In this document: one piece after another, positions 1 through 64,000 of the stretch | Position numbering within the stretch: the first letter of the stretch is position 1 | Layout of the letters: every line of letters begins with the position of its first letter | Origin: Candidatus Cloacimonadales bacterium | GTDB lineage: Bacteria > Cloacimonadota > Cloacimonadia > Cloacimonadales > DAONDQ01 | DNA: 64,000 bases | Reading direction: 5' to 3' | NCBI GenBank assembly: GCA_963662275.1 | Contig: OY759316.1 | Coordinates: forward strand, 3,968,001-4,032,000 | The notes under the pieces: model-generated | The model's input: only the letters and a program-made list of their open reading frames with translations | Told to the model about the DNA's origin: nothing | The model's database searches: none | Position numbers and translations under genes: made by a program

Positions 1-70
1 TGTGCTGCTGATGGCAAATGAACACAAAATACTGGCTCGTATATGGCAGAAGGTAATAGGTATTAGGTAA
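1..70 (+). CDS. probable 3' end of an upstream gene (partial)
   Basis: Frame 2 is open from the window edge (VLLMANEHKILARIWQKVIGIR*) and stops at TAA 68-70 inside a heptamer repeat. Too short to assign. Confidence 0.3.
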   Translation, partial: VLLMANEHKILARIWQKVIGIR

Positions 71-80
71 TAGGTAATAG
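51..80. repeat. heptamer tandem repeat (AGGTAAT)n
   Basis: aggtaat-aggtatt-aggtaat-aggtaat. Related heptamers at ~561-587 (reverse) and ~63310-63340. Confidence 0.75.
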
Positions 81-262
81 ACCAGAACAGTGTAGGGATT
101 CATGGCAATAAATCCGTTCTTCTCTGCCAATCTTCCATTTTCAATATTCCATTCAGCTAACTCTGCATCTGCATTTCAAGCATTCGCACTTCGTACTTCG
201 AACTTCCAAATAAGTCTCATGGAAGATAAAAAATACATAAAAGAAACAAAAACTAAAGAAAA

Positions 263-370
263 TCTAAGGAAAATCTAAAAAAGTCTAGATGATCCCTAGA
301 TGATGCCTAGATAATCCCTAGATGAAACCCAGCTCAAAAAGAAAGTGCGAAGTGCGAGGTTCGAAGTCCG
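263..370 (+). repeat. ~110-bp repeat (11-mer CTAGATGATCC array + GTGCGAA heptamers), with an inverted copy at 61425-61530
   Basis: ctagatgatcc/ctagatgatgc/ctagataatcc/ctagatgaaac, then caaaaagaaagtgcgaagtgcgaggttcgaagtc. Aligns by eye with the reverse complement of 61425-61530. Confidence 0.85.
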
Positions 371-425
371 AAATTCCGGAGTTGTGGAGTAAGACGCCGA
401 TCTTACTGAATCTGCTCTTCTCTTG

Positions 426-458
426 TTCGCACTTCGCACTTCGAACTTCGAACTTCGA
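426..458. repeat. heptamer tandem repeat (CTTCGAA/CTTCGCA)n, dispersed family
   Basis: ttcgcacttcgcacttcgaacttcgaacttcga. Same family at ~184-206, 344-372 (reverse), 1077-1110, 50545-50576 and 61427-61451. Confidence 0.85.
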
Positions 459-513
459 GATGAGGGAGCTAGTTCTGTTCTTCTCTTCATCCCCTTGGGA
501 AGGAGTAGGTGAA

Positions 514-545
514 ATCCCCCCTTGGGAAGGGGGGTAGGGGGGTCT
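514..545. repeat. REP-like hairpin CCCCCCTTGGGAAGGGGGGTAGGGGGGTCT
   Basis: Near-identical copies at 1146-1177 and, inverted, at 61841-61872. Confidence 0.85.
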
Positions 546-608
546 CTTCTCTGGATCTGGCACCTAATACCTAGCACCTAAAACCTATAACGACGAAGGA
601 GTTATATC

Positions 609-1067
609 ATGAAACCTTTATTTAGACATTCCGTCCGCGGTTTTAAAGGCATTAACCGAAAAGAAGATCTTGTCTATTGCGAATATAACAATGGCGAATT
701 GATCTTAGCCAGGACATTGCCGAAAAGAAAACCTACAACCCAAAACGTGGAAATGGGTAAGATCACCAGAAACCTGCATAAGCTGTATGAATCTGTTTCC
801 GCAGAATACAAACGAGACCTTGCCACTTATGCCCTGCTGCTTCAAAGTAAACACCCAACAAAAGGTAAAATTGCGATCAGGGCTTATGGTCTGTTTTCGA
901 AAATGCTGTGGACTTTGAAGAAACAACAACCGGAAATTGATTTACTGACGATAACAAGACAGGAAATCATAACTTATCAGTATCCTGTTCGATCTGTAAT
1001 GGAGGCAATGCAAGAAGAATTGTTGTTGGAAATCGAAGAGGCGAATATGCTTACGCATGAAATCTGA
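609..1067 (+). CDS. hypothetical protein (152 aa, basic N-terminal half)
   Basis: ATG preceded by AAGGAG. Clean ORF between repeat mosaics. No motif recognised. Confidence 0.75.
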   Translation: MKPLFRHSVRGFKGINRKEDLVYCEYNNGELILARTLPKRKPTTQNVEMGKITRNLHKLYESVSAEYKRDLATYALLLQSKHPTKGKIAIRAYGLFSKMLWTLKKQQPEIDLLTITRQEIITYQYPVRSVMEAMQEELLLEIEEANMLTHEI

Positions 1068-1324
1068 ATTGCACTGCTTCGTACATCGAACTTCGAACTT
1101 CGGACTTCGAAATGGGGCAATGATGCTGACAAACGAGATATGAAAATCCCCCCTTGAGAAGGGGGGTAGGGGGGTCTATTTTGTGAACTGTTACCTGTGA
1201 GCTGTACGCTGTAAGCTTCTGTCAGAATATCCGATAATTACTGTTGTAGAAGCGATGCAATCCGGATTACTGGTAGAAATTGAAGAAGCGAATATGCTAA
1301 ATCATCAGATGTAAGCAATGCAAA

Positions 1325-1352
1325 GTAGGGATAGACCCGTGTGTCTATCCCT
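1325..1352 (+). repeat. GTAG-type REP hairpin
   Basis: gtag-ggatagac-ccgtgt-gtctatcc-ct: GTAG foot followed by a stem-loop. Confidence 0.7.
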
Positions 1353-1364
1353 CTTTTCTTATCT

Positions 1365-1430
1365 ATTTCTCCCTTTAGATAAAGGGAGATGTCACGGCAT
1401 GACAGAGAGTTTGATGCTCTGCTCTTCTCT
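1365..1430 (+). repeat. dispersed ~65-bp hairpin repeat (ATTTCTCCCTTT..AAAGGGAGATG..ACAGAGAGTTTGAT)
   Basis: Same-orientation copies at 45912-45972 and 50359-50424. Confidence 0.85.
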
Positions 1431-1483
1431 GGCAATTTTAACTATCTATTTTCCCTTCTGAAAACTCATGAATATAAATTTTC

Positions 1484-1511
1484 TTGACTATCATTATTAT
1501 ATAAATATTAT
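1484..1511 (+). promoter_or_regulatory. putative sigma70-type promoter of the Ntn-hydrolase operon
   Basis: TTGACT (1484-1489), 16 bp spacer, TATTAT (1506-1511), ~65 bp upstream of ATG 1577. Confidence 0.4.
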
Positions 1512-1576
1512 TTGATATTTTGATTCGTTGGAATTGAGGCTTTATAATTATTTAGTATATTTTGGAGGGAAGTTTT

Positions 1577-2869
1577 ATGACTGCTATTATTGGAATCATG
1601 AACAAACGGGCAATTGCTATTGCAGCAGATAGTGCTGTTTATGTTAATTCTGCTGAAGGTCACAAAATATATAATACTGCCAATAAAATATTTACATTAT
1701 CCAAGCATCATCCAATTGCAGTTATGATTTATAACTCTTCTGATTTGATGACGATTCCCTGGGAAACAATCATTAAAATGTATCGAGATAAGATTGACTC
1801 TAACTCATATCCTAAGTTAAGTGATTACAAAGATGATTTCATAAATTATGTAAAAGAAAACTATGTTACCAACAACTTGTTGATATCTAATGAAAAACAA
1901 AAAAATATGCAGTTACAGAATCTTCAGAGTTTTTCACCAAGAATTCTGACTCAAATGGCAGGACATAGTTTAGAAGATTTTACAGAAGAAGAACTCACTA
2001 AATTTCTTAATGAGTTAGATCCTGGTATTCTTGAAAGTTATGTTAATGACCAAAAAGAACAAATTATCAATGATAATCTTATAATTCATGAGTTAGATGA
2101 TTATTCATTTGAACACTTTACAAACTACTTGTACAGTGATTTCAAAGCTTTTCTCTCACAATTCATGAGCGGAAATCCGAACATTGATAGAATTTCCTCT
2201 TTGTTATTAGAATTGTATTTTCTTTGTTATATCAAGATAGGAAATATCGAAAATCTTTGGACAGGTCTGGTATTTATCGGTTTTGGAAATGACGAAATAT
2301 ATCCTAGAATGTATGAATTGCTTATTGGTGAAGTTTTTGACTATAAATTAAGGTATTATGAAGGAAGAAGTGTAATCATTGATGATCAGTTTAATGGCGC
2401 TATCATGCCATTTGCCCAAAGAGACGTTATTGATAATATCATAACAGGAATTAATTCTGAGATTACTTCAGCTTATGCCAATACAATGTTCAGTGTTCTA
2501 AAAAGCTATAATCAAAAATTAATTGACGTTTTTAGTGAAGATCCAGAAATTACAAAAGAGATTTCAAGTCTGAATATCAGTGAGTGGGTAGATGTCTTTA
2601 ACAAAACAATGGGGGAATATATCGGGAACAAGTTCATTCTTCCTATTGTCAATGCGGTATCTACTTTATCAAAAGAAGATTTGGCAGAAATGGCAGAGAG
2701 TTTAATTAAATTAACTTATCTGCAGAGAAGAATGAGTTTTCATGAAGAAAGTGTGGGCGGACCAATAGATGTCGCTATAATATCTAAGGGTGATGGATTT
2801 GTTTGGATAAAAAGGAAACAGTATTTTGATCCCAAAATCAATCAGCACTTTATTAAGAATTATTTATAA
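1577..2869 (+). CDS. proteasome beta-subunit-like Ntn-hydrolase with large insertions (430 aa)
   Basis: ATG 1577 follows the RBS GGAGGG. After Met removal it has Thr1, Asp17 (AADS) and Lys36 (NKIF), matching the T1/D17/K33 triad of proteasome beta/HslV/Anbu. C-terminal SVGGPIDVAII motif. Confidence 0.75.
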   Translation: MTAIIGIMNKRAIAIAADSAVYVNSAEGHKIYNTANKIFTLSKHHPIAVMIYNSSDLMTIPWETIIKMYRDKIDSNSYPKLSDYKDDFINYVKENYVTNNLLISNEKQKNMQLQNLQSFSPRILTQMAGHSLEDFTEEELTKFLNELDPGILESYVNDQKEQIINDNLIIHELDDYSFEHFTNYLYSDFKAFLSQFMSGNPNIDRISSLLLELYFLCYIKIGNIENLWTGLVFIGFGNDEIYPRMYELLIGEVFDYKLRYYEGRSVIIDDQFNGAIMPFAQRDVIDNIITGINSEITSAYANTMFSVLKSYNQKLIDVFSEDPEITKEISSLNISEWVDVFNKTMGEYIGNKFILPIVNAVSTLSKEDLAEMAESLIKLTYLQRRMSFHEESVGGPIDVAIISKGDGFVWIKRKQYFDPKINQHFIKNYL

Positions 2870-2881
2870 AAGGAGTATATC

Positions 2882-3061
2882 ATGTGGCCTCAAAGCAAAC
2901 CTACTGTTGATGATGAGAAACAGATTTGGCTAACAAAACTGATTTCTAAAAACAACAAAGACGAAATCACAGAAGAGACTACTCCCGAAGAGTTAGCCCA
3001 AATAATAAGCAAAAGGATTATGGCGATTATTGATCGTCAATTAGCAAACGCAAAAAACTAA
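2882..3061 (+). CDS. small hypothetical protein (59 aa), not in the ORF track
   Basis: AAGGAG RBS at 2870-2875, ATG 2882, MWPQSKPTVDDEKQIWLTKLISKNNKDEITEETTPEELAQIISKRIMAIIDRQLANAKN*. Starts 12 bp after the previous stop and is followed directly by a terminator. Confidence 0.75.
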   Translation: MWPQSKPTVDDEKQIWLTKLISKNNKDEITEETTPEELAQIISKRIMAIIDRQLANAKN

Positions 3062-3068
3062 TAACCTT

Positions 3069-3116
3069 ACATAAAAAATCCTTCACGAAAAGTGAAGGAT
3101 TTTTTTATGTTTTTTT
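3069..3116 (+). terminator. intrinsic terminator, possibly bidirectional
   Basis: acataaaaaatccttcac-gaaaa-gtgaaggatttttttatgt followed by a T-run. Confidence 0.85.
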
Positions 3117-3254
3117 CTCTGCTAATTCGGAAGCCTACAAGCTTCTGCCATAAATGTTCTCTTTATTCATTCCAGTTTGAGAGGGTAGATGGCAAGAAAT
3201 GATGGATAAGTTACTTTTAACTTTTTCGAATAGAGCTTTTTCCATCTACAATCC

Positions 3255-3304
3255 TGTCATTCCCGACCATGTCATTCCCGACCTGATCGAGAATCGGGAA
3301 TCCA
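3255..3304. repeat. GTCATTCCCGAC..CGGGAATCC palindromic repeat (RPE/dRS3-like)
   Basis: Left arm tgtcattcccgacc is duplicated. Related copy at 63408-63435 (tgtcatcctcgacctgatcggggatcca). Confidence 0.7.
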
Positions 3305-3519
3305 TATCAATTAAACAGTGATAGGAACATGCTGCTTGGGATTTTATTAAATCTGATTCCTAAAGGTAGCCTCATGTTTTATCATTGACAGATAATGTTT
3401 GCTCAAATAGATGAATTATTGAAAGAGTTTCCATCCCGATACAGCTAACGAAAGAATACAAAGACATCTTATAATACCTGATTGAAGCGTTTGAATCTAC
3501 TTTTGAAAGGAAGTCATAA

Positions 3520-5079
3520 ATGACAAAAGAACAAGAAAGAGATGAGTTACACCGCGCTATATGGCAGATTGCCACGGATTTACGGGGCAGCGTTGACGGA
3601 TGGGATTTCAAATCCTATGTGCTGGGTATGTTATTTTACAGATTTATTTCAGAGAACCTGACTCTATTTTTAAACAAGGAAGAACAGCGTACAGGAAACA
3701 AAGACTTTAATTATGCTGAATTATCTGACAAGGAAGCCGAGTTTGGCAGGGCTGATACGGTAAAAGAAAAAGGCTTTTATGTCCTCCCCTCCGAGCTGTT
3801 TTTTAATGTTCGCAAAAACGCAAAGAACGATGCTGATCTGAATGAAACACTGAGTAGGATTTTTACCAACATTGAAAACTCCGCTAAAGGGACCGAGAGC
3901 GAAAATGATTTGAAGGGTTTGTTTGATGATATAGACCTTAACAGCAACAAATTGGGAGCCACTGTACAAAAAAGAAATGAAAAGCTGGTAAAGATATTGG
4001 ATGCCATTGGTGGACTAAATCTGGGTGATTATCAGGATAATACGAATGATACTTTCGGTGATGCCTACGAATTTCTGATGACCATGTATGCCAGTAATGC
4101 CGGTAAATCAGGGGGAGAATTCTTTACGCCCCAGGAAGTTTCCGAATTACTCGCTGAAATGGCAGTAGTCGGCAAAAAAGAAGTCAATAAGGTCTATGAC
4201 CCTGCCTGCGGTTCCGGTTCACTACTGCTCAAATTTGCTAAAGTACTGGGCAAAGAAAATGTCCGTCAGGGATTTTATGGACAAGAGATAAATCTTTCCA
4301 CCTACAATCTGTGCCGCATCAATATGTTTCTGCACGATGTCAACTTTGAGAAGTTCGATATCGCTCATGGTGATACTTTAATGGATCCTAAACACTGGGA
4401 TGATGAGCCGTTTGATGCCATTGTTTCCAATCCTCCCTACTCCATCCACTGGGATGGAGATGCCAACCCCTTATTGATAAATGATCCCCGTTTTTCACCT
4501 GCAGGAGTGCTTGCTCCCAAAAGCAAAGCCGACCTTGCTTTTACCATGCACATGCTTTCCTGGCTTTCGACATCCGGCACTGCGGCTATTGTTGAATTCC
4601 CTGGAGTTTTGTATCGTGGTGGGGCTGAACAGAAGATTCGCAAATACCTAATCGACAACAATTACATTGATACGGTTATTCAACTCCCGCCTGATTTGTT
4701 CTTTGGAACTACCATTGCCACCTGTATTATCGTGATTAAAAAGAGCAAAAAAGACAATGCCACCCTGTTTATTGATGCCTCTGCCGAGTTTGTACGGGGA
4801 GGCAACAAAAACAAGCTTTCTGAAGCCAACCGCAAACGTATCCTGAATGCCTTTATTCAGCGTCAAGACGAAGACTACTTTACCAGGCTGGTTCCCAATA
4901 GCGAGATTGCAGAGAATGAGTACAATATCGCAGTAAGCTCTTTTGTAATTCGGGAAGATACAAGTGAGGATGTCGATATAGAACAGCTCAATGCCCATAT
5001 TGCAGAGATTGTGATTAGACAGAACCATCTGCGCACTGCTATTGATGAGATAGTAGCTGATTTGGAAGGTACTGTATGA
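3520..5079 (+). CDS. hsdM: type I restriction-modification methyltransferase subunit M
   Basis: GEFFTP, DPACGSG (motif I) and NPPY (motif IV); LRGSVDGWDFK N-terminus typical of EcoR124I-like HsdM. Confidence 0.97.
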   Translation: MTKEQERDELHRAIWQIATDLRGSVDGWDFKSYVLGMLFYRFISENLTLFLNKEEQRTGNKDFNYAELSDKEAEFGRADTVKEKGFYVLPSELFFNVRKNAKNDADLNETLSRIFTNIENSAKGTESENDLKGLFDDIDLNSNKLGATVQKRNEKLVKILDAIGGLNLGDYQDNTNDTFGDAYEFLMTMYASNAGKSGGEFFTPQEVSELLAEMAVVGKKEVNKVYDPACGSGSLLLKFAKVLGKENVRQGFYGQEINLSTYNLCRINMFLHDVNFEKFDIAHGDTLMDPKHWDDEPFDAIVSNPPYSIHWDGDANPLLINDPRFSPAGVLAPKSKADLAFTMHMLSWLSTSGTAAIVEFPGVLYRGGAEQKIRKYLIDNNYIDTVIQLPPDLFFGTTIATCIIVIKKSKKDNATLFIDASAEFVRGGNKNKLSEANRKRILNAFIQRQDEDYFTRLVPNSEIAENEYNIAVSSFVIREDTSEDVDIEQLNAHIAEIVIRQNHLRTAIDEIVADLEGTV

Positions 5080-5101
5080 TTACTTTCAAAGAGATAGCGT
5101 T

Positions 5102-6331
5102 ATGAACACGATAGATGGATTGATACAAGAACTATGTCCAGATGGAGTGGAGTGGAATACTCTGGGGGAGGCATGTCAATATATTTCAGCTGGAGGAGAT
5201 TTACCCAATAATTATAAAAAAGGTCAGACAATTCCTTCAGCAGACTTTCCATATCCAATTTTTTCGAATGGCACAGAAAAAAATGCTCTTTATGGTTATA
5301 CGGATAGCTTTAAGATTGATGCTGAAGCTGTAACTATTTCTGCACGTGGTACGATAGGATATCATACTGTACGTAATCCAAAATTTACACCAATCGTTCG
5401 ACTGATAACCTTGATCCCTAAGCAAGAGTATATTATTGCTAAGTACCTAAATTATGTTTTAGATATTACAATCATAGGCTCTTCTGGAGGAAGTATTCCT
5501 CAATTGACTGTGCCAAATGTTAAGAAAATCTCTATCCCCATCCCCCCTCTGCCTATTCAGCAGGAGATTGTCAGCATACTCGACAAGTTTACTAAGCTGG
5601 AGGCGGAGCTGGAGGCGGAGCTGGAGGCGGAGCTGGAGGCCCGCAAAAAACAGTATGAATTTTACCGTAATCAATTACTGACACCCGCTGATGTTGATGG
5701 CAAATGGTATTTGAATGGTAAAGACGTAATATGGGTTGAAATTGAAGAAGTTTTCCATCTACGAAATGGATATACTCCATCAAAAACAAGAAGTGATTTT
5801 TGGACAAACGGAAAGATCCCTTGGTTTCGATTAGAAGACATAAGAGAAAACGGAAGAATTTTGTCAGATTCTATACAGCATATTACTTCGGATGCTATTA
5901 AGGGAAAAGGACTATTCCCAGCTAATTCAATCATACTAACTACATCGGCAACAATAGGAGAGCATGCGCTAATTACAATGGCTTTTTTAGCGAATCAGAG
6001 ATTTACATGTATGTCAGTAAAACAAGCTTATTATTCAAAACTTAACGTGTTCTATATGCAATACTACATGTATGTTGTTGATGAGTGGTGTAAAAATAAT
6101 ATTAACGTATCAGGTTTTGCAAGCGTAGATATGGACAAATTTCGGAAACTAAAAATCCCTATCCCACCTCTTGACGAACAGGAGCGTATTGTAACCATAT
6201 TGGATAAATTCGATGCTTTGGTCAATGACATATCATTCGGTCTTCCTGCCGAAATAGAAGCCAGAAGAAAGCAATATGAGTACTATCGGAAAAAGCTGCT
6301 GACCTTCAAAAACATCTCAGATGTTTCATGA
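5102..6331 (+). CDS. hsdS: type I R-M specificity subunit S
   Basis: Two TRDs, each followed by IPIPPL..Q..IV.ILDKF; central LEAE repeat; CPDGVEW N-terminus. Confidence 0.96.
   Translation: MNTIDGLIQELCPDGVEWNTLGEACQYISAGGDLPNNYKKGQTIPSADFPYPIFSNGTEKNALYGYTDSFKIDAEAVTISARGTIGYHTVRNPKFTPIVRLITLIPKQEYIIAKYLNYVLDITIIGSSGGSIPQLTVPNVKKISIPIPPLPIQQEIVSILDKFTKLEAELEAELEAELEARKKQYEFYRNQLLTPADVDGKWYLNGKDVIWVEIEEVFHLRNGYTPSKTRSDFWTNGKIPWFRLEDIRENGRILSDSIQHITSDAIKGKGLFPANSIILTTSATIGEHALITMAFLANQRFTCMSVKQAYYSKLNVFYMQYYMYVVDEWCKNNINVSGFASVDMDKFRKLKIPIPPLDEQERIVTILDKFDALVNDISFGLPAEIEARRKQYEYYRKKLLTFKNISDVS
5595..5640 (+). repeat. in-frame 12-bp tandem repeat (AGCTGGAGGCGG x3.8) in the hsdS spacer helix
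   Basis: Perfect units at 5595, 5607 and 5619, partial unit at 5631. Encodes (LEAE)n. Confidence 0.95.
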
Positions 6332-6338
6332 GGTAAAG

Positions 6339-9300
6339 ATGAAATATGATATCATAGCTCAAAACCCGGAAAGTACTGTTGTCGCAGAATACAATTCACC
6401 TTCTATACGAGAGACAGCTTACCAATCTGAAGCTGACTTGGAAAAGGATTTTGTTCAATTGTTAAAGGCACAGGCTTATGAATATCTGCCAATCACTTCT
6501 GAAAGTGGGCTGATTGCCAATCTGCGAAAACAACTGGAAATCCTAAACAACTACTCTTTTTCTGATAAAGAATGGAAACAATTGTTCGAAACCAAAATTG
6601 CCAACCTTAACAATGGCATTGAAGAAAAAACCACGATCCTTCAAGAGGACTTTATCCAGTTATTAACCTGTGACAATGGGGTAACGAAAAACATCTATTT
6701 ACTGGATAAAGCTAATATTCATAATAACCGTTTGCAGGTGATTAATCAATATTCTGTTGATGGCGGTCAGCGTGCCAACCGCTATGATGCTACGATATTG
6801 GTAAACGGTATTCCTATGGTTCACCTGGAGCTTAAAAAACGAGGTGTGGATATAAAAGAGGCGTTTAACCAGATCAACCGTTATAATCGCGAATCCTTCT
6901 GGGCAGGGAGTGGACTCTTTGAGTATATCCAGATATTTGTTATTTCTAACGGCACTCATACCAAATATTACAGTAATACAACCCGATTCACTCATATAAA
7001 AGAACAAAGTGACGGAAAAGTAAAAAAGGGGAAGCGCACAAGCAACAGCTTTGAGTTTACTTCCTGGTGGGCTGATGGCAATAATAAACCTATCACAGAT
7101 TTGATGGATTTTGGAAGAACTTTTTTTGCCAAACATACCTTGTTAAACCTGCTGACGAAATATTGTGTTTTTACTTCTGATAAACTACTGCTTGCCATGC
7201 GTCCCTACCAAATTGTGGCAACTGAGCGTATCTTGAGAAGAATTGAAATTGCACATAATTATAAACAATACGGTAATGTTGATGGTGGCGGATATATCTG
7301 GCATACAACAGGCAGCGGAAAGACACTGACTTCCTTTAAAACTGCTCAGATTGCATGCAAACTGCCATATATAGATAAGGTGCTGTTTGTAGTTGATAGA
7401 AAAGACCTTGATTATCAGACAATGTTAGAATATGATAAATTTGAGAAAGGAGCTGCGAATAGTAATACAAGTACTGCAATATTAAAAAAACAGCTTGAAG
7501 ATATCAACGCCAAGATCATCATTACCACGATACAGAAGCTATCTGTCCTGATAAAAAAAGAAAAATATCATCCTGTCTATAATCAGCATGTAGTGATTAT
7601 CTTTGATGAGTGCCATCGTTCCCAGTTTGGTGATATGCACAATGCAATTACAAAGAGCTTTAAGAAATATCATCTGTTTGGATTTACAGGCACTCCCATA
7701 TTTGCAGTTAATGCAAGTAGAAACTTGAATTCTCAATTATGTACAACAGAACAAGCATTTGGTGAAAAGCTTCATACTTATACCATCGTAGATGCCATTA
7801 TGGATAAGAACGTTCTTCCCTTCCGTATAGATTATATCAGCACAATGAAGGAGCAGGAAGATATTGCCGACACTAAAGTATGGGACATTGATAGAGAAAG
7901 AGCACTGGCAGCCCCTGCACGTGTAACTAACATCGTGAAGTATATTCTTGAACATTTTGATCAGAAGACCAAACGGAATAGCTATTATCAGCTCAAGGAA
8001 AGACGTTTGGCGGGCTTCAATGCTATCTTTGCCACAGCATCGATTGACATTGCGAAGAAATACTATTCCGAATTTCAAAAACAGATGACTGGATTACCAA
8101 GCGATAAACAATTAAAAATTGCCACAATTTACAGCTTTGGAGTCAATGAAGACGAGGTAGAGATAGAGGGTATAATCGAGGATGAAAACCTGGAGGATAC
8201 AAGCAGATTGGATAAAAGCTCAAGGGATTTCCTGGAATCTGCAATAGAGGACTATAATAAACTCTTCAGAACAAACTTCGATACTTCCAGCGATAAGTTT
8301 CAAAACTATTATAAAGATGTCTCCCAAAGAGTAAAAGACCGTGAAATTGACTTGCTTCTAGTCGTAAATATGTTCCTTACAGGTTTTGATGCTACAACAC
8401 TCAATACACTCTGGGTGGATAAGAATCTACGTTTACATGGTCTTTTACAGGCATATTCACGTACAAACCGTATTCTCAATACGATCAAAACCTTCGGGAA
8501 TATCGTATGTTTCCGAAATTTAGAGAAAGCAACCAATGAGAGTATAGCCCTATTTGGAGATAAGGAAGCAAGTGGGATAGTCCTGCTTAAGACCTTTGAT
8601 GAATACTACCATGGATATCATTCTGGAGAGAAAACAATACCCGGCTATGTGGAATTAGTGGGTGAACTGCTGGAAAAATATCCCGTTGGAGCAAGAATCA
8701 TCGGTGAACAGAATCAAAAGGATTTTATCAAACTGTATGGTACTATCTTGAAATTACGCAATATCCTTTCATCTTTTGATGAGTTTATCGGACTTGAAAT
8801 CCTGACGGAAAGAGATGTCCAGGACTATCATAGCATGTATATCGATCTCTACAATGAATTCCGAGGAAAGAACAAAGGCGATGCAGAAAACGTAAATGAC
8901 GACATTGTGTTTGAAATGGAATTGATCAAGCAAGTAGAGATAAACATTGATTACATTTTAATGCTGATCAAGAAATATCATGAAGGACACCAAAAGAATA
9001 AAGAGATAGTAATCAGTATAAACAAAGCAATTGATTCCAGCGTAGAATTACGTAACAAAAAAGACCTAATAGACCTATTCATAGCCAGCTTAAATCCCTC
9101 AACAGATGTGGATAAAGATTGGCATGAATTTGTAGAAGCAAAAAAAATAGAGGAATTGAATAAAATAATAGAAGATGAGAACCTAGACAAAGAAGAAACA
9201 TATAAATTCATCGCAAATGCATTCAGAGATGGATTCGTACAAGAATCAGGCACTGCAATCACAAAGGTCTTACCTCCTATTTCTAAATTCACACCAACTG

Positions 9301-9392
9301 GTGAACGCAGTATAAAGAAAGCATCTGTTCTGGAGAGATTTAAAGCCTTCTTTAATAGGTTTTGGGATATTTCGGGAAGTAACACGCTATGA
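6339..9392 (+). CDS. hsdR: type I R-M endonuclease subunit R
   Basis: RYD..ELK nuclease motif, TGSGKT Walker A, DECHRS, FTGTP, LTGFD, QAYSRTNR. Start moved from 6321 to ATG 6339 (GAGGT RBS). Confidence 0.96.
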   Translation: MKYDIIAQNPESTVVAEYNSPSIRETAYQSEADLEKDFVQLLKAQAYEYLPITSESGLIANLRKQLEILNNYSFSDKEWKQLFETKIANLNNGIEEKTTILQEDFIQLLTCDNGVTKNIYLLDKANIHNNRLQVINQYSVDGGQRANRYDATILVNGIPMVHLELKKRGVDIKEAFNQINRYNRESFWAGSGLFEYIQIFVISNGTHTKYYSNTTRFTHIKEQSDGKVKKGKRTSNSFEFTSWWADGNNKPITDLMDFGRTFFAKHTLLNLLTKYCVFTSDKLLLAMRPYQIVATERILRRIEIAHNYKQYGNVDGGGYIWHTTGSGKTLTSFKTAQIACKLPYIDKVLFVVDRKDLDYQTMLEYDKFEKGAANSNTSTAILKKQLEDINAKIIITTIQKLSVLIKKEKYHPVYNQHVVIIFDECHRSQFGDMHNAITKSFKKYHLFGFTGTPIFAVNASRNLNSQLCTTEQAFGEKLHTYTIVDAIMDKNVLPFRIDYISTMKEQEDIADTKVWDIDRERALAAPARVTNIVKYILEHFDQKTKRNSYYQLKERRLAGFNAIFATASIDIAKKYYSEFQKQMTGLPSDKQLKIATIYSFGVNEDEVEIEGIIEDENLEDTSRLDKSSRDFLESAIEDYNKLFRTNFDTSSDKFQNYYKDVSQRVKDREIDLLLVVNMFLTGFDATTLNTLWVDKNLRLHGLLQAYSRTNRILNTIKTFGNIVCFRNLEKATNESIALFGDKEASGIVLLKTFDEYYHGYHSGEKTIPGYVELVGELLEKYPVGARIIGEQNQKDFIKLYGTILKLRNILSSFDEFIGLEILTERDVQDYHSMYIDLYNEFRGKNKGDAENVNDDIVFEMELIKQVEINIDYILMLIKKYHEGHQKNKEIVISINKAIDSSVELRNKKDLIDLFIASLNPSTDVDKDWHEFVEAKKIEELNKIIEDENLDKEETYKFIANAFRDGFVQESGTAITKVLPPISKFTPTGERSIKKASVLERFKAFFNRFWDISGSNTL

Positions 9393-9514
9393 ATATGCGG
9401 CTTATAATCATTACCTGGAGAAGATTAGGGAAATGGGATTTTATTGTCGCACATGACATGTCAAAACTAAGCATTATAAGAACTCAATGACTGATACTAT
9501 GAAAGGAGGATATC

Positions 9515-10465
9515 GTGAAAAATCTCTTTATTGTTGATGGAGCCTCGGGAGCAGGTAAATTTGAGATGGTAAAATATGTATCCGAGTTTAAAAATGATTG
9601 CTCATATGTCCAGAAGTATACAACCAGAAAAACTCGCAATTACGAGAAGAATGCTCGGTTGATTCTTGATCTTATTTTTGTAGATGACGATACGAAATTT
9701 CAGGAGATGAAATTTGATTACAAATATAGGTATGCAGGAAATATGTATGGCGTGTATAAAAAAGATATTTTAGCAGCAATGTCTATGAGTAATAACGTGT
9801 TTATTATAATCAGAAATTATGAAGTAATCAATTCATTAGCCCATGATTTTTCGTATGTTAATGTCATCCCATTATTTGTACATACTTGTGATAATGTAAT
9901 TGAAAAATGGATGAAGGAAAAAAAAGATATTACTCCAGAACAGATTAACGAAGCACTTGATAGAAATCTGTTAGCTTATGCTGATTATCATAAAAAACCC
10001 AATATTTACAAAGAAATTATTATTAATAATTCTGACAAAAAAGACCTTTTTACTACATGTGATAAGTTACTTGAAAAATACTACTACTCTTCTTGTATTG
10101 ATGATAAACTGATCTTTATTTTTATGTCATTCAGATCGGAGAACAAACATATGCTAGATTATCTGGAGAGTATGAAAAGAGCTGTGAAAAAAATCGATTC
10201 TTCATACAGATGTATTAATCTCGAAGATATACATGGTTCAAGTTATAAAATCTCTGAAGAAGCAATTTCGAACATGATTCGTTGTAGATTAGCGATTGTG
10301 GATTTATCAGATGCAAGACCAGATGTTTATTATGAATTAGGGTATCTTCATGCGATAAAGAAAAAAACTATTATCACAGCTATTGACGGAACGAATCTAC
10401 CTTTTTACCCAAAAGAATTCAAGGTCGTTTTTACGAAAATGCAACTGATCTGCAGAAGAAGTTAG
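9515..10465 (+). CDS. guanylate-kinase-like P-loop domain fused to a nucleoside 2-deoxyribosyltransferase/TIR-like domain; likely 1-bp frameshift near the 3' end (restored stop 10503)
   Basis: GASGAGK, KYTTRKTR and YG motifs; C-terminal IFIFMSF...AIVDLS...DVYYELG. Adding one T to T5 at 10428-10432 gives VVFYENATDLQKKLVIELSAFLTENM*. Confidence 0.75.
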   Translation: MKNLFIVDGASGAGKFEMVKYVSEFKNDCSYVQKYTTRKTRNYEKNARLILDLIFVDDDTKFQEMKFDYKYRYAGNMYGVYKKDILAAMSMSNNVFIIIRNYEVINSLAHDFSYVNVIPLFVHTCDNVIEKWMKEKKDITPEQINEALDRNLLAYADYHKKPNIYKEIIINNSDKKDLFTTCDKLLEKYYYSSCIDDKLIFIFMSFRSENKHMLDYLESMKRAVKKIDSSYRCINLEDIHGSSYKISEEAISNMIRCRLAIVDLSDARPDVYYELGYLHAIKKKTIITAIDGTNLPFYPKEFKVVFTKMQLICRRS

Positions 10466-10622
10466 TAATTGAACTTTCAGCATTCCTAACAGAGAATATG
10501 TAATTGAAGTGAGATTCAACATATTTGAAAGGAGAAGGCATTACTACGGATTAACATTACCTTTATCCAGAATTGATAAAAAAGAAGAATCTCACCAATT
10601 GCTACACAGCAAAGGAGTATCT

Positions 10623-11066
10623 ATGAAAAAGGATGAACTCTCAATATACGAAAGCCCAGCCGTAATCAAGCACTTGGAGATTTTGCAGGATATAATTACG
10701 AGAATGGCTGGGAATGGTGCAGCCTGTAAAACCTGGGCAATACCAGTTATCACCGGCATCATAGCATTCTCGGTGGAAAAACAGTGTATTCCAATCTGGG
10801 TTAGTCTTATTCCCGCGATTATGTTTTTTGTCTTAGATTCATTCTATCATGGGTTAGAAAGGCATTTCATTGACACCCAAAAAGAATTTGTAGCAAAATT
10901 GTCGGATAATACCTTACAATTAAATGATATCTATGTTATAAAATCAATACGATACTTAATTATCCATTTGAAATTCCTGTTTAGAGGGATGTTATCTTTC
11001 GCTACAGGACTTGTCTATATTCCCATTATTGCACTAATATTATGGCTGTGGAAGACAGGCTACTAA
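10623..11066 (+). CDS. small multi-pass membrane protein (TIR-associated effector-like, 147 aa)
   Basis: AAGGAG RBS before ATG 10623. HLEILQDIITRMAGN..KTW motif followed by about three hydrophobic segments and LDSFY..LER. Confidence 0.7.
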   Translation: MKKDELSIYESPAVIKHLEILQDIITRMAGNGAACKTWAIPVITGIIAFSVEKQCIPIWVSLIPAIMFFVLDSFYHGLERHFIDTQKEFVAKLSDNTLQLNDIYVIKSIRYLIIHLKFLFRGMLSFATGLVYIPIIALILWLWKTGY

Positions 11067-11085
11067 ACACACAAAAGAGACGATC

Positions 11086-11193
11086 ATGCCTAAAAGACAA
11101 GTTTTCTATCGGAGGTAATTGTGTATAGAGGATTTAATATCAAAGACATCAAACTCGAAGACAAGTACATCGAAGCTGGTAAAAACCAACAAT
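11086..11193 (+). pseudogene. stubs of two probable TIR-domain genes
   Basis: MPKRQVFY (11086) resembles the N-terminus of MTH538/ThsB-type TIRs and breaks off. GGAGG + GTG 11121 gives MYRGFNIK..., recalled as the N-terminus of another TIR family, and runs into the IS-end remnant. Family match is from memory. Confidence 0.45.
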
Positions 11194-11290
11194 TGAATAA
11201 TATTCTTAATGAGAGCCACTTGTACGGAGTTTTAGAGCCACGTCTTCGCTAAAATAGAGCCACCTAATTCGAAAGTGAGAGCCACAATTC
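11194..11290 (+). mobile_element. IS21-family-like terminal remnant (no transposase)
   Basis: Starts TGAATAAT..; AGAGCCAC at 11212, 11234, 11256 and 11278 (exact 22-bp period). Inverted relatives at 50581-50652 and 52516-52583. Confidence 0.6.
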
Positions 11291-11499
11291 AATTTAAGAC
11301 TGAAGATTAAATATTAAGAATTGGCATTGAAGAAGCTTATAGCTTGTAGGGATAGCGGAAGGTGGCAGAGACCAGGGAACAGTTCAGAGCAGAGCAGACT
11401 TAGAGTTCAAAATTCTTCTTGACTCTTTCATTTGAGGAATAAACTATACGAATTATGTAAATGCATGGGTAAATACGAAACATATCTAGGGGTAGAGAA

Positions 11500-11820
11500 A
11501 TGGCAAAGAATCAAATAAAAGAGCCCTCCATTCAATACAAGCATAGTTGTACACTAGAATACGGACTCGAAAAGCTTATCAATTATGATTTAAAATCCCC
11601 AATCAATTACACTTTGGAATGGGATGATCAGTATTATATTGCTGAGTCAACGGATTTTCCTATCTATGCCATTGGAGATACAGAGCTTGAAGCGATTGAA
11701 GCTTTGAAATTGGAAATTGAGAACCTCTATTCTGAATTACAAGAAAATGAGAAGTTATCTGATGAATGGGCAAAATACAAATTTATGTTACAAAGTATAA
11801 TAATAAAGCACTGTGAATAA
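11500..11820 (+). CDS. HicB-like antitoxin (no DNA-binding domain)
   Basis: YYIAESTDFPIYAIGDTELEAIEALK matches the HicB partial RNase H fold. Acidic. Overlaps the next gene. Confidence 0.6.
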   Translation: MAKNQIKEPSIQYKHSCTLEYGLEKLINYDLKSPINYTLEWDDQYYIAESTDFPIYAIGDTELEAIEALKLEIENLYSELQENEKLSDEWAKYKFMLQSIIIKHCE

Positions 11821-12085
11821 CGCTCAATTTAGCACGAATCAGATACTGAAAGTATGCCAGGATAAGCTTGAAATTGAATTCAAGAGTACCAAAGAGTATA
11901 ATGGTTGGTATATGTTAGATGGGAAATGTGTTTGTCGTATTACAATCCCGAAGGGAAGAAAAGAAGTGCCTCTCAAAACTTATACATGTATGGCTAAACA
12001 ACTGAAACTCACTACATGGCAATTCGATATTTTACTTCAATGTACATTAACAAGAAAGGATATGAGTCGATTATTCGTAGTCTGA
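11813..12085 (+). CDS. HicA-like toxin; probable 1-bp frameshift at the C-terminus (restored stop 12096)
   Basis: Small basic dsRBD-like pattern RITIPKGRKEVPLKT..MAKQLKL. One extra base at ~12060 gives K(D/E)YESIIRSLKLV*. Confidence 0.55.
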   Translation: MNNAQFSTNQILKVCQDKLEIEFKSTKEYNGWYMLDGKCVCRITIPKGRKEVPLKTYTCMAKQLKLTTWQFDILLQCTLTRKDMSRLFVV

Positions 12086-12139
12086 AATTAGTCTGATTTT
12101 ATCAGAACAAATTCAGGAATACATACAATTTTACCGTAT

Positions 12140-12545
12140 GATGTCACTCCTTGCGGGGTTCTAATGGTATTGTGGGTTTCTCCCTGTAGTTCCATTTCAT
12201 TCCACTACAGGTTATGATCTACCATCTCTTCGAGATTAAGAGAAGACGCAAAGAATTTAAGATTGAAAATTGAACACTTCGACGGGCTCAGTGCAAGGAT
12301 TGTGATTTGGCAGAAAAGCAGATCAGAACTAGCTCTCCCTTAATCCCTCCCTTTACAAATGGGAGGGAAATTCCAGAATTATTTTTCATTTTTTAAAAAT
12401 AAATCGAAATGCTCCCTCCTATATATATATATGAGGGCTCTGTTTTAAACGAGTTTAAAACTTCGCTAATTAAAAATTAAAAGTTAAAAATTAGCAGAGC
12501 AGAACTAACGCCCCCTTTATCCCCCTCTTTGCAAAATTGGGGGAG
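12140..12545. repeat. mosaic of REP-like hairpins and short repeats
   Basis: cctgtagt..actacagg hairpin; cttcgacgggctcag motif; tccctcccttt..gggaggga (12333-12371, copy at 63351-63390); (TA)n stem; palindrome gttttaaac-ga-gtttaaaac. Confidence 0.6.
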
Positions 12546-12821
12546 GCTGATCGAGGAAGACAATCATTGTAGAAGGTACTATAAGAGTTTTTCGGGTGGA
12601 TGAAATCCAAATGTTCTATTCAGTGAAGAAAGCATTGCAGTATGTCATGAAAAAGATAAAAGCCAAAGATCAGCATCTAGTGAATTATTTAACTACCATC
12701 ATTCATTTGCATAAAGACGAGGAGCCAACACCTGAAGTTGTTGCTACGATCTTTTCATAGATAAAGCTTGACTGATGACATAATGGGATTAGTATTAATA
12801 GTAAATTATTGAGAGGTGGGT

Positions 12822-14444
12822 ATGACGTTTAACTCACGAGTTTTGATTGTAGATGATGATGACATAATCATAGGCATAATCACCAGCATTTTGAAATACA
12901 ATAATTATCTTACAGAGCACTGTCACAGTGGCGAGGAGGCTTTGGAGAAAATAATCGAGGATGATTATGATCTAATCCTCCTCGATGTACAGATGGGTAA
13001 AGGTCTGGACGGATACGAAACATGTAAACTGATGCGGGAACTAAAGCCTGATTTACCGATCATACTAGTCACAGCCAACCAGGATGATGAATCAGTCAAT
13101 CGAGGCTTTGAATCCGGGTCGAGTGATTACATCAAGAAACCAGTTTCTCGATTAGAGCTGCTCGCCAGGGTAAAAAATACGATTACTCTCAAGCATTCAG
13201 AGAAAAAGAACCTCCAACTCATAGAAACTCTGCGTAAGGATTTAACCACTGCAGCCAATATCCAAAAAGCTATGCTGCCAAAGTGGATCAGTATTGATGG
13301 CGATTTGCTGTTTTCCTCCTATTATGAAGCATCTGAAGCTGTTGGAGGAGATTTATTTGATTGGATAAAACTGGATGATAATAAATATGCGGTTTACATA
13401 GGAGATGTTTCCGGTCATGGGGTTCAGGCGGCACTATTAATGTCCGCTATTAAATCAAATATCAAACACATGATTGAAAATTATAAAGATGATAAAAGCC
13501 TGGCTGAATTATTCACAAAATTGAATGAGCGTCTGTGTAATGATCAATTAATGACTAACAATTATCTTACTATCATGATGGGTGTTATCGATTTGAAGGA
13601 GGGGGAATTCCGCTTTCTCAATGCAGGTCATCCGCCATTGATCGTAATCGATACAATTTCATTTGAGATAAGAGTCCATGATGAGAAGGGGTCTCTACCA
13701 TTAGGTTGGATGCAAAATCTGCAATACGATGATGACGATATTGTTCATATCCCTCTAAGTTCAAGAGAAATCTTTCTGTTATTTACAGATGGCATCTATG
13801 AGTGTACCAATTCTGATGACATACAATTCGGTATTGAAGGCTTAAAAGAACTGATTCAGGAAAGAATTGAATTCGTTAATTGCGTAACGATTCCTCACAA
13901 AATTAAACAGTATTTAACTACTAATCACTACGAAACTTCTTCCGATGATTTTACACTTTTTTCATTCCAAATTCATAATGGAGAAAAGCCAGACCTGCAG
14001 CATCCAGATTCCACTAATTATTATGCAAGACATTATACGTTTGTGTTGGTGCCTGCGTTGAAAGAAGTGGAAAAAGTAGCCCGCGATTGCGAAGAGCTGG
14101 TATTGGATTGGACAGGTGATAAATATCTGGCAGCCCGGGCTGAACTTATCGTAGATGAATTTCTGAATAACATCATCATGTATGGATATAACTATGTTGA
14201 AGATGCAGAAATTGTCGTAGAATTTCGTTTGGAGACTTCAAAGTTATCCATACGTTTTTGGGATAAAGGAATTGCCTGGGTTCCGGAAGAACAGGAATAC
14301 AGTATCGATAATCCCTATGATTTTGAAAAGGATGGCTTGGATACACACGGCAGGGGTATGAAGATCATCATGTCTATCAGTAATCGTTTCATTCGTACTC
14401 GGTATGACAGCATCAATGAAACAAAGGTGGAGTTTGATCTATGA
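12822..14444 (+). CDS. REC - PP2C/SpoIIE phosphatase - HATPase (RsbW-like anti-sigma) fusion
   Basis: Receiver (VDDD..LLDVQM..KP); SpoIIE motifs GGD, GDVSGHG, NAGH, FTDG, DD; HATPase motifs E..NN..YG, D.G, GRG. Confidence 0.9.
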   Translation: MTFNSRVLIVDDDDIIIGIITSILKYNNYLTEHCHSGEEALEKIIEDDYDLILLDVQMGKGLDGYETCKLMRELKPDLPIILVTANQDDESVNRGFESGSSDYIKKPVSRLELLARVKNTITLKHSEKKNLQLIETLRKDLTTAANIQKAMLPKWISIDGDLLFSSYYEASEAVGGDLFDWIKLDDNKYAVYIGDVSGHGVQAALLMSAIKSNIKHMIENYKDDKSLAELFTKLNERLCNDQLMTNNYLTIMMGVIDLKEGEFRFLNAGHPPLIVIDTISFEIRVHDEKGSLPLGWMQNLQYDDDDIVHIPLSSREIFLLFTDGIYECTNSDDIQFGIEGLKELIQERIEFVNCVTIPHKIKQYLTTNHYETSSDDFTLFSFQIHNGEKPDLQHPDSTNYYARHYTFVLVPALKEVEKVARDCEELVLDWTGDKYLAARAELIVDEFLNNIIMYGYNYVEDAEIVVEFRLETSKLSIRFWDKGIAWVPEEQEYSIDNPYDFEKDGLDTHGRGMKIIMSISNRFIRTRYDSINETKVEFDL

Positions 14445-15289
14445 TTAGTATCATTATCCGTGCCAAGAATGAATTACCTTGGCTGAAATACTGTCTATTG
14501 ATGCTGAAACTTCAAACGAGAAAGGATTATGAATTGATTTGTGTGGATTCAGGCTCTACGGATGGGAGTTGGGAATTACTTCAGGCAGCCTCACCAGATA
14601 CAATTTATCAAATAGCTCCAGAAGCCTATATCCCGGGTAAAGTTCTCAACCAGGCGATTACTCATGCCAGGGGGGAGTATGTCGTTTTCAATAATGCTGA
14701 TTGTATCCCCAAAGATAAGTATTGGCTGGAAAACCTGATCCGTCCACTTGAAACTGATCCAGAATTAGTCGCTGTCTATGCTCAACAGATACCCCGAGCT
14801 AATGCGATACCGCTCGTGGAAAAGGATTATAAGAGAGCTTTTGGTGATGGCAGAGTATCAGCGCGGTGGCGTCATTTCTTTTCATTGGCAAGCAGTGCCG
14901 TTAAGCGTGATATCATAACCCAATATCCATTTAAGGAAGATATTCAATATTCTGAGGATATCGAATGGTCTTGGCGAATGAAGCAGCTTGGTTTTAAAAT
15001 TCTATATGTTCCTGAATCCAAAGTGGAACATTCACATAATTACAATCTTGCACAGATCAAGAAACGCTATCTTGGAGAAGGAAAAGCAGAAGCCTATATC
15101 TATCAGGATTACTATCGTGAGAATCCTCAAGAGCAATCCTTTTGGAAAAGTGTTATCCTGGCATTTGGTATTGAAAGCCTTAGAGATTGGAACTACCTGC
15201 TGCATCATATGCAGTTGAATTGGATGCTGCTTGCTCCTGTTTACCGCTTTGCTCAACGCTATTATGCTTTCAAAGGACGTAATCAATGA
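14441..15289 (+). CDS. glycosyltransferase family 2 (rhamnosyltransferase-like)
   Basis: ISIIIRAKNE, VDSGSTDG, NAD, SED.EW and HSH motifs. ATGA overlap with the upstream gene. Confidence 0.9.
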   Translation: MISIIIRAKNELPWLKYCLLMLKLQTRKDYELICVDSGSTDGSWELLQAASPDTIYQIAPEAYIPGKVLNQAITHARGEYVVFNNADCIPKDKYWLENLIRPLETDPELVAVYAQQIPRANAIPLVEKDYKRAFGDGRVSARWRHFFSLASSAVKRDIITQYPFKEDIQYSEDIEWSWRMKQLGFKILYVPESKVEHSHNYNLAQIKKRYLGEGKAEAYIYQDYYRENPQEQSFWKSVILAFGIESLRDWNYLLHHMQLNWMLLAPVYRFAQRYYAFKGRNQ

Positions 15290-16401
15290 AGATATTAGTA
15301 AGTTGTTTAGCGTTTGATGAAGGTAAATCAGGAATTTCGGATTACATAGTTTCAACGGTAAAAGAGATGATCATAGAGCATGAGGTGTTCCTTCTGATCC
15401 ATCCCTCTGATGCCAGCATATTTCCTTTGAGTAGTGATAAACTCCACTTTCGCTATGTTGCAGAATGGATTAAACGCCCATTGATTTCCATGTTTTGGCA
15501 TCTCTTTATATTGCCTTTTTCTATGAATTTCAATTTCTATGATCTCTTTTTTCTACCGGCGGGCAATAGACGATTAATGGCTCATTATCCCAAAAGAACA
15601 GTTGTTACTTTTCATGATTTGTCACAATTCCATATTCCTTCAAAGTATGATGGCTTCAGAATGTTTTACATTAAAAAGATCATCCCTTATTTCCTGCGAA
15701 AGGCACCTTGTATCTATGCCATCAGTGAAAATACAAAAAAAGATCTCATCCGCTTTTATGCAATACCAGCCAATAAGATTGAAGTAAATTATAATGGCTA
15801 TAACCCTCAGAAGCTGGAGAATCCGATTAGCCTGGAAGAATTACATAATAAGTTCAACTTGCACAAAAAGTACATGCTTTACATTGCAAGAGTTGAACAC
15901 CCGGGGAAGAATCATATGGGGCTTTTAAAAGCATATGATCTACTTCCGAATGATCTGATGGCCGAATATGACCTAGTCTGCGCAGGAGGTCTGTGGAATG
16001 GCGGCGAGATTGTGATGCAGCAAGTAACTAAATTGCAGCATCCCGAAAATATACACTTTGTAGGTTTTGTGTCTAACCAGGAGATGGCTTCATTATATAA
16101 GAATGCAAGTCTATACGTTTTTCCTTCCCTGTATGAAGGGTTTGGAATTCCCGTTTTGGAGGCATTTGCGGCAGGTATTCCTGTAATATGTTCTGATCGT
16201 TCATCCCTGCCTGAGATTGGTGGGACTGCAGTCTTGACTTTTAACCCGGATAAACCTCAATCAATCGTCGAAAGTATGAAGGCAGTTTTAACTAATCCAA
16301 ACCTTCAAAACGATATGATCCAACGTGGAAAAGACAGGCTTCAGAATTTTAGTTGGTATTTGCATACACAGCGCATTATTAACAGTTTTAAACTGAATTA
16401 A
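15286..16401 (+). CDS. glycosyltransferase family 4
   Basis: FPSLYEGFGIPVLEAFAAG and SLPEIGG motifs. Confidence 0.92.
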   Translation: MKILVSCLAFDEGKSGISDYIVSTVKEMIIEHEVFLLIHPSDASIFPLSSDKLHFRYVAEWIKRPLISMFWHLFILPFSMNFNFYDLFFLPAGNRRLMAHYPKRTVVTFHDLSQFHIPSKYDGFRMFYIKKIIPYFLRKAPCIYAISENTKKDLIRFYAIPANKIEVNYNGYNPQKLENPISLEELHNKFNLHKKYMLYIARVEHPGKNHMGLLKAYDLLPNDLMAEYDLVCAGGLWNGGEIVMQQVTKLQHPENIHFVGFVSNQEMASLYKNASLYVFPSLYEGFGIPVLEAFAAGIPVICSDRSSLPEIGGTAVLTFNPDKPQSIVESMKAVLTNPNLQNDMIQRGKDRLQNFSWYLHTQRIINSFKLN

Positions 16402-16521
16402 CTTATTTTTTTGACTCCATTCAGTTTTCGAGGAATAGAGACTTGAAGTCAATAAGTTGCGTAACGATGAGGAAAAAGCAGTACAAATCAAATATGAAGA
16501 TGAATCAGAGGAAAGAACAGT

Positions 16522-17301
16522 ATGTATAACGACAAACCGATAATCCTAATCGCTGAAGATAATGAACTAAACCTTACTTTAGTGAAGGAAATGATCTTGA
16601 AAGATATTCCCAATGCACTGATTCATATCGCACAGGATGGAATTTCTGCGATACAGGCTGTTCGTGAACTTAATCCCGATATTGTTCTGATGGATGTTCA
16701 AATGCCACATCTCGATGGTTTGAATGCTACAAGGCAAATAAGAACTTTTTCAAGCGTTCCGATTATTGCCCTTACCGCTGGAGCACTGAATGCAGAAAAA
16801 GAGGAGTGCTATGAGACAGGGATGAATGATTTCCTCACCAAGCCTGTTGTCGCAAAGGAATTACTGGATGCATTAAGTAAGCATCTTGGCATCGTAGTTT
16901 CAAATCTAAATCCGGATATTCCAACAGAAGAAATCATTCAGGTTGATTTGCATATAAACCAAAAATCATTACTCAATAATTTGAGCCAAGATAAAAAAAC
17001 CATGTTTCATTTGTTCCAAATCGCCAAGAATAGTTTCCCCAAAACAATCACATCACTGAAGCAGGCATTTGCAGATGAGAATCAAGCGGATATTAAGTCA
17101 AGCCTACACTCAATTCGTGGTTCTGCACAGAATATGTATTTTGTCAAACTAGCAGATCTAACAAGATTTCTGGAAAATAATTTTCAAAATCTCGAGCCTC
17201 TTGAAACTGAGAAATATTTATTTCATATTGCAGAAGAATGGGACACACTTGTAGAAATTATTGATCATCTGATTCTAGTTGAGAGTAATCAATCCGAATA
17301 A
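16522..17301 (+). CDS. response regulator (REC + HPt domain)
   Basis: AEDN..LMDVQMP..LTKP receiver; LHSIRGSA HPt motif. Confidence 0.9.
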   Translation: MYNDKPIILIAEDNELNLTLVKEMILKDIPNALIHIAQDGISAIQAVRELNPDIVLMDVQMPHLDGLNATRQIRTFSSVPIIALTAGALNAEKEECYETGMNDFLTKPVVAKELLDALSKHLGIVVSNLNPDIPTEEIIQVDLHINQKSLLNNLSQDKKTMFHLFQIAKNSFPKTITSLKQAFADENQADIKSSLHSIRGSAQNMYFVKLADLTRFLENNFQNLEPLETEKYLFHIAEEWDTLVEIIDHLILVESNQSE

Positions 17302-17399
17302 TTGAAAAGAAATCGTTTCAGCATTGTTCAATAGTAAGTATTGCTTGACATCCACATGTAGATAAATTTGAAATTAATGTTACACTAAGGGGGTAGATT

Positions 17400-18350
17400 A
17401 TGTTAAAAAAGTATCATATTCTGATGTTAGCTCTCCTGATCACCATGACTGTAGTTTCTTGCAAAAACAAAGAAAAGTCCAATGTAAGTAACCAGGCACC
17501 CACAGGTAAACCTCGCATCGCACTTGTGATGAAAACCCTTACTAACCCATTCTTTGTCACAATGGAGCAAGGAGCAAGAAGAGCAGAACAGGAGCTTGGT
17601 ATAGAATTGATTGTAAAAACAGGAGCCCAGGAAACATCAATTGAACAACAGATTGCCATCGTAGAACAGCTCATTAAAAGTAAAGTAAACGCCATCGTGA
17701 TTGCTCCAGCAGGTTCAATCGAACTGATACCTGTTCTCAAACGTGCCCAGGATAGCGGAATTGTGATAGTTAATATCGATAATAAACTAGATGACGCTGC
17801 CATGAAGAGAGAAGGATTGACCAATGTTCCCTTTATTAGCGTGGATAATTTTCAGGGAGCATATCTCTCTGCGCAATACATAGCAAATCAGGTAAACAAA
17901 CCAACTCAAGCTATTATCCTGGAGGGAATCAAGACAGCAAAAAATGCACAGGATAGAAAAAATGGGGCAATGAAAGCATTTTCGGAGAATCCGCAAATCA
18001 AAGTCGCTGCAACGAAAACAGCCAATTGGAAAATAGACGAAGCTTATGATGTGACTGCATCAATGTTCAAAGTTAATCCTAAAATCAAATTGATCTTTTG
18101 CTCCAATGATATGATGGCAATGGGAGTCATCCAGTTTCTGAAAGACAAATCCATCAAAGAAGTATTGGTTGCAGGTTTTGATAACTTAAATGAGGTAAAG
18201 CCATTAATAGCTGATGGGTCTTTGGCAGTGACTATCGACCAGCAAGCTGATGTTCAAGGTTACACAGGCATCATTCTAGCCAATAAAATGCTGCATAAAG
18301 AACATATTGAGATGATAACCATTATCCCTGTTAAAGTCATCACCAAATAA
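17400..18350 (+). CDS. RbsB-like sugar-binding lipoprotein
   Basis: Lipobox VVSC; KTLTNPFF, DN..G, NDMMAMG and GFD motifs of periplasmic binding protein type 1. Confidence 0.9.
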   Translation: MLKKYHILMLALLITMTVVSCKNKEKSNVSNQAPTGKPRIALVMKTLTNPFFVTMEQGARRAEQELGIELIVKTGAQETSIEQQIAIVEQLIKSKVNAIVIAPAGSIELIPVLKRAQDSGIVIVNIDNKLDDAAMKREGLTNVPFISVDNFQGAYLSAQYIANQVNKPTQAIILEGIKTAKNAQDRKNGAMKAFSENPQIKVAATKTANWKIDEAYDVTASMFKVNPKIKLIFCSNDMMAMGVIQFLKDKSIKEVLVAGFDNLNEVKPLIADGSLAVTIDQQADVQGYTGIILANKMLHKEHIEMITIIPVKVITK

Positions 18351-20698
18351 TGAATTTATTGAATAGGATCAGGGAACGCATCAGAAATTCTCTGATCAAT
18401 AAGTTTATTCTCGTATTTTTATTCGGTGGTATGGTGCCTGTACTCATACTCAGCGGTTGGACTGCCTGGGTTTCACATCGGGCTGTGAATATGTATATTA
18501 GTGGGTCCGTGTATCAGATATTGAAGGAGAAGATCAACTTCTCGGTATTGAGACTGCAGGAGATTGAGAGTTTAATTGCAAATATCTCAGGTGTTGAAGA
18601 TATATCCACGACTCTCAACCAGGAAAGCAGCCAACAAAGTGATTATGATAAACTTCGATTACAGGCAAAAATCGGTTATATCCTCAATGGATATATCAAT
18701 ATTGAGGGTTTGGAGTCGATTGACATTATCTCGACTGGTGGAAATCGTTATCACGTGGGAGAATCTTTAGTTACTGATAATCAAAGCTATAAACCTGTTC
18801 TGGAAAGGATTCTAAAAGAAAACCATACAGCTAACAGCTCTATCGTTTGGCATGGTATTTTACCTCGACTGGACAAGAGTAATCAGTACTCACTACTAGC
18901 ATCCAAAGAATTGGTCTTGATTGACCCTGTGACTATGACAGAAAAGCCTGTTGGCATCCTGATTGTACAATTTTCAGTTAATACTTTCAATTCTGAGTTT
19001 ATCTCAAATAAACAAGATGGGTTCTCATACGTCATCCTGGATAACAAGAATAATTGTATCTTATCAACTCTTCCCAGGGAGATAGGGAAACCGTTTTTCT
19101 CACATCACAAGATTATAAAGAGCAATCCAAAAGATAATTTTGTCAGTGTTCGACTAGATAATAAGGAAGTATATCAGCTAAAATTTCTGAGTGAATTCAA
19201 TCATTGGACGTATTATGTATTTCTCAGTACAGCTTATATGAATAATATGACCTCTGAATTCACGCGTGGAATAATTTTAATCGTTGTTATTTTCCTCTCG
19301 CTCACGCTATTGATTAACTGGACATTCCTACGCTATCTATTGGTACCGGTAAAAAACATCACGAAGATTTTTGCTGAGATTTCAGAAAATCGCTATGACC
19401 TGACTAAACAACTTCCCAATCCTCACTCAGATGAAATCGGTGACCTGATCAAATGGTTCAATGCCTTCACTACCAATCTGGTGGATAAAGAGCGTTATCG
19501 GGCAGAATTGGAAGTACAAAAGGAATTAGCAGAAAAAGCCAATCATGCCAAAGATATCTTTTTAGCAAATGTCAGTCACGAACTACGTACTCCTTTAAAC
19601 GGAGTAATTTCAGTAGCTGAACTCTTGAATAGCACGAACTTGGATGTAGAGCAGCACAAATATACAAAAATGATCCTGCAATCAGGAGAAATCCTCTATT
19701 CTCTGATCAACCAAGTATTGGATTTTTCTAAAATATCTTCTGATAAAACAGTCCTTTTACCTCACGATTTCGATTTCATCGATCTGTGTGATAAACTGGC
19801 TAATCTCTATTTAGTGCAGTCGAATATAAAAAAAATCGCTTTCAACTACCAGAAACCAGAACAAAACAGTCTTTTCATCCATGCAGATGAGATGGCTTTA
19901 CAAAAAATTATGATCAACCTTTTAGGGAATAGCCTTAAGTTCACAACAGAAGGAGTAATTTCTTTTAAAGTAAACCTATCTTATCCATCTGTGGGCAAAG
20001 TCCTGATTTCAATTGCAATATCAGATACAGGTATCGGTATTCCATTAGAAAAGCAACAGGTTATCTTCAAAGCCTTTGAGCAAGTGGACAATTCACTGAC
20101 TAAAAAGCAAGGTGGAACAGGTTTAGGTTTGGCTATTGCTCAAAAGTTAGCGTTCCTGATGGATAGTAGGATTAATATTCAAAGTCCTAATCCTGACTTT
20201 ATCAATGCTGTTCATCCGGGTTCGATATTTAGCTTGATTCTAGAATTACCTTTAGCGGAATCCAATGTTAACTTGGATACGACTTATACAGATGTGATTC
20301 ATCCATTACTATCCGGCAAATATTCACATCCTTTAACAGCCTTGATTGTTGAAGACAATCTGATCAATCAGGCAGTATTAAGTGCTATCCTTGAAAAATA
20401 TAATATTACCTGTGATATAGCATCTGAATGGGAAGAGTGCCTCAGTTATCTGGCTAAAAATACATATAACTACATTTTCATGGATATCCAAATGCCCGGG
20501 ATGACCGGCTTTGATTTAACCGTCAGAATTCGTGATCTGAAGATTGTTACTCCAATCATAGCATTAACCGGTAATGCACTCAAAGAAGTGGAAGAACAGG
20601 CATATCAAAGCGGTATGAATGCCTTCATGTTCAAACCCATAAGGATCAGTGAACTGGAAAGAATCCTGCTGCAATTTTTACCAAAGGACCAAGTATAG
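18350..20698 (+). CDS. membrane hybrid histidine kinase (Cache-like, HAMP, HisKA, HATPase, REC)
   Basis: Two TM segments, SHELRTPL, DTGIG, GTGLGL and a C-terminal receiver. Start overlaps the SBP stop. Confidence 0.92.
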   Translation: MNLLNRIRERIRNSLINKFILVFLFGGMVPVLILSGWTAWVSHRAVNMYISGSVYQILKEKINFSVLRLQEIESLIANISGVEDISTTLNQESSQQSDYDKLRLQAKIGYILNGYINIEGLESIDIISTGGNRYHVGESLVTDNQSYKPVLERILKENHTANSSIVWHGILPRLDKSNQYSLLASKELVLIDPVTMTEKPVGILIVQFSVNTFNSEFISNKQDGFSYVILDNKNNCILSTLPREIGKPFFSHHKIIKSNPKDNFVSVRLDNKEVYQLKFLSEFNHWTYYVFLSTAYMNNMTSEFTRGIILIVVIFLSLTLLINWTFLRYLLVPVKNITKIFAEISENRYDLTKQLPNPHSDEIGDLIKWFNAFTTNLVDKERYRAELEVQKELAEKANHAKDIFLANVSHELRTPLNGVISVAELLNSTNLDVEQHKYTKMILQSGEILYSLINQVLDFSKISSDKTVLLPHDFDFIDLCDKLANLYLVQSNIKKIAFNYQKPEQNSLFIHADEMALQKIMINLLGNSLKFTTEGVISFKVNLSYPSVGKVLISIAISDTGIGIPLEKQQVIFKAFEQVDNSLTKKQGGTGLGLAIAQKLAFLMDSRINIQSPNPDFINAVHPGSIFSLILELPLAESNVNLDTTYTDVIHPLLSGKYSHPLTALIVEDNLINQAVLSAILEKYNITCDIASEWEECLSYLAKNTYNYIFMDIQMPGMTGFDLTVRIRDLKIVTPIIALTGNALKEVEEQAYQSGMNAFMFKPIRISELERILLQFLPKDQV

Positions 20699-20747
20699 AT
20701 ACTTACTTGGTTGGCGGATGTCTAATCATATTTTGAAGAGGTTTATC

Positions 20748-23700
20748 GTGCAGGAAGAATTAATTAAGACTATTCTATTAGTCGATGATGATACAGTCAT
20801 AACAATTCAAGTAGCAAAGATTCTCAAGAACTTCGGTTATGATGTTATTAACGCAAAAACCGGAGAAGAAGCTATTGGAATTGGTATAAACAATACACAG
20901 ATTAGTCTTATTTTGCTTGATATAAATCTAGGTGAGGGAATAGATGGAGCGGAAGTAGCCCGTCAGATTCTTGCGAAATCAGATATTCCTATTGTCTTCC
21001 ATATATCCAATACTGAGCAGGAATATGTTGGTCGAATAAGAGGAATTCACCATTACGGGATTATTATGAAGCATTCTGGAGATTATATCCTTAGAGCTTC
21101 AATTGAAACAGCTCTCAATCTATTTGAATCAACTAAAAATTATCATACTTTTTTTAATACAGTAGACGACTTGCTCTTTGTTCTTAATGAACAGGGAAAT
21201 ATACTTCATGTTAATACTACATTTATTGATCGGCTTGGATATACTAGAGACGAAATTGTGGGAAAACCGATACTCATGATTTATCCGATTGAACTTCGGG
21301 AAAAGGCTGCCAGTTGTTTCGCTACAATGTTGAATGGTGATACTGAGGTTTGTCAGATTCCGGTGTTATCAAAAGCAGGTGATCAAATACCAGTGGAAAC
21401 TAAAATTAAAAAAGGAATATGGGATAAAAAGTCAGTTATGTTTGGTGTAATGGAGGATATGTCACGCATCCAGTTATCTGAAGAGAAATTCAATAAATTA
21501 TTCCAGATCAATCCATCTGCTTGTGGGTTAAGCGATTTATGTGATCACAAATACATTGAAGTTAATGAAGCATTTTACAAGTTGTTTGGCTTAGAAAAAG
21601 ATGAAGTTATCGGTAAGACAGTATTTGAATTAGGAATATTAGCCGTTGAACAAAAGGATAATGTACTCCAAAAAGCAGACATAAATGGCAAAATCAAAAA
21701 CGCAGAAATTACACTTCGCGCAAAAAACGGCGATATCAAGCATGTGCTTTTTTCTTCAGAGAATATCATTCTTCAAAATAAGAAATACCGTTTTACGGTA
21801 GTTGATGACATCACTGAACGGATATCAACTGAACAAGCGTTAAGGAAGAGTGAAGGTAAATATAGAGTGCTTACCGAGAGTATGCAAGATGTTGTCTGGA
21901 TTCTTGATACAACGACGATGTATTATACTTATGTCAGTCCATCTATTCAGAAACTTCGTGGGTACACACCAGAAGAAGTAATCTCAGAGCCTGTTTATGC
22001 ATCCCTTTCTCCTGAAGCTGCAGAGAGTCTTAAGAAGACTGTTAATCGTCGCAAAGCGGATTTCTTATCCGGGAAAGTACCACCTGACAGATATTATTCA
22101 GATGAAAATAAACTACTTTGCAAGGATGGTTCAACCATCTGGGCTGAAGTGTCTGCAAATTATTATCTGAATGAAGAAACCGGACATGTTGAAACACGTG
22201 GATTAACTCGGGATATAACACAGCAAAAGCTTGCAGAACAAGAAGTCAAACACCAGGCGAATCTCATTACTTTGCTCCTGGATTCAATTCCTGATATTAT
22301 CTTTTATAAGGATGTGGACGGTGTATATCTTGGTTGTAATCCTCCTTTTGCTGAATTCGTCGGCAAACCAAGAGAAGAAATTATCGGGAAAACCGATTAT
22401 GATCTTTTTGATAAGGCAAAAGCAGACTCTTTCAGAGAATATGATAAACAATTGTTGAAGGTCTGTGAATCGCGCCATAAAGAAGAGTGGACGACTTATC
22501 CTGATGGACGTACGGTGATGATTGATACACTGAAAACACCCTATTGGGGAGTCAATCATGAACTACTTGGAATACTGGGTATTAGTCGAGATATCACAGA
22601 ACAGAAGAAGGCGGAAGATACTTTACAGCAGAGCATTCAGAAATGGGAAGCCATCATCACAGCATCTCCAGATGGCATTGGAATTGTATCATTAGACGGT
22701 AAAATACAATTGATGTCTAATAGATTGGCGACAATGTATGGATATACAGTTGAAGAAATTAGGAATTATATCGGGAAAGATATCTTCATTTTTATTGATC
22801 CTTCCAATCATCAAAAGCTAGTTGATAATATACACAAACTGCTTAGCAGTGATAAAGATCAAAAAATCACAGAGTATCTGGCTGTAAAAAAAGATAATAG
22901 CAGGTTTTATGTCGATGTGAATTCAACCATTTTATATGATTCTAAAGGCAATCCGACGAGTATTTTGTTTGTGGAACGCGACATTACCACCCGAAAGCAG
23001 ACAGAGGAGGACTTGAAACAAATATCCACTCGTCTTGCGCTGGCAGCTAGTGCTGGAGGAGTGGGTGTATGGGATTACGATGTGGTCAACAATATACTTG
23101 TATGGGATGATCAAATGTTTGCTCTTTATGGAATAAAGAAAGAGCATTTCAAGGGTGTCTATGAAACATGGCTAGCTGGACTTTATCCAGAAGACAAAGA
23201 GAGAACAGATAATGAAATTAAGCGAGTATTAAGAGGGGAAATTGACTACAATACCGAATTTCGTGTCCTATGGGCTAATGGTGAAATTCATAATATCCGA
23301 GCTATGGGACTGTTAAATCGGGACAGTAATGGCAGCCCTTCACATTTAATCGGTACGAATTGGGATATCACAGCACAGAAGAACGCAGAGATGGAATTAT
23401 TGAAAACGAACCTACAGCTACAAAGTTCCATTTCTTTAGCAAATGAAATGGCTACAAGAGCAGAAACTGCTAATAAAGCTAAATCTGAATTTTTAGCAAA
23501 TATGAGCCATGAAATCCGAACACCACTTAACGGAGTTATCGGTTTTACTGACTTATTGATGAATCTATCATTAGAACCATTACAAAAACAATATGTGGAA
23601 AATGCCAATATTTCAGCTCACTCATTACTAGGTATCATAAATGATGTTTTGGATTTCTCGAAAATTGAAGCAGGGAAACTGGAACTGGATGAAGTGAAAA

Positions 23701-25421
23701 CGGACTTAATCGAATTATTAGAGCAAACATCAGACATTGTTAAATATGCAGCAGATAAGAAAGGGCTTGAATTATTACTGAATATTCCATTCAATATTCC
23801 TCGTTTTGTAACTCTAGATCCAGTGAGAACCAGACAAATTCTAATTAATCTGATCAGTAACAGCATTAAATTTACCGATAAAGGAGAAATCGAGATTGCG
23901 ATTCAGTTCGAAGAAATAGAAGTCTCTCCCGAGAAATCTGAATTCGGTAATCCAGGCAAATTTACATTTACTGTTAGAGACACTGGAATTGGCATTTCCA
24001 AAGAGAATCAAAGTAAATTATTCAAAGCATTTAGCCAGGCAGATACTACAACTACGAGGAAGTTTGGCGGCACTGGTTTGGGACTGGTTATTTCCAATCT
24101 CCTTGCTGAAAAAATGGGATCTGCCATTTTGATGGAAAGTGAATTTGGAAAGGGAAGCCAATTTAGCTTTTCAATTACTACATTGTTTGAATCTGGTATT
24201 AACTTTCTCCCCAAGAGAGAACTCGAGATCAAGAAAGCGCTCATTATTGATGACAATGCTAATAATCGGACAATTTTAAAAGATACACTTCATAATTGGG
24301 ATGTTGAAACAGAAGAATGTTCAAATGGTTGGGAAGCGTTAGAGATATTTAAAAATAATAGTGACTTCGATGTTGTTCTCATAGATTATAATATGCCTTA
24401 TCTGAATGGGCTGGAAACAATAGCAAAAATGAGAGCTATGAAGAAAGATACAATAGAAAAGATCCCTATCATCTTACTGCATAGTTCAGGCGAGGATGCT
24501 CTTATCCATGAAGGGTGCCGGGTGAATGAAGTAAGGGCTCAATTAGTAAAACCTGTTAAGTTAAGTGAATTTTACCAAGTGCTATTTCTGAGAAATCCAA
24601 TTATAAATAGAAACAGTGTAAAGAATTCATTAAGTGTGATTGAGAATGAAAACAACCAAATTCCGACAAAGAAGCAAGGACTTGTGAAAATCCTTATCGT
24701 TGATGATGTTCCTATGAATATGGCTTTAGTAAAGGCTGTTATTCGATATATCATTTCTGATGTCATTATCATCGAAGCAAATGATGGATATGAATCACTC
24801 GTCAAATTCAGAGAGACAATTCCGGATCTGGTTCTAATGGATGTGCAAATGCCTGGAATGGATGGTTATACGGCTTCCCTAAAGATTAGAGAGATAGAGA
24901 GGGAATTGAATGTTCATGTCCCTATCATCGCTTTGACTGCTGGTGCTACAATAGGTGAAAAAGAAAGATGCCTGGAAAGCGAAATGGATGATTATTTAAC
25001 CAAACCCCTTGATCCGTTTGTCCTTAAAATGCTGCTCCAAAAGTATCTGTGCACACATGATATCACAGAGGAAATTGATTTGAAAGTTCAGCCTACCAAT
25101 ACGATCCATTTTGACTGTGAACTATTGTTAAGCAAAATTGGAAAAGACGAGAGACAATTAAAATCCCTGCTGCAAACGGTATTAAAGACATATCCCGATT
25201 ATCTAAATGAACTGAGTCAAGCGATCAATGAGAGAGATGACATACAAATCAGAAAGCTGACACATAAAATAAAAGGGTCAGCTTCCAGCATGCATTTTCC
25301 GATTTTGGCTGAATTGATGCGATTAATGGAAACAACTGAGGATATGATACTTCTGCAAGACCATTTTACCAAGACGTTAGAAGAATGGAATGAATTGCGT
25401 TTGATTATTGAAATCCCATAA
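20748..25421 (+). CDS. cytoplasmic hybrid histidine kinase (REC, multiple PAS/PAC, HisKA, HATPase, 2 REC, HPt)
   Basis: About six PAS/PAC units ending DIT.RK/QK, SHEIRTPL, GGTGLGL, two receivers and the HKIKGSA HPt. Start set at GTG 20748 (GAGG RBS); the ORF is open from 20649. Confidence 0.92.
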   Translation: MQEELIKTILLVDDDTVITIQVAKILKNFGYDVINAKTGEEAIGIGINNTQISLILLDINLGEGIDGAEVARQILAKSDIPIVFHISNTEQEYVGRIRGIHHYGIIMKHSGDYILRASIETALNLFESTKNYHTFFNTVDDLLFVLNEQGNILHVNTTFIDRLGYTRDEIVGKPILMIYPIELREKAASCFATMLNGDTEVCQIPVLSKAGDQIPVETKIKKGIWDKKSVMFGVMEDMSRIQLSEEKFNKLFQINPSACGLSDLCDHKYIEVNEAFYKLFGLEKDEVIGKTVFELGILAVEQKDNVLQKADINGKIKNAEITLRAKNGDIKHVLFSSENIILQNKKYRFTVVDDITERISTEQALRKSEGKYRVLTESMQDVVWILDTTTMYYTYVSPSIQKLRGYTPEEVISEPVYASLSPEAAESLKKTVNRRKADFLSGKVPPDRYYSDENKLLCKDGSTIWAEVSANYYLNEETGHVETRGLTRDITQQKLAEQEVKHQANLITLLLDSIPDIIFYKDVDGVYLGCNPPFAEFVGKPREEIIGKTDYDLFDKAKADSFREYDKQLLKVCESRHKEEWTTYPDGRTVMIDTLKTPYWGVNHELLGILGISRDITEQKKAEDTLQQSIQKWEAIITASPDGIGIVSLDGKIQLMSNRLATMYGYTVEEIRNYIGKDIFIFIDPSNHQKLVDNIHKLLSSDKDQKITEYLAVKKDNSRFYVDVNSTILYDSKGNPTSILFVERDITTRKQTEEDLKQISTRLALAASAGGVGVWDYDVVNNILVWDDQMFALYGIKKEHFKGVYETWLAGLYPEDKERTDNEIKRVLRGEIDYNTEFRVLWANGEIHNIRAMGLLNRDSNGSPSHLIGTNWDITAQKNAEMELLKTNLQLQSSISLANEMATRAETANKAKSEFLANMSHEIRTPLNGVIGFTDLLMNLSLEPLQKQYVENANISAHSLLGIINDVLDFSKIEAGKLELDEVKTDLIELLEQTSDIVKYAADKKGLELLLNIPFNIPRFVTLDPVRTRQILINLISNSIKFTDKGEIEIAIQFEEIEVSPEKSEFGNPGKFTFTVRDTGIGISKENQSKLFKAFSQADTTTTRKFGGTGLGLVISNLLAEKMGSAILMESEFGKGSQFSFSITTLFESGINFLPKRELEIKKALIIDDNANNRTILKDTLHNWDVETEECSNGWEALEIFKNNSDFDVVLIDYNMPYLNGLETIAKMRAMKKDTIEKIPIILLHSSGEDALIHEGCRVNEVRAQLVKPVKLSEFYQVLFLRNPIINRNSVKNSLSVIENENNQIPTKKQGLVKILIVDDVPMNMALVKAVIRYIISDVIIIEANDGYESLVKFRETIPDLVLMDVQMPGMDGYTASLKIREIERELNVHVPIIALTAGATIGEKERCLESEMDDYLTKPLDPFVLKMLLQKYLCTHDITEEIDLKVQPTNTIHFDCELLLSKIGKDERQLKSLLQTVLKTYPDYLNELSQAINERDDIQIRKLTHKIKGSASSMHFPILAELMRLMETTEDMILLQDHFTKTLEEWNELRLIIEIP

Positions 25422-25513
25422 ATATTGACGATGTATCCCCATCATCATTTCTTTATTTTGAGCCAAACTCATGGTTTTGACTTGGCTGATGAGAGCAAAT
25501 TTAGGAATTATTG

Positions 25514-27307
25514 TTAACGCAACGTTAGAAAAGTAACCAGTTTTTCCCTGAGTACATCCAATCGGAAGGGTTTGGTCAGACAATCGTTAAATCCAGCAGA
25601 AATGTACTTTGCTTCTTCTCCTTCCATGGCGTTAGCAGTAAGAGCGATCACATAGATTTCACTGGTATTGGGATTTGTTCTCAGTCGGGCTATCGTTTCC
25701 AATCCATCCATTACTGGCATCTGGATATCGAGAAAGATCAGATCACAAGGGTTTGATTCCAAGTACTCTAAAGCTAATTGTCCATCGGACACAATGTTCG
25801 AATTCAGATTCAGATTGAGAAGTACTGATTGCATCAACACTTGGTTAATATTATTATCATCTACAACCAGGATATGCAATTTCTCCATTTGACTGGTAAA
25901 ATCATGAGGGGAAAGGGTTGGAGTTGCCGGTTTGTGTTTTTTTGTATTTCCTTCGAGAAAGCCGATTTCACTAATTTTCATCGGAAGGTGGACGACAAAT
26001 GTAGTTCCTTTGCCTAAAGAACTGCATACTGTAATAGTACCTTCCATTAATTGAACAAGTTTCCTGGTGATTGCCAATCCGAGACCCGTACCTTCCTTTT
26101 CAACTTTGGCTGGATCATAGACTTGTTCGAACGCTTCGAATATGCTATCCAATTTATCTTCTGGAATGCCGATTCCTGTATCTTCAATATCAATATGAAG
26201 GATTTCATTCTCGTACAAGGTGCTTATTTTAACCCTTCCAGTATCTGTAAATTTGATCGCATTGGAAATCAGATTGATCAATATCTGGCTGAGTTTTTGT
26301 TCATCAGTCAGCACGATGATGTTCTTCAGTTTCGTGCAATTCACTTCAAACTCAATTTGCTTTTCATCTGCCTTAACCTTCATAATATTATAGATATTAT
26401 TGAGCAGCTTATGGATATTCAGAGGTATCGGATGCATTTCTACTTTTCCGGCTTCTATTTTGGAAAGATCCAGGATATCATTGATGAGACCGAGTAAGTG
26501 GTTACCGGAGTAATGGATGATTTCCAGCTTTTCTTTCTTTGACTCGTCCGTTTCTGCCGTCAGCATCAGTTCGGTGAAGCCAAGTATGGAATTCATCGGA
26601 GTTCGAATCTCATGGCTCATGCTGGCGAGGAAGAGACTCTTTGTCTGATTAACCTTCTTTACTTCATCAATCGCTTCCTTTAATGAAAGATTTACTATCG
26701 TAAGCTCGGTTTGAGATGCTTTAAGTTGAGTCTCTATCTTCTTTCTTTCCTCAATTTCAGCTTTGAGGTTAATGGTACGTTCACTGACTCGTGTCTCAAG
26801 TTCTTCATTCAGTTTTCGAATCACTTGTTCAGCTTTGATCCTTTCCTGGATTTCTCGGCTGAGGTTTATATTCATTGCTTCAATTTCACGATGGATTTCT
26901 CTTTCTCTTTTTATAAAGCGCTGATACAGAAGCAGAAGGCGTATGAGTTCATTATCATTAATGGGTTTTGTCAGATAATCAATACCGCCTACTTCAATGC
27001 CCATCTTCATTTTCTGATGGTCTGGATCAAAAGCTGTGATAAAGATAATGGGGATTTGAGATGTCTTCTTACGCCCATGGATCAGCTTGGCTGTTTCAAA
27101 ACCATCCATCTCGGGCATTTGTACGTCCATCAGGATAATATCGATCTCCTGTGAATTAACATAAGAGAGAGCCTCGTAACCGGATTTTGCCTCAACTAGC
27201 TCCACATCTGGAAAGTGTTGACTGATAATCTGATTCAGGACGAAAAGATTATTTTCATTATCATCCACCAAGAGGATTCTATGATATGAGAAATCATTAG
27301 AAGCCAT
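25514..27307 (-). CDS. hybrid kinase REC-HisKA-HATPase-REC
   Basis: N- and C-terminal receivers, SHEIRTPM, GTGLGL. Confidence 0.92.
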   Translation of the reverse strand: MASNDFSYHRILLVDDNENNLFVLNQIISQHFPDVELVEAKSGYEALSYVNSQEIDIILMDVQMPEMDGFETAKLIHGRKKTSQIPIIFITAFDPDHQKMKMGIEVGGIDYLTKPINDNELIRLLLLYQRFIKREREIHREIEAMNINLSREIQERIKAEQVIRKLNEELETRVSERTINLKAEIEERKKIETQLKASQTELTIVNLSLKEAIDEVKKVNQTKSLFLASMSHEIRTPMNSILGFTELMLTAETDESKKEKLEIIHYSGNHLLGLINDILDLSKIEAGKVEMHPIPLNIHKLLNNIYNIMKVKADEKQIEFEVNCTKLKNIIVLTDEQKLSQILINLISNAIKFTDTGRVKISTLYENEILHIDIEDTGIGIPEDKLDSIFEAFEQVYDPAKVEKEGTGLGLAITRKLVQLMEGTITVCSSLGKGTTFVVHLPMKISEIGFLEGNTKKHKPATPTLSPHDFTSQMEKLHILVVDDNNINQVLMQSVLLNLNLNSNIVSDGQLALEYLESNPCDLIFLDIQMPVMDGLETIARLRTNPNTSEIYVIALTANAMEGEEAKYISAGFNDCLTKPFRLDVLREKLVTFLTLR

Positions 27308-27356
27308 AAATTACCTTCTTTAAGGATAGTAATAGAAGACTTGTATGGTTTGCATT

Positions 27357-29042
27357 TTACATCACTTTTTGGTAGATATTGTGGATTTTATTTATTAAAA
27401 CAAATCCTGGTATTGTATTTGAGATGGTTTCAGATTTTCCAAGCACTAGAAATCCATTCAGATCAAGTGATTGTGCAAAAAGCTGAAAGACCTGTTCCTG
27501 TAATTTCCGATCAAAATAGATCAGCACATTACGACATAAAATCAGTTGAAACTCATGAAAACTCCCCGGGTTTAGCAAACTGTGCTGGAAATACAATATC
27601 TTATTGAGAATTGTATCTTTAACCTTCATTATTCCTTGGTTAATATCAAAATAATCTGCCAGATTTGTATTACCGTCAGCTTTGAGATAAGTATCAGAAG
27701 TCTTACTGAGCAGACTATCAGCATACAAACCATTTCTTGCTTCCTCAATAACGAAGGGATTAATATCAGAAGCATATATCTGAGTTTTTGCTATAAGATT
27801 GGTTTCGGCTAAACTAATAGCTAAGGAAATTGGTTCCATACCTGTGGAGCAACCTGCACTCCAGATCTTGATATGGGGGAATGATGCCAGATAGGGTAGA
27901 ATTTCATGCTTGATATATTTATAAGTTTCAGGTTCACGGAAGAACTCAGTGACATTAATTGAAAATTCTAAAAACAGATACTCAAACATCTCCTCATCTG
28001 CAAGAACCATTTCTCTAAAACGGGTGAAATTGTACACACACAAGTCATTCATAGCTCTGTTGATTCTACGCTTAATGCTTGCTTTTTCATAATTCAAGTA
28101 ATTGTACCCGTATTTGTCATTGACTTCTGTAAGAAAAATCTGGAGTTCTGTGGCTGTAATCTCATTCGCTTTGGGATTGAGCACTCTCTGCAAGTAATGC
28201 ACCATTTCAGGAAGGGGGAATTTGTAAGTGATCTTTCCGGTTTGAATGGCATTTGTAAGCATATCCTTTGCTTCACAATCAGCCGGATCTTCTGCAATGA
28301 CCGTGCATTTATTGTCTTTCAGCATTTGCATGGCAGAGGAACCATCAGCTCCGTAGCCACATAATAGGATGGCGAGTAATTGCTGTTTATACTCTTCAGC
28401 AAGAGATTCAAACAGAAGTGAGATAGAAGGCCGGGAATAGTTCACCTTATCAGCAGAGCTGAGAACAATATGATTTCCTTTGACCAGCATATGAAAACCA
28501 GGAGGTGCAATATAGATATAACCTGGCTCAACAATCATGCCGTCTTCCACTTGTGCGACGTTATAGGTTGTCCGATCTTTAATAAGATTTGGTAGATAAT
28601 TCACTGAGTTTTCCACAATATGTTGAACGATAAAGATCACAATCGGTGCTTTCGGTACGGTCATCATGATATTCAATATTTTATCAAGACTGCCTGCAGA
28701 ACCTCCAATTGCCAGTGCTTTAAAGGTACTTGTTTCGCATAGACTGGTTACACTTTGGGAGATGTATCTATGCCGAATATCCAATTTTGCTAAATATGAA
28801 GCCAAGTATCGATAGAAGACTGTGACTGTGACTTTTTTGTAAATTCCTGATTGTTGACTTTGCTTCAAAGCAGTAATAACTTCAGCAGGGAGCATCCGTG
28901 CATCTAGAAAAGAAATCTCTACATATTCCGTAAGTTTCTTGTTCATTTGACTGATAAACTGCTGTATTTCCTTATCGGATTGAAAAATACCTTGGACACT
29001 CAATTCCAGGATATTATCCTTGATCACCGAATGCAGTTTCAT
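27357..29042 (-). CDS. CheB methylesterase - CheR methyltransferase fusion with a short STAS-like N-terminal domain
   Basis: GGSAG, VQH, RPSI and GADG (CheB); VTEFFRE, WSAGCSTG and CRNVLIYF (CheR). Start at ATG 29042. Confidence 0.9.
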   Translation of the reverse strand: MKLHSVIKDNILELSVQGIFQSDKEIQQFISQMNKKLTEYVEISFLDARMLPAEVITALKQSQQSGIYKKVTVTVFYRYLASYLAKLDIRHRYISQSVTSLCETSTFKALAIGGSAGSLDKILNIMMTVPKAPIVIFIVQHIVENSVNYLPNLIKDRTTYNVAQVEDGMIVEPGYIYIAPPGFHMLVKGNHIVLSSADKVNYSRPSISLLFESLAEEYKQQLLAILLCGYGADGSSAMQMLKDNKCTVIAEDPADCEAKDMLTNAIQTGKITYKFPLPEMVHYLQRVLNPKANEITATELQIFLTEVNDKYGYNYLNYEKASIKRRINRAMNDLCVYNFTRFREMVLADEEMFEYLFLEFSINVTEFFREPETYKYIKHEILPYLASFPHIKIWSAGCSTGMEPISLAISLAETNLIAKTQIYASDINPFVIEEARNGLYADSLLSKTSDTYLKADGNTNLADYFDINQGIMKVKDTILNKILYFQHSLLNPGSFHEFQLILCRNVLIYFDRKLQEQVFQLFAQSLDLNGFLVLGKSETISNTIPGFVLINKIHNIYQKVM

Positions 29043-29043
29043 A

Positions 29044-32000
29044 TCATACCCTACGTCCAATCCAAGCAGTAATCATATTCAGTAATCCATCATAATTGAT
29101 GGGTTTGGCGATATAATCATTTGCCCCGGCATCAATACATTTTGCCCGATCCTCTTTCAGTGCCTTGGCTGTCAATGCTATTACAGGGATATGCTTGAGG
29201 TCATCATCCTCGCGTATTTTCTTGAGTGCTGTGTATCCATCCATGATAGGCATCATTATATCCATTAAGACCAAATCATAGTGTTCCTGCTTCATCATTT
29301 CCAAGCCTACTTTTCCATTTTGAGCATCATGAACTATTAAGCCTTTTGGTTCGAGCGCTGAACTGAGTACAAACACATTCTTGATATCATCATCAACGAT
29401 AAGGACACGCTTCCCCTCTAAATTGGTACTGGTAATATCCATAACACCGGGTTTGGCATATTGAAGTGGTTCGTTATCTGTTTTAACTTGATTTAGAAAT
29501 ATGGAAAGTTCATCGACCAGACGTTTTACAGAATTTACTGTTTTGATGATAATTCTGTCAGCATATTGCTTGATCTTCTTTTCTTCAGCTTCACTTAAAT
29601 CTTTACCTGTATAAACGATCAGGGGAATATTGAATTTGGCTTTTCGGATATTAATGCATACATTCAACCCATTACCTTGTCCAAGTCCAAGATCAACAAT
29701 GACAGCATCATAATGTCCTTTAGCAATTTCATTCATCGCTTCATTTTCTGTAGCTACTCCCGTCACTTCTATCTTATCCGTACGTATGAACTCAACAAGT
29801 ACGTTCCTTTGTATATCATTATCTTCAACAATCAAAAGCTGCTTCCGCGAATTATCACTGATATTGAGCAAACTGGAGATCGCATCCTTGATGATATCTT
29901 CCTGGACAGGTTTTTGAATGAAGTCGAGTGCACCGATTTCCATGGTATTTGTATCTTTATCCTGCGAAGAAATAATTTGAACAGGTATATGCCTCAACTC
30001 TTTTGAGCTTTTCAACTTGCGGAGAAGCTCGCTACCGCTCATATCCGGTAAATTGAGATCGAGAATAATGCCTGCCAACCTGTAAGAGCTTGCCAGGTTC
30101 AGAGCTTCACTGGCAGTTTTCGCTTTCAAACACTGCATATTCATGCTGTGGATAATGCTCTCCACGATCCCGGCAAAGATTTCATCATCCTCCACTACCA
30201 GAAACACCTTGCTGCTGTTATCTAAAGTTAAACGATCATCAGTAGCATCTTCCACTTGTGGTTGTACAACTGGTTTTTCGGTTCTTTTCGGAAGTTCGTA
30301 TTCTATATTCTGTCGATAGCCAACTTCCTGTTCCTGGTTTAAAGTCAAAGGTAACCATAATGTAAATGTGCTTCCCTTTCCAATCTCACTTTCCAGTGTG
30401 ATTTCACCTTTCAGAGACTGGGTCAGCCTTTTGGCTATAGTCAAGCCAAGACCAGTTCCGCCAAATTCACGGGAGATTGAGCTATCCACCTGGTGAAAAG
30501 CTTCGAATATCAATTTCAAATTGTCTTTAGGGATACCAACACCTGTGTCTTTAACTTCCAATTTTACCGGATTATTGGGACGCTTTGTCAAAGTCATGAG
30601 CACTTTTACTGAACCCGTATTAGTAAATTTGATCGCATTGGATATGAAGTTCCTCATGATTTGAGAGACTTTATCCTGATCGGTCATTACTTTTTGAGTG
30701 ATCTCATTCGTGATGATAAATTCTATATTTTTATTTTGCGCAAGTTGGATAAAATAATCATTCAGCTCTTTTCCCATTTTACTACTGTCGAGTTGAGAGA
30801 TGGTCAAGCTGGTCTTGCCCGCTTCAATCTTAGACAAATCAAGAATATCATTGATCAGGCGCAGTAATTCTTCACCCGAGGAATGGATGATTGTTGCTTT
30901 CTTGATATCATCTTCTCCTTGGTTTCCCTTATCGTTTCTGGCAATCATTTTGGACAGCATAAGGATGGAATTTAGAGGTGTTCTCAACTCATGGCTCATA
31001 TTGGCTAGAAACTCGGATTTGTATTGATTGCTTGATTCTAATTCCTGAGCTCTCTGATCTAATGCCACTTTGGTGAGCATCAGGCTTTCATTTGTCTGTC
31101 TGAGTTCTTCCGATTGCTGTTGAGTCTGCTGCTGCTGTTCTTCCAATTGAGCATTGGTTTGCTGTAGTTCTTCTGATTGCTGCTGTAATTGCTGTTGCTG
31201 TTCTTCCATAAGGGCATTCGATTGCTGCAATTCCTCGGTTTGCTGCTGCAACTGCTGCTGCTGCTCTTCCATTTGAGTATTGAGTTCCTGCAATGCCCTT
31301 GCCTTTTCTTCAGCATTTGCCTGTGAGTCCTGTGCTTTGCTTAGTAAAATTTTGATTTGCTCCTTTTGCTGTGCTGTAAAAAGATAAGAAGCAATGATAC
31401 TGCTTGATTGATTGAGCAGATCTATTTGAATTGGTGAAAGTGCACTTAAACTGGCAATTTCAATGATCCCGAAAAGTTCGTTTTCATAGAGAAGAGGATA
31501 TGTAAATGTGTATGCTGCTTTGGCAGATGTGCCAGTGATTATTTCTGTTTCCTCGGGACTGCTGTTATGAAGTGCTATCGCCTTTTTTTCTAGAGCAACC
31601 TGACCTATGACTCCTTCACCATATTGGAATGTATTATTAATTCTATCCCGTTCTGTGAATGCATAAGATCCTAATAATTGGAGTGATTTGCCTTCCTTCT
31701 CAGAGACATACAATACACCTTTGCCTGCGTTGATATATCTGCCCATGAAACTGATGGCTTTATCGGCAAGTTTTTGAATAGTCAAGTCACCTGATATTTC
31801 TTGGGCAAGTAGATTTAAGCCGTCTTTTAGCCAGTTTTGCTCTTCGTTATTTGTGGCATTCTTCGAAAGGTTTTCATTCATCTGTTTCAAAGCCATACCT
31901 AATCTGTCATTCTTGCTGCGAAGGTGAATCTCTGTTTGATAATTACCCGAAGCAACAGAGTTCGCCTGTTCCACAACACTGTTCAGGTTAATCACGATAT

Positions 32001-32721
32001 CCTGTAATGCTGCATAAACCCCTTCAGGTTTTGTACCAAAATCAATATTAAGGTCACCGGTATTGATTTTTTTTGCAGCTTCTGAAACCATATCAGGGTC
32101 ACCACCAATTGTTTTTTGGATTAAACGGACAATGAACATGGAGATCGCCACTGCCAGTGTAAATGCAGCCAGTAGAATGAAGATCATATTCGTACGGGTG
32201 GATGTGGTAAAAGAATTCGTCTTTTTTATACTCATTTCTGTAAGAGTTTTTTGTCTTTCGACAAAGCTCTCCACCAAAGCTTGCATTTTTGTAGTTTCCT
32301 GCTTCAGCGAAGCTATGGAGGACACACTTTTCCAATCTTCAGTACTAGAAAGGATAATCTGCAAGTAATTCCATTCAGCAGCTAATCTACTATAAATTTC
32401 CTTGCTCTGTTCATCAGCAATAGAGCGATCAATCATCCCCATAGATGATACAATGCTCTGTTTGGCATTGTTAAGGAGTTTGACTGCTGAAGGATCATCG
32501 TGATTATTCAATACTTCCAGGGCATAATTTATCTTCAGAAGATTTGTCAGTATCAATTCCCCTTGAGCGCTAGTCATGGACTGAGTGCGAACATTACCGG
32601 AGATTTCCTTATCCACTTTATTCATGGAAAAGATACCAAAAAAGGCAATAAACAAGCCCAAGCTAATCATGAACATAAAACTGTAAATCAAGGTGCTACG
32701 TAATTTTTGTCTCATAATCAT
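29044..32721 (-). CDS. methyl-accepting coiled-coil hybrid kinase (sensor, HAMP, GAF, Q/E coiled coil, HisKA, HATPase, 3 REC)
   Basis: Two TM segments, GAF (GEGVIGQVA), EEQQQQLQQQ(T/S)EEL x3, SHELRTPL, three receivers. Confidence 0.9.
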   Translation of the reverse strand: MIMRQKLRSTLIYSFMFMISLGLFIAFFGIFSMNKVDKEISGNVRTQSMTSAQGELILTNLLKINYALEVLNNHDDPSAVKLLNNAKQSIVSSMGMIDRSIADEQSKEIYSRLAAEWNYLQIILSSTEDWKSVSSIASLKQETTKMQALVESFVERQKTLTEMSIKKTNSFTTSTRTNMIFILLAAFTLAVAISMFIVRLIQKTIGGDPDMVSEAAKKINTGDLNIDFGTKPEGVYAALQDIVINLNSVVEQANSVASGNYQTEIHLRSKNDRLGMALKQMNENLSKNATNNEEQNWLKDGLNLLAQEISGDLTIQKLADKAISFMGRYINAGKGVLYVSEKEGKSLQLLGSYAFTERDRINNTFQYGEGVIGQVALEKKAIALHNSSPEETEIITGTSAKAAYTFTYPLLYENELFGIIEIASLSALSPIQIDLLNQSSSIIASYLFTAQQKEQIKILLSKAQDSQANAEEKARALQELNTQMEEQQQQLQQQTEELQQSNALMEEQQQQLQQQSEELQQTNAQLEEQQQQTQQQSEELRQTNESLMLTKVALDQRAQELESSNQYKSEFLANMSHELRTPLNSILMLSKMIARNDKGNQGEDDIKKATIIHSSGEELLRLINDILDLSKIEAGKTSLTISQLDSSKMGKELNDYFIQLAQNKNIEFIITNEITQKVMTDQDKVSQIMRNFISNAIKFTNTGSVKVLMTLTKRPNNPVKLEVKDTGVGIPKDNLKLIFEAFHQVDSSISREFGGTGLGLTIAKRLTQSLKGEITLESEIGKGSTFTLWLPLTLNQEQEVGYRQNIEYELPKRTEKPVVQPQVEDATDDRLTLDNSSKVFLVVEDDEIFAGIVESIIHSMNMQCLKAKTASEALNLASSYRLAGIILDLNLPDMSGSELLRKLKSSKELRHIPVQIISSQDKDTNTMEIGALDFIQKPVQEDIIKDAISSLLNISDNSRKQLLIVEDNDIQRNVLVEFIRTDKIEVTGVATENEAMNEIAKGHYDAVIVDLGLGQGNGLNVCINIRKAKFNIPLIVYTGKDLSEAEEKKIKQYADRIIIKTVNSVKRLVDELSIFLNQVKTDNEPLQYAKPGVMDITSTNLEGKRVLIVDDDIKNVFVLSSALEPKGLIVHDAQNGKVGLEMMKQEHYDLVLMDIMMPIMDGYTALKKIREDDDLKHIPVIALTAKALKEDRAKCIDAGANDYIAKPINYDGLLNMITAWIGRRV

Positions 32722-33038
32722 ACTCCTTTATAGAAGTTAATCATTTTTATTGTAAACAGCTAATTGATTGTTTGTCAATTACTTTATTTATCGATATTCT
32801 CTTCAATTCAAACCGTCGAATTATCCTCTATTCATATAGTTGGTTAACATCAAAGTCTTGAATTGTTTATCATCAAGCATTTAAGATATTCCAGCTTTTG
32901 AACCCTACTTGGATTTATTTTACTTGGACACTGATACCAGTTATACCATATAATCCGATATACTCTGTTTTCCAGTTTATCATACTATGAATCTGCTCTT
33001 AAATACGCATTTGAAATTGAGACTCTGTGGAAAAAAGT

Positions 33039-33193
33039 AGCTAAGGATTTTGGAGTTCAAATGCCCTAAACAAATTTTCATTGAATACTTAACTAAAAGG
33101 GCAAATGGACTTTACATGAAAGCTGAGGATTTGGAGTTCAATTTCCCAAGCATAACTATCATTTACTACCTGGCTAAAAGGGAAATTGGACTT
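33039..33193. repeat. degenerate ~82-bp tandem duplication
   Basis: agct.aggattt(t)ggagttcaa...ctaaaaggg.aa.tggactt occurs at 33039 and again at 33121. Confidence 0.6.
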
Positions 33194-33469
33194 CAAACCG
33201 ATCTTTCATCATCGGTAGCGAAAACTCGTTTTCAGGGATGTTCAGTATTCCGATTACCTAAACAATAGATTTTTATCACTTTAAATTGGTTTATTTTCGC
33301 TAGTGCCAAAGTCCGCAATTCCTATAAATCGGTAATTGTATGGTTATTTTCTTTGGAATTTTGAACTCCGGCATACTTTTCTATAACCTTGACGCATGAG
33401 TGCCCTGTATTTATCAGGAAAAAGATAAGGAAAAATCACCAAAACATCAACCAGCCATTATCGAAATAA

Positions 33470-33523
33470 GTCTCGGTAATGTCTCGGTCATCTCTCGGTC
33501 ATCTCTCGGTTATGTCTGGGTTA
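33470..33523. repeat. 11-mer tandem repeat (TCTCGGTCATC)n
   Basis: gtctcggtaat/gtctcggtcat/ctctcggtcat/ctctcggttat/gtctgggttat. Confidence 0.8.
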
Positions 33524-33580
33524 TTATATAGGTGACAATAGAGTGAAAAAGAAGGAACTCTGTAACGTTCTTTTCAAACT

Positions 33581-34246
33581 CTAATTATCTCCGAATACAC
33601 CAACTTTTTCAGCAATGATTAGTTGAGGTTCAGTCAATTTTATTACATCTGCTATGGTTGTATCTTCTGCAATTTCCAATAGAACAAGACCTTTGGAAGT
33701 CACTTCCATAACTGCGATATCTGTCACGATCAGGCTGACTTTCCCTTTAGCCGTGAGAGGCAAAGTACATTGATTCAATATTTTGGAATTACCGTTCTTA
33801 TCGCAATGTTCCATGGCAACGATGACTTTTCGGGCACCTGTGACAAGATCCATCGCACCGCCCATACCGGGAATGAGCTTACCGGGAATCATCCAGTTTG
33901 CTAAATTTCCATGCTGGTCAACCTGGAGAGCACCAAGAACAGTGACATCGATATGTCCACCTCGGATAATTCCAAAGCTTATACAGGAATCGAAATAGCA
34001 GGCACCTGGATTGGCAGTCACAAAACCACCACCGGCATTGGTGAGATTCTTATCTTCGGTTCCGGGAGCAGGAGCAGGTCCGACACCCATCATACCGTTT
34101 TCACTTTGGAAATATACTGTCACACCATCCGGGATATGATTGGCTGCTTCTGTTGGCAGTCCGATACCAAGATTAACATAATCACCATCATGTAATTCAC
34201 GAGCAATGCGTTTTCCAATAATTCGTTTCTTATAATCTTTATCCAT
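33581..34246 (-). CDS. atoA: butyrate/acetoacetate CoA-transferase beta subunit
   Basis: NLGIGLP, catalytic SENG, GMGGAMDL. Confidence 0.93.
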   Translation of the reverse strand: MDKDYKKRIIGKRIARELHDGDYVNLGIGLPTEAANHIPDGVTVYFQSENGMMGVGPAPAPGTEDKNLTNAGGGFVTANPGACYFDSCISFGIIRGGHIDVTVLGALQVDQHGNLANWMIPGKLIPGMGGAMDLVTGARKVIVAMEHCDKNGNSKILNQCTLPLTAKGKVSLIVTDIAVMEVTSKGLVLLEIAEDTTIADVIKLTEPQLIIAEKVGVFGDN

Positions 34247-34249
34247 GAT

Positions 34250-34903
34250 CTACTCCTCGTGCTTCACAATATAATTCACAAATACACCTGGTGTGATGAT
34301 GCACTCAGGGTCTAATTCACCAACTTCAACAATCTCATCAGCTTCTACAATCGTTTGTTTCGCAGCAGATGCCATGATTGGATTACAGTTACGCGCAGTT
34401 TTGCTATAAATCAGGTTGCCCATTTTATCTGCCTTTGCAGCTCTGATGAAGGCAAAGTCAGCTTCAATCGGCTCTTCAAGAATATATTCCTTATCGTTGA
34501 TCATCATGATCTGTTTGCCATCCTGGACAACTGTCCCCAAGCCAGTTGGTGTAAGAAATCCGCCGATTCCAGCTCCGGCAGCGCGGATACGCTCCATTAA
34601 AGTTCCCTGTGGAACAAGCTCTATTTGCATTTCACCAATATTCATCTGGTTCTGGATTTCCTTGTTCGTTCCCATGTGGGATACCTGGGCAGATTTGACC
34701 TGGTGATTCACCACCAACTTACCTAGTCCGCGTGTTTCATAATCAGAGGCAATGGCGATGAGATGAAGATCTTTCGTTCCCTGGGCAACGAGGGCATCGA
34801 TGAGATTCTCTGCAGCACCGACCGCCAGGAATCCGCCCAGCATTAGGCGATCACCCTGTCTTACCATCATAGCTGCTTCTTTGGCAGTAATTACTTGAGG
34901 CAT
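34250..34903 (-). CDS. atoD: butyrate/acetoacetate CoA-transferase alpha subunit
   Basis: GGF, PQGTLMERIRAAGAG, KADKMGN. Confidence 0.93.
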   Translation of the reverse strand: MPQVITAKEAAMMVRQGDRLMLGGFLAVGAAENLIDALVAQGTKDLHLIAIASDYETRGLGKLVVNHQVKSAQVSHMGTNKEIQNQMNIGEMQIELVPQGTLMERIRAAGAGIGGFLTPTGLGTVVQDGKQIMMINDKEYILEEPIEADFAFIRAAKADKMGNLIYSKTARNCNPIMASAAKQTIVEADEIVEVGELDPECIITPGVFVNYIVKHEE

Positions 34904-34985
34904 TTTATCTCCCTATCGGAATAATATTATGATTGAAAGCTCAGAAAATCTGCTGGAAGCGTCAACGAAAATATTTATATTGTAA

Positions 34986-35068
34986 TGTAGGGGTCCGCGT
35001 CAGCAGACCCGCTCCGTTTATCTCTTCACTTGCATTTAACGACGGGTCTGCTGACGCGGACCCCTACA
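34986..35068. repeat. GTAG-type REP doublet (perfect 26-bp inverted repeat, 31-bp spacer)
   Basis: tgtaggggtccgcgtcagcagacccg (34986-35011) and its exact reverse complement (35043-35068). Confidence 0.9.
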
Positions 35069-37451
35069 ATTTCATCTGGAATTCCTTTCTATCTTTCCAA
35101 GTCTTAATTTCCAGATAGTCATCATGAATATCCATTTGAATTGCTCCATTCTCTCCTGTTACAAACACTTTGCTTCCCATTCTATGGTAAGTATCAACTG
35201 TCTTTTGATTGGGAAAGTGAAAGCGGTTATGCAAGGATGCATTAATCACTGCAATTTTAGGATGTATTTTAGAGAGGAAATCCCGATTACCAGAAGTCTT
35301 ACTGCCATGGTGCGGGACTTTCATGAAAGTGAATCCTTGTTTTGATAGAAATTCGTCTTCTGTGATATAGGCTTCAGCATCTTCTTCTACATCGCCTGTA
35401 AAAAGCCCTTTGAATTTACCATGTTCAATAGACATGACCATTGCTTCATTATTAAGATTCTCATTTTCGTAATTTCTATCAGGATGCAGGATATGAATCC
35501 GGAAATCATCAATACAAAAAGAGAGAGTATCAGCAAGAATACGAACATGACAATTCTTCTTGGAAGCTAATAAGCGAATTACATTCTTTCCTTCCGGGTC
35601 TTCCAGAAAATGACGGTTCACAATAACGGAATCAATAATCAAATCCTGTGCCAGGTAAGAAACACCTCCCGTATGGTCTAGATGCGGGTGTGAGAGAAAA
35701 AGATATTTCAGATGATGTATTCCTCTGTTTTGCAGATAAGGCAGCACAGAATAAGCGATTTGGGGCTTTAAACCGCTAATTGGACCTGTATCAATGAGAA
35801 CGTTGCACGTAGTTGTTTGAATCAGAGTGCAATCTCCAATTCCGACATCAAAGCAGATAATGCGAGGATTGGATAAGACAGGATGTCTGAATAAAATGAT
35901 AGGTAAAATGAGAAATATAAGAAAAACACAGAATATCTGTTTTTTTCTTTTCAACATCGGTTGGAAAAGGAATATGGATAGAATCAAGACAGAGATTCCA
36001 AGAGTAAATTGCCAAGTTGGGAAATAGAGATAATTCCAGAAAAAGGGCAATTGCCCAGAGTAGTCAGCCCAATGGGAGAACCAGTCATAAAGAAGTGTAT
36101 AGGAATTATGGAAAGGAATCCAGAGAGGAGTGGACAATATCAGAATCAGCATCGCCAAAGGCATTAATGCAGCGATCAATGGTATTCCAATTACATTGCC
36201 GATAATTCCATTCATTCCGAACTGATGAAAATAAAAGAGAGTTAAAGGTATTAGGTAAAGACTTATGAGGATAGATATTATCATCACATCTGTGACCTTG
36301 AACAGGCTTTTATTCCATGAAGCCAAGTTCTCTTTCGCATATCTGAGCGAGAAGGAGAGTTTTGGAAATACCAGCATGAGCACAACAATACAAGCGTATG
36401 ACAATTGAAGTCCGATGGATAATATCTGGGTTGGGTCAATAACTCCAATGATTAGCAGACTAGCTCCAATGAGTTGCAAACCACCAATCCTTCTCTCGAA
36501 GATACCTGCTATCAGGAAGAGATCAATCATCACAACTGCACGAATCACAGAGGGTGTCCAACTGCATAATCCTGCATAGAAGATCATAACAAACAGCAGC
36601 ACGATGCGTACGGGTAGTCTTGGAAGAAACAGATTCAATATTGTGAAGAGAATACCATAAATAAGTAGGATATTCATACCGCTAATCGCAATCAAATGCA
36701 ATAAACCACCACGAGTCAGCACTTGTGTTTGTTCTTTCAAATCAATTCTTTCTCCGAATAATAGAGCTTTTACGAATGGTGCTTGTTCTGTAAAACGGTT
36801 ATCGATCTGTCTAAAAAGGATAATACGGGTCTTAAGCAAAACGTCATTCAGGGAAAAAGAGTCAGTTCCTATCTTGTTAATTTTACTTAGAGGAATGCCG
36901 GTACCATATATTTTTCGATTCAGCAGGTATTCCCGATAATCAAACATAGCAGGATTTGACATAGGTTCCAGAAATTGAATTCGTAACAGGGCTTGAATCC
37001 TGTCCTTGTAAGAGAGAGTATCTTTCAAGGTAAACAGGATAATGTTACCAGTGATAGGATACTTCATTAGTTTTTTAAGCTTCAATGTATACTGAAAGCC
37101 ATTTGAGGTCTTTCTTCCTTCTGTCATGATAATGCCGGTAAAAGTATTCTGAATTGGATCTCGCTCATCCAGCAATGAAGAAAGATGATTCGCCGGAAAG
37201 GAAGCCAGGGTTTGGCTTCTTAGGTAGCCAAGGTTTCCAATCAATAAAAGTAATAACAACACTCTCATTAGTTTGAACATTTTTAATTGTGGAATAACAT
37301 GACATAGTAGAGAAGCAATGGATAAAAGTACAGATATGAAGACAACAATATAATGATATGAAGGGAACTTGTCAGCAAGCAGAATACCGGTAATAAATGC
37401 CAAAGAAGGCAAAAATAATGGTGCTGGTAATGATGGACCCCTTTTATCCAT
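35064..37451 (-). CDS. comEC: DNA internalization competence protein ComEC/Rec2
   Basis: HLIAISG.N competence domain, many TM segments, MBL domain (DVGIGD, SHPHLDH, HHGS). Start set at ATG 37451; open from 37472. Confidence 0.93.
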   Translation of the reverse strand: MDKRGPSLPAPLFLPSLAFITGILLADKFPSYHYIVVFISVLLSIASLLCHVIPQLKMFKLMRVLLLLLLIGNLGYLRSQTLASFPANHLSSLLDERDPIQNTFTGIIMTEGRKTSNGFQYTLKLKKLMKYPITGNIILFTLKDTLSYKDRIQALLRIQFLEPMSNPAMFDYREYLLNRKIYGTGIPLSKINKIGTDSFSLNDVLLKTRIILFRQIDNRFTEQAPFVKALLFGERIDLKEQTQVLTRGGLLHLIAISGMNILLIYGILFTILNLFLPRLPVRIVLLFVMIFYAGLCSWTPSVIRAVVMIDLFLIAGIFERRIGGLQLIGASLLIIGVIDPTQILSIGLQLSYACIVVLMLVFPKLSFSLRYAKENLASWNKSLFKVTDVMIISILISLYLIPLTLFYFHQFGMNGIIGNVIGIPLIAALMPLAMLILILSTPLWIPFHNSYTLLYDWFSHWADYSGQLPFFWNYLYFPTWQFTLGISVLILSIFLFQPMLKRKKQIFCVFLIFLILPIILFRHPVLSNPRIICFDVGIGDCTLIQTTTCNVLIDTGPISGLKPQIAYSVLPYLQNRGIHHLKYLFLSHPHLDHTGGVSYLAQDLIIDSVIVNRHFLEDPEGKNVIRLLASKKNCHVRILADTLSFCIDDFRIHILHPDRNYENENLNNEAMVMSIEHGKFKGLFTGDVEEDAEAYITEDEFLSKQGFTFMKVPHHGSKTSGNRDFLSKIHPKIAVINASLHNRFHFPNQKTVDTYHRMGSKVFVTGENGAIQMDIHDDYLEIKTWKDRKEFQMKL

Positions 37452-37480
37452 AGAATAAGCCTTCCTACTCAATTTGTTAC

Positions 37481-38623
37481 TTAATGATATTTCTCCATGA
37501 TCTTTGTATAGATTTCCTGATTTGTATTCAGTATCGTTTCCAAATCAGGATGACAGATGTTATCAGCAGAATTTACTGCTTCATCTACAATAGAATAAAT
37601 TCGGGTATAGGGTATCATTTCCATCAAAAACAACTTCCCGGCTGCTTCATTTGCTGCATTCATGATCGTTGGAAGCAATCCACCCTTTCTCCCTACTTCA
37701 CAGGCTAAATAAAATAAAGGATACCTCTCTTTGGGTATTGGTTCAAAAGTCAGATGAGGAAGTTCCAAGAGGTTTGTTTGTACGTTTCCGGATTCAATTC
37801 TGTTGGGATAAGAGAGTGCATAAAGAATTGGAAGTTGCATAGAAGGGACACTCATCTGCGCTAAGATTGAACCATCACAGAACTCCACCATGGAATGGAT
37901 AATAGATTGCGGATGAATGATGGCATCGATCTGATCATAATTCGCATGGAAAAGCCAGTAGGCTTCAATCACTTCAAGACCTTTATTCATCATGGTAGCA
38001 GAATCAATAGTTACTTTTGATCCCATGTTCCAAGTAGGATGCTGTAGTGCATCCTGGAGAGTAATCTTATCAAATTCATCAAGAGGCAGTGAACGGAATG
38101 GTCCTCCGGAAGCAGTAAGATGAATTGCTCTGATCTCACTTGATGGATATGAACCAATACACTGGAAAACAGCGCTATGTTCACTATCAACCGGAATAAT
38201 ACGGCTATTTGAGACCTTTAGTATATCTTGAACCAAATGACCACTCATCACCATGGATTCTTTATTGGCAAGAGCAAGGTCAGCGCCTTTAATCAATGTG
38301 GAAATCGTTGTCTGCAAACCAGCGCTGCCACAAATAGCATTCAGAACTATATCATAATCCAAGTCTTCCAGTAATCGCAATAGCTCTACTTCCCCATGAT
38401 AAACAATCGTCGTGTCTGGAAATTCGATTGGTTGGGTTTGTTCATTAGTAAGAACGACGTAGGGAATTTGAAATTCATTTGCCAAGGAAGCCAATTTATG
38501 GGATTGTGAATGAGCAGAGGCAAGAACGATCTGAAAGTCATTCCTATGGGCACGGATGATTTGAACGGCAGAATCGCCTATCGAACCTGTGATTCCCAAG
38601 ATAACAACTTTCTTCATTTTCAT
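37481..38623 (-). CDS. dxr: 1-deoxy-D-xylulose 5-phosphate reductoisomerase
   Basis: GITGSIG, LANKES, PVDSEHSA, TASGGPF, HPTW.MG.K, NKGLEVIEA. Confidence 0.97.
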   Translation of the reverse strand: MKMKKVVILGITGSIGDSAVQIIRAHRNDFQIVLASAHSQSHKLASLANEFQIPYVVLTNEQTQPIEFPDTTIVYHGEVELLRLLEDLDYDIVLNAICGSAGLQTTISTLIKGADLALANKESMVMSGHLVQDILKVSNSRIIPVDSEHSAVFQCIGSYPSSEIRAIHLTASGGPFRSLPLDEFDKITLQDALQHPTWNMGSKVTIDSATMMNKGLEVIEAYWLFHANYDQIDAIIHPQSIIHSMVEFCDGSILAQMSVPSMQLPILYALSYPNRIESGNVQTNLLELPHLTFEPIPKERYPLFYLACEVGRKGGLLPTIMNAANEAAGKLFLMEMIPYTRIYSIVDEAVNSADNICHPDLETILNTNQEIYTKIMEKYH

Positions 38624-39597
38624 TAGAATTGAATACCAAGCGATATGCGTTGGCAACTTTGCAGATCGGTTTTAGGTTCTTGCTTGTATGCATATTGAAA
38701 GGATAGAATGCGATAAGTGATACTCATACCGGCAGTCAAGTTTCCAACATCATATCCTGCTAACAATTTAATACTGGAGATGGGTTGAATTTCAAGTCCA
38801 GCGTGATAATCCATACTGAAAAGTCCAAATGAAGTAGTTGCCATCTGCTTCCTGCCTTCTGACAAGATTTCAGCTCTCAAATAAGTTTTGATAGGTATTT
38901 TTGCTTTAGTAATCTTCATCCCAAACTGCGTCTCAATATCTAAAGAAGGATTGACAACCTCATGAGTTCCATTTTGCCAGAATACTTGTGTTGAAAAGAA
39001 ATCTGCAAAACGCGCTCCCATTGACCAACTATTACTGATTTGGAAATAACCGCCCAAATCAGCACCAAATCCATAACCACTATGTTCTGCTAAAGACCTG
39101 TAAGCAATCTTTGGTGTCATTCCGATAGAAAGCCTGGAATTGATTTCCCTGCCAAAACCAATATAGGCTATATAGTCACTATTGGAAATGGTTTTATAAG
39201 TAACCGGCTGATTGTCAACGCTTGGAGGAAGACTATCATTCTCCAGCCTGGTTAGGGGAATATTGGTATTCCCTATCCGAGTAATAACAAAGGCAATTCG
39301 ATTGGTTTTATTGAGAATACCGGAGAATGTATCATATCTCACGATACCTCCGAATTCTTCCGCATGCATCACTTCAAAGGAATTGTCATGATGATAATTT
39401 AATAGCGCTGCGTTCCAATAAGCTGCTGATGTTCCCTGGATATCAGTAATCCCTGTGGAACCTTTGGCAAAGTTATTGACTCCTGCCCCCATTTTGAATA
39501 TCTCCCCTGCATATTTATCAGCATGCAAGCTGACATTCAGGATTAACATCAGACCAATAACCAAAGCTATAGTATTTAAATTCGTGTTACACTTCAT
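38623..39597 (-). CDS. PorV/PorQ-like (UPF0164) outer-membrane protein
   Basis: Signal peptide, KYAGE...G.G...A.G, YWN.A, amphipathic beta strands, terminal Phe. Confidence 0.65.
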   Translation of the reverse strand: MKCNTNLNTIALVIGLMLILNVSLHADKYAGEIFKMGAGVNNFAKGSTGITDIQGTSAAYWNAALLNYHHDNSFEVMHAEEFGGIVRYDTFSGILNKTNRIAFVITRIGNTNIPLTRLENDSLPPSVDNQPVTYKTISNSDYIAYIGFGREINSRLSIGMTPKIAYRSLAEHSGYGFGADLGGYFQISNSWSMGARFADFFSTQVFWQNGTHEVVNPSLDIETQFGMKITKAKIPIKTYLRAEILSEGRKQMATTSFGLFSMDYHAGLEIQPISSIKLLAGYDVGNLTAGMSITYRILSFQYAYKQEPKTDLQSCQRISLGIQF

Positions 39598-39606
39598 TAA
39601 CCTATC

Positions 39607-41784
39607 CTAAAATGAGTCTATCTTAACAAAGCTGCCAATGATCTTCTTCAGATTGCCATTAGCAAATGAAACTGTCAAGTGAGCATCATTTCCCCGTCCT
39701 TCAACGCTAAGAATGACACCTTTCCCATATTCATCATGAAATATCTTTTGACCAATCCTGAATAGCTTTTCACTTTCCAGAATAACAGGCTTCCGTTCTT
39801 TATCCGGTGAAGAAGGTTGTCTGATAGCATAAAATGATTGCATATCTCTTTCCAAAAGTTCTGCATCCACCTCTTTTAAAAACTGACTAGGTAATGTTCT
39901 ATTCATTGTATCATAAGTTCTACGCCATTTTGCCAGACTTAAATAGATCACTTTCTTTGCTCTGGTTATGGCAACATATAACAGACGTCTCTCCTCTTCG
40001 ATTTGTTCTTCACTATCCATAGACATTTGATGAGGCAGAAGTCCCTGCTCCAGTCCAACAATGAAGACATATCCAAACTCCAAGCCTTTCGCATTGTGCA
40101 TAGTCATTAATTTTACAGAGTCAACATCTTCGTTCATACGGTCAATATCACTCTGTAAAGATACTAACGATAAATAATCATGTAATATTGGTTCCCTATC
40201 ATGATCTGAAATGAATTTTTCCATAAATTCCTCAGCAGCAGCCACAAATTCAGAGAGATTTTCAGCTCTAGAATAATCTTTTGGATCTTTGCTATTCTCG
40301 AAAAGCGCAATCCAATCCAGTTCATCCAAGATGGCTTTAATCAAAATCGTCACATTCTCATGGGAAGCCATGATTTGCCATTTCTGTAATTGCTGATGAA
40401 AAGTATCTATCTTTTGCATCGTCCCTTTATTAAGAGAATTAATTCCGCGTACTTTTCCTAAGGTTTCAAATAATGTTATTCGGTGTCTTACTGAAAAGTC
40501 AATGAGCTTAGCTATTGTTGTATTTCCAATACCTCTACCTGGGTTATTGATGATACGCAACAGATTTTCAGTATCACTAGGATTGTTGAGAACACGTAAG
40601 TACCCCAAGATATCTTTGATCTCTTTGCGTTGGTAGAAGTTGACCCCACCGACGATTTGATAAGGTATCTTTTCTTGGATAAAAGTGCTTTCAAAAACAC
40701 GGGATTGCGCATTTGTGCGATAGAGAACTACGCAATCCGCTAACTTGGTTTGATTATTCCAAACTATTTCATGGATATGTTCTGCTACCGTTTGGGCTTC
40801 TTCATTTTCATTTTCAACGATATGTAACGAAGGTTTTTCCCCACTTCCTTGATGCGTCCATAATTCTTTCTGATGTCGAGTACGATTATATCTAATCAAA
40901 GAGTTAGCCAAATCAAGAATTGCAGTCGTGGAACGATAATTTTCTTCCAATCGTATGACGGTTACTTTCTGATAATTCTTTTCAAAATCAAGTATATTAT
41001 GAATATTAGCACCACGCCAGCTATAAATTGCCTGGTCATCATCTCCCACAACACACAAATTGCCATGACGTCCTGCAAAAAGATCAACGATCTTAAACTG
41101 AGCATAATTAGTATCCTGGTATTCATCTATCATGACATACTGGAAAAGCTTTTCATATTTTATCCGAACTTCCTCGTGAGTCTCCAATAACTTAACAGTA
41201 TAGAGCAATAGATCATCAAAATCAAGAGCCTGGTATTGCTGTAATGCTTGCTGATAGGCAGTATAGATTTGCAGAAAAAGTTTAGCGAAGGGACTACCCT
41301 GTTCTGTCTCTCGTATATCTTCCGGTAATAAAAGCTGATCTTTTCGTTTACCAATGATATCGAGCATCTTTCCCACGGGGAAAAGAGAATTATCGATATT
41401 CAATTGTTTATAGATTTTTTTGAGAAGACCTTTCTGATCATCTGTATCATAGATTGTGAAGTTTGATGGGAATGAAAGATACTTTGCTTCTTCCCTGAGA
41501 ATACGAACACAAATCGAATGAAATGTACCTACCCAGAGGTCATAAGGTCTGATATTGAAATTCTCCCAAAGTCTTTGTTTTAATTCCTGGGCTGCCTTAT
41601 TTGTAAATGTGACAATCAGAATATGAAACGGTGGTATTTTCTTTTCCCTGATGAGATATGCTGTTCGAAAAATGACGGATCGGGTTTTACCGCTGCCTGC
41701 TCCGGCAAGGACAAGAACGGGACCTTCTGTGGTCGTTACTACTTTCTGCTGCTGTTCATTCAAATCAATGAGAAGATCAACCAT
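39607..41784 (-). CDS. pcrA: ATP-dependent DNA helicase PcrA/UvrD
   Basis: AGAGSGKT, DEYQDTN, VGDDDQAIY.WRGA, NYRST, TMHNAKGLEF, YVAITRA. Start at ATG 41784. Confidence 0.96.
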   Translation of the reverse strand: MVDLLIDLNEQQQKVVTTTEGPVLVLAGAGSGKTRSVIFRTAYLIREKKIPPFHILIVTFTNKAAQELKQRLWENFNIRPYDLWVGTFHSICVRILREEAKYLSFPSNFTIYDTDDQKGLLKKIYKQLNIDNSLFPVGKMLDIIGKRKDQLLLPEDIRETEQGSPFAKLFLQIYTAYQQALQQYQALDFDDLLLYTVKLLETHEEVRIKYEKLFQYVMIDEYQDTNYAQFKIVDLFAGRHGNLCVVGDDDQAIYSWRGANIHNILDFEKNYQKVTVIRLEENYRSTTAILDLANSLIRYNRTRHQKELWTHQGSGEKPSLHIVENENEEAQTVAEHIHEIVWNNQTKLADCVVLYRTNAQSRVFESTFIQEKIPYQIVGGVNFYQRKEIKDILGYLRVLNNPSDTENLLRIINNPGRGIGNTTIAKLIDFSVRHRITLFETLGKVRGINSLNKGTMQKIDTFHQQLQKWQIMASHENVTILIKAILDELDWIALFENSKDPKDYSRAENLSEFVAAAEEFMEKFISDHDREPILHDYLSLVSLQSDIDRMNEDVDSVKLMTMHNAKGLEFGYVFIVGLEQGLLPHQMSMDSEEQIEEERRLLYVAITRAKKVIYLSLAKWRRTYDTMNRTLPSQFLKEVDAELLERDMQSFYAIRQPSSPDKERKPVILESEKLFRIGQKIFHDEYGKGVILSVEGRGNDAHLTVSFANGNLKKIIGSFVKIDSF

Positions 41785-41791
41785 TGATATC

Positions 41792-42235
41792 CTATTGCGG
41801 AACACTTGTTTGAGCGTAGGGTGAGATATGACCTTCCAGGATTTTAGGTGGATTTCCATGCTTTTTGTAAGCTGAAATTTTGTAGTAATAATAACCGGGA
41901 ACAATACTATTATCTGCCCAGATTACGGAGAGTGCCGCTAATGAGTCAGTTGAATTTGGAGTATTGATATAATCCTCTATTCTTTGAAATGTACCGTTAT
42001 ATGATTGTCCACGGTAAACATAATAGCCATCGGCATTCTCAATAGGCAGCTTATCCCATTTTAATTGAACCCAATAATTTGTCGCATGTGCAGGTGAATG
42101 AGAAATAAGAATATTGGTGATATCATTGGGTACCGTGATATCCTGAGCATTAGGATCTAATGGATTAGTTCTTTTTAAAGAACATCCTATGAGGAATATC
42201 ACCACTATCAGTGCTGCAAACAGAAATTTCTTCAT
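41792..42235 (-). CDS. lipoprotein with FN3-like domain
   Basis: Lipobox LIGC, RTNPLDP, L.W...GY.VYR...YYY.ISA. Confidence 0.7.
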   Translation of the reverse strand: MKKFLFAALIVVIFLIGCSLKRTNPLDPNAQDITVPNDITNILISHSPAHATNYWVQLKWDKLPIENADGYYVYRGQSYNGTFQRIEDYINTPNSTDSLAALSVIWADNSIVPGYYYYKISAYKKHGNPPKILEGHISPYAQTSVPQ

Positions 42236-42819
42236 TAGAATTTAACCTCAACACCGTTTGGTGTCAATGAAACACTACCATGAGAAGATTCTTTCACCGT
42301 CTTCATCCAAACTCGAGTGTTATAATCTTCCGTAGCCTGAGATGTATCAAAAATATTATAGACCCAAACTAGTCCAAACAGACCCATAAGGGCAATTGAA
42401 TATTGATATGGTGAAAGAGCATCGTTATAGTTATTTTCAATCGCATCAACTTGGGTTGCATTTTCATAATTCCTATACTTTTCCATAGCTTTATCATAAA
42501 GAAAAAGACTGCTGCCTAAAAGTAGTATTTCTGCCCCCAAAAAAACCTGTCCTTTTGTATAGTCGTGTACGGAAAAATGCCCCCATCCAGGAACAATTGC
42601 CGATTTAATCATATTCCCTGGAATCGATTGTGCCTTCATTTCATATAGTTGCAGCAACTTCTGTCTATCATATAGATCCTGTCTGAACTCTTTCCTTTCA
42701 TCATAGTTCATCCATCCATAACGAGCTGGGTTGGAAAATTTATTAATATCAAATGCTTCGGCAGCAAAAACCAGCTTGATTGCAAATACTAACAGGAGAA
42801 AAACATAGATTTTTTTCAC
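42235..42819 (-). CDS. hypothetical membrane protein (DUF5683-like)
   Basis: Signal peptide, SAIVPGWGH motif, two hydrophobic segments. Confidence 0.65.
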   Translation of the reverse strand: MKKIYVFLLLVFAIKLVFAAEAFDINKFSNPARYGWMNYDERKEFRQDLYDRQKLLQLYEMKAQSIPGNMIKSAIVPGWGHFSVHDYTKGQVFLGAEILLLGSSLFLYDKAMEKYRNYENATQVDAIENNYNDALSPYQYSIALMGLFGLVWVYNIFDTSQATEDYNTRVWMKTVKESSHGSVSLTPNGVEVKF

Positions 42820-42831
42820 TATACCTACCTA

Positions 42832-44253
42832 TTACATCAGGTTTTCCGACAATTTGTTCAAAGGAACGATGATTCTTTCCTTCAAGTTGACTTGGAAAAC
42901 ATAGAAGAAGCTCTGATCTAAAGTATATAAATCATACCTGGCTTCATACTTATATGAACCGGAAGAATGCAGGATTTTCCATCCCGAATCTTTGACATTA
43001 TCTGCTTTATTTGTTAATAAGAGTATTTTCTTTTTTGCTTGAATTGCACGAGTGAGCTTTCCACCTTGATATCCTGTGATAATTCGATAGGCAAAAGTTT
43101 CCGGATTCTTTTCTGCTTCGATGATATTGGAAACGAGAAATATACGTCGACTGTATTCATCAAGATGATCAAGCTCATAGGCTCGCTGATAATTGGACAA
43201 TGCCTCCCTGAATTTGCGGTTTGATTCTAATTGTTCACCTTCCTTGATTAAATCAACGGCATAATCTATGTTATGCCTGGTTGTTTTAGCATCCTGGATC
43301 AGTTTAATTGCTAAAGGATAATCTGGAATAATCTTGAAAGTTTCCTGAAAATATTTGATGGCTTCTTCAAAATTACGCTTTCTAACTTCACTATTGCCTT
43401 TATCGATGTAGATACCGGCAATGGTTCTTAACTTTTGATCAGCGATTTCCTTCTTGTCAGAATTGTATTGAACCGCAAGCATCAGATTTTTAACAGCATC
43501 CAAGTATTTCACAGTCTGAATATCAGAATCAGCTTGTGACATATAGATGTTTGATATTTCATTTTCAATTATCTGTTTGTCACCAACAGGATACTTCCTA
43601 ATTTCGAAAAGCGTTGTTAAAGCAGTGTCGTATTCATGCTTTTTCCCAATTTCAACTGCTTCTGCTACATATTGAGTAATAAAGGGACCAATCAGTGGGC
43701 GCGCTTCAATTTCCATTTGACTATCCGGGAATCTATTATAGAGAACCATATATACTTGCCAGGCTTTTTTACCGTCATGATATGTATCCAATGAAATTCT
43801 GATCTTCCTGAGAAGAATATCAGGAACAAGCTCAGAACTGGGTATTTCATTTACAATAAGATCATAATATAGCAATCCATTGGATATGTCCTGTGACTGG
43901 AAAGCATTCTCGGCAAGCTGGTAATAACACTTATCAAGCAGATGATCAGCTTCTTCTGAGTTGGCTAAAATTAATAAGCGAATTGCCAGTTTCCAGTTTT
44001 TCCTTTCTACTGAAAGCTTTCCTAAATTAAAATAAGCTTCAGAACGATCCAGTTCAGCTCGCGTGATAAAAGCTCCATTCTTCGCAGTTCTGATATATTC
44101 ATCAAGAGCTTCAATAGCTCCTGCATAATTATTGGTTAGATAAAGACTATGCGCACGATTATAACGACTCGTCTCGCATCCCGTGAGGGAAATGACGAGT
44201 AACAATAGGAAAAGTAGCTTTTTACAGTATGAGATCTTACGTTTCATCAGCAT
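42832..44253 (-). CDS. TPR-repeat lipoprotein
   Basis: Lipobox LTGC and repeated TPR-like helices. Confidence 0.75.
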   Translation of the reverse strand: MLMKRKISYCKKLLFLLLLVISLTGCETSRYNRAHSLYLTNNYAGAIEALDEYIRTAKNGAFITRAELDRSEAYFNLGKLSVERKNWKLAIRLLILANSEEADHLLDKCYYQLAENAFQSQDISNGLLYYDLIVNEIPSSELVPDILLRKIRISLDTYHDGKKAWQVYMVLYNRFPDSQMEIEARPLIGPFITQYVAEAVEIGKKHEYDTALTTLFEIRKYPVGDKQIIENEISNIYMSQADSDIQTVKYLDAVKNLMLAVQYNSDKKEIADQKLRTIAGIYIDKGNSEVRKRNFEEAIKYFQETFKIIPDYPLAIKLIQDAKTTRHNIDYAVDLIKEGEQLESNRKFREALSNYQRAYELDHLDEYSRRIFLVSNIIEAEKNPETFAYRIITGYQGGKLTRAIQAKKKILLLTNKADNVKDSGWKILHSSGSYKYEARYDLYTLDQSFFYVFQVNLKERIIVPLNKLSENLM

Positions 44254-44481
44254 GTTTTACCTTATTCTTAGGTTATCCTTGTAATTTTCATTCTTAATTA
44301 AACTCATCATGATCAGCTATTTTTTACTGAATCTCATAATAATATATTTCTTCTTATTTTAAATGCAATATGTCAATGTTTAAATACTCGATTTTTCCTT
44401 TTAACAGGCTAAGCCCCATCCAAAGTTGATTATGAACAGTCTAGCCCAACTAATTAAACCTAATTTTGCATAATTTCATAG

Positions 44482-45576
44482 CTAGGGTTTCTCAACTTTT
44501 TTCTGATTATCCGGAATGACAATAGGTACATTATCCAGCTTTCTCCCAAAAATCAGGAAAGCTGCTGCAAAAACAAAGGTAGCAATTACCAGGAGCGGTT
44601 TTGAACCGATGCGAAATACGATCATCGTTGTGATTACAATGATTAGATTGATAAAATAGATCATGATTGCTGTGATCTTTGTTGAACCCAGTACTGTTTT
44701 GATACGATGAGTCGAATGATCTTTTCCGCCCTGGGTAATACGTCTTCCATCTCGTTTGCGTGTATAGCTCACCAGGGAGATATCAAAAATAGCATAACTG
44801 AGTAATAAAACCGGTAACAAATAAAATAACCTGCTCTGGTGTTGATTCCTGGCATAAAGCGCCATGAGACTTCCCATGGAAGATAGAAAATAACCGATAA
44901 ACATGCTGCCTGCATCACCGAGAAATATCTTCGCTGGATTGAAATTATATGGTAAAAAACCTAGAACTGATCCGGAAAAACTCAAGGACATCAATCCAAT
45001 AAAACCCATTACTCCTGCGTTTACTGTCGTATTCATCTGGCTGAAGGCAAAAAATCCCAATGCTAATATCCCTGCCATTCCACTGATAATACCATCCATA
45101 TTATCCAGGAAATTTAAGGCATTCATCAAACCAACCATCCAGAGAATTAGGATGGGAACTGTGATAAATGCAGAGCCAAACATATTATTCAGATCAGCTA
45201 GCGTAAAATTACTGAAAATGAACATTAAACAGGCTGCTAATTGCCCTGTCAGCTTTACTTTCGGTGCCATACCGAATTTATCGTCAATTACTCCGACAAT
45301 AACTATCAGTAATGCACCACCTAGATACCCTAAAATGGCAGTATCGAAGGTTCTTTCAAAGGCAATCAGAACATCATAAATAGAAAGGAGAATGAAGCCA
45401 ATAAAGACACTCACTCCTCCTAATAAGGGAATGGCAGAAAGATGTATTTTTCTGGCTTCCGGTTTATCAACAAAATTTATATGTATAGCGAATTTGATGA
45501 TAAATGGTGTTAATGCATATACCAATAAAAATGACATGATAAAAACGCTAACATACTCATATATTTGATAAACCAT
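44482..45576 (-). CDS. wecA: undecaprenyl-phosphate GlcNAc-1-phosphate transferase (WecA/TagO, MraY family)
   Basis: RKIH...PLLGG, GVIDD, NFLDNMDG, NFNPAKIFLGDAG, DHSTHR. Confidence 0.88.
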   Translation of the reverse strand: MVYQIYEYVSVFIMSFLLVYALTPFIIKFAIHINFVDKPEARKIHLSAIPLLGGVSVFIGFILLSIYDVLIAFERTFDTAILGYLGGALLIVIVGVIDDKFGMAPKVKLTGQLAACLMFIFSNFTLADLNNMFGSAFITVPILILWMVGLMNALNFLDNMDGIISGMAGILALGFFAFSQMNTTVNAGVMGFIGLMSLSFSGSVLGFLPYNFNPAKIFLGDAGSMFIGYFLSSMGSLMALYARNQHQSRLFYLLPVLLLSYAIFDISLVSYTRKRDGRRITQGGKDHSTHRIKTVLGSTKITAIMIYFINLIIVITTMIVFRIGSKPLLVIATFVFAAAFLIFGRKLDNVPIVIPDNQKKVEKP

Positions 45577-45703
45577 TAATGAATTATCCTCTTTCCCTTC
45601 ATATCTAATTCTTATTGTTCAATATATCAGAAGATTGATTCTTGTCAAAAGATTTATCTAATCCCTAACTGAAACTGATACCTTTTGCAAGTGTCTGCTC
45701 TGC

Positions 45704-45792
45704 AAATCCTGCAAGGATGGCAGATAATAGCCCATAGCGTCAGCTATGGGTAACGAAACCCCAAAGACCGTTAGAACCCTGGAAGGGTGACA
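45704..45792. repeat. REP-like element (CCTGCAAGG / CCCATAGC..GCTATGGG / CCCTGGAAGGG hairpins)
   Basis: Three short hairpins in series within the intergenic region. Confidence 0.55.
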
Positions 45793-45990
45793 CATTATGC
45801 CGGAACGCTGTTTTCAAACGGCTATGCTCTGCAACTTCGCACTTCCAAAGAACGCACGGGGTGCGTTATGCCACCTCACGGGGTGAGGCGTTCCTGCTCT
45901 GCTTTTTCCCCATTTCTCCCTTTGGATAAAGGGAGATGGCACGAAGTGACAGAGAGTTTGATTGGCTCTGCAATTTTTAGTTATTAGTTT

Positions 45991-48699
45991 TTATCTTTTA
46001 GTTTGCTTCATCCCTTCCAGCGTCATACTATCCGAAATCACATCATGGCTAATCAGCATATACATCCAAGGTTTGCCACCATTCTTCTGATTATGCTCGG
46101 TAGCATTCTTGCACCATTCTTCAGCAGCTTCTTTTTTTGCCAAAACCTCAGGAGATTCCATCTGGTTACTTGCCTTGGGTTCCAGCATAAGAATGCAATT
46201 ATCAGTCTCAGCTACGAAATCAGGTATGTACTCTTGGGGATCAAGTCCTATTTTGTAGAATATCTGGAATTGACCTTTGGCAGGTCTGAACCACTTCAGT
46301 GATTCTCTATCAAGAATGACAGCAAGCTTACGTTCAGGGTCTGAATCAAACTTCTGAACTTCATATAAGCAATGCTTGAAATCTCCAAACAACATCTGTG
46401 ATATTCGATTCTTATCCTGTACTGCCTGTTGAAAATCAAGAACTGCTTCATCTTCTCGGACGGTATAAGCACTCTGTTTCAATTCCGTGAAGCCTTTTGT
46501 CACCGTGACTTCATAATCAGAAGCCTTTTCCCATTGCTGTTGCTGCATTTGTGAATGAATCAATTCCACGAGTTGCTTTTGGTAATACTGAATCACATTG
46601 CTGATATCGCTATCATCATTGAGATAACTGCCCAAATGCTCCACCATCTGTCCGGCTAAGTCGTAAAGCAGTTCTGACTGTTCATCATAGCAAATATCAT
46701 TAAAGTTCATCAATCCGCGAATAAGATAGTCTTCTAATCTGTTTTCCTGGTATCCGCTATTGATATAACCTATCACTTCCCGCTTTTGCGTACGTAAATG
46801 CTGCAAGAGTATATCTCTTTCCACAGGCTGATAATGCACAGAAGAGCAATCGAGGTCAAAAGGATGATAACCAACCTTCACTTCACCTTTTGGCATCACG
46901 ACAATACGCGGAATATCTATAATTTGTTCTACGTAAATCTTTGTAGCTTGTTTTACTATCCTATTAATATCTGCTATGGCCTCCAGACCGGGAATTTCCA
47001 ATTGGGAAGGCATCAGATACTCTTGCACTTGTTCTGCTATTTTCACCTGAACAGCATCATCCATCAATTTACGTGAATTGGGAAGTTTCTCGTTTTCGAT
47101 AATCACTTTATAGACGATCTTCGCAATTGCCTTTTCAGATTCTTTAGTGAACATCGTGTTATCTGCCGGAAGACCAAATACAGGTGACTGAAGCAGCCTG
47201 GCTACATTCGAAGGAGAAACAACAGTCTTTGTCTTTGCCAAGTTTGTCTTATCATCTAAGTAGATTTGAGTCAGGTGTACCGGTGAATCGGCACGATTCG
47301 CTTCATCAATGATCTCCTGGAACTTATCATGTGCCACTATGCTCAGCCTGTCTATTGCGCTAATCCCTGTGCGTTTGCCATAAGGAAGGCGTAATCCCCT
47401 GCCAATGGATTGCTCAATCAGGACACGTGCATTTGCAGCTCTCAAGGGCACAATTGTATAAAGATTGGTAACATCCCAGCCTTCTTTCAGCATATTGACA
47501 TGAATCACGATCTCTGTGGGTTCATCAGTTCTTTCCACAGCAAGCAGACGGGTAATCATTTCATCTTCTTCAGCACCGGATTTGCTGGAATCCACTTGAA
47601 TCACTTTATCTTTGTATTGCCCTTCAAAGAAATCATCAGATTGTATCTTCTTAATCAATTGCCCTGCATGTGTTGTATCCCTGGCAATAATCAGCATGAA
47701 TGGTTTTACTAATGGCTGACCTGTTTCATGATGATATGTGGCAAGTTCCACTTTGGTATTTTCATGAAGTCGAATCCCATCTTTAAGCTTGATTTCTTCA
47801 AGCTGGTCTTTCGAGAAATTATGTGCAATGAAGTCCTTCTGCGTTGCGACGGCAGGTTCTTTCACGAAACCATCTTCCATTGCTTTAGCTAAATTATTTT
47901 CATAAATGATATTCCTAAATGCTACCGGACCCTTGCCAGTCTCTACATAAGGTGTTGCTGTTAGTTCCAATCCGAGAATTGGCTTTAGCTCGTTAATAGC
48001 CCTAAAACCTGCAGTAGCTCTATAACGATGTGATTCATCCATGATAAGAACAAGATCACCAACATTGGATAAGTATTCGAAATAACTTTGCCCGATACAT
48101 TCTTTGAATCTTTTAATACGTGGAGATTTACCTCCTCGCACTTCTGAATTAATCTTGGAAATATTGAAAATATTGATATGAACAGCTCCCACATCCCTGA
48201 AGGCGACAGTTTGACCTACTAAGTCTGTTCCAATACCTTGTACGGAATAGTTATAATCATCACGCACACCAACCCCGTCTTCGTAATTGTCACCAGTGAT
48301 AATAATAGGCGGTTCCTGGGCAAACTCTGCAATGCCCGCGAACACATATTTAGGAGTATTGGGAGTAAAATCTGCAATCAGTTTGTTGTAGATAGTAAGG
48401 TTAGGAGCTAATACCATGAAATTGCTTTTACCGTGCACAAGATACATATAGCTGATGAATGCCCCCATCAGCCTGGTCTTGCCAACACCTGTTGCCAGGG
48501 CAAAACACATGGAAGGGAAGTCTCGTTCGAAATCAGTGACAGATGGAAATTCACTTTCGATTATTGCTAAATCTTGCTGCAGATCCGTATTCTTGCCAAG
48601 TTTGATGATTTCCGTAATGCGATCAAGAATTTCCAGCGATTGCCTCTGAGGAGGACGAAGGCTCATACGGTTTGAAATAGTATTTACCAAGCGATTCAT
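45991..48699 (-). CDS. type III restriction Res-like DEAD/DEAH helicase-nuclease
   Basis: ATGVGKT, DESH, LTATP, LKEGWD, EQSIGRGLR and C-terminal PDF...EPK (PD-(D/E)xK). Confidence 0.9.
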   Translation of the reverse strand: MNRLVNTISNRMSLRPPQRQSLEILDRITEIIKLGKNTDLQQDLAIIESEFPSVTDFERDFPSMCFALATGVGKTRLMGAFISYMYLVHGKSNFMVLAPNLTIYNKLIADFTPNTPKYVFAGIAEFAQEPPIIITGDNYEDGVGVRDDYNYSVQGIGTDLVGQTVAFRDVGAVHINIFNISKINSEVRGGKSPRIKRFKECIGQSYFEYLSNVGDLVLIMDESHRYRATAGFRAINELKPILGLELTATPYVETGKGPVAFRNIIYENNLAKAMEDGFVKEPAVATQKDFIAHNFSKDQLEEIKLKDGIRLHENTKVELATYHHETGQPLVKPFMLIIARDTTHAGQLIKKIQSDDFFEGQYKDKVIQVDSSKSGAEEDEMITRLLAVERTDEPTEIVIHVNMLKEGWDVTNLYTIVPLRAANARVLIEQSIGRGLRLPYGKRTGISAIDRLSIVAHDKFQEIIDEANRADSPVHLTQIYLDDKTNLAKTKTVVSPSNVARLLQSPVFGLPADNTMFTKESEKAIAKIVYKVIIENEKLPNSRKLMDDAVQVKIAEQVQEYLMPSQLEIPGLEAIADINRIVKQATKIYVEQIIDIPRIVVMPKGEVKVGYHPFDLDCSSVHYQPVERDILLQHLRTQKREVIGYINSGYQENRLEDYLIRGLMNFNDICYDEQSELLYDLAGQMVEHLGSYLNDDSDISNVIQYYQKQLVELIHSQMQQQQWEKASDYEVTVTKGFTELKQSAYTVREDEAVLDFQQAVQDKNRISQMLFGDFKHCLYEVQKFDSDPERKLAVILDRESLKWFRPAKGQFQIFYKIGLDPQEYIPDFVAETDNCILMLEPKASNQMESPEVLAKKEAAEEWCKNATEHNQKNGGKPWMYMLISHDVISDSMTLEGMKQTKR

Positions 48700-48789
48700 G
48701 TCTTCTCCTTATCAACCAAACGTGTAACTTACCTTTTAGCTTCATTTTGAACTATTCGATATTTTCGAATAGTTTCTTGATTTCAATTA

Positions 48790-49224
48790 TCAATCTTGGA
48801 TAGCATTCAATATCTTCAATTTTAGTTCTTCATTTTCTTCATTATTCTCAATGATTGCTGTTATAATCTCCCGTAAAAGGTCTTTCCCTATATGCCCTGC
48901 TGCTACATGATAACTGATATTTTCCATAGAGTTAATGAATGTTGCCACTATAAACACATATCCATTCAATAACAGAAACTGAGCACCTAAAGAGATGGCA
49001 ATTCTCTTATTACCGTCAGAGAAACAGTGAAACATACAGGCAGAAAAGACCAAATGCGTTAGTTTATCTTCGAATGTGGGATACCAAACATCGTTTTGAA
49101 TATTTTCCCAAACACTTTCTAACTGACCAGCATTAATAATGCCCAAATCTCCACCACCACTTACCTCAACTGTCAATCGATGCGTTTCTATAGCTTGCTC
49201 TATGGTGATATATGTAATAGACAT
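48790..49224 (-). CDS. Fic/Doc family toxin
   Basis: HCFSDGNKR motif. Start overlaps the stop of the upstream gene. Confidence 0.9.
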   Translation of the reverse strand: MSITYITIEQAIETHRLTVEVSGGGDLGIINAGQLESVWENIQNDVWYPTFEDKLTHLVFSACMFHCFSDGNKRIAISLGAQFLLLNGYVFIVATFINSMENISYHVAAGHIGKDLLREIITAIIENNEENEELKLKILNAIQD

Positions 49225-50246
49225 TATTGTCTGTCCTTGAGCCTTTTCATGACATCTTTGGCATCTTCCAATCGATCTTTCAGCTCCTTACTCTTCTCAC
49301 CTAAGAACCTCGCAAATTCTTCTGCCTGCAATGGAGTAATATATTCCTCAAGCTGTAAATGTAAAGCATCACGAAATGCTAAATCCCTGCTTGCCATTTT
49401 GATTCGTGCTTTCTCTACCAGCGGAATCCAGTGAGCTTGTGATTCAAATCTGCGAAAAAGCTCATCAGTTTCCCAAAGTGTTAGCTTTCTTTGAAGTCTA
49501 TCATATTCAGTGTTCAGCACATCAGCAAATCCACATTCATAAGCTGCAATCAAATCCAGAACTTCAGAATAGAAAGTATCACGTATCTTATCATGTTCAT
49601 GTAAACGTAAAATTGCCCTATATTCACTTGCCTTTTCTTTAAAGATACTAACATAAATTCGGTCGGTATAAAGTGGATATTTGAAATTGCCTAAATCCAC
49701 ATAATCACGTAAAGCATCAGTAAATTGTTTCCGATAGTTCTCTTCAACAAACCAGGAATGAAGAAAGTCCTCATCCCTTTGGTTAATGTATTTGGTTCCT
49801 CCACCCGTTCGAGAATTGATTGTGTCTATCACGATATCAAGGATTGCTTGCCTTAGTAATCGTGCCCTTTCACTTTCTACAATAACCATTGCAAGGTTGA
49901 GAAATGACCGGAAGTCAAATATTCCCAATTGAGTGGTATTGATGTTAATGATACCAATTTCGTTAACATCCATTGATTTTGCAATTAACTTAAATGCTGA
50001 TAAGCGTTTACCCCGTAAAACCTCGTAACCGTTTTGCTTAAGTTCATTTTCGTGATTCGCTATGTACGTATCTATTGTTCTCGGTGTAACTTCAAAGAAA
50101 TCGGCAACCTGCTCTTTGATGAATACTATCTTTTCCTCAAAGATAATTCCCTGGATATTAATCGCTTTCTGAATCTCTGATAATGCATACTGGTTATTTA
50201 GTATATTCTGCCGATCAATATTCGAATTTGTTAAATCCTTTGCCAT
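49224..50246 (-). CDS. putative DNA-binding protein paired with Doc
   Basis: N-terminal HTH-like segment (QVADFFEVTPRTIDTY), GGGTKYINQRD. Start at ATG 50246 after a G-rich RBS. Confidence 0.7.
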   Translation of the reverse strand: MAKDLTNSNIDRQNILNNQYALSEIQKAINIQGIIFEEKIVFIKEQVADFFEVTPRTIDTYIANHENELKQNGYEVLRGKRLSAFKLIAKSMDVNEIGIININTTQLGIFDFRSFLNLAMVIVESERARLLRQAILDIVIDTINSRTGGGTKYINQRDEDFLHSWFVEENYRKQFTDALRDYVDLGNFKYPLYTDRIYVSIFKEKASEYRAILRLHEHDKIRDTFYSEVLDLIAAYECGFADVLNTEYDRLQRKLTLWETDELFRRFESQAHWIPLVEKARIKMASRDLAFRDALHLQLEEYITPLQAEEFARFLGEKSKELKDRLEDAKDVMKRLKDRQ

Positions 50247-50580
50247 TTCATTACCCCCGGATGTGTTTGGTATTTTCCCATGCACTTACATATTAAGAAG
50301 ATTTTATCTAACAAATAAAAGAGTCAAGAGGAAATTTTCAACTAAACATCTGTTCTGAATTTCTCCCTTTGGTTAAAGGGAGATGTCATGGAATGACAGA
50401 GAGTTTGATGCTCTGCTCTTCTCTTTTCTCCTTCCTATTTGTAAAGAGAAGGTGGCACGAAGTGTCGGATGAGTTTGATCTATTCTGCTTTTCCATTGTC
50501 CATTTTCCATCTTCCATCTTCCATTCTGCAAGTTCTGCTCTGCTTTCGTACTTCGCACTTCGTACTTCGAACTTCAAGAT

Positions 50581-50652
50581 AGGTGGCTCTATTTTTGCGA
50601 AGACGTGGCTTTGTTGGAGCGTACGCTATAATCTCTTAGTCCGAAATATCCA
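50581..50652 (-). mobile_element. IS21-like terminal remnant
   Basis: aggtggctctatttttgcgaagacgtggct is the reverse complement of ~11236-11265 with one mismatch. Ends in aaatatcCA. Confidence 0.55.
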
Positions 50653-50862
50653 ACTCTGCTCGTGGCTGTATCTAATTGAAGTATTCATCAGTATGACGAA
50701 ACATTCATTTTTACGACATATCAGGAGTAGAAACTAAAGAAGATTGGTTTATGCTGAATTAACAGGAAACTGAAGAATTTAACAGGAACCTAGTGTTTAA
50801 ATTGAATTATGAAATTGAAAAAGTGACTTGACTTTAAGCAATATTAATTACAGAGTTCTCTA

Positions 50863-51444
50863 TTAGATTGAATCTGACTTGTATTTTCTTAAATAGTCTA
50901 TTACTCTTTGTAAGAACATGTCATCATCTTTAAATCTACCTAATCCGGTATTACAACTATCGCAAATCCACTCTCTGCCTTTTCCCGTGTCATGATCATG
51001 ATCTCTAACCAGGTTTGCAGTTACTCCTACTATAGTGGTTTTCAGACAAATAGGACATTCAAAGACACTTCTAACTTCAGGTTTTAGTTTATCCATTCTT
51101 TTTTTTTCACTTGCAAGTAAATTAGCACCATCAATGTTTTTTCTACAATCCTTACAACTTGGACGTGTAGTTTTGCGGCCTTTTGCATCTGTTTGGTTAA
51201 CATCGAATTCATCTGTGGGTTTTAAAACATGGCAAATATTACAAATTTTAACACTATATCCCTTACCAGTTTGATCTGTATTAATTGGATTAAGTTTTTT
51301 AAGTTCAACTCTCATGATTTTGTTTAATCCAACAAATAAAACCATAGCACATTTGCCATTTAATGCTTTAATAATCCCGACTGAATTTACGACCAAATCA
51401 TCTAACGGAATATTATTAATTACTATATCTTTGATTTTTATCAT
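50863..51444 (-). CDS. Hpy99I-like type II restriction endonuclease (HNH/endonuclease VII fold)
   Basis: KICNICH..NQTDAKGRKTTRPSC..C, CPIC, DHDHDTG.GREWICDSCNTGLGRF. Closely resembles R.Hpy99I as I recall it. Confidence 0.85.
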   Translation of the reverse strand: MIKIKDIVINNIPLDDLVVNSVGIIKALNGKCAMVLFVGLNKIMRVELKKLNPINTDQTGKGYSVKICNICHVLKPTDEFDVNQTDAKGRKTTRPSCKDCRKNIDGANLLASEKKRMDKLKPEVRSVFECPICLKTTIVGVTANLVRDHDHDTGKGREWICDSCNTGLGRFKDDDMFLQRVIDYLRKYKSDSI

Positions 51445-52232
51445 TTAAACAAGCCTAACGCATCTTCTAATCTTTCTTTTGCAATGTTAATATATTCATC
51501 ACTAATATCAACACCGATAAAATTTCTATTGTATAATGCAGCCATTTTGCAGGTTGTGCCAGACCCACACATAGGATCAAACACAATATCTCCTTCATTG
51601 CTCCAAGATAAAATGTGGTCTCGTGCTAAGTTCTCTGGAAATATAGCCGGATGTTTAAAAGCTATTTTATCATTAGTACTACCACCTAGACCTACGGCAT
51701 AAGACCATATATTGCTTAGAGTTTTTTCTGGTTTGAGTTCTTTTAAAATCTTCTTGTTTATCCCGTCAGCTTTTTTGTTATGAACCAGCATTTCCATCCC
51801 ACACCTTACAGTTGGTGCTTTCAAAGGATTGAACGTTTTTGGATTTCCTTTTGAGAGAATAAACATAAATTCATATCCGTTTGTATAAGCATTTGACCGC
51901 ATAAAAGGAGTGTTTTTCTTTGCATAAATCATTACATCGTGAACATTAAATCCAATCTTTTGAAAGTATATACATTGTTTAAAACTAGTTAGTGACTTAT
52001 TGCCATTCTTTATCTTGTCTCCGATTACCCAAACAACTATACCTCCTTTTTTTGTTACATTGAAAAGTCCATCTGCTATCTTTTCGAACTCAAAAACATA
52101 CCCATCATAATCTCTCAAATCATCATAGGGAGGAGAAGTAACAGTAAGATCTATGCTATTCTCCTCCAAATTATTTCTCATAAATTCTACAGAATTAGCT
52201 ACATGAAATCTGTTAATTATGTCTTCTTTCAT
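51441..52232 (-). CDS. beta-class amino-methyltransferase (probably m4C), cognate of the REase
   Basis: TSPPY precedes DPMCGSGTT; HPAIFP. ATGA overlap with the REase. Confidence 0.9.
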   Translation of the reverse strand: MKEDIINRFHVANSVEFMRNNLEENSIDLTVTSPPYDDLRDYDGYVFEFEKIADGLFNVTKKGGIVVWVIGDKIKNGNKSLTSFKQCIYFQKIGFNVHDVMIYAKKNTPFMRSNAYTNGYEFMFILSKGNPKTFNPLKAPTVRCGMEMLVHNKKADGINKKILKELKPEKTLSNIWSYAVGLGGSTNDKIAFKHPAIFPENLARDHILSWSNEGDIVFDPMCGSGTTCKMAALYNRNFIGVDISDEYINIAKERLEDALGLFK

Positions 52233-52515
52233 TTGTTAGTTCCCATTTTAAATTTATCGCCTCATGTTGTTTTTACAATCACAGATTCATGATTGGAAAA
52301 CTCAATCTTGCCTGGCAAATATTATTCAAATAATGAAGTTCTCCTTATTTCTGTCAAGCTTAATCCAATGAATCGCACTCCACTCATTTTGTATTCAGCT
52401 ATCCCTGGCAGGTTGCTCTCCAGCAGAGCCTGCTTACGTTTCACTGAACGGGATAATCTTTGTTTATTGCATTTCAAAGTCAACCCATTTTGTGTTACAT
52501 GATGCTATTTATTAT

Positions 52516-52583
52516 GAGGCTCTTAGTTCCGAATTAGGTGGCTCTGTTGGAGCGTACACTATGCTCTCGCTTCTAAATATACA
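52516..52583 (-). mobile_element. IS21-like terminal remnant (direct copy relative to 50581-50652)
   Basis: gtggctctgttggagcgtacactat vs gtggctttgttggagcgtacgctat; cgaattaggtggctct is the reverse complement of 11256-11271. Ends in aaatataCA. Confidence 0.55.
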
Positions 52584-52594
52584 CTAGTCATCAA

Positions 52595-55500
52595 TTATAA
52601 TATATCTTTCTTAACCTTCCCAAATGACTCAAGTTCAATAAATTTCGATTTGAATAAATCATCTGGCATTTTCTTCTTCAATAAATTATGGAAATTCTCG
52701 TCATGAGTAGAAAGAATAATTTGTTTCTGCTCATTAACAACAATTCCCCTTAACAAATCTATGGTTGATAATACATTGATGCTGTCCATTGACTGGATAG
52801 GATCATCTATAAATATACAGTCATACTCTTTGGAATTAAGGGCAGATGCCAAAAAAATACTAAGACTTAATATATTGATTTGTGCCGTACTGAAATACAG
52901 ATTCGGACTTATCAGTTCTTCGTCGTCATTAAGCCCTTTTTTAACAAAAATATTTAATTTTGGATTATCAGAATCAGTATCAAAATTCGCACTGAATTTT
53001 ACTGATTTGAATTCTGGATGAGGGTCAATTTTATTATAAATCTTATTAATAAGATCCTCATAAAAGAAATCCTTGATTTTGTTATCTAAATATTTTTTAA
53101 TTTTTTCTCTTTCATGTGATATTAAGCTTGTAACTTCTCTTTCAAGCAATTTTAGATCTGTCATATTCTCTTGTATTTTATTCTTTGCTTTCTCAGATTG
53201 GAGGTATGGAATCAAATTTATACTATATTGTTCCAACTTCTGAAACGACTGTAACATTCCTTTAGTAGTCTCAATTTTAGATTGAATTGTCTTTTGATAC
53301 GCATTTATGGATTGTAAAAGAATTTCTTTCTCTTGATCTTCAAATTGAATTCCAAGCTTTGTATCAAGAAAATGGACAAATGTAGAAATTTTCTTTGCAA
53401 AAATCTCTATGGTTTCTTTTTGATTATCTAATTGTTTTTTCAGGTCATCTTTTACAAATTCTCCAAGTTCTTTTCCAATCTTTTCCACTTCCAATTTGAG
53501 TTCAGTTATCTCCAGAGAGTATTTTTCAAATTTGGCTTTAACCTCAGCGTGTCGAGAAGTCAAATTTCCTTCAGCTATTGGTTCAAAAGGAAAATTATTA
53601 CTGAACCAGTCATATACTAAAAAGTATCTGTTATCAGTCTTTAATAATTGTATTTCTTTTTGTGTGATCTCAATAATCGGATCTATATTTTGGATATTTT
53701 CTGTTTTTTTTCTTATTGCTTCTTGGCACATGGTTAATTGTTCTCTACTTTCGATGTATGAAAGGTCGAAATCTGCTATTTCTTTCTTAATTTTATGAAA
53801 GTACTCCAAACTTGATAATCCTTCCAATTTTGAATTTACGTCATTTAAAGTATTTCCCAATTGAATTATTAAGTCATTTCTTTCTTTAATTTCATTTTGC
53901 AAATTCAATAATTCATTATTTGCATTTTCAAGATCGCCATTTACTTTTTCTAGTTTGGTATTAGCAATTTCTTTTAAAACATTGGTATTTTTCAATAGAT
54001 CTTTAGAATATTGCTTTTCAATAGAACTCAATTTCTCTTTTTCTTCAAGTAGATGTTGAAGCGTCGAACTTAAGGCATCATTATTTACTATCTTATTCGC
54101 TAAGAATTCATAGGTTTCATAGCTTTGTTCACATAAGGGACACTTAGGACTTTGGGTTTTATTAACAAGATCAAGACCGGTTTTGATGAATTCCACAATT
54201 TCAGCGTTTAATTGTCTCTGTTGCGATATCTTTTGCTTAATGCTACTTAAGTCTAATTTAACTTTAGATAGCTTGTCTCTTACTATTTCTATTGTATTTA
54301 CCAATTCTAAAAGTTCTGATTTTGATTCTAACAATTCATTAGCATATATTCCATCATCAATATCCAATATCTGACTTTTCAATATATTCTTTTCTTTCTC
54401 CAGACTCCTAATAAACTTGATTTTATTCTCTTCTGAAAGTTTATTTTTAACCACCATTATCTCAAGAGCACTAATATCTTTTGTTATGCTGTTTAACTTA
54501 TCTTCCAACTCTGGAATAGCATCTTTCTTTTTCTTCAAAGCATTTATTTGCAATAGAGTGCTTTCCAATTTATTCGAACGCTCAAGTTCATCACGTTTTA
54601 AACTATCAAGCTCTGGAATCAAATCTTCTTTTGCTTTCTGTTGATTGGAGATATATGTTGCTTTATTATCTATAATACCTTTAATTATTAAAAATTCTGT
54701 GAAATTATGCATTATCAAATCAATTTCATCAAAATCTTTTTTGATTACTTTTTGTAGTTCAAGTTTTGCATTTAATTCGTTTGCATGCTTTTCCAAGTGG
54801 TCGAATTTTGAAATATTACTTTCATCCTGGACAATAGCTTTCGAAATATTATCGTAATCTTGTAGTATTTGATAAAAGACCTCAATGCCTACTATTTCAT
54901 CATTTCCTATTATTGTAAGAGTAACATCATTTAAAAGCTTAATGAGTTCTTCTTCTTGATTATTTTGAATAATTGCACCAGATACATGATTCCTGAAGCT
55001 AAGTACTTCCACATCACTTGTAGATAGGTTAATCAAACTTAAATTTGTTGAGTAAGTACTATTTAGAAGTGCTATTTGGTGGTTAATGGAATCTAATAAA
55101 TTGCCATCTTCGGTTATTAATTGCTTTTGATTCTCTTCAATAGCTTTCTTTAAATCAATGATACGCTTTTTACAGACTACATCGAGGCTAATCAAATTAA
55201 TATAATAGTTGTTTAATACGAATAGATCATGTTTTTTCATGAATGAATTGTATCTAACATTACCGTTTTCCTCCTTTATTACCGATGCAATCCATTCTTG
55301 AGATAGAATGACATTCCTAAAATCTTCTTTATCAAAAATATTCTTGTCATTTAAATCTACTTTCTTTCTACCATGAACATTAAGTATTCTTTTGATAGGT
55401 TCACCTTGATCAGGAGTGATTTCTACATAAGTTCTTTTACTTACTCCTTTTCTTCTAATTAATTCAACTTGTTGAGATGTCATCTCTCTAAGTGCATTTA

Positions 55501-55717
55501 TATCATCATCTATATTTCTATTTAGCCAAAATCTTTCAATGTTATTAGTAATGCCCCATTCAATGGCATCATAAAACGAAGTTTTACCAAATCCATTTGG
55601 AGCAAAAATTGAAACAAAATCTGCTATTCCATTTGATTTATCAATAAAGTTAAAAGTAGCATCTTTGGGGTTATTGAAGACTCTGAAAGCTGAAATTTCT
55701 ACTTTTTTAAGTTTCAT
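52595..55717 (-). CDS. lmuB: SMC/Rad50-like ABC ATPase of a Lamassu / ABC-three-component system (LmuB)
   Basis: APNGFGKTS Walker A, long coiled coil with CPLC zinc hook, FSTAQ signature, FIDDP Walker B, STHD. Confidence 0.85.
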   Translation of the reverse strand: MKLKKVEISAFRVFNNPKDATFNFIDKSNGIADFVSIFAPNGFGKTSFYDAIEWGITNNIERFWLNRNIDDDINALREMTSQQVELIRRKGVSKRTYVEITPDQGEPIKRILNVHGRKKVDLNDKNIFDKEDFRNVILSQEWIASVIKEENGNVRYNSFMKKHDLFVLNNYYINLISLDVVCKKRIIDLKKAIEENQKQLITEDGNLLDSINHQIALLNSTYSTNLSLINLSTSDVEVLSFRNHVSGAIIQNNQEEELIKLLNDVTLTIIGNDEIVGIEVFYQILQDYDNISKAIVQDESNISKFDHLEKHANELNAKLELQKVIKKDFDEIDLIMHNFTEFLIIKGIIDNKATYISNQQKAKEDLIPELDSLKRDELERSNKLESTLLQINALKKKKDAIPELEDKLNSITKDISALEIMVVKNKLSEENKIKFIRSLEKEKNILKSQILDIDDGIYANELLESKSELLELVNTIEIVRDKLSKVKLDLSSIKQKISQQRQLNAEIVEFIKTGLDLVNKTQSPKCPLCEQSYETYEFLANKIVNNDALSSTLQHLLEEKEKLSSIEKQYSKDLLKNTNVLKEIANTKLEKVNGDLENANNELLNLQNEIKERNDLIIQLGNTLNDVNSKLEGLSSLEYFHKIKKEIADFDLSYIESREQLTMCQEAIRKKTENIQNIDPIIEITQKEIQLLKTDNRYFLVYDWFSNNFPFEPIAEGNLTSRHAEVKAKFEKYSLEITELKLEVEKIGKELGEFVKDDLKKQLDNQKETIEIFAKKISTFVHFLDTKLGIQFEDQEKEILLQSINAYQKTIQSKIETTKGMLQSFQKLEQYSINLIPYLQSEKAKNKIQENMTDLKLLEREVTSLISHEREKIKKYLDNKIKDFFYEDLINKIYNKIDPHPEFKSVKFSANFDTDSDNPKLNIFVKKGLNDDEELISPNLYFSTAQINILSLSIFLASALNSKEYDCIFIDDPIQSMDSINVLSTIDLLRGIVVNEQKQIILSTHDENFHNLLKKKMPDDLFKSKFIELESFGKVKKDIL

Positions 55718-56255
55718 ATTTAACTCCTGATTTTATATCCATCAAAATTTTATCCAGAACAATCGAAGCTTCTTGAGTTATTCTTTCTTTTCGCAGTGTG
55801 ATGCCAGTTAATTTATCTAACAGGAATTGATTAAATTGTAATTTTGTATCTTTATGCTGTTCTTGGTTAATATCATCTTTTAAATTATCGTTAAGAATAT
55901 GTGCCTGTATGATTCCTGCATTTGACATTATACTTTCAATTACTATCTTTCTGCTTGAGAAAGTATCATTTTCTATTTTGTATTTCAAATCAGAGCTGAT
56001 GGTATGACTTAAGATAAAAAAAACATAGAAATTCCATTTTTCGAATTTATCAGATATTTGATTTTGAATATGTAGTGCTACATCATTAGTAATTCTTCTC
56101 CAAGATTCAGATAAAGTGCTTTCTTTATCAACAGTAATTAGAAAAGCATGCATATGACCTTTTTCCATTGTAAGATATTCATAATCAAATCCTACTCCTG
56201 GAAATTCTTTTAAAAAATGAGTACTCAAAATATCATTTATCTTTAAGGCATTCAT
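55707..56255 (-). CDS. lmuC: ABC-3C middle component (LmuC-like)
   Basis: FEKWNFYVFF...LKYKIENDTFSSRKIVIE motif. Lies between the effector and the ATPase. Confidence 0.75.
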   Translation of the reverse strand: MNALKINDILSTHFLKEFPGVGFDYEYLTMEKGHMHAFLITVDKESTLSESWRRITNDVALHIQNQISDKFEKWNFYVFFILSHTISSDLKYKIENDTFSSRKIVIESIMSNAGIIQAHILNDNLKDDINQEQHKDTKLQFNQFLLDKLTGITLRKERITQEASIVLDKILMDIKSGVKYET

Positions 56256-57600
56256 AACTTTCTCCTAGTTTTCTTAAACACTCACTATTATTTGAAATGT
56301 CAAACTCCAAATAATGATCCACAACTATTGCTTCTTTAAATGCTGAGATGTTAATAAATTTGAATTTATCGAAAGGATGTTCAGATGCATTGTTGATATA
56401 TATATCATTTAACTCGTATTCCCTTTTATATTCTTCCAATATATTGCTGGGTATTCCTGATAGGTCTGTATATTTCTCATCTGCTTTGACATTAGAGGAA
56501 ACAATCACAAAACCATCCTCCTCTAACTTTGAAAAATCAATTTTTAATAAATCGTGTAAATGGCTTTGCAGAAAGTCCTTATTACTATCAGAGTATAGCA
56601 ACCAAACTTCTGAAAATAAAGCAGGAAGATCAATTGTATTATATATCTTTTGTCTTGCGATATGAAGAATTGTGAGTAACTCAAACCAACGAACCCAGTA
56701 TATTTTTTTTTGTTGTTCAAGATAATTCTGGTGTGGTAATAGCATATTCTTATTGAATTGTTGAATAGAAATTGGAGTTACATCACTAGCAAGAACATTC
56801 TTTGCTTGTGATTTGATTAACATAATGAGTTTATTTATAATTGGCTCCGCAGAGTGAATCCCTTTATAGATCCCTAAATCCAAGTCAAAAATTAAGCTCT
56901 CCAAATGCGAGAAGGATCTCAAGTATGGCGGATTAATTGTTTCAAGCTCACCGCTGTTATTTGCTACGATCTCGTTAAAAACTTCAATTGGAGTAAATTC
57001 GATTCGTCCAAGTTGCTCATCATCATCACATGCCATTTGGTTTTGAATTCCTGTAAGGAATAATGAATCACCAATTATTTTAAATATTCCACCACCTGAT
57101 GACCCAATTAGTTCTTGTTTATTTTGGTTTTTACTAATATCTGCTTCCCTTCTCTCATTTTCTTTTTTTTGAAGAATTTCTATCCCAACATCATATCTAA
57201 TCCAATCAAGACAAATTTCAGGTTTTAATTTCCTCCTTACTTCAGGAAATCCCACCAGCATATAATTTAAACAATCAACACAATAATTATCATTGATCAA
57301 TAGTTCTTCCATCGTTAAGAGTTTATCTATTTTAAGAATTGCTATATCTACTTCCTTATTGATATGCTTAAAGTAATTTTCACCTTCAATAGGTTGAATC
57401 TCATTTAATTTGGTAAATGCTTGTTTGGTTGAATCAAAATAATAGATTTTAGCCAAATTGTTGTATTTCGAAATATCATTGAAAACATGCTTTGCAGTAA
57501 GAATGTAAGTATGATACTCATCAGAAGGTTGGAAAATTACTCCACTTCCTCCATTAATACAAACAATATGATTTTTGATGTCATCACGAGTCATAATCAA
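56233..57600 (-). CDS. lmuA: trypsin-like serine protease effector with ABC-3C C-terminal domain (LmuA-protease)
   Basis: Catalytic triad in TAKH, DIAIL and GSSGG; GSG near the N-terminus, GFP. Confidence 0.8.
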   Translation of the reverse strand: MIMTRDDIKNHIVCINGGSGVIFQPSDEYHTYILTAKHVFNDISKYNNLAKIYYFDSTKQAFTKLNEIQPIEGENYFKHINKEVDIAILKIDKLLTMEELLINDNYCVDCLNYMLVGFPEVRRKLKPEICLDWIRYDVGIEILQKKENERREADISKNQNKQELIGSSGGGIFKIIGDSLFLTGIQNQMACDDDEQLGRIEFTPIEVFNEIVANNSGELETINPPYLRSFSHLESLIFDLDLGIYKGIHSAEPIINKLIMLIKSQAKNVLASDVTPISIQQFNKNMLLPHQNYLEQQKKIYWVRWFELLTILHIARQKIYNTIDLPALFSEVWLLYSDSNKDFLQSHLHDLLKIDFSKLEEDGFVIVSSNVKADEKYTDLSGIPSNILEEYKREYELNDIYINNASEHPFDKFKFINISAFKEAIVVDHYLEFDISNNSECLRKLGESYECLKDK

Positions 57601-58664
57601 AACTCAAGATCTTTTATAATATCTATAGCTTGAAAATCTGGATAATCTATCCTATCTTGCTCAGAAAAGAAGTTTGCAATTCGATCACCGTAATTAAAAT
57701 ATAATTTGCAATTCTTTTTTACATCAATGAGTCTTGCTAATAGTTGTTTATTAGGATGTTTAGAAGTATCCCCGTTTGTGCTAATTACAAAGCAATCAGA
57801 ATCTATCATTTTCAATAATTCTCTGCTCGTATTTGCTTTACTTCCATGGTGAGATAATTTAACAAGTTCAGCTTTCAAAGGATTTGTTTCAGAAAAACCA
57901 AATTCTTGTAGTCCTTCCACAATTACAGATGGATGTGCATCTCCTAAAAACAAATAATTAATATCTTTGAAGGTTAGAATAAAAGCAATGGAACTTCCAT
58001 TAGCAACTCTATCATCCTCGACAAATTTGTCATTTTTTATATGTTCTTTTAAAGAAATAGAATAGTCATCAACTAAAGAAGCTGTTAACAAATCAGGCTC
58101 TACTTTTTTCCAATCTTTCAATAGCTTCTCAAGCTTGGATTTATTAGGAGATAGAATTCGGAATTTCAATCCAAATTTTTCTATAGTTGAGTTATCTTGT
58201 TTGATAAGTACTTTATCCCAAATCCCTTTTTCGGTTATATAATTACCGAATTCTATTCCTTGTGGGATACTATTTAAGACGGTTGTATTAGGGTTAAGAT
58301 AACAATCCAAATCTTTGTTTGGTTTTAATGAGAGACCTTCAGCAATTAATCTACCTGAATTAAACCAAACTTGTTTTATCTGTTTATAGGCATCTTGATC
58401 TGACTTAAACCATTCAATGATACCACCTATATGATCATCATCAATATGTGTCATTATCAACAAATCAATAGATTGCTTTTTCCCCCTAATTAGGTCTATT
58501 GTGCTTTTTAGATCACCAGCCTCTATTTTGCTTTTTTTATTTTTATATTGATACGTTTTTCCTAAACCACCATCAATCAAGATATTCCGATGATTTTCTT
58601 CATCGTCTATAAACGAAATGAGTATCGCATCTCCATTCGAAGCTTGTAAGAATTTAATGAACAT
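57597..58664 (-). CDS. ComEC-like metallo-beta-lactamase-fold hydrolase (putative pro-nuclease)
   Basis: GD, IDGG, THIDDDH, LGDA, SHHGS, HP. Start at ATG 58664; ATGA overlap with the protease. Confidence 0.85.
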   Translation of the reverse strand: MFIKFLQASNGDAILISFIDDEENHRNILIDGGLGKTYQYKNKKSKIEAGDLKSTIDLIRGKKQSIDLLIMTHIDDDHIGGIIEWFKSDQDAYKQIKQVWFNSGRLIAEGLSLKPNKDLDCYLNPNTTVLNSIPQGIEFGNYITEKGIWDKVLIKQDNSTIEKFGLKFRILSPNKSKLEKLLKDWKKVEPDLLTASLVDDYSISLKEHIKNDKFVEDDRVANGSSIAFILTFKDINYLFLGDAHPSVIVEGLQEFGFSETNPLKAELVKLSHHGSKANTSRELLKMIDSDCFVISTNGDTSKHPNKQLLARLIDVKKNCKLYFNYGDRIANFFSEQDRIDYPDFQAIDIIKDLEF

Positions 58665-58874
58665 AAATCCCCCCAGTATTTTTTTATATATATAATTGAA
58701 CAAGAAATATAATTATATGAGTTAAGCTCTACTTTTTTGTATTTCTAAATTTTCAAAATAAAGTTCTACAATTCAAAAAACTCAACGAGATTCTAATAAT
58801 CACATATGATAGAAAACATTAACAAGAATCTTGTCAAACAATTTATCAACTTTTCGAATATCCGCCATACTCAC

Positions 58875-61109
58875 TTAATTAAATTCAATCTCAGATGGAA
58901 TCAGTGACCTTTCCTTGGAAGTGTTCAGAATGTGATGTGCCAATGGATGAGAGGGACGATACAGATGAGCTTCACCAGACCGGCGTGGCAATTCATACAA
59001 ACCCAATTCAAATTGACAGCCCTGCGGGTTTGATTGCAGATTAAAAGATGAATCATCAGGAAAACTGGCATTATCCCTCAATTCATGTTTTGTAAGCTGA
59101 ATGAGTAATTGTTCATAAAGACCTAAATATTGCTTTGAACCTTCATCACGTACACGCAGTTTTTCACGAACTTCATCATCAAAATTCTCGAACAGCTTTT
59201 GCCTGGTTTGCACAATCGTATCATTGATATCTTCTGATAACTCAGCTTGAAGCTGGTCAAAGGCTTCATTAATTTCTTCAGGAGCACGGCATTTCTGGTA
59301 AATATCAACGATTCTTTTCTCAAAGTCAACACCGGATTCAATAGCACCTAAAACTTCATCACTTGCCCCGAAAACTCCAGCAAAAAGCTTGAACTTCTCT
59401 GAAAGCAAATCATATACCCTTTGATCTGCTTCATTATGATTATTCAGGAAATTCACTACCACAACATCATGCTTCTGACCATACCGATGACAACGACCTA
59501 TTCGCTGTTCAATACGCTGCGGATTCCAGGGCAGGTCATAGTTTACGACAAGAGAACAGAACTGCAGGTTAATACCTTCCGCTCCGGCTTCTGTAGCAAT
59601 CATGATATGCCCTTTTTCACGGAAATAATCAACGATAGCAGAGCGCATATCCGCAGTACGTGAACCGGTGACCTTATCCGTACCTTTATGTTGGGCAATC
59701 CAATCAGTGTAAATCTCTTTAGACTTTGAGTCATTATTCGAACCATTAAAAAGGACAATGCCTTCTGAGAAAGGACTATCAGCCAAAACACGTAAAAGAT
59801 AATCCTGCGTCTTGCGTGACTCTGTGAAGATAATTGCCTTTCTTTCAGAACCAAGCCGTTCAGCCTGCTGAAACGCCTGTTCCAGGGCTACAAGCAGAGC
59901 ACGTCCTTTGGCATTCGCAGTGATAGAAACTGCCAAGTCACGAAGTTTTCTCAAGTCTGCAATTTCATTCTTAATTGCCTGTTCATCAGAAATTGTAAGA
60001 ATTTCATTATCCTGGTCATTCGTCCATTCATCAGCTTGTTCAGAAAGGATTTCGTAATCTTCACCAATCGTTTCTTCAAGCTCTGATTTCTCAGAATCAT
60101 TTTTATGAAGTTTATCTGTTAATCTTTTAATGATAGTCTCTAAAGCTCCGGCAATAGCAAATGATGACGATGCCAATAGCTTACGGAGAACAAGAGTCAT
60201 AAGAGATCGTTGTCCAACCGGCAGAGCCTGGATATTATCCCTGCGCAGATAATCTGATACGAGGTTATAGAGCCTGTCTTCGCTTTCTTCAGGAGTATAA
60301 GTCTGTAACATGGGGAAGCGTTTTGTGTAACGAATATACGGCTCCACCTGGTGACGCAGGGTACGATGGCAATACGGCTTGATACGAGCTTTGAGGTTAT
60401 TGAAAATACGTGTATCGGCTATGGTGGAATACTGTTCACGAAAGCTTTTCACATCACCAAAAGCATGATCATCCAGAAAACTGATCAAACCATAAAGCTC
60501 TAACAGGGAATTCTGTAATGGTGTAGCAGTGAGAAGCAGCTTGTGGAAACTGCCAAGAGTATTCTTTAGCGTATTGGCAATTACATTTGTAGGTTTATAT
60601 ACATTACGCAGCCGATGAGCTTCATCAATGACCACCAAATCCCAGGGAATGCTGATCAGATCAAATGCCTTTGCTTTTGCGAACTGGTAAGAACAAATGA
60701 CAATATGCTTTTGTTCGAATGGGTGTTTATGCCCTTTCTTCAGGAGATTGTTATAAGCCTTGGATTCCAGAATGACTGATTCGAGAAAGAACTTGTCAGA
60801 CAATTCCTGGTACCATTGCTTTCTTAGATTAGCAGGTGTAATGATCAGTATTTTATGTTTTCGCTCTGCCCACTTCTGCGCTATCACCAATCCGGCTTCA
60901 ATGGTTTTACCGAGACCTACTTCATCAGCAAGTATGGCACCTTTAGATAAAGGGGATTGGAAAGCAAAGAGGGCTGCATCAATTTGATGTGGGTTTAAAT
61001 CAATTTGGGCATCGACAAGAGTACCGGCAAGCTTTTCCAAGCTATCAGAAGAACAGCGTTTTGTCAGTTCGTAAGCGATGTATTTAGAATGAAATGGAGT
61101 GAAACTCAT
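58875..61109 (-). pseudogene. SNF2-family helicase, apparently 3'-truncated
   Basis: ADEVGLGKT, DEAH, LTATP, GAEGINLQ, EQRIGRCHRYGQ. Ends abruptly at EIEFN*; the shifted frame reads LSEYGG and stops a few codons later. Whether it is truncated is inferred. Confidence 0.7.
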
Positions 61110-61252
61110 TGAGCTACTCCATTTCTACAGACATAAAAAAAGAAATTATTAATGGGCATGAATGCATCTCCCAAACATTATTAATCACTATTGAATATTA
61201 ATATGAAAATTCAAATGATAGGGAAAATTGTCAAACATTAAAAAGAATATAT

Positions 61253-61421
61253 GAGCGGTAGCAACAACTTCAGTCGTTGGATGAACTGCCGTAGTTCGCG
61301 ACCTCCGGGCGTGATATATGGCTGCCGGGACGTCAGCCCCTACTGTTAGATTTTTCCCATTGAAATGGGTTTGGTTTGATGAATCAAACCGGTACAACGA
61401 ATAAATTCGTTGCTACCGCTC
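61253..61421. repeat. nested GTAG-type REP inverted pairs
   Basis: Outer gagcggtagcaac..cgttg / caacg..gttgctaccgctc; inner gtagttcgcgacctcc / gggacgtcagcccctac. Confidence 0.7.
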
Positions 61422-61424
61422 TTC

Positions 61425-61530
61425 TGACTTCGAACCTCGCACTTCGCACTTTCTTTTTGTGGTAGGTTTCATCTAAGGATCATCTAGGCTTTATCTAGGG
61501 ATCATCTAGACTTTCTTAGATTTTCTTAGG
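61425..61530 (-). repeat. inverted copy of the 263-370 repeat
   Basis: Reverse complement reads tctagatgatccctagataaagcctagatgatccttagatgaaacc..caaaaagaaagtgcgaagtgcgaggttcgaagtc. Confidence 0.85.
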
Positions 61531-61976
61531 AAGATGCTTTATTCATGTCTTTTTTCAACCTTTTTTGTATTAAAAGAGATATCCTTATGGCACATGAACC
61601 GCTCCTAAGTCAGAAAGTAACCAGGTACTAGTCAGATCCTAATCAGCTCCTAACCAGCTCCTAAAGTATTTTAGTTTTTGATTAGCTTATGATGAGTAGG
61701 TTTTTAGTTTCTCACATGTATGTCTTTCGAGGGGTATTTGAAGAAGGTAAGAGGACAGAAGGCAAGAAGATGAGAAGGGAGGGGGAAGATTTGCAGAGTA
61801 GAGCTTACAGTATGGAAGATGACATAATGTAGAGAAAGGAAGACCCCCCTACCCCCCTTCCCAAGGGGGGATGAAGATTTCCTGCCATGAATCCCTACAA
61901 TCTCCCATTTTACATCTTCCATCTTCTTTTTCTTCACTGAACCTGTTACCTGTACCCTGTACCCTGTCAGCTTCTG

Positions 61977-63287
61977 CTACGTTTCCTTCTTCAGTTTTTC
62001 CCACCAATCCATACGTTTTTTGATATCTTTCTCAAAACCGAATTCACCTGGAGTATAGTAGACTTTTTCTTCCATATTGTCAGGGAAGTACCGTTGGTAG
62101 GCATATTTGTTCTGGAATTCATGAGAATATTTGTAACCTTTTCCATAGTCTAAGGTTTTCATTAATTTAGTTGGAGCATTCCGAATAATGAGAGGAACAC
62201 CCAGGTGGCTTGTTTTCCTGGCATCTTCTGCTGCAGCGTTATATGCTGTATAAAGAGCATTGCTCTTGGGTGCAGTTGCCAGATAAACCACTAGTTGAGC
62301 TATGGCATTGGAAGCTTCCGGCATTCCGATAAAATGGACAGCTTCCTTCACAGCAATTGCCTGGATAAGGGCATTCGGATCGGCAAGACCTATATCTTCA
62401 GAAGCAAAACGAGTGAGACGTCTCACAACATATAGCGGATCATCACCTGCTTCCAGCATTCTTGCAGCCCAATACAGCGCAGCTTGTGGATCACTACCAC
62501 GTAAAGACTTATGTAATGCGGAAATAACATTGTAGTGCTCTTCCTTATTCTTATCGTAAAACATAGCACGTTTACTGAGTATCTTGGCAGCGCTATCAAT
62601 ATCAGGTTTCTGTCCTGCTGCTGCATAGCGAATCAGTATCTCCAGGAAGTTGAGTGCTCTTCTTCCATCACCACCGCTTTGAACAGCCAGGTAAGAAATC
62701 ACCTCATCTGAAAAGAAGTCCTGTTTATCGATTTTGCAGATGGCTTGTCGGAGTATATCTTCAATATCATTTTCAGAAAGCATTTCCAGCACAAAGACAT
62801 TGCACCTGGATAGCAACGCAGGAATGACTTCGAAGGAAGGATTTTCAGTTGTAGCTCCAATCAGGATAATGGAACCGGATTCAACATAATGCAGGAAAGC
62901 ATCCTGTTGAGATTTATTGAAACGGTGAATTTCATCGATGAAGAGGATGGTGCTTTCGTTTCGGGTCTTCAGGTTGTATTCTGCTTCTTTCATGACATCC
63001 TTGACTTCCTTGATTCCTGATAACACTGCACTGAAAGGCACAAACCGCTGTTCTGTCTTTTCCTGGATGATTTTAGCAATAGTTGTCTTTCCACTACCGG
63101 GAGGACCCCAGAGAATGAATGACCTGTACTGTCCGGTTTCTATCATTTCTTTCAATAAAGAACCTGATTCCGTCAGTTTGCTTTGTCCCTTCAATTCATC
63201 GAGTGTATGGGGACGCATCTTCTCCGCCAAAGGAATATTGGTAGGAGCTACTTCCTCATGAAATAGGTCTGTTTGGTCTTTTAGCAT
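61977..63287 (-). CDS. rarA: replication-associated recombination protein A
   Basis: PLAEKMRP, WGPPGSGKTT, DEIHRFNK, GATTENP, SALHKS.RGSD, SEDIG.AD. Confidence 0.96.
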   Translation of the reverse strand: MLKDQTDLFHEEVAPTNIPLAEKMRPHTLDELKGQSKLTESGSLLKEMIETGQYRSFILWGPPGSGKTTIAKIIQEKTEQRFVPFSAVLSGIKEVKDVMKEAEYNLKTRNESTILFIDEIHRFNKSQQDAFLHYVESGSIILIGATTENPSFEVIPALLSRCNVFVLEMLSENDIEDILRQAICKIDKQDFFSDEVISYLAVQSGGDGRRALNFLEILIRYAAAGQKPDIDSAAKILSKRAMFYDKNKEEHYNVISALHKSLRGSDPQAALYWAARMLEAGDDPLYVVRRLTRFASEDIGLADPNALIQAIAVKEAVHFIGMPEASNAIAQLVVYLATAPKSNALYTAYNAAAEDARKTSHLGVPLIIRNAPTKLMKTLDYGKGYKYSHEFQNKYAYQRYFPDNMEEKVYYTPGEFGFEKDIKKRMDWWEKLKKET

Positions 63288-63502
63288 ATTCAATCCTTTG
63301 CATCACAGAAGGTGCCAGGTGTTAGGTGCTAGGTACTAGGAAGAATCAAACTCTCCCTTAGTCCCTCCCTTTATCCAAAGGGAGGGAAATCAGACGGTTC
63401 ATTGAGTTGTCATCCTCGACCTGATCGGGGATCCAACCAATATGAAATCATATCGAAATGCACTGATGAAAGCAAGTTCACCCAAGTAAAAAAAATCGTC
63501 TC

Positions 63503-63571
63503 CTCGATACAATTTTGCTCATCTCAATACATCATCTGAAGATGACACTCGATGAACGCAAAATCACTCGG
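63503..63571. repeat. nested CTCGATACA..CACTCG hairpin repeat
   Basis: Outer ctcgataca-attttgc...gcaaaat-cactcgg encloses inner ctcaataca-tcatc-tgaa-gatga-cactcga. Confidence 0.65.
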
Positions 63572-63596
63572 AGAAATCATTTGCTCCTGTAAGCTG

Positions 63597-64000
63597 TTAG
63601 CTGTTAGCTGTAAGCTTTTGCAGTATAAAGACAAATTCACCTTTTGGCAACTTCTCAGCCAGTTCACTCAGCTTACCGAGTTCTCCTTCCAGGAACTGTT
63701 CTTCAGGGAATGTCAGACGATAAGCAATGATGCCTTTTCTCTTGGTGCCTAGCGCTTGCATCATATCACGCAGGAGTTGTTTTAGTCGATAGGGAGTTTC
63801 CAGGAAGATAATATCCCAGTCCTGCCAGTTTCTAATCTTCTTTAAAGCTTGAATGCGTTCTTCCGTATTGGCAGGAAGAAAACCATAATATATAAATCGC
63901 TTGAGATCCAGACCACTACCCATGAGAGCTGTCATTAAAGACGATGCACCCGGGATGGGAATCACTGGAATATTAGCATGTCGGCATAAACGTACCAATT
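63597..64000 (-). CDS. rsmI: RsmI-like 16S rRNA methyltransferase / tetrapyrrole methylase (partial, start outside window)
   Basis: PIPGASS...AL..SG, F.YYGFLP, FLETPYR, LT...E, KGEFV. Confidence 0.8.
   Translation of the reverse strand, partial: LVRLCRHANIPVIPIPGASSLMTALMGSGLDLKRFIYYGFLPANTEERIQALKKIRNWQDWDIIFLETPYRLKQLLRDMMQALGTKRKGIIAYRLTFPEEQFLEGELGKLSELAEKLPKGEFVFILQKLTANS

Follow-up and report, generated by a model that had tools for sequence, protein, structure and literature searches.

Described Proteasome Homologs

Relatives of the proteasome are usually pictured as gated barrels in which proteins are turned over in bulk. According to a survey of the group, proteasome-like Ntn hydrolases share a beta-sheet core, flanking helices H1–H4, and a triad of Thr1 or Ser1, Asp17, and Lys33 (Fuchs, Alva and Lupas, Bioinformatics 2021, PMC8665760). 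The survey catalogs PMI-4, the Proteasome homolog with Multiple Insertions 4, which is spread over Proteobacteria, Firmicutes, Actinobacteria, Bacteroidetes, the PVC group, Cyanobacteria, other bacteria, Euryarchaeota, and phages. PMI-3 has the same insertion pattern, but it is listed with 28 sequences and not in Bacteroidetes. The same source describes connectase as a monomeric proteasome homolog that has Thr1 and no propeptide, carries a two-helix insertion between S3 and S4, and lacks H1 and H2. The accessible portion of the survey gives no function, gene context, or partner protein for PMI-4.

A second line of work concerns Rrp (SP_1145) of Streptococcus pneumoniae TIGR4, an active protease and Ntn hydrolase with "additional extended domains" (Mukherjee et al., bioRxiv 10.64898/2026.08.10.744006). 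In this preprint, Rrp cuts the N-terminal extension of the ribosomal protein bL27 imprecisely, at several sites, and it is detected in purified ribosomes. The authors place the bL27 extension in Firmicutes and their relatives only. Rrp restores the processing of bL27 when prp is deleted, it slows the growth of E. coli when expressed without its neighbor, and deletion of SP_1145 causes a slight growth defect in the native host. The gene sits on a phage-like element with int, an XRE repressor, and DnaI, and the authors take its product for a protease of general quality control or "ribosome rescue." Neither PMI-4 nor defense is mentioned in the accessible text of the preprint, and a small downstream partner gene goes unmentioned in the available text of both sources. 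A search for literature on a defense role of proteasome-like proteins found none; it turned up just the 2021 catalog and the Rrp preprint.

A Two-Gene Cassette Beside a Restriction–Modification Operon

The locus described here lies near one end of the window, which is the whole 64,000-nucleotide stretch that was analyzed. Its features are as follows.

1327..1352, both strands: hairpin with a 10-bp stem, terminator-like on both strands, closing off the preceding DNA
1484..1511, plus strand: sigma-70-like promoter candidate TTGACT-16-TATTAT, 10/12 hexamer matches
1520..1548, plus strand: sigma-70-like promoter candidate TTGATT-17-TATAAT, 10/12 hexamer matches
1565..1570, plus strand: Shine-Dalgarno-like GGAGGG, 6 nt upstream of ATG 1577 (sequence inspection)
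1577..2869, plus strand: gene for a 430-aa proteasome-beta-like Ntn threonine protease (PMI-4/Rrp-like), ATG 1577 to TAA 2869
2871..2876, plus strand: Shine-Dalgarno AAGGAG of the small ORF, directly 3' of the protease stop (sequence inspection)
2882..3061, plus strand: 59-aa partner protein, type 1, starting 12 nt past the protease stop
3073..3105, plus strand: intrinsic terminator closing the two-gene operon (14-bp stem, 5-nt loop, T-run)
3520..9392, plus strand: type I restriction–modification (R-M) operon directly downstream of the cassette (hsdM 3520–5079, hsdS 5102–6331, hsdR 6321–9392)
9515..11066, plus strand: 316-aa protein with a TIR-like or nucleoside-deoxyribosyltransferase-like C terminus, and a 185-aa PDC-M50A candidate defense protein

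Most of what the preliminary description of this DNA had claimed about the layout held. It placed the start at ATG 1577, giving 430 aa; the protein so read begins MTAIIG and its relatives begin MTA, which favors this start over the upstream TTG 1562. The coupled 59-aa ORF is there, with a 12-nt gap and its own AAGGAG, as is the strong terminator with its stem and T-run. The region holds 6 terminator-like sites, where shuffled sequence gives 1.0 +/- 1.1. The module is AT-rich as claimed, at 31.5% G+C compared with 37.3% for the window. The claim of a promoter fared less well: the hexamers are present, but the 13 promoter-like sites in the region show no excess over the 11.5 +/- 3.4 expected by chance from shuffles, and because of this the sites at 1484–1548 are candidates only.

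The cassette was also said to sit beside a type I R-M locus at the head of a defense cluster with no HslU, PAN, or Pup genes nearby. The hsdMSR operon is indeed followed by the TIR-like and PDC-M50A genes, for which the PADLOC matches are Effector TIR at 2e-07 and PDC-M50A at 4.8e-20; the 316-aa protein additionally matches Nuc_deoxyrib_tr at 1.8e-4, under Pfam's cut-off. No AAA+ unfoldase or Pup-like gene appears among the ORFs annotated from 0.6 to 34 kb, and neither an integrase nor a tRNA occurs within the window. The genome carries a canonical hslV (177 aa) and AAA+ pair at 2.25 Mb, 1.7 Mb from the cassette. The protease as the genome's housekeeping HslV is thereby ruled out.

The Protease Has a Proteasome Core With Two Helical Insertions

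As modeled, and as judged from the conservation of its residues, the 430-aa protein is a proteasome-beta-like Ntn enzyme with a Thr/Asp/Lys triad. An AF2 model built from 142 sequences has a pLDDT of 93.9 and a pTM of 0.91. An earlier model from 26 close relatives was dropped for its pLDDT below 50 at residues 1–58 and 366–430, which belong to the conserved core. Foldseek gives 28 matches at E <= 0.001, every one of them a 20S beta-type subunit or Anbu. A structure search independent of Foldseek gives a Z of 15.0 for the 20S beta subunit (185 aligned residues, rmsd 3.5), 14.4 for Anbu, 11.1 for HslV, 11.1 for BPH, and 10.7 for connectase. Residue 2 of the model superposes on residue 1 of mature beta chains.

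In the model the core comprises residues 1–98, 229–290, and 366–430. The first helical insertion spans about 99–222 (helices 105–220), between H2 (81–98) and the strand at 229–235, and the second, about 294–363, forms a hairpin between H3 (282–290) and H4 (366–386). H1 (62–73) is present along with H2. The strands at 13–18, 21–25, 28–32, and 38–40 are joined through short loops, so there is no S3/S4 insertion. With a fold that includes H1–H4 and the Thr/Asp/Lys triad, the protein has the defining features of the proteasome-like Ntn hydrolases. The model, the Foldseek matches, and the Z 15.0 alignment agree with the original proposal of an Ntn protease with large helical insertions, and also with its remark that known enzymes with this triad are about half this size, the two insertions roughly doubling the protein. 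A profile of insertion 1 matched cullin-3 repeats (positions 84–163, E 0.0026), which was taken as helical-bundle resemblance only.

The catalytic residues named in the preliminary description, Thr1, Asp17, and Lys36, are conserved in the 26 relatives and in the 142 sequences. Counting Met, T2 does not vary in 26/26 close relatives and reaches at least 90% conservation across the 142-row alignment, and neither D18 nor K37 varies in either set; these correspond to Thr1, Asp17, and Lys36 of the mature protease. K30 likewise reaches at least 90% in that alignment, so the catalytic lysine is not settled by sequence alone and the choice of Lys36 rests on position. The protein begins M-T and has no propeptide; removal of the initiator Met would thus expose Thr1, which would act with Asp17 and Lys36.

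Further active-site residues of the proteasome are Ser129, Asp166, and Ser169. The C-terminal VGGPIDV singled out earlier lies at residues 393–399 and is aligned by HMMER with D166-S-A-S-G-G-M-I-D-V of the Thermoplasma beta subunit, in an alignment that is weak (E 0.09–0.1; E 0.011 in another search) yet is the top match. There E390 aligns with D166 and V393 with S169. The replacement of the GSG near Ser129 by IMPFAQ was also read correctly: IMPFAQ occupies residues 276–281, after the final strand of the second sheet block and before helix H3 in the model, with PFAQ (278–281) at the GSG position and P278, A280, and Q281 each at least 90% conserved. Equivalents of Ser129 and Ser169 are not conserved in the protease, and of the three further residues just the acidic one is retained. 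The chemistry may therefore differ from that of the proteasome.

Neither Pfam nor NCBIfam has a family model for the protease, and PF00227 gives no match. PADLOC-DB 2.0.0 returns 0 families at E <= 10, and a PDB sequence search with the 430-aa protease as single query returned nothing. BFVD offers short, other viral proteasome-like proteins and no full-length relative. The nearest clusters in the ESM Atlas are unnamed "hypothetical protein" entries, and a PF00227-bearing archaeal cluster first appears at score 0.89.

Relation to PMI-4 and Rrp

The architecture and distribution of the protease fit PMI-4 as that family is described in the survey, the fit being to the description and not to the representative HDY66466.1 (PMC8665760). 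PMI-4 has a core with Thr1/Asp17/Lys33 and no propeptide, as does the protease in the window. It has a long insertion after H1/H2, where the modeled protease has the helices at 105–220, and a second between H3 and H4, where it has the hairpin at 294–363. The S3/S4 insertion that marks PMI-5 and PMI-6 is missing from the protease. PMI-4 is also a large family reported from the same taxa as the homologs found here, phages included. The preliminary description did not recognize a named system. This stands in that PADLOC, Pfam, and NCBIfam have no model; it does not stand in that PMI-4 matches and Rrp is a probable member.

The link to Rrp runs through a cluster of 396-aa Streptococcus proteins. 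One of these aligns over its full length with the protease in the window at 28% identity over 422 columns (E 3e-46), and tblastn against the Javan satellites gives 27–30% identity at 97% coverage. The S. pneumoniae 396-aa proteins have masses of 44.76–44.88 kDa, compared with the 44.8 kDa stated for Rrp in the preprint, and they cluster at 90% with QBX10692.1 of satellite Javan468, which carries int, an XRE repressor, and DnaI. A search with the Javan103 protein in the phage collection and the protein database found no record named SP_1145. By mass, species, fold description, and element architecture, SP_1145 probably belongs to this cluster.

Rrp resembles the protease in the window in that the Foldseek matches reported for it (7LS6, 1IRU, 5NYG) are also among the matches of the protease, and in that it sits on a phage-like element while its probable Streptococcus orthologs align full-length with the protease (bioRxiv 10.64898/2026.08.10.744006). 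It differs in that these probable orthologs are 27–30% identical and about 35 aa shorter, and in that its substrate, the bL27 extension, is of Firmicutes type while most family members are in Bacteroidota and other phyla.

A Conserved Small Partner

Inspection of homolog neighborhoods for a conserved small ORF was suggested at the outset, and such an ORF is there. By HMM, 84 loci include 28 with a type-1 partner and 30 with a type-2 partner (58/84 in total), and about 21 of the other 26 have a 55–80-aa ORF at the same place when judged by eye. The partner starts between -53 and +19 nt from the protease stop in 55/58 classified loci. GenBank annotates the small CDS in 4/4 phage loci inspected, and on the satellites a 58-aa CDS lies next downstream of the Streptococcus 396-aa protease genes. 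Partner type tracks the protease tree, with 9 changes versus 39.3 when shuffled. The conserved small partner is a concrete new handle on the family.

Type-1 partners have a variable N-terminal half and a conserved C-terminal amphipathic helix (PEELAQIISKRIMAIIDRQL), and S43 of the 59-aa partner reaches at least 90% conservation in alignment A3. An HMM from Bacteroidota partners finds the 59-aa partner at E 6.5e-15. The two types align by hhalign with a probability of 18%, their C-terminal helices matched to each other. In PADLOC-DB 2.0.0 the 59-aa partner has a single weak match, PDC-S02 at E 0.006.

It is barely credible that the small ORF is open by chance and that the protease needs no partner. 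The ORF is short and its Pfam matches are sub-threshold only, and yet the two partner families fill a fixed position with a conserved C-terminal helix in 58/84 loci from many phyla. The ORF also has its own Shine-Dalgarno, and the terminator follows it and not the protease gene.

A conserved motif of the FFP type, whose P29 is at least 90% conserved, is found in the type-2 partners and might serve for recognition. This would suit a connectase-like, sequence-specific transpeptidase or ligase for which the small protein is a dedicated substrate, cut or ligated at a conserved motif, and connectase itself is monomeric with Thr1 and no propeptide and reaches Z 10.7 to the model (PMC8665760). The motif is absent from type-1 partners, including the 59-aa protein in the window; the protease has H1/H2 and no S3/S4 insertion, the opposite of connectase; and Rrp cleavage is reported in the preprint to be imprecise, at several sites. 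Such a ligase is accordingly quite improbable.

Distribution, Mobility, and Gene Neighborhoods

The family is large and its members travel. Among 8000 candidates scored there are 5216 matches, and the 4940 representatives at 50% identity are nearly all 400–450 aa and without any Pfam domain. The loci come from Bacteroidota, Pseudomonadota, Bacillota, Actinomycetota, Planctomycetota, Verrucomicrobiota, Cyanobacteriota, Chloroflexota, Nitrospirota, Acidobacteriota, ANME-1, and Methanomicrobiales. Within related genomes the family is found in 1/41, the genome of the window itself. The protease tree, made with FastTree, does not follow taxonomy: in one case an ANME-1 archaeon stands beside a Nitrospiraceae bacterium. 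Members occur in 13/50,697 phage records, of which 7 are Streptococcus satellites, and in 10/72,556 plasmid records. The two-gene cassette is accessory, mobile, and horizontally acquired.

The neighbors vary widely. Besides the partner there is no conserved neighbor, with no other family in more than 7/81 loci. When the neighbors of 78 loci are classed by our own reading of Pfam names, about 28/78 (a raw count) have R-M, toxin–antitoxin (TA), Fic, SLFN, integrase, or phage-lysis genes within the nearest four ORFs, and about 50/78 have housekeeping or unknown flanks only, such as shikimate genes, L13/S9, ProRS, and RNR.

These housekeeping flanks, found for many homologs, fit a mobile, host-beneficial housekeeping or quality-control protease that trims aberrant or unprocessed ribosomal or other tails, with the small protein as an adaptor or assembly factor. 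The rescue of bL27 processing by Rrp in the prp mutant, the growth defect on deletion, and the presence of Rrp in ribosomes, all from the preprint, point the same way. Such a role is possible but unlikely. A family found in 1/41 related genomes and patchy across phyla is ill-suited to a core function, hslVU is already present in this genome, and the cassette is cargo of satellites, prophage ends, and plasmids. By the preprint, moreover, the bL27 extension is confined to Firmicutes and relatives, whereas Bacteroidota and other phyla hold most of the members, and Rrp alone slowed the growth of E. coli.

The positions on mobile elements bear on another reading, in which the gene pair serves the element itself, either as a counter-defense or host-takeover protease during induction or as an element-stabilizing addiction module. 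The Providencia phage copy is in a moron position between Q/Dam and holin, and satellite copies are in a moron position at the element end. A Porphyromonas phage carries its copy among structural genes, adjoining a methyltransferase, and at loci L051, L062, and L063 the cassette is directly 3' of holin–endolysin cassettes. Partner and protease are also inherited as a single unit. Prophage and satellite accessory regions are typical sites of defense cargo, so these locations do not discriminate in favor of service to the element. Most of the 80 genome loci lack recognizable phage genes in the nearest flanks, and the copy in the window is in a chromosomal island with R-M and defense candidates. 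Service to the element is therefore a rather improbable reading.

A Possible Conflict Module

The stretch 1577–3061 is read here as a self-contained, horizontally acquired PMI-4/Rrp cassette that is most likely a conflict module of the TA or abortive-infection type, a reading to which we give a probability of about 45%. The insertions of the protease sit at the positions of proteasome ring and ring–ring contacts, which suggests that it is probably a monomer or small oligomer and not a gated barrel with an unfoldase. The second gene would be translationally coupled, giving a product of about 60 aa with the conserved C-terminal amphipathic helix. The protease may be a relaxed-specificity endopeptidase that cuts the exposed tails of proteins of the ribosome or of translation, as Rrp does with bL27. 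The small partner would bind it and restrain or direct its activity, and infection or partner loss would free it. The fold, the triad, the size and mobility of the family, and the conservation and joint inheritance of the partner come from the present analysis. Proteolytic activity, ribosome association, and the E. coli growth defect may be carried over from the probable relative Rrp as described in the preprint; the partner binding, the trigger, and the defense role we infer. The preliminary description had proposed an anti-phage or TA-like role, with the small protein as inhibitor or substrate, and such a role is a plausible candidate.

The contexts of the family and the data for Rrp touch the idea of a conflict module from both sides. 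Mobile and defense-island contexts support it, as does the E. coli growth defect reported for Rrp alone. Counting against it are the many homologs between housekeeping genes and the lack of a PADLOC model for the protease. The slight growth defect on SP_1145 deletion also counts against it, being not toxin-like, and the authors of the preprint favor quality control.

A bolder and doubtful version of the conflict module makes PMI-4/Rrp cassettes widespread, undescribed two-gene abortive-infection systems, in which the protease hits translation (for example, at the bL27 N terminus) and an antitoxin of about 60 aa restrains it until phage infection. The bL27 N terminus would matter as a target that projects inside the peptidyl-transferase center; the antitoxin would hold the protease through the amphipathic helix at its C terminus, up to the point where infection displaces or removes the antitoxin. 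Were this so, proteasome-type chemistry would be a prokaryotic immune effector.

The family has thousands of members that keep the triad, carry insertions at ring contacts, come with a tiny partner gene, and pass from phylum to phylum on phages, satellites, plasmids, and genomic islands. Bench data come only from the probable Streptococcus member, an active ribosome-associated protease that is harmful to E. coli when alone. A TA or anti-phage role would explain why a "ribosome rescue protease" is carried by a phage satellite. If the cassette is not a conflict module, it is still a compact, unfoldase-independent proteasome homolog with a dedicated partner, which bears on the evolution of proteasomes and might find use as a tool enzyme.

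Comparison With Known Systems

Connectase (the MJ0548 family) is like the protease described here in being a propeptide-less proteasome homolog that acts alone on a specific partner, with a Z of 10.7 to the model. The protease differs, by the published description, in having H1/H2, in lacking the S3/S4 insertion, and in carrying its insertions elsewhere (PMC8665760).

The 20S beta subunit, HslV, BPH, and Anbu share the common fold and the Thr1–Asp17–Lys33 triad with the protease, at Z 11–15. The protease is twice as large as a proteasome subunit because of the two helical insertions, which lie at ring-contact positions. It also gives no PF00227 match; no unfoldase, alpha subunit, or Pup genes are nearby; and Ser129 and Ser169 are not kept. 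HslV in particular is about 175 aa, has PF00227, and lies beside hslU, while the protease is 430 aa with no Pfam match and no AAA+ neighbor.

Protease-based TA and abortive-infection modules with a small neutralizing partner form a general class, and we know of no system in it with a proteasome-like threonine protease. The cassette resembles this class in its coupled genes, its small partner, its mobile and patchy spread, its defense-island neighbors, and the growth cost reported for the lone enzyme. If it is a TA or anti-phage module, it would bring a new enzymatic class to bacterial immunity.

The cassette and its island

The cassette consists of the gene for P0001, a 430-aa protease, and the gene for a 59-aa partner. 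The features in and beside it are as follows:

1327–1352, second hairpin, bounding the cassette on its upstream side
1484–1548, promoter-like hexamers (10/12 matches), candidates only
1577–2869, + strand, P0001 protease gene, ATG 1577 to TAA 2869, 430 aa
2882–3061, + strand, small partner ORF, 59 aa, 12 nt after the protease stop and preceded by AAGGAG
3073–3105, + strand, terminator after the partner ORF, a hairpin with a 14-bp stem and a T-run
3520–9392, type I restriction-modification (R-M) system, following the cassette
9515–10465, TIR-like protein, 316 aa (PADLOC Effector TIR, 2e-07)
10509–11066, PDC-M50A candidate defense protein, 185 aa (4.8e-20)

An alternative longer frame for P0001 opens at TTG 1562; ATG 1577, with GGAGGG 6 nt on its 5′ side, is taken as the true start because relatives begin M-T-A. 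The preliminary description had given this start and length, a coupled small ORF, a strong terminator, and an AT-rich module, all of which agree with the present analysis: terminator-like sites number 6 in the cassette stretch versus 1.0 ± 1.1 in shuffled sequence, and G+C is 31.5% versus 37.3% for the window. Its putative promoter stands only in part. The hexamers match well, but promoter-like sites are no more common than in shuffled sequence (13 versus 11.5 ± 3.4), so they are ranked as candidates only.

The cassette does head a defense cluster, as first described. The C terminus of the 316-aa protein is TIR-like or nucleoside-deoxyribosyltransferase-like (Pfam Nuc_deoxyrib_tr falls below the cutoff), the PDC-M50A gene follows directly, and the pair (9515–11066) may form a second small defense system after the type I R-M. 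Two ORFs of 106 and 90 aa at the island's distal end (11500–12085) overlap by 8 nt in a toxin-antitoxin-like layout, with no Pfam or PADLOC match. Ordinary two-component signaling genes start at 12.8 kb.

The DNA upstream of the cassette (100–1450) is rich in repeats. A unit of ~125 nt, made up of TTCGAACTTCG-type repeats and a CCCCCCTT...AAGGGGGG hairpin, occurs at 409–553 and 1061–1185 with a partial third copy at 166–222, and the final 70 nt of an ORF at 609–1067 are duplicated at 1241–1310 (71% identity). This region looks like MITE/REP-like elements and, at the island's edge, a gene end that has been rearranged.

A canonical hslV (177 aa, PF00227) and an adjoining 456-aa AAA+ (hslU-like) gene are found elsewhere in the same genome, at 2250752–2252658 (2.25 Mb; 1486–3392 of locus L085), making P0001 an extra proteasome homolog.

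A proteasome core with helical insertions

P0001 has the Ntn fold of proteasome subunits; its Thr/Asp/Lys triad is intact, it lacks a propeptide, and it carries insertions at the ring contacts. Pfam, NCBIfam, PADLOC, and PDB sequence searches gave no match for the 430-aa protein. A structure model from 26 close relatives had a poor conserved core and was replaced by one from 142 diverse relatives (pLDDT 93.9, pTM 0.91). Foldseek against the PDB then gave 28 matches at E ≤ 0.001, solely 20S beta-type subunits and Anbu, which upholds the fold proposed from sequence. A Foldseek-independent structure search also placed 20S beta subunits on top (Z 15.0, 185 residues, rmsd 3.5), followed by Anbu (14.4), HslV and BPH (11.1), and connectase (10.7), with remoter Ntn hydrolases such as NAAA, acid ceramidase, and penicillin acylases at Z 7–9. 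A connectase-like ligase acting on the small partner is an improbable reading of P0001.

P0001 retains the proteasome's triad but not the active site's outer shell. Residue 1 of mature beta chains falls on residue 2 of the model, and as there is no propeptide, removal of Met would expose Thr1. The residues first picked out as Thr1, Asp17, and Lys36 are indeed conserved: across the 142-row alignment D18 and K37 never vary and T2 is conserved to 90% or more, all three are invariant in the 26 close relatives, and K30 is likewise conserved. The GSG of Ser129 is replaced, again as described, by a conserved PFAQ (278–281). For the C-terminal EESVGGPIDVAIISKGDG the top match is D166-SASGGMIDVAVITRKDG in the beta subunit of Thermoplasma; the match is weak (E 0.09 for the single sequence, 0.011 for a profile) and puts E390 in the position of Asp166 and V393 in that of Ser169.

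The large helical insertions that had been anticipated are two, and they break the core of the model at two places. The first comprises helices at 105–220, after H1 (62–73) and H2 (81–98); the second is a long helical hairpin at 294–363, between H3 (282–290) and H4 (366–386). The model has no insertion between the early strands. The family profile of the first insertion (residues 84–163, window 1826–2065) matches cullin-3 repeats in the PDB (E 0.0026–0.008) ahead of its proteasome matches, which may be a helical-bundle resemblance only.

A sparse family on mobile and chromosomal DNA

The family is large yet sparse and patchy. There were 5216 matches among 8000 scored candidates and 4940 representatives at 50% identity; with one genome per species, at least 507 stretches were confirmed among at least 606 pattern matches. 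Within the window's genus and order, the cassette occurs in the window's own genome alone (1/41 genomes; 1/37 of high quality). Phyla are intermixed in the protease tree (FastTree, 83 rows, many open forks; one of 84 loci, without a usable full-length protease, was omitted). For example, Clostridium groups with a Bacteroidales MAG, and the nearest neighbor of the protease from an ANME-1 archaeon (L052) comes from a Nitrospiraceae bacterium, a pairing that suggests inter-domain transfer. The archaeal cassette lies between the CO dehydrogenase/acetyl-CoA synthase genes cdhC and cdhD (L052, 4432–8928). One Salinispira MAG has near-identical cassettes on two contigs (L071 and L074), both with a DUF3095 gene on one side and genes for an ABC-3 transporter on the other; the pair may reflect a segment that was duplicated or a duplication made in assembly.

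There are matches to P0001 in 13 phage records, nine of them Streptococcus "Javan" elements (seven being satellites), and the family is present on 10 plasmid records. The cassette is found between Q/Dam and holin in a Providencia phage (L083), in terminal positions in Streptococcus satellites and prophages, and amid morphogenesis genes, adjoining a methyltransferase, in a Porphyromonas phage. Holin and endolysin genes directly adjoin it in the Providencia phage and at three Bacillota loci (L051, L062, L063), a classical slot for prophage accessory cargo.

A Pfam scan of up to four nearest ORFs of at least 90 aa covered 284 proteins at 78 loci (L064 and L032 gave none). By our own reading of Pfam names, ~28 of the 78 have a defense- or mobile-type gene (R-M, toxin-antitoxin, Fic, Schlafen, HipA, pPIWI-nuclease, integrase, or phage lysis), a raw count for which enrichment is not claimed; nine of these loci carry R-M genes. 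In two Bacteroidales MAGs (L028 and L031, ~3900–12200), the hsdS and hsdR genes of a type I R-M operon are separated by the cassette, which is accompanied there by a Schlafen/AlbA_2 or Fic/Bro-N gene. The other ~50 loci have housekeeping or unknown flanks, such as shikimate enzymes, L13/S9, ProRS, and ribonucleotide reductase. It is quite unlikely that the cassette serves the mobile element itself, for instance through counter-defense, takeover, or addiction.

A conserved small partner

The protease comes with a coupled, conserved, and co-inherited small partner in an accessory, mobile distribution. Partners were surveyed at 84 loci (80 from species genomes, the window, and three phage loci) with HMMs built from ORFs downstream of protease genes. 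Type 1, found at 28 loci (Bacteroidota, the Porphyromonas phage, and the window, whose 59-aa protein matches at E 6.5e-15), has a common C-terminal helix, EIS-x-I-(V/I)-S-x-K-L-x-x-x-I-K-x-Q. Type 2, found at 30 loci from many other phyla (the ANME-1 locus among them), has the motif Y-x-S-x-E-E-F-x-K-x-F-F-P and then a C-terminal G-x-x-L-A helix. The alignment between the two types is a weak one that pairs their helices (hhalign probability 18%). The small ORF is conserved: beyond the 58 classified loci, ~21 of the remaining 26 have an unclassified ORF of 55–80 aa in the same position, judged by eye. Its first ATG lies −53 to +19 nt from the protease stop at 55/58 classified loci, and GenBank annotates a small CDS at 4/4 phage or satellite loci inspected. 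The partner aside, every gene family is confined to at most 7/81 loci. Partner type tracks the protease tree (nine changes versus a shuffled mean of 39.3; 0/200 shuffles as low), and because kin have labels in common this shows co-inheritance rather than co-evolution. By eye, five of the 84 loci (L039, L057, L061, L069, L080) have no ORF at the partner position. A meaningless small ORF is highly improbable.

A probable relative and a proposed function

Rrp, the hypothetical protein SP_1145 of Streptococcus pneumoniae TIGR4 named in a preprint of August 2026 (bioRxiv 10.64898/2026.08.10.744006), is a probable relative of P0001. It is described there as an Ntn hydrolase with "additional extended domains," its reported Foldseek matches 7LS6, 1IRU, and 5NYG recur in the P0001 match list, and its expected mass is 44.8 kDa. 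Pneumococcal 396-aa proteins have masses of 44.76–44.88 kDa, and the alignment of P0001 with one of them spans the whole of P0001 (28% identity, E 3e-46). At 90% identity these proteins cluster with QBX10692.1, the product of the penultimate CDS of Javan468, a satellite that also encodes integrase, XRE repressor, and DnaI. SP_1145 resides on a phage-like element whose genes include int, rep, xis, dnaD, dnaI, and terS (bioRxiv 10.64898/2026.08.10.744006). We infer that SP_1145 belongs to this Streptococcus cluster.

According to the same preprint, Rrp processes the bL27 N-terminal extension once the usual protease, Prp, has been deleted, cutting at several sites, chiefly after Met4 and Leu6. 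It is a relaxed-specificity endopeptidase on an exposed ribosomal-protein tail, and it is ribosome associated, being present in purified ribosomes and early SEC fractions. A host-beneficial quality-control or "rescue" protease with the partner as adaptor is an unlikely alternative. Rrp made without its neighbor carries a growth cost: E. coli expressing it alone showed "markedly slow" growth. The proposal preferred here, at a probability of roughly 45%, is that the small partner would bind the protease via its amphipathic helix and restrain or direct it, the pair acting as a toxin-antitoxin or abortive-infection-like conflict module. A literature search found no defense study of proteasome-like proteins.

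Placement among known proteasome homologs

Fuchs, Alva and Lupas 2021 (PMC8665760) cataloged 22 new proteasome homologs, including PMI-1 to PMI-6 ("Proteasome homolog with Multiple Insertions"). H3/H4 insertions are named for PMI-2 to PMI-6 and S3/S4 insertions for PMI-5 and PMI-6. The insertion pattern of P0001 is exactly that of PMI-3 and PMI-4. PMI-3 has 28 sequences, and Bacteroidetes is not among its listed taxa. PMI-4 is a big group (501 sequences at 90% identity) from Proteobacteria, Firmicutes, Actinobacteria, Bacteroidetes, PVC, Cyanobacteria, other bacteria, Euryarchaeota, and phages, the same distribution as the P0001 family. Judged by insertion pattern and distribution, P0001 very likely belongs to PMI-4 (representative HDY66466.1). 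The authors argue that such insertions should block ring and double-ring assembly.

The available portions of PMC8665760 give no function, gene context, or partner for PMI-4, and those of the preprint (bioRxiv 10.64898/2026.08.10.744006) are silent on PMI-4, on any small gene downstream, and on defense; the near-universal partner, its two types, and the phage-slot and defense-island placement appear in neither. The preliminary description did not recognize a named system, which needs correcting: P0001 is very probably a new member of an already cataloged family, one probable member of which has been studied at the bench.

Follow-up and report, generated by a model that had tools for sequence, protein, structure and literature searches.

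A kinase-like/N-glycosidase-like fusion beside thsB relics: a candidate effector of a decayed, Thoeris-like operon

We found that a gene immediately downstream from a Type I RM operon in a Candidatus Cloacimonadales genome encodes a guanylate-kinase-like (Gmk-like) domain fused to a domain resembling nucleotide N-glycosidases, and that a gene for a small membrane protein and the remnants of two thsB genes follow it. Two thsB relics lie beside the fusion and the membrane gene, and we therefore view the locus as a decayed, multi-effector Thoeris-like system. With moderate confidence, we propose that the fusion protein was an effector of that operon, with a C-terminal domain that would function as an N-glycosidase and an N-terminal domain of Gmk fold that would bind nucleotide. 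The window (the entire stretch of 64,000 nucleotides that was analyzed) contains the following features.

3520-5079: hsdM, Type I RM operon, upstream of hsdS
5102-6331: hsdS, Type I RM operon, between hsdM and hsdR
6321-9392, + strand: hsdR, final Type I RM gene (Pfam EcoR124_C, E 7e-66; also T1R_D3-like, SWI2_SNF2 and HSDR_N)
9515-10503, + strand: gene 1, Gmk-like/DNPH1-MilB-TIR-like fusion (from ORFs, homologue alignments and an AlphaFold model)
9515-10090, + strand: N-terminal guanylate-kinase-fold P-loop domain of gene 1, residues 1-192, with the P-loop GASGAGKF at 9539-9562
10100-10503, + strand: C-terminal NDT/TIR-superfamily, N-glycosidase-like domain of gene 1, residues 196-329
10428-10432, + strand: frame break at a run of five Ts (from homologue C-termini compared with both frames)
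10623-11066, + strand: small membrane protein gene (PDC-M50A family), 147 aa, apparently intact
11086-11118, + strand: relic of the first thsB (from tblastn and DNA comparison with loci L099, L101, L103 and L106)
11121-11252, + strand: 5' stub of the second thsB, 43 codons (~251 aa in relatives)

The RM genes are flanking context, outside the candidate system. An earlier note on this DNA had placed gene 1 directly after hsdR, and this is correct: the two are 122 nt apart, with hsdM and hsdS before hsdR. Placement after RM genes was considered as a sign of common ancestry of the entire locus and was rejected, as HsdR of locus L092 is only 21% identical to HsdR of the window. A promoter and terminator scan of 9200-12300 did not exceed shuffled sequence (19, compared to 14.3 +/- 4.0) and was uninformative about operon structure.

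Both thsB genes have been disrupted. What remains of the first is its initial 8 codons (MPKRQVFY), fused in frame to the final 2 codons and the stop codon (RR*). That is, ~150 codons have been deleted, leaving a 10-codon remnant, compared to genes encoding 160-177 aa in L099, L101, L103 and L106. The genes at these four loci score E 1e-26 to 1e-28 against ThsB_TIR, E 1e-66 to 1e-77 against PDC-M50B/ThsB, and E 9e-63 against PDB entry 8wcf_A. The leading 24-29 residues of the second relic align with genes encoding 251-254 aa (best E 5e-5) from L093, L094, L099, L101, L103, L104 and L107, and these match the PADLOC ThsB model PDLC00430 at E 1e-74. There is no intact thsB in the window, only relics, whereas relatives carry one to three intact ThsB genes. 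Similarly, the A component of PDC-M50 is present (the membrane gene matches PADLOC PDC-M50A at E 4.8e-20) and the B component survives only as a relic. As in the relatives, candidate effector genes precede thsB, here the NDT-like fusion and the PDC-M50A membrane gene.

The earlier note had proposed that gene 1 might make a signal for the neighboring membrane protein. We do not favor this, as the signal generators of the operon are the ThsB-type TIR genes that are deleted or truncated here. Of the two roles, that of effector is the more probable for the fusion protein. The system in this host is probably dead or dying, with both thsB genes reduced to stubs, a frameshift in gene 1, and a Phe in its P-loop. 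In annotating this genome, the locus is best treated as a relic and not as a functional defense system.

The family of the membrane protein is linked to TIR-like and NDT-like genes. We found 23 homologues of 143-151 aa that are 29-74% identical to it and share its Met start. It has 2-3 hydrophobic helices by hydropathy, and its AF2 model is helical (pLDDT 83). A metagenome scan identified 156 relatives, from which 80 loci were retained and the upstream same-strand ORF was inspected in 74. A TIR-like or NDT-like gene was upstream in 45 of the 74, which supports the linkage to the membrane gene suggested earlier. Matches to TIR-type PADLOC models at E<=1e-5 were found for 38 of the 74 ORFs (15 PDLC00733-type of ~300 aa, 12 PDC-M50B/ThsB, 5 PDLC00430 ThsB, and 6 weak ThsB), and 7 more exceeded the threshold of Pfam ThsB_TIR. 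At 15 of the 74 loci, the upstream gene was a homologue of the C-terminal domain of gene 1. Downstream, 7 of 8 ORFs tested were ThsB_TIR and the eighth was ThsB by PADLOC. The gene order in the closest relatives is sensor-NDT-like, membrane protein, ThsB, ThsB, and an intact trio of a Zn-ribbon-NDT gene, the membrane gene and ThsB is present in another genome from the order to which the window's organism belongs.

These searches gave no support for a SLATT domain in the membrane protein: Pfam had no match to it or to six relatives, and comparison of its family to a SLATT_1/3 protein gave an hhalign probability of 0.25. Foldseek found nothing for it at E<=0.001, and its Atlas neighbors had no Pfam family. 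We also considered whether the Zn-ribbon proteins of these operons contain a cryptic Gmk-like N-terminal domain. We rejected this: an HMM of the Gmk-like domain matched at 0 of the 80 loci, and the hhalign probability was 0.14.

The open reading frame of gene 1 extends from a GTG at 9515 to 10465 (+ strand) and encodes 316 aa. In alignments, homologues run ~25 residues further and contain FY.NAS.L...L..L. The window encodes this conserved C-terminal helix in a second frame, that of 10402, as 'FYENATDLQKKLVIELSAFLTENM*', with a stop at 10503. Translation from 9515 remains open as far as the T run at 10428-10432, which is one base short and is where the frame of 10402 joins. Read through the frameshift, gene 1 encodes 329 aa and ends at 10503; full-length relatives are 318-345 aa. 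Finding the conserved C-terminus in the second frame, with the break at the run of five Ts, substantiates the frameshift mentioned in the earlier note. It may be a homopolymer sequencing error. All of the motifs named in the earlier note are present (GASGAGKF, residues 9-16; TTRKTR, 36-41; YG, 78-79; DVYYELG, 270-276, with the codon for E274 at nt 10334-10336). The AlphaFold model has a pLDDT of 89 and a pTM of 0.84.

The N-terminal domain (residues 1-192) has the guanylate kinase fold in the model. VIA aligned it to 2qor_A (Z 18.4, rmsd 3.0, 183 residues aligned), and the best Foldseek match was 2f3r_B (E 1.3e-10, TMt 0.74). By sequence, it matched guanylate kinases in PDB at E 3e-6 and the NCBIfam guanylate kinase model TIGR03263 at E 3.3e-11 (43.1 bits, under the cut-off of 160.45). 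Pfam PF00625 had no match in the gene 1 protein at E<=0.1; it matched 7 of 9 relatives (best E 7.5e-10). In an alignment of 30 sequences, K15, K34, R38, Y71, Y78 and G79 are invariant. The P-loop of the window protein, GASGAGKF, does not satisfy the Walker A pattern G..G.GK[ST]. The residue after the P-loop Lys is Ser or Thr in 25 of the 30 sequences, and the other five have Phe (the window and P0085), Val (P0012), Ala (P0018) or Glu (P0035). Thus, the Phe that had been singled out is unusual but not unique.

Among the residues for GMP binding, alignment to human GUK1 indicates that two Arg residues that bind phosphate and the YG tyrosine are retained (R38, R41 and Y78); S37, Y53, E72 and D101 of GUK1 correspond to K34, L53, Y69 and I99. 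The guanine-contacting positions appear not to be conserved, and so the 'guanylate' specificity implied by the original designation is not supported. The Gmk-like domain is also found fused to a dCMP deaminase (P0133) and to CHAT (P0013).

The nearest matches of the C-terminal domain are two NMP N-glycosidases, DNPH1 (by sequence profile) and MilB (by structure), followed by the TIR domain of TIR-STING. In VIA comparisons of residues 196-316, MilB (4ohr_A) was first (Z 12.8, rmsd 2.5, 119 aligned), followed by the SfSTING TIR domain (7un8_A, Z 11.2, 22% identity), two NDT structures (6evs_B at Z 11.1 and another at Z 10.8), and the TIR domains of TIRAP, SARM1 and IL-18R-beta (Z 10.3-10.8). That is, TIR matches were ~1.5-2.5 Z below MilB. 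A profile of the family compared to PDB gave E 5e-8 for DNPH1/Rcl, 1e-3 for NDT, 3e-3 for Cap12, and 0.6 for PycTIR. The match of gene 1 to Pfam Nuc_deoxyrib_tr (PF05014) was E 1.8e-4 (22.1 bits, under the gathering score of 28.8); relatives P0025 (29.1) and P0147 (33.8) exceed that score. The domain also matched the PADLOC 'Effector TIR' model PDLC00733 at E 2e-7. This model was matched by all 9 family members tested, the PADLOC ThsB model by 3 of 9, and Pfam CAP12-PCTIR_TIR (PF10137) by 2 of 9. E274 and G276, in the motif VYYELG, are invariant in alignments of 30 and of 23 sequences, and the first strand has the motif FV.MSF. The folds and profiles of both domains are well above chance, and the assignment of a Gmk-like domain followed by an NDT/TIR-like domain holds.

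An HMM of the C-terminal domain found it fused to several other partners: STALD/SLOG, Cap17-like_N, TPR-S (an architecture like that of ThsI; E 1e-11 to 1e-13), and a PRK/uridine kinase. The Cap17-like_N fusion (L058:5432-6598) is PDLC00733 itself (E 4e-200). The pairing with a PRK-type kinase, in L042, appears from sequence to be a second, independent kinase fusion. In the sister architectures with SLOG or Cap17-like_N sensors, the domain is placed as a modular effector domain would be. In a quick IQ-TREE tree of 86 rows, the window domain is within the clade of Gmk-fused proteins (support 99), the Zn-ribbon proteins that usually precede the membrane gene form another clade (support 100), and the TPR-S proteins form a separate one. 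In the sampled loci, narrow ThsB HMMs found no TIR genes beside the genes for the TPR-S fusions. Two inspected neighbors of these genes encode a patatin/CapV-like protein and a YEATS-like protein.

The Gmk-NDT family (146 representatives at E<=1e-10) is scattered patchily across phyla. Of 41 genomes searched with gene 1, only that of the window had it; it was not found in 40 relatives. The gmk gene of this genome (229 bits) is elsewhere (G000:C1:1568440-1568970). Recognized defense or conflict genes adjoin 5 of 10 full-length homologue loci, and none of the 10 is in a salvage operon. Together, the separate gmk, the absence from 40 relatives and the defense-adjacent loci indicate a defense setting rather than salvage. 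Independently of the window, the family recurs with TIR genes: at L034 the gene order is QueC, ThsB_TIR, SLATT, Gmk-NDT-like, and at L003 a TIR-TM gene is immediately downstream from the Gmk-NDT gene. Apparently solo copies are beside Gabija (L001) and HEC-02/PDC-S15 (L007). The surroundings of L004 and L043 were uninformative. Four loci from three phyla (L002, L003, L005 and L006; three without ThsB) share a cassette in which the Gmk-NDT gene is accompanied by genes for two NUDIX proteins, one of 414-446 aa and one small, and for a double Gmk-like kinase. This NUDIX/triple-kinase cassette was not recognized by any defense catalogue that we searched. Looking for the cassette partners (NUDIX and extra kinases) in the window's genome yielded a single NUDIX match ~350 kb away.

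In our preferred reading, the ancestral operon would have had four genes: two for effectors (the fusion, as effector 1, and the small membrane protein) and two for ThsB TIR proteins that generate the signal. Where the system is intact, in relatives, infection by phage would lead ThsB to make an ADP-ribose-derived signal that turns on the effectors and aborts the infection. Once activated, the C-terminal domain would break the bond between base and sugar in a nucleotide, most likely an NMP or dNMP (as do DNPH1 and MilB) or, alternatively, NAD+ (as does TIR-STING). It belongs to one clade with the ThsI-like 'CMP-hydrolase' domain, the TIR-like domain of PDLC00733, and the SLOG-fused effectors. 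The Gmk-fold domain would bind nucleotide, and we prefer the notion that it interconverts NDP and NMP and supplies an irreversible hydrolase, making the fusion a nucleotide drain. It is also possible that it fills the ligand-sensor slot occupied by SLOG, TPR-S or the Zn-ribbon in sister proteins. The canonical P-loop in most family members seems to speak for a catalytic domain more than for one that only senses.

The chemistry suggested in the earlier note, a kinase-like domain handling an NMP and a second domain cleaving a glycosidic bond, is plausible and is strengthened by the similarity of the C-terminal domain to DNPH1 and MilB. In addition, the glycosidase domain appears to have been joined to nucleotide kinases twice independently (Gmk-like and PRK-like), which suggests that the effector acts by destroying nucleotides at the NMP level. 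The Gmk-NDT fusion is a compact soluble protein with which this could be tested.

AvcD and dCTP deaminase defense enzymes consist of a P-loop kinase-like domain and a deaminase. A possible, less probable explanation for gene 1 is that it encodes a stand-alone, nucleotide-depleting defense enzyme with similar logic and no TIR signal, located near the membrane gene and thsB relics by clustering of defense genes. The C-terminal domain of the window protein groups with Gmk-fused proteins from loci without the membrane gene and ThsB, and not with the Zn-ribbon proteins: in 80 genome loci with gene 1 relatives, no homologue of the membrane protein was found (best tblastn E 1.0; no matches to the HMM of its family). 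Gene 1 and the membrane gene are separated by 119 nt, compared to ~10-35 nt in the Zn-ribbon operons, and so their adjacency could reflect clustering in a defense island rather than a single operon. The solo copies at L001 and L007, the Gmk-like domain on the deaminase and CHAT proteins, and the recurrence of a kinase-glycosidase pairing at L042 also fit a stand-alone enzyme. The cassette loci, three of four without ThsB, and the housekeeping-like neighbors at L054 likewise weigh against our preferred reading. In contrast, a homologue of the C-terminal domain is in the identical slot upstream of the membrane gene at 15 or more loci, and members of the family occur with ThsB/SLATT (L034) or TIR-TM (L003) genes. 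The parallel with AvcD is one of architecture only: P0133 has no PADLOC dCTP deaminase match, and for that reason we rejected it as an AvcD ortholog.

A broader proposal, which we consider unlikely, is that the fusions are self-contained nucleotide drains, in which the reversible kinase lowers di- and triphosphates to the monophosphate and the glycosidase irreversibly destroys it, and that with the NUDIX and kinase partners they make up an undescribed anti-phage pathway. One particular nucleotide would then be recognized, possibly a modified dNMP made by phage, such as a hydroxymethyl-pyrimidine nucleotide; DNPH1 and MilB act on substrates of this class. Whether or not this is so, our analysis brings to light the conserved cassette around members of the family.

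We doubt that the C-terminal domain is a TIR-like generator of an ADP-ribose-type signal for the membrane protein, or an NADase that depletes NAD+. The structural likeness to the TIR domains of SfSTING, TIRAP, SARM1 and IL-18R-beta, the matches of family members to the three TIR models, and the first-strand motif (which we read as TIR-like) are what such a domain would show. However, the sequence profile ranks DNPH1 and NDT above Cap12 and PycTIR, MilB is first by structure, relatives of the operon have dedicated ThsB genes for signal production, and in the sister architectures the domain follows a SLOG or Cap17-like_N sensor, where an effector would be.

We reject as very improbable that gene 1 encodes an ordinary enzyme of nucleotide salvage or housekeeping, in which a nucleoside deoxyribosyltransferase is attached to a gmk paralogue: it has weak guanylate kinase and PF05014 matches and one archaeal homologue (L054) has housekeeping-like, metabolic neighbors, but both domains score under the curated cut-offs, the guanine-contacting positions appear not to be conserved, a full-scoring gmk is elsewhere in the genome, the distribution is patchy, with no copy found in the 40 relatives, and the neighboring genes include those of RM and Gabija systems as well as TIR and SLATT genes.

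A literature search found no paper describing a Gmk-like and NDT-like fusion. The earlier statement that no named system has this architecture therefore stands for the fusion itself; it does not extend to the surroundings, which fit PDC-M50 and Thoeris VII/VIII as the latter are described (10.64898/2025.12.03.692087). Thoeris-type TIR signaling was recently found to employ many kinds of effectors. In a 2025 preprint, both Thoeris VII, with a SLATT effector, and Thoeris VIII, with the 'CMP hydrolase' and TPR effector ThsI, are described as cADPR-responsive (Yirmiya et al., 10.64898/2025.12.03.692087). Rare operons are described in which a ThsI effector is accompanied by a membrane effector (10.64898/2025.12.03.692087). 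Like that description of ThsI, gene 1 has an NDT-superfamily, 'CMP hydrolase'-like domain (MilB is its top structural match), and like the mixed operons the locus combines a membrane effector with ThsB TIR genes, here relics. Unlike ThsI as described, gene 1 has a Gmk-like P-loop domain in place of TPR; unlike Thoeris VII as described, no SLATT domain was detected in the membrane partner; and unlike Thoeris, the window is without an intact thsB. We know of no biochemical activity yet reported for the ThsI 'CMP hydrolase' class.

The C-terminal domain shares the catalytic-Glu motif ..V.YELG with DNPH1/Rcl and MilB, which are N-glycosidases of 2'-deoxynucleoside or CMP 5'-phosphates; the stretch aligned by sequence covers only ~70 residues. 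The glycine-rich phosphate loop that follows strand 1 in those enzymes is MSF in the C-terminal domain, and those enzymes are stand-alone and metabolic, outside defense loci and without a kinase fusion. The domain is in the same clade as that of the CBASS effector PDLC00733 (Cap17-like_N/SLOG plus TIR-like), whose model every tested family member matches, and for TIR-STING and Cap12 the likeness lies in its structural match to the SfSTING TIR domain (Z 11.2, 22% identity). PDLC00733 has a different N-terminal sensor domain, and there is no CD-NTase gene near gene 1. Gene 1 and AvcD both join a nucleotide-kinase-like domain to one that destroys nucleotides (P0133, Gmk-like plus dCMP deaminase, is a further likeness). 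The catalytic domains differ, and the gene 1 protein (P0001), like P0133, has no PADLOC dCTPase match.

The likeness to PDC-M50 (A, a small membrane protein; B, a ThsB-like TIR protein) lies in the membrane protein, which matches PDC-M50A and whose relatives pair with PDC-M50B/ThsB (E values as low as 1e-69 to 1e-76). A literature search found no paper naming PDC-M50. It is a two-gene candidate, whereas the closest relatives of the membrane gene are in loci of three or four genes that include an NDT-like fusion. Our analysis thereby extends the PDC-M50 candidate to three or four genes, two of them for effectors.

We found that gene 1, a fusion of a guanylate kinase (Gmk)-like domain to an NDT/TIR-like domain, is followed in the window by a membrane-protein gene (the TM gene) and two relics of ThsB-type TIR signal-generator genes. 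The features are:

3520-5079, hsdM (strong Pfam support)
5102-6331, hsdS (strong Pfam support)
6321-9392, hsdR (strong Pfam support)
9515-10503 (+), gene 1, frameshifted
10623-11066 (+), TM gene, PADLOC family PDC-M50A
11086-11118 (+), first thsB relic
11121-11252 (+), second thsB relic

Gene 1 starts 122 nt past the end of hsdR and is open to 10465 (316 aa). It contains all of the motifs named in the earlier note (GASGAGKF, TTRKTR, YG and DVYYELG), and the frameshift reported there was borne out. In homologue alignments, nothing in relatives corresponds to the open frame's final ten residues; the relatives run on for ~25 residues as a conserved amphipathic helix. The window codes this helix in the frame of 10402, with a stop at 10501-10503, and the two frames join at a run of five T's (10428-10432). 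That is, gene 1 is one base out of register; read through the frameshift, it encodes 329 aa. It is possible that a homopolymer sequencing error at the T run caused the shift.

The N-terminal half, previously described as a Gmk-like domain, has the guanylate-kinase fold but probably not its specificity. It matched the NCBIfam guanylate kinase model (E 3.3e-11; 43 bits, with a cut-off of 160 bits) and, by sequence, guanylate kinase PDB entries (E 3e-6). The predicted structure (pLDDT 89, pTM 0.84) has the Gmk fold over residues 1-192 (Foldseek E 1.3e-10; VIA Z 18.4). A 30-member alignment shows an invariant P-loop Lys, TTR Arg and Tyr-Gly and a nearly invariant second Arg; the position that follows the P-loop Lys holds S/T in 25 of the 30 sequences and Phe in gene 1. 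Aligned to human GUK1, gene 1 has K34, L53, Y69 and I99 at positions that we take to be guanine contacts, and a normal gmk (229 bits) lies at another place in the genome. Because these putative contacts are replaced and a separate gmk is present, the sequence indicates a Gmk-fold nucleotide-binding or kinase domain that is not a guanylate kinase.

The C-terminal half (residue 196 to end) belongs to the NDT/TIR superfamily, as had been proposed; Pfam, PADLOC, structural and PDB-profile matches agree on this. It matched Pfam Nuc_deoxyrib_tr below threshold (E 1.8e-4), and 9/9 family members tested matched PDLC00733, the PADLOC CBASS "Effector TIR" model. In VIA comparisons of the predicted model, the closest structure was the CMP N-glycosidase MilB (Z 12.8, rmsd 2.5, 119 aligned). 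The SfSTING TIR domain came second (Z 11.2, 22% identity), with nucleoside deoxyribosyltransferases at Z 11.1 and 10.8 and TIR domains from animals at Z about 10.3-10.8. A profile of 23 C-terminal domains against PDB sequences ranked the 2'-deoxynucleoside 5'-phosphate N-hydrolases DNPH1/Rcl first (E 5e-8 to 1e-5), then NDT (1e-3), Cap12 (3e-3) and PycTIR (0.6). The YELG Glu is invariant in the aligned family and C-domain sequences. Both rankings favor an NMP/dNMP glycosidase over an NADase, though not decisively. Our HMM of this domain (C-domain HMM) also matched TPR-S fusions (ThsI-like architecture), SLOG fusions, PDLC00733 itself and a PRK-kinase fusion.

A word-indexed search found only 8 relatives of gene 1. 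With an exhaustive search, 1259 proteins passed E<=1e-3, of which 146 also passed E<=1e-10 and 15 passed E<=1e-30. Among 45 top matches scanned with Pfam, the Gmk-like domain was joined to a CAP12-type TIR, a dCMP deaminase (P0133) or an added CHAT protease (P0013), and also occurred as a double kinase. We kept 80 loci of 125 relatives, one genome per species, and 10 of the 80 had the full two-domain protein. Their hosts are Ignavibacteria, Chloroflexota, Bacteroidota, Bacillota, Acidobacteriota, a Sumerlaeota MAG and an archaeon. Of the 41 genomes compared within the window's order, gene 1 was found in the window's genome only. The alternative that homologues sit in salvage operons fared poorly: none of the ten two-domain loci had one, one (L054) had metabolic-looking neighbors, and two (L004, L043) were uninformative. 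The neighbors elsewhere were:

L001, Gabija (GajA E 4e-179, GajB E 6e-148) and a Schlafen-like gene
L007, PDC-S15 and HEC-02
L002:5541-8990, L003:892-6014, L005:7500-11696 and L006:7412-11667, a conserved cassette of small NUDIX, Gmk-NDT fusion, 414-446 aa NUDIX protein and double Gmk-like kinase (two single kinases instead in L002), with GT4-conflict in L002 and TIR-TM, deaminase and Mrr in L003

Orthologous versions of the cassette occur in Chloroflexota, Bacteroidota and Acidobacteriota; its large NUDIX protein (29-35% identity, full length) is covered by no PADLOC model. At L034:5667-9062 (Ignavibacteriaceae MAG), QueC, ThsB_TIR and a SLATT_1/SLATT_3 protein lie consecutively, directly upstream of a distant Gmk-NDT-like protein (24% identity). 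Here the family is paired with a TIR and a membrane effector for a second time, independently. In four flavobacterial islands (L016:7479-11308, L023:7452-11134, L029:1014-9308, L015:9651-12829), several genes are arranged in a row: SLOG-Cdom, CAP12-TIR-like, Cdom-TPR-S (with the ThsI-like architecture) and patatin/CapV-like phospholipase. The TPR-S gene of L015 has a gene for a YEATS-like protein beside it.

The membrane protein noted earlier as a neighbor of gene 1 lies directly downstream. Its best start is the ATG at 10623 (147 aa), where homologues begin (n=23, nearly all 143-151 aa, 54-74% identity). Two to three hydrophobic helices are present, and the protein matched PDC-M50A (E 4.8e-20); a Pfam search matched no family. 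A metagenome scan kept 80 loci of 156 relatives, and the upstream same-strand ORF was examined in 74. Fifteen of these ORFs encode ~300-aa proteins matching the C-domain HMM (E 1e-25 to 1e-29) and PDLC00733, with an N-terminal Zn-ribbon region unrelated to Gmk. Others were PDC-M50B/ThsB (12/74), PDLC00430, another ThsB type (5/74), weak ThsB (6/74), or passed Pfam ThsB_TIR (7/74 more). That is, a TIR- or NDT-like gene precedes the TM gene in 45/74 loci; the remainder are unrelated or unannotated. The closest loci have the order [Zn-ribbon–NDT-like] – [TM] – [ThsB, ~160 aa] – [ThsB, ~251 aa] or, alternatively, [TM] – [ThsB 192] – [ThsB 160] – [ThsB 251]. A genome of the window organism's order carries the [Zn-ribbon–NDT-like] – [TM] – [ThsB] trio intact, behind a large methylase-containing gene. 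The TM/ThsB module was directly behind an RM gene three times (window 6321-11066, L092:1856-6024, L175:2149-7922). The RM gene is Type I hsdR in the window and L092 (HsdR proteins 21% identical) and encodes a 1221-aa protein with a TaqI/BseCI-like methylase domain in L175.

Both signal-generator genes are gone from the window, leaving a 10-codon relic and a 43-codon stub. An ATG 19 nt past the TM stop opens "MPKRQVFY RR stop" (11086-11118). Its first eight codons are exactly those that begin the 160-aa ThsB genes, "RR stop" is how those genes end, and the DNA 3' of the relic matches what follows them, the start of the next gene included. An in-frame deletion thus removed ~150 codons. Only 43 codons long, the ORF at 11121-11252 aligns to the 251-aa ThsB over the latter's first 24-29 residues. 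The second ThsB gene is also shortened in L106 (4869-5003, 44 codons), so its decay is not unique to the window. Around the 160-aa thsB start, 28 nt are 100% identical between the window (11081-11108) and a metagenome locus (L092:6049-6076), with flanking coding DNA at ~71%; the identity might reflect a recombination hotspot or conservation of the translation-initiation region. Just past the stub are overlapping small ORFs, 11500-11820 (106 aa; weak match to antitoxin-like Pfam PHD_like, E 0.082) and 11813-12085 (90 aa). The pair may be a toxin-antitoxin module whose insertion eliminated the remaining part of thsB. Farther on, a 1590-aa ORF (20649-25421) weakly matches Shedu SduA/DUF4263 in PADLOC (residues 1346-1408, E 8.7e-6).

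Based on the operon layout and the C-domain HMM matches to ThsI-like, SLOG, PDLC00733 and PRK fusions, we interpret gene 1 as an effector of the ThsI-type class and, based on the two thsB stubs, the frameshift and the atypical P-loop, the locus as a decayed system. We give this reading roughly even chances because a C-domain tree places the window's domain inside the Gmk-fused clade, outside the Zn-ribbon clade, and every other Gmk-fusion locus searched lacks a TM gene homologue. For the same reasons, either gene 1 took the place of the gene that usually comes first in the TM/ThsB module or it merely landed beside the module. The kinase domain might supply or remove the phosphate state that the glycosidase needs, as suggested by two independent kinase fusions of the C-terminal domain. 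The N-terminal domain might also, by analogy only with sister architectures, be a sensor.

In the literature searched, no paper described a defense fusion of a guanylate-kinase-like domain to NDT or TIR, none mentioned "PDC-M50", and ThsI was named solely in one preprint (10.64898/2025.12.03.692087). A review mentions sporadic phage SLOG–guanylate kinase fusions (PMC9503650). The decayed state of the window copy lessens its interest. The family is an entry point to the chemistry of ThsI-type effectors, and the unexplored NUDIX/kinase cassette adds interest.

According to that December 2025 preprint (10.64898/2025.12.03.692087), which is directly relevant to this locus, Thoeris systems carry about 30 effector kinds. 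The type VII effector is a SLATT membrane protein, the type VIII effector ThsI is a "CMP hydrolase" with TPR, both types answer canonical cADPR, and rare operons contain both. The TM/ThsB operon family shares the layout of Thoeris operons that have both membrane and ThsI-type effectors.
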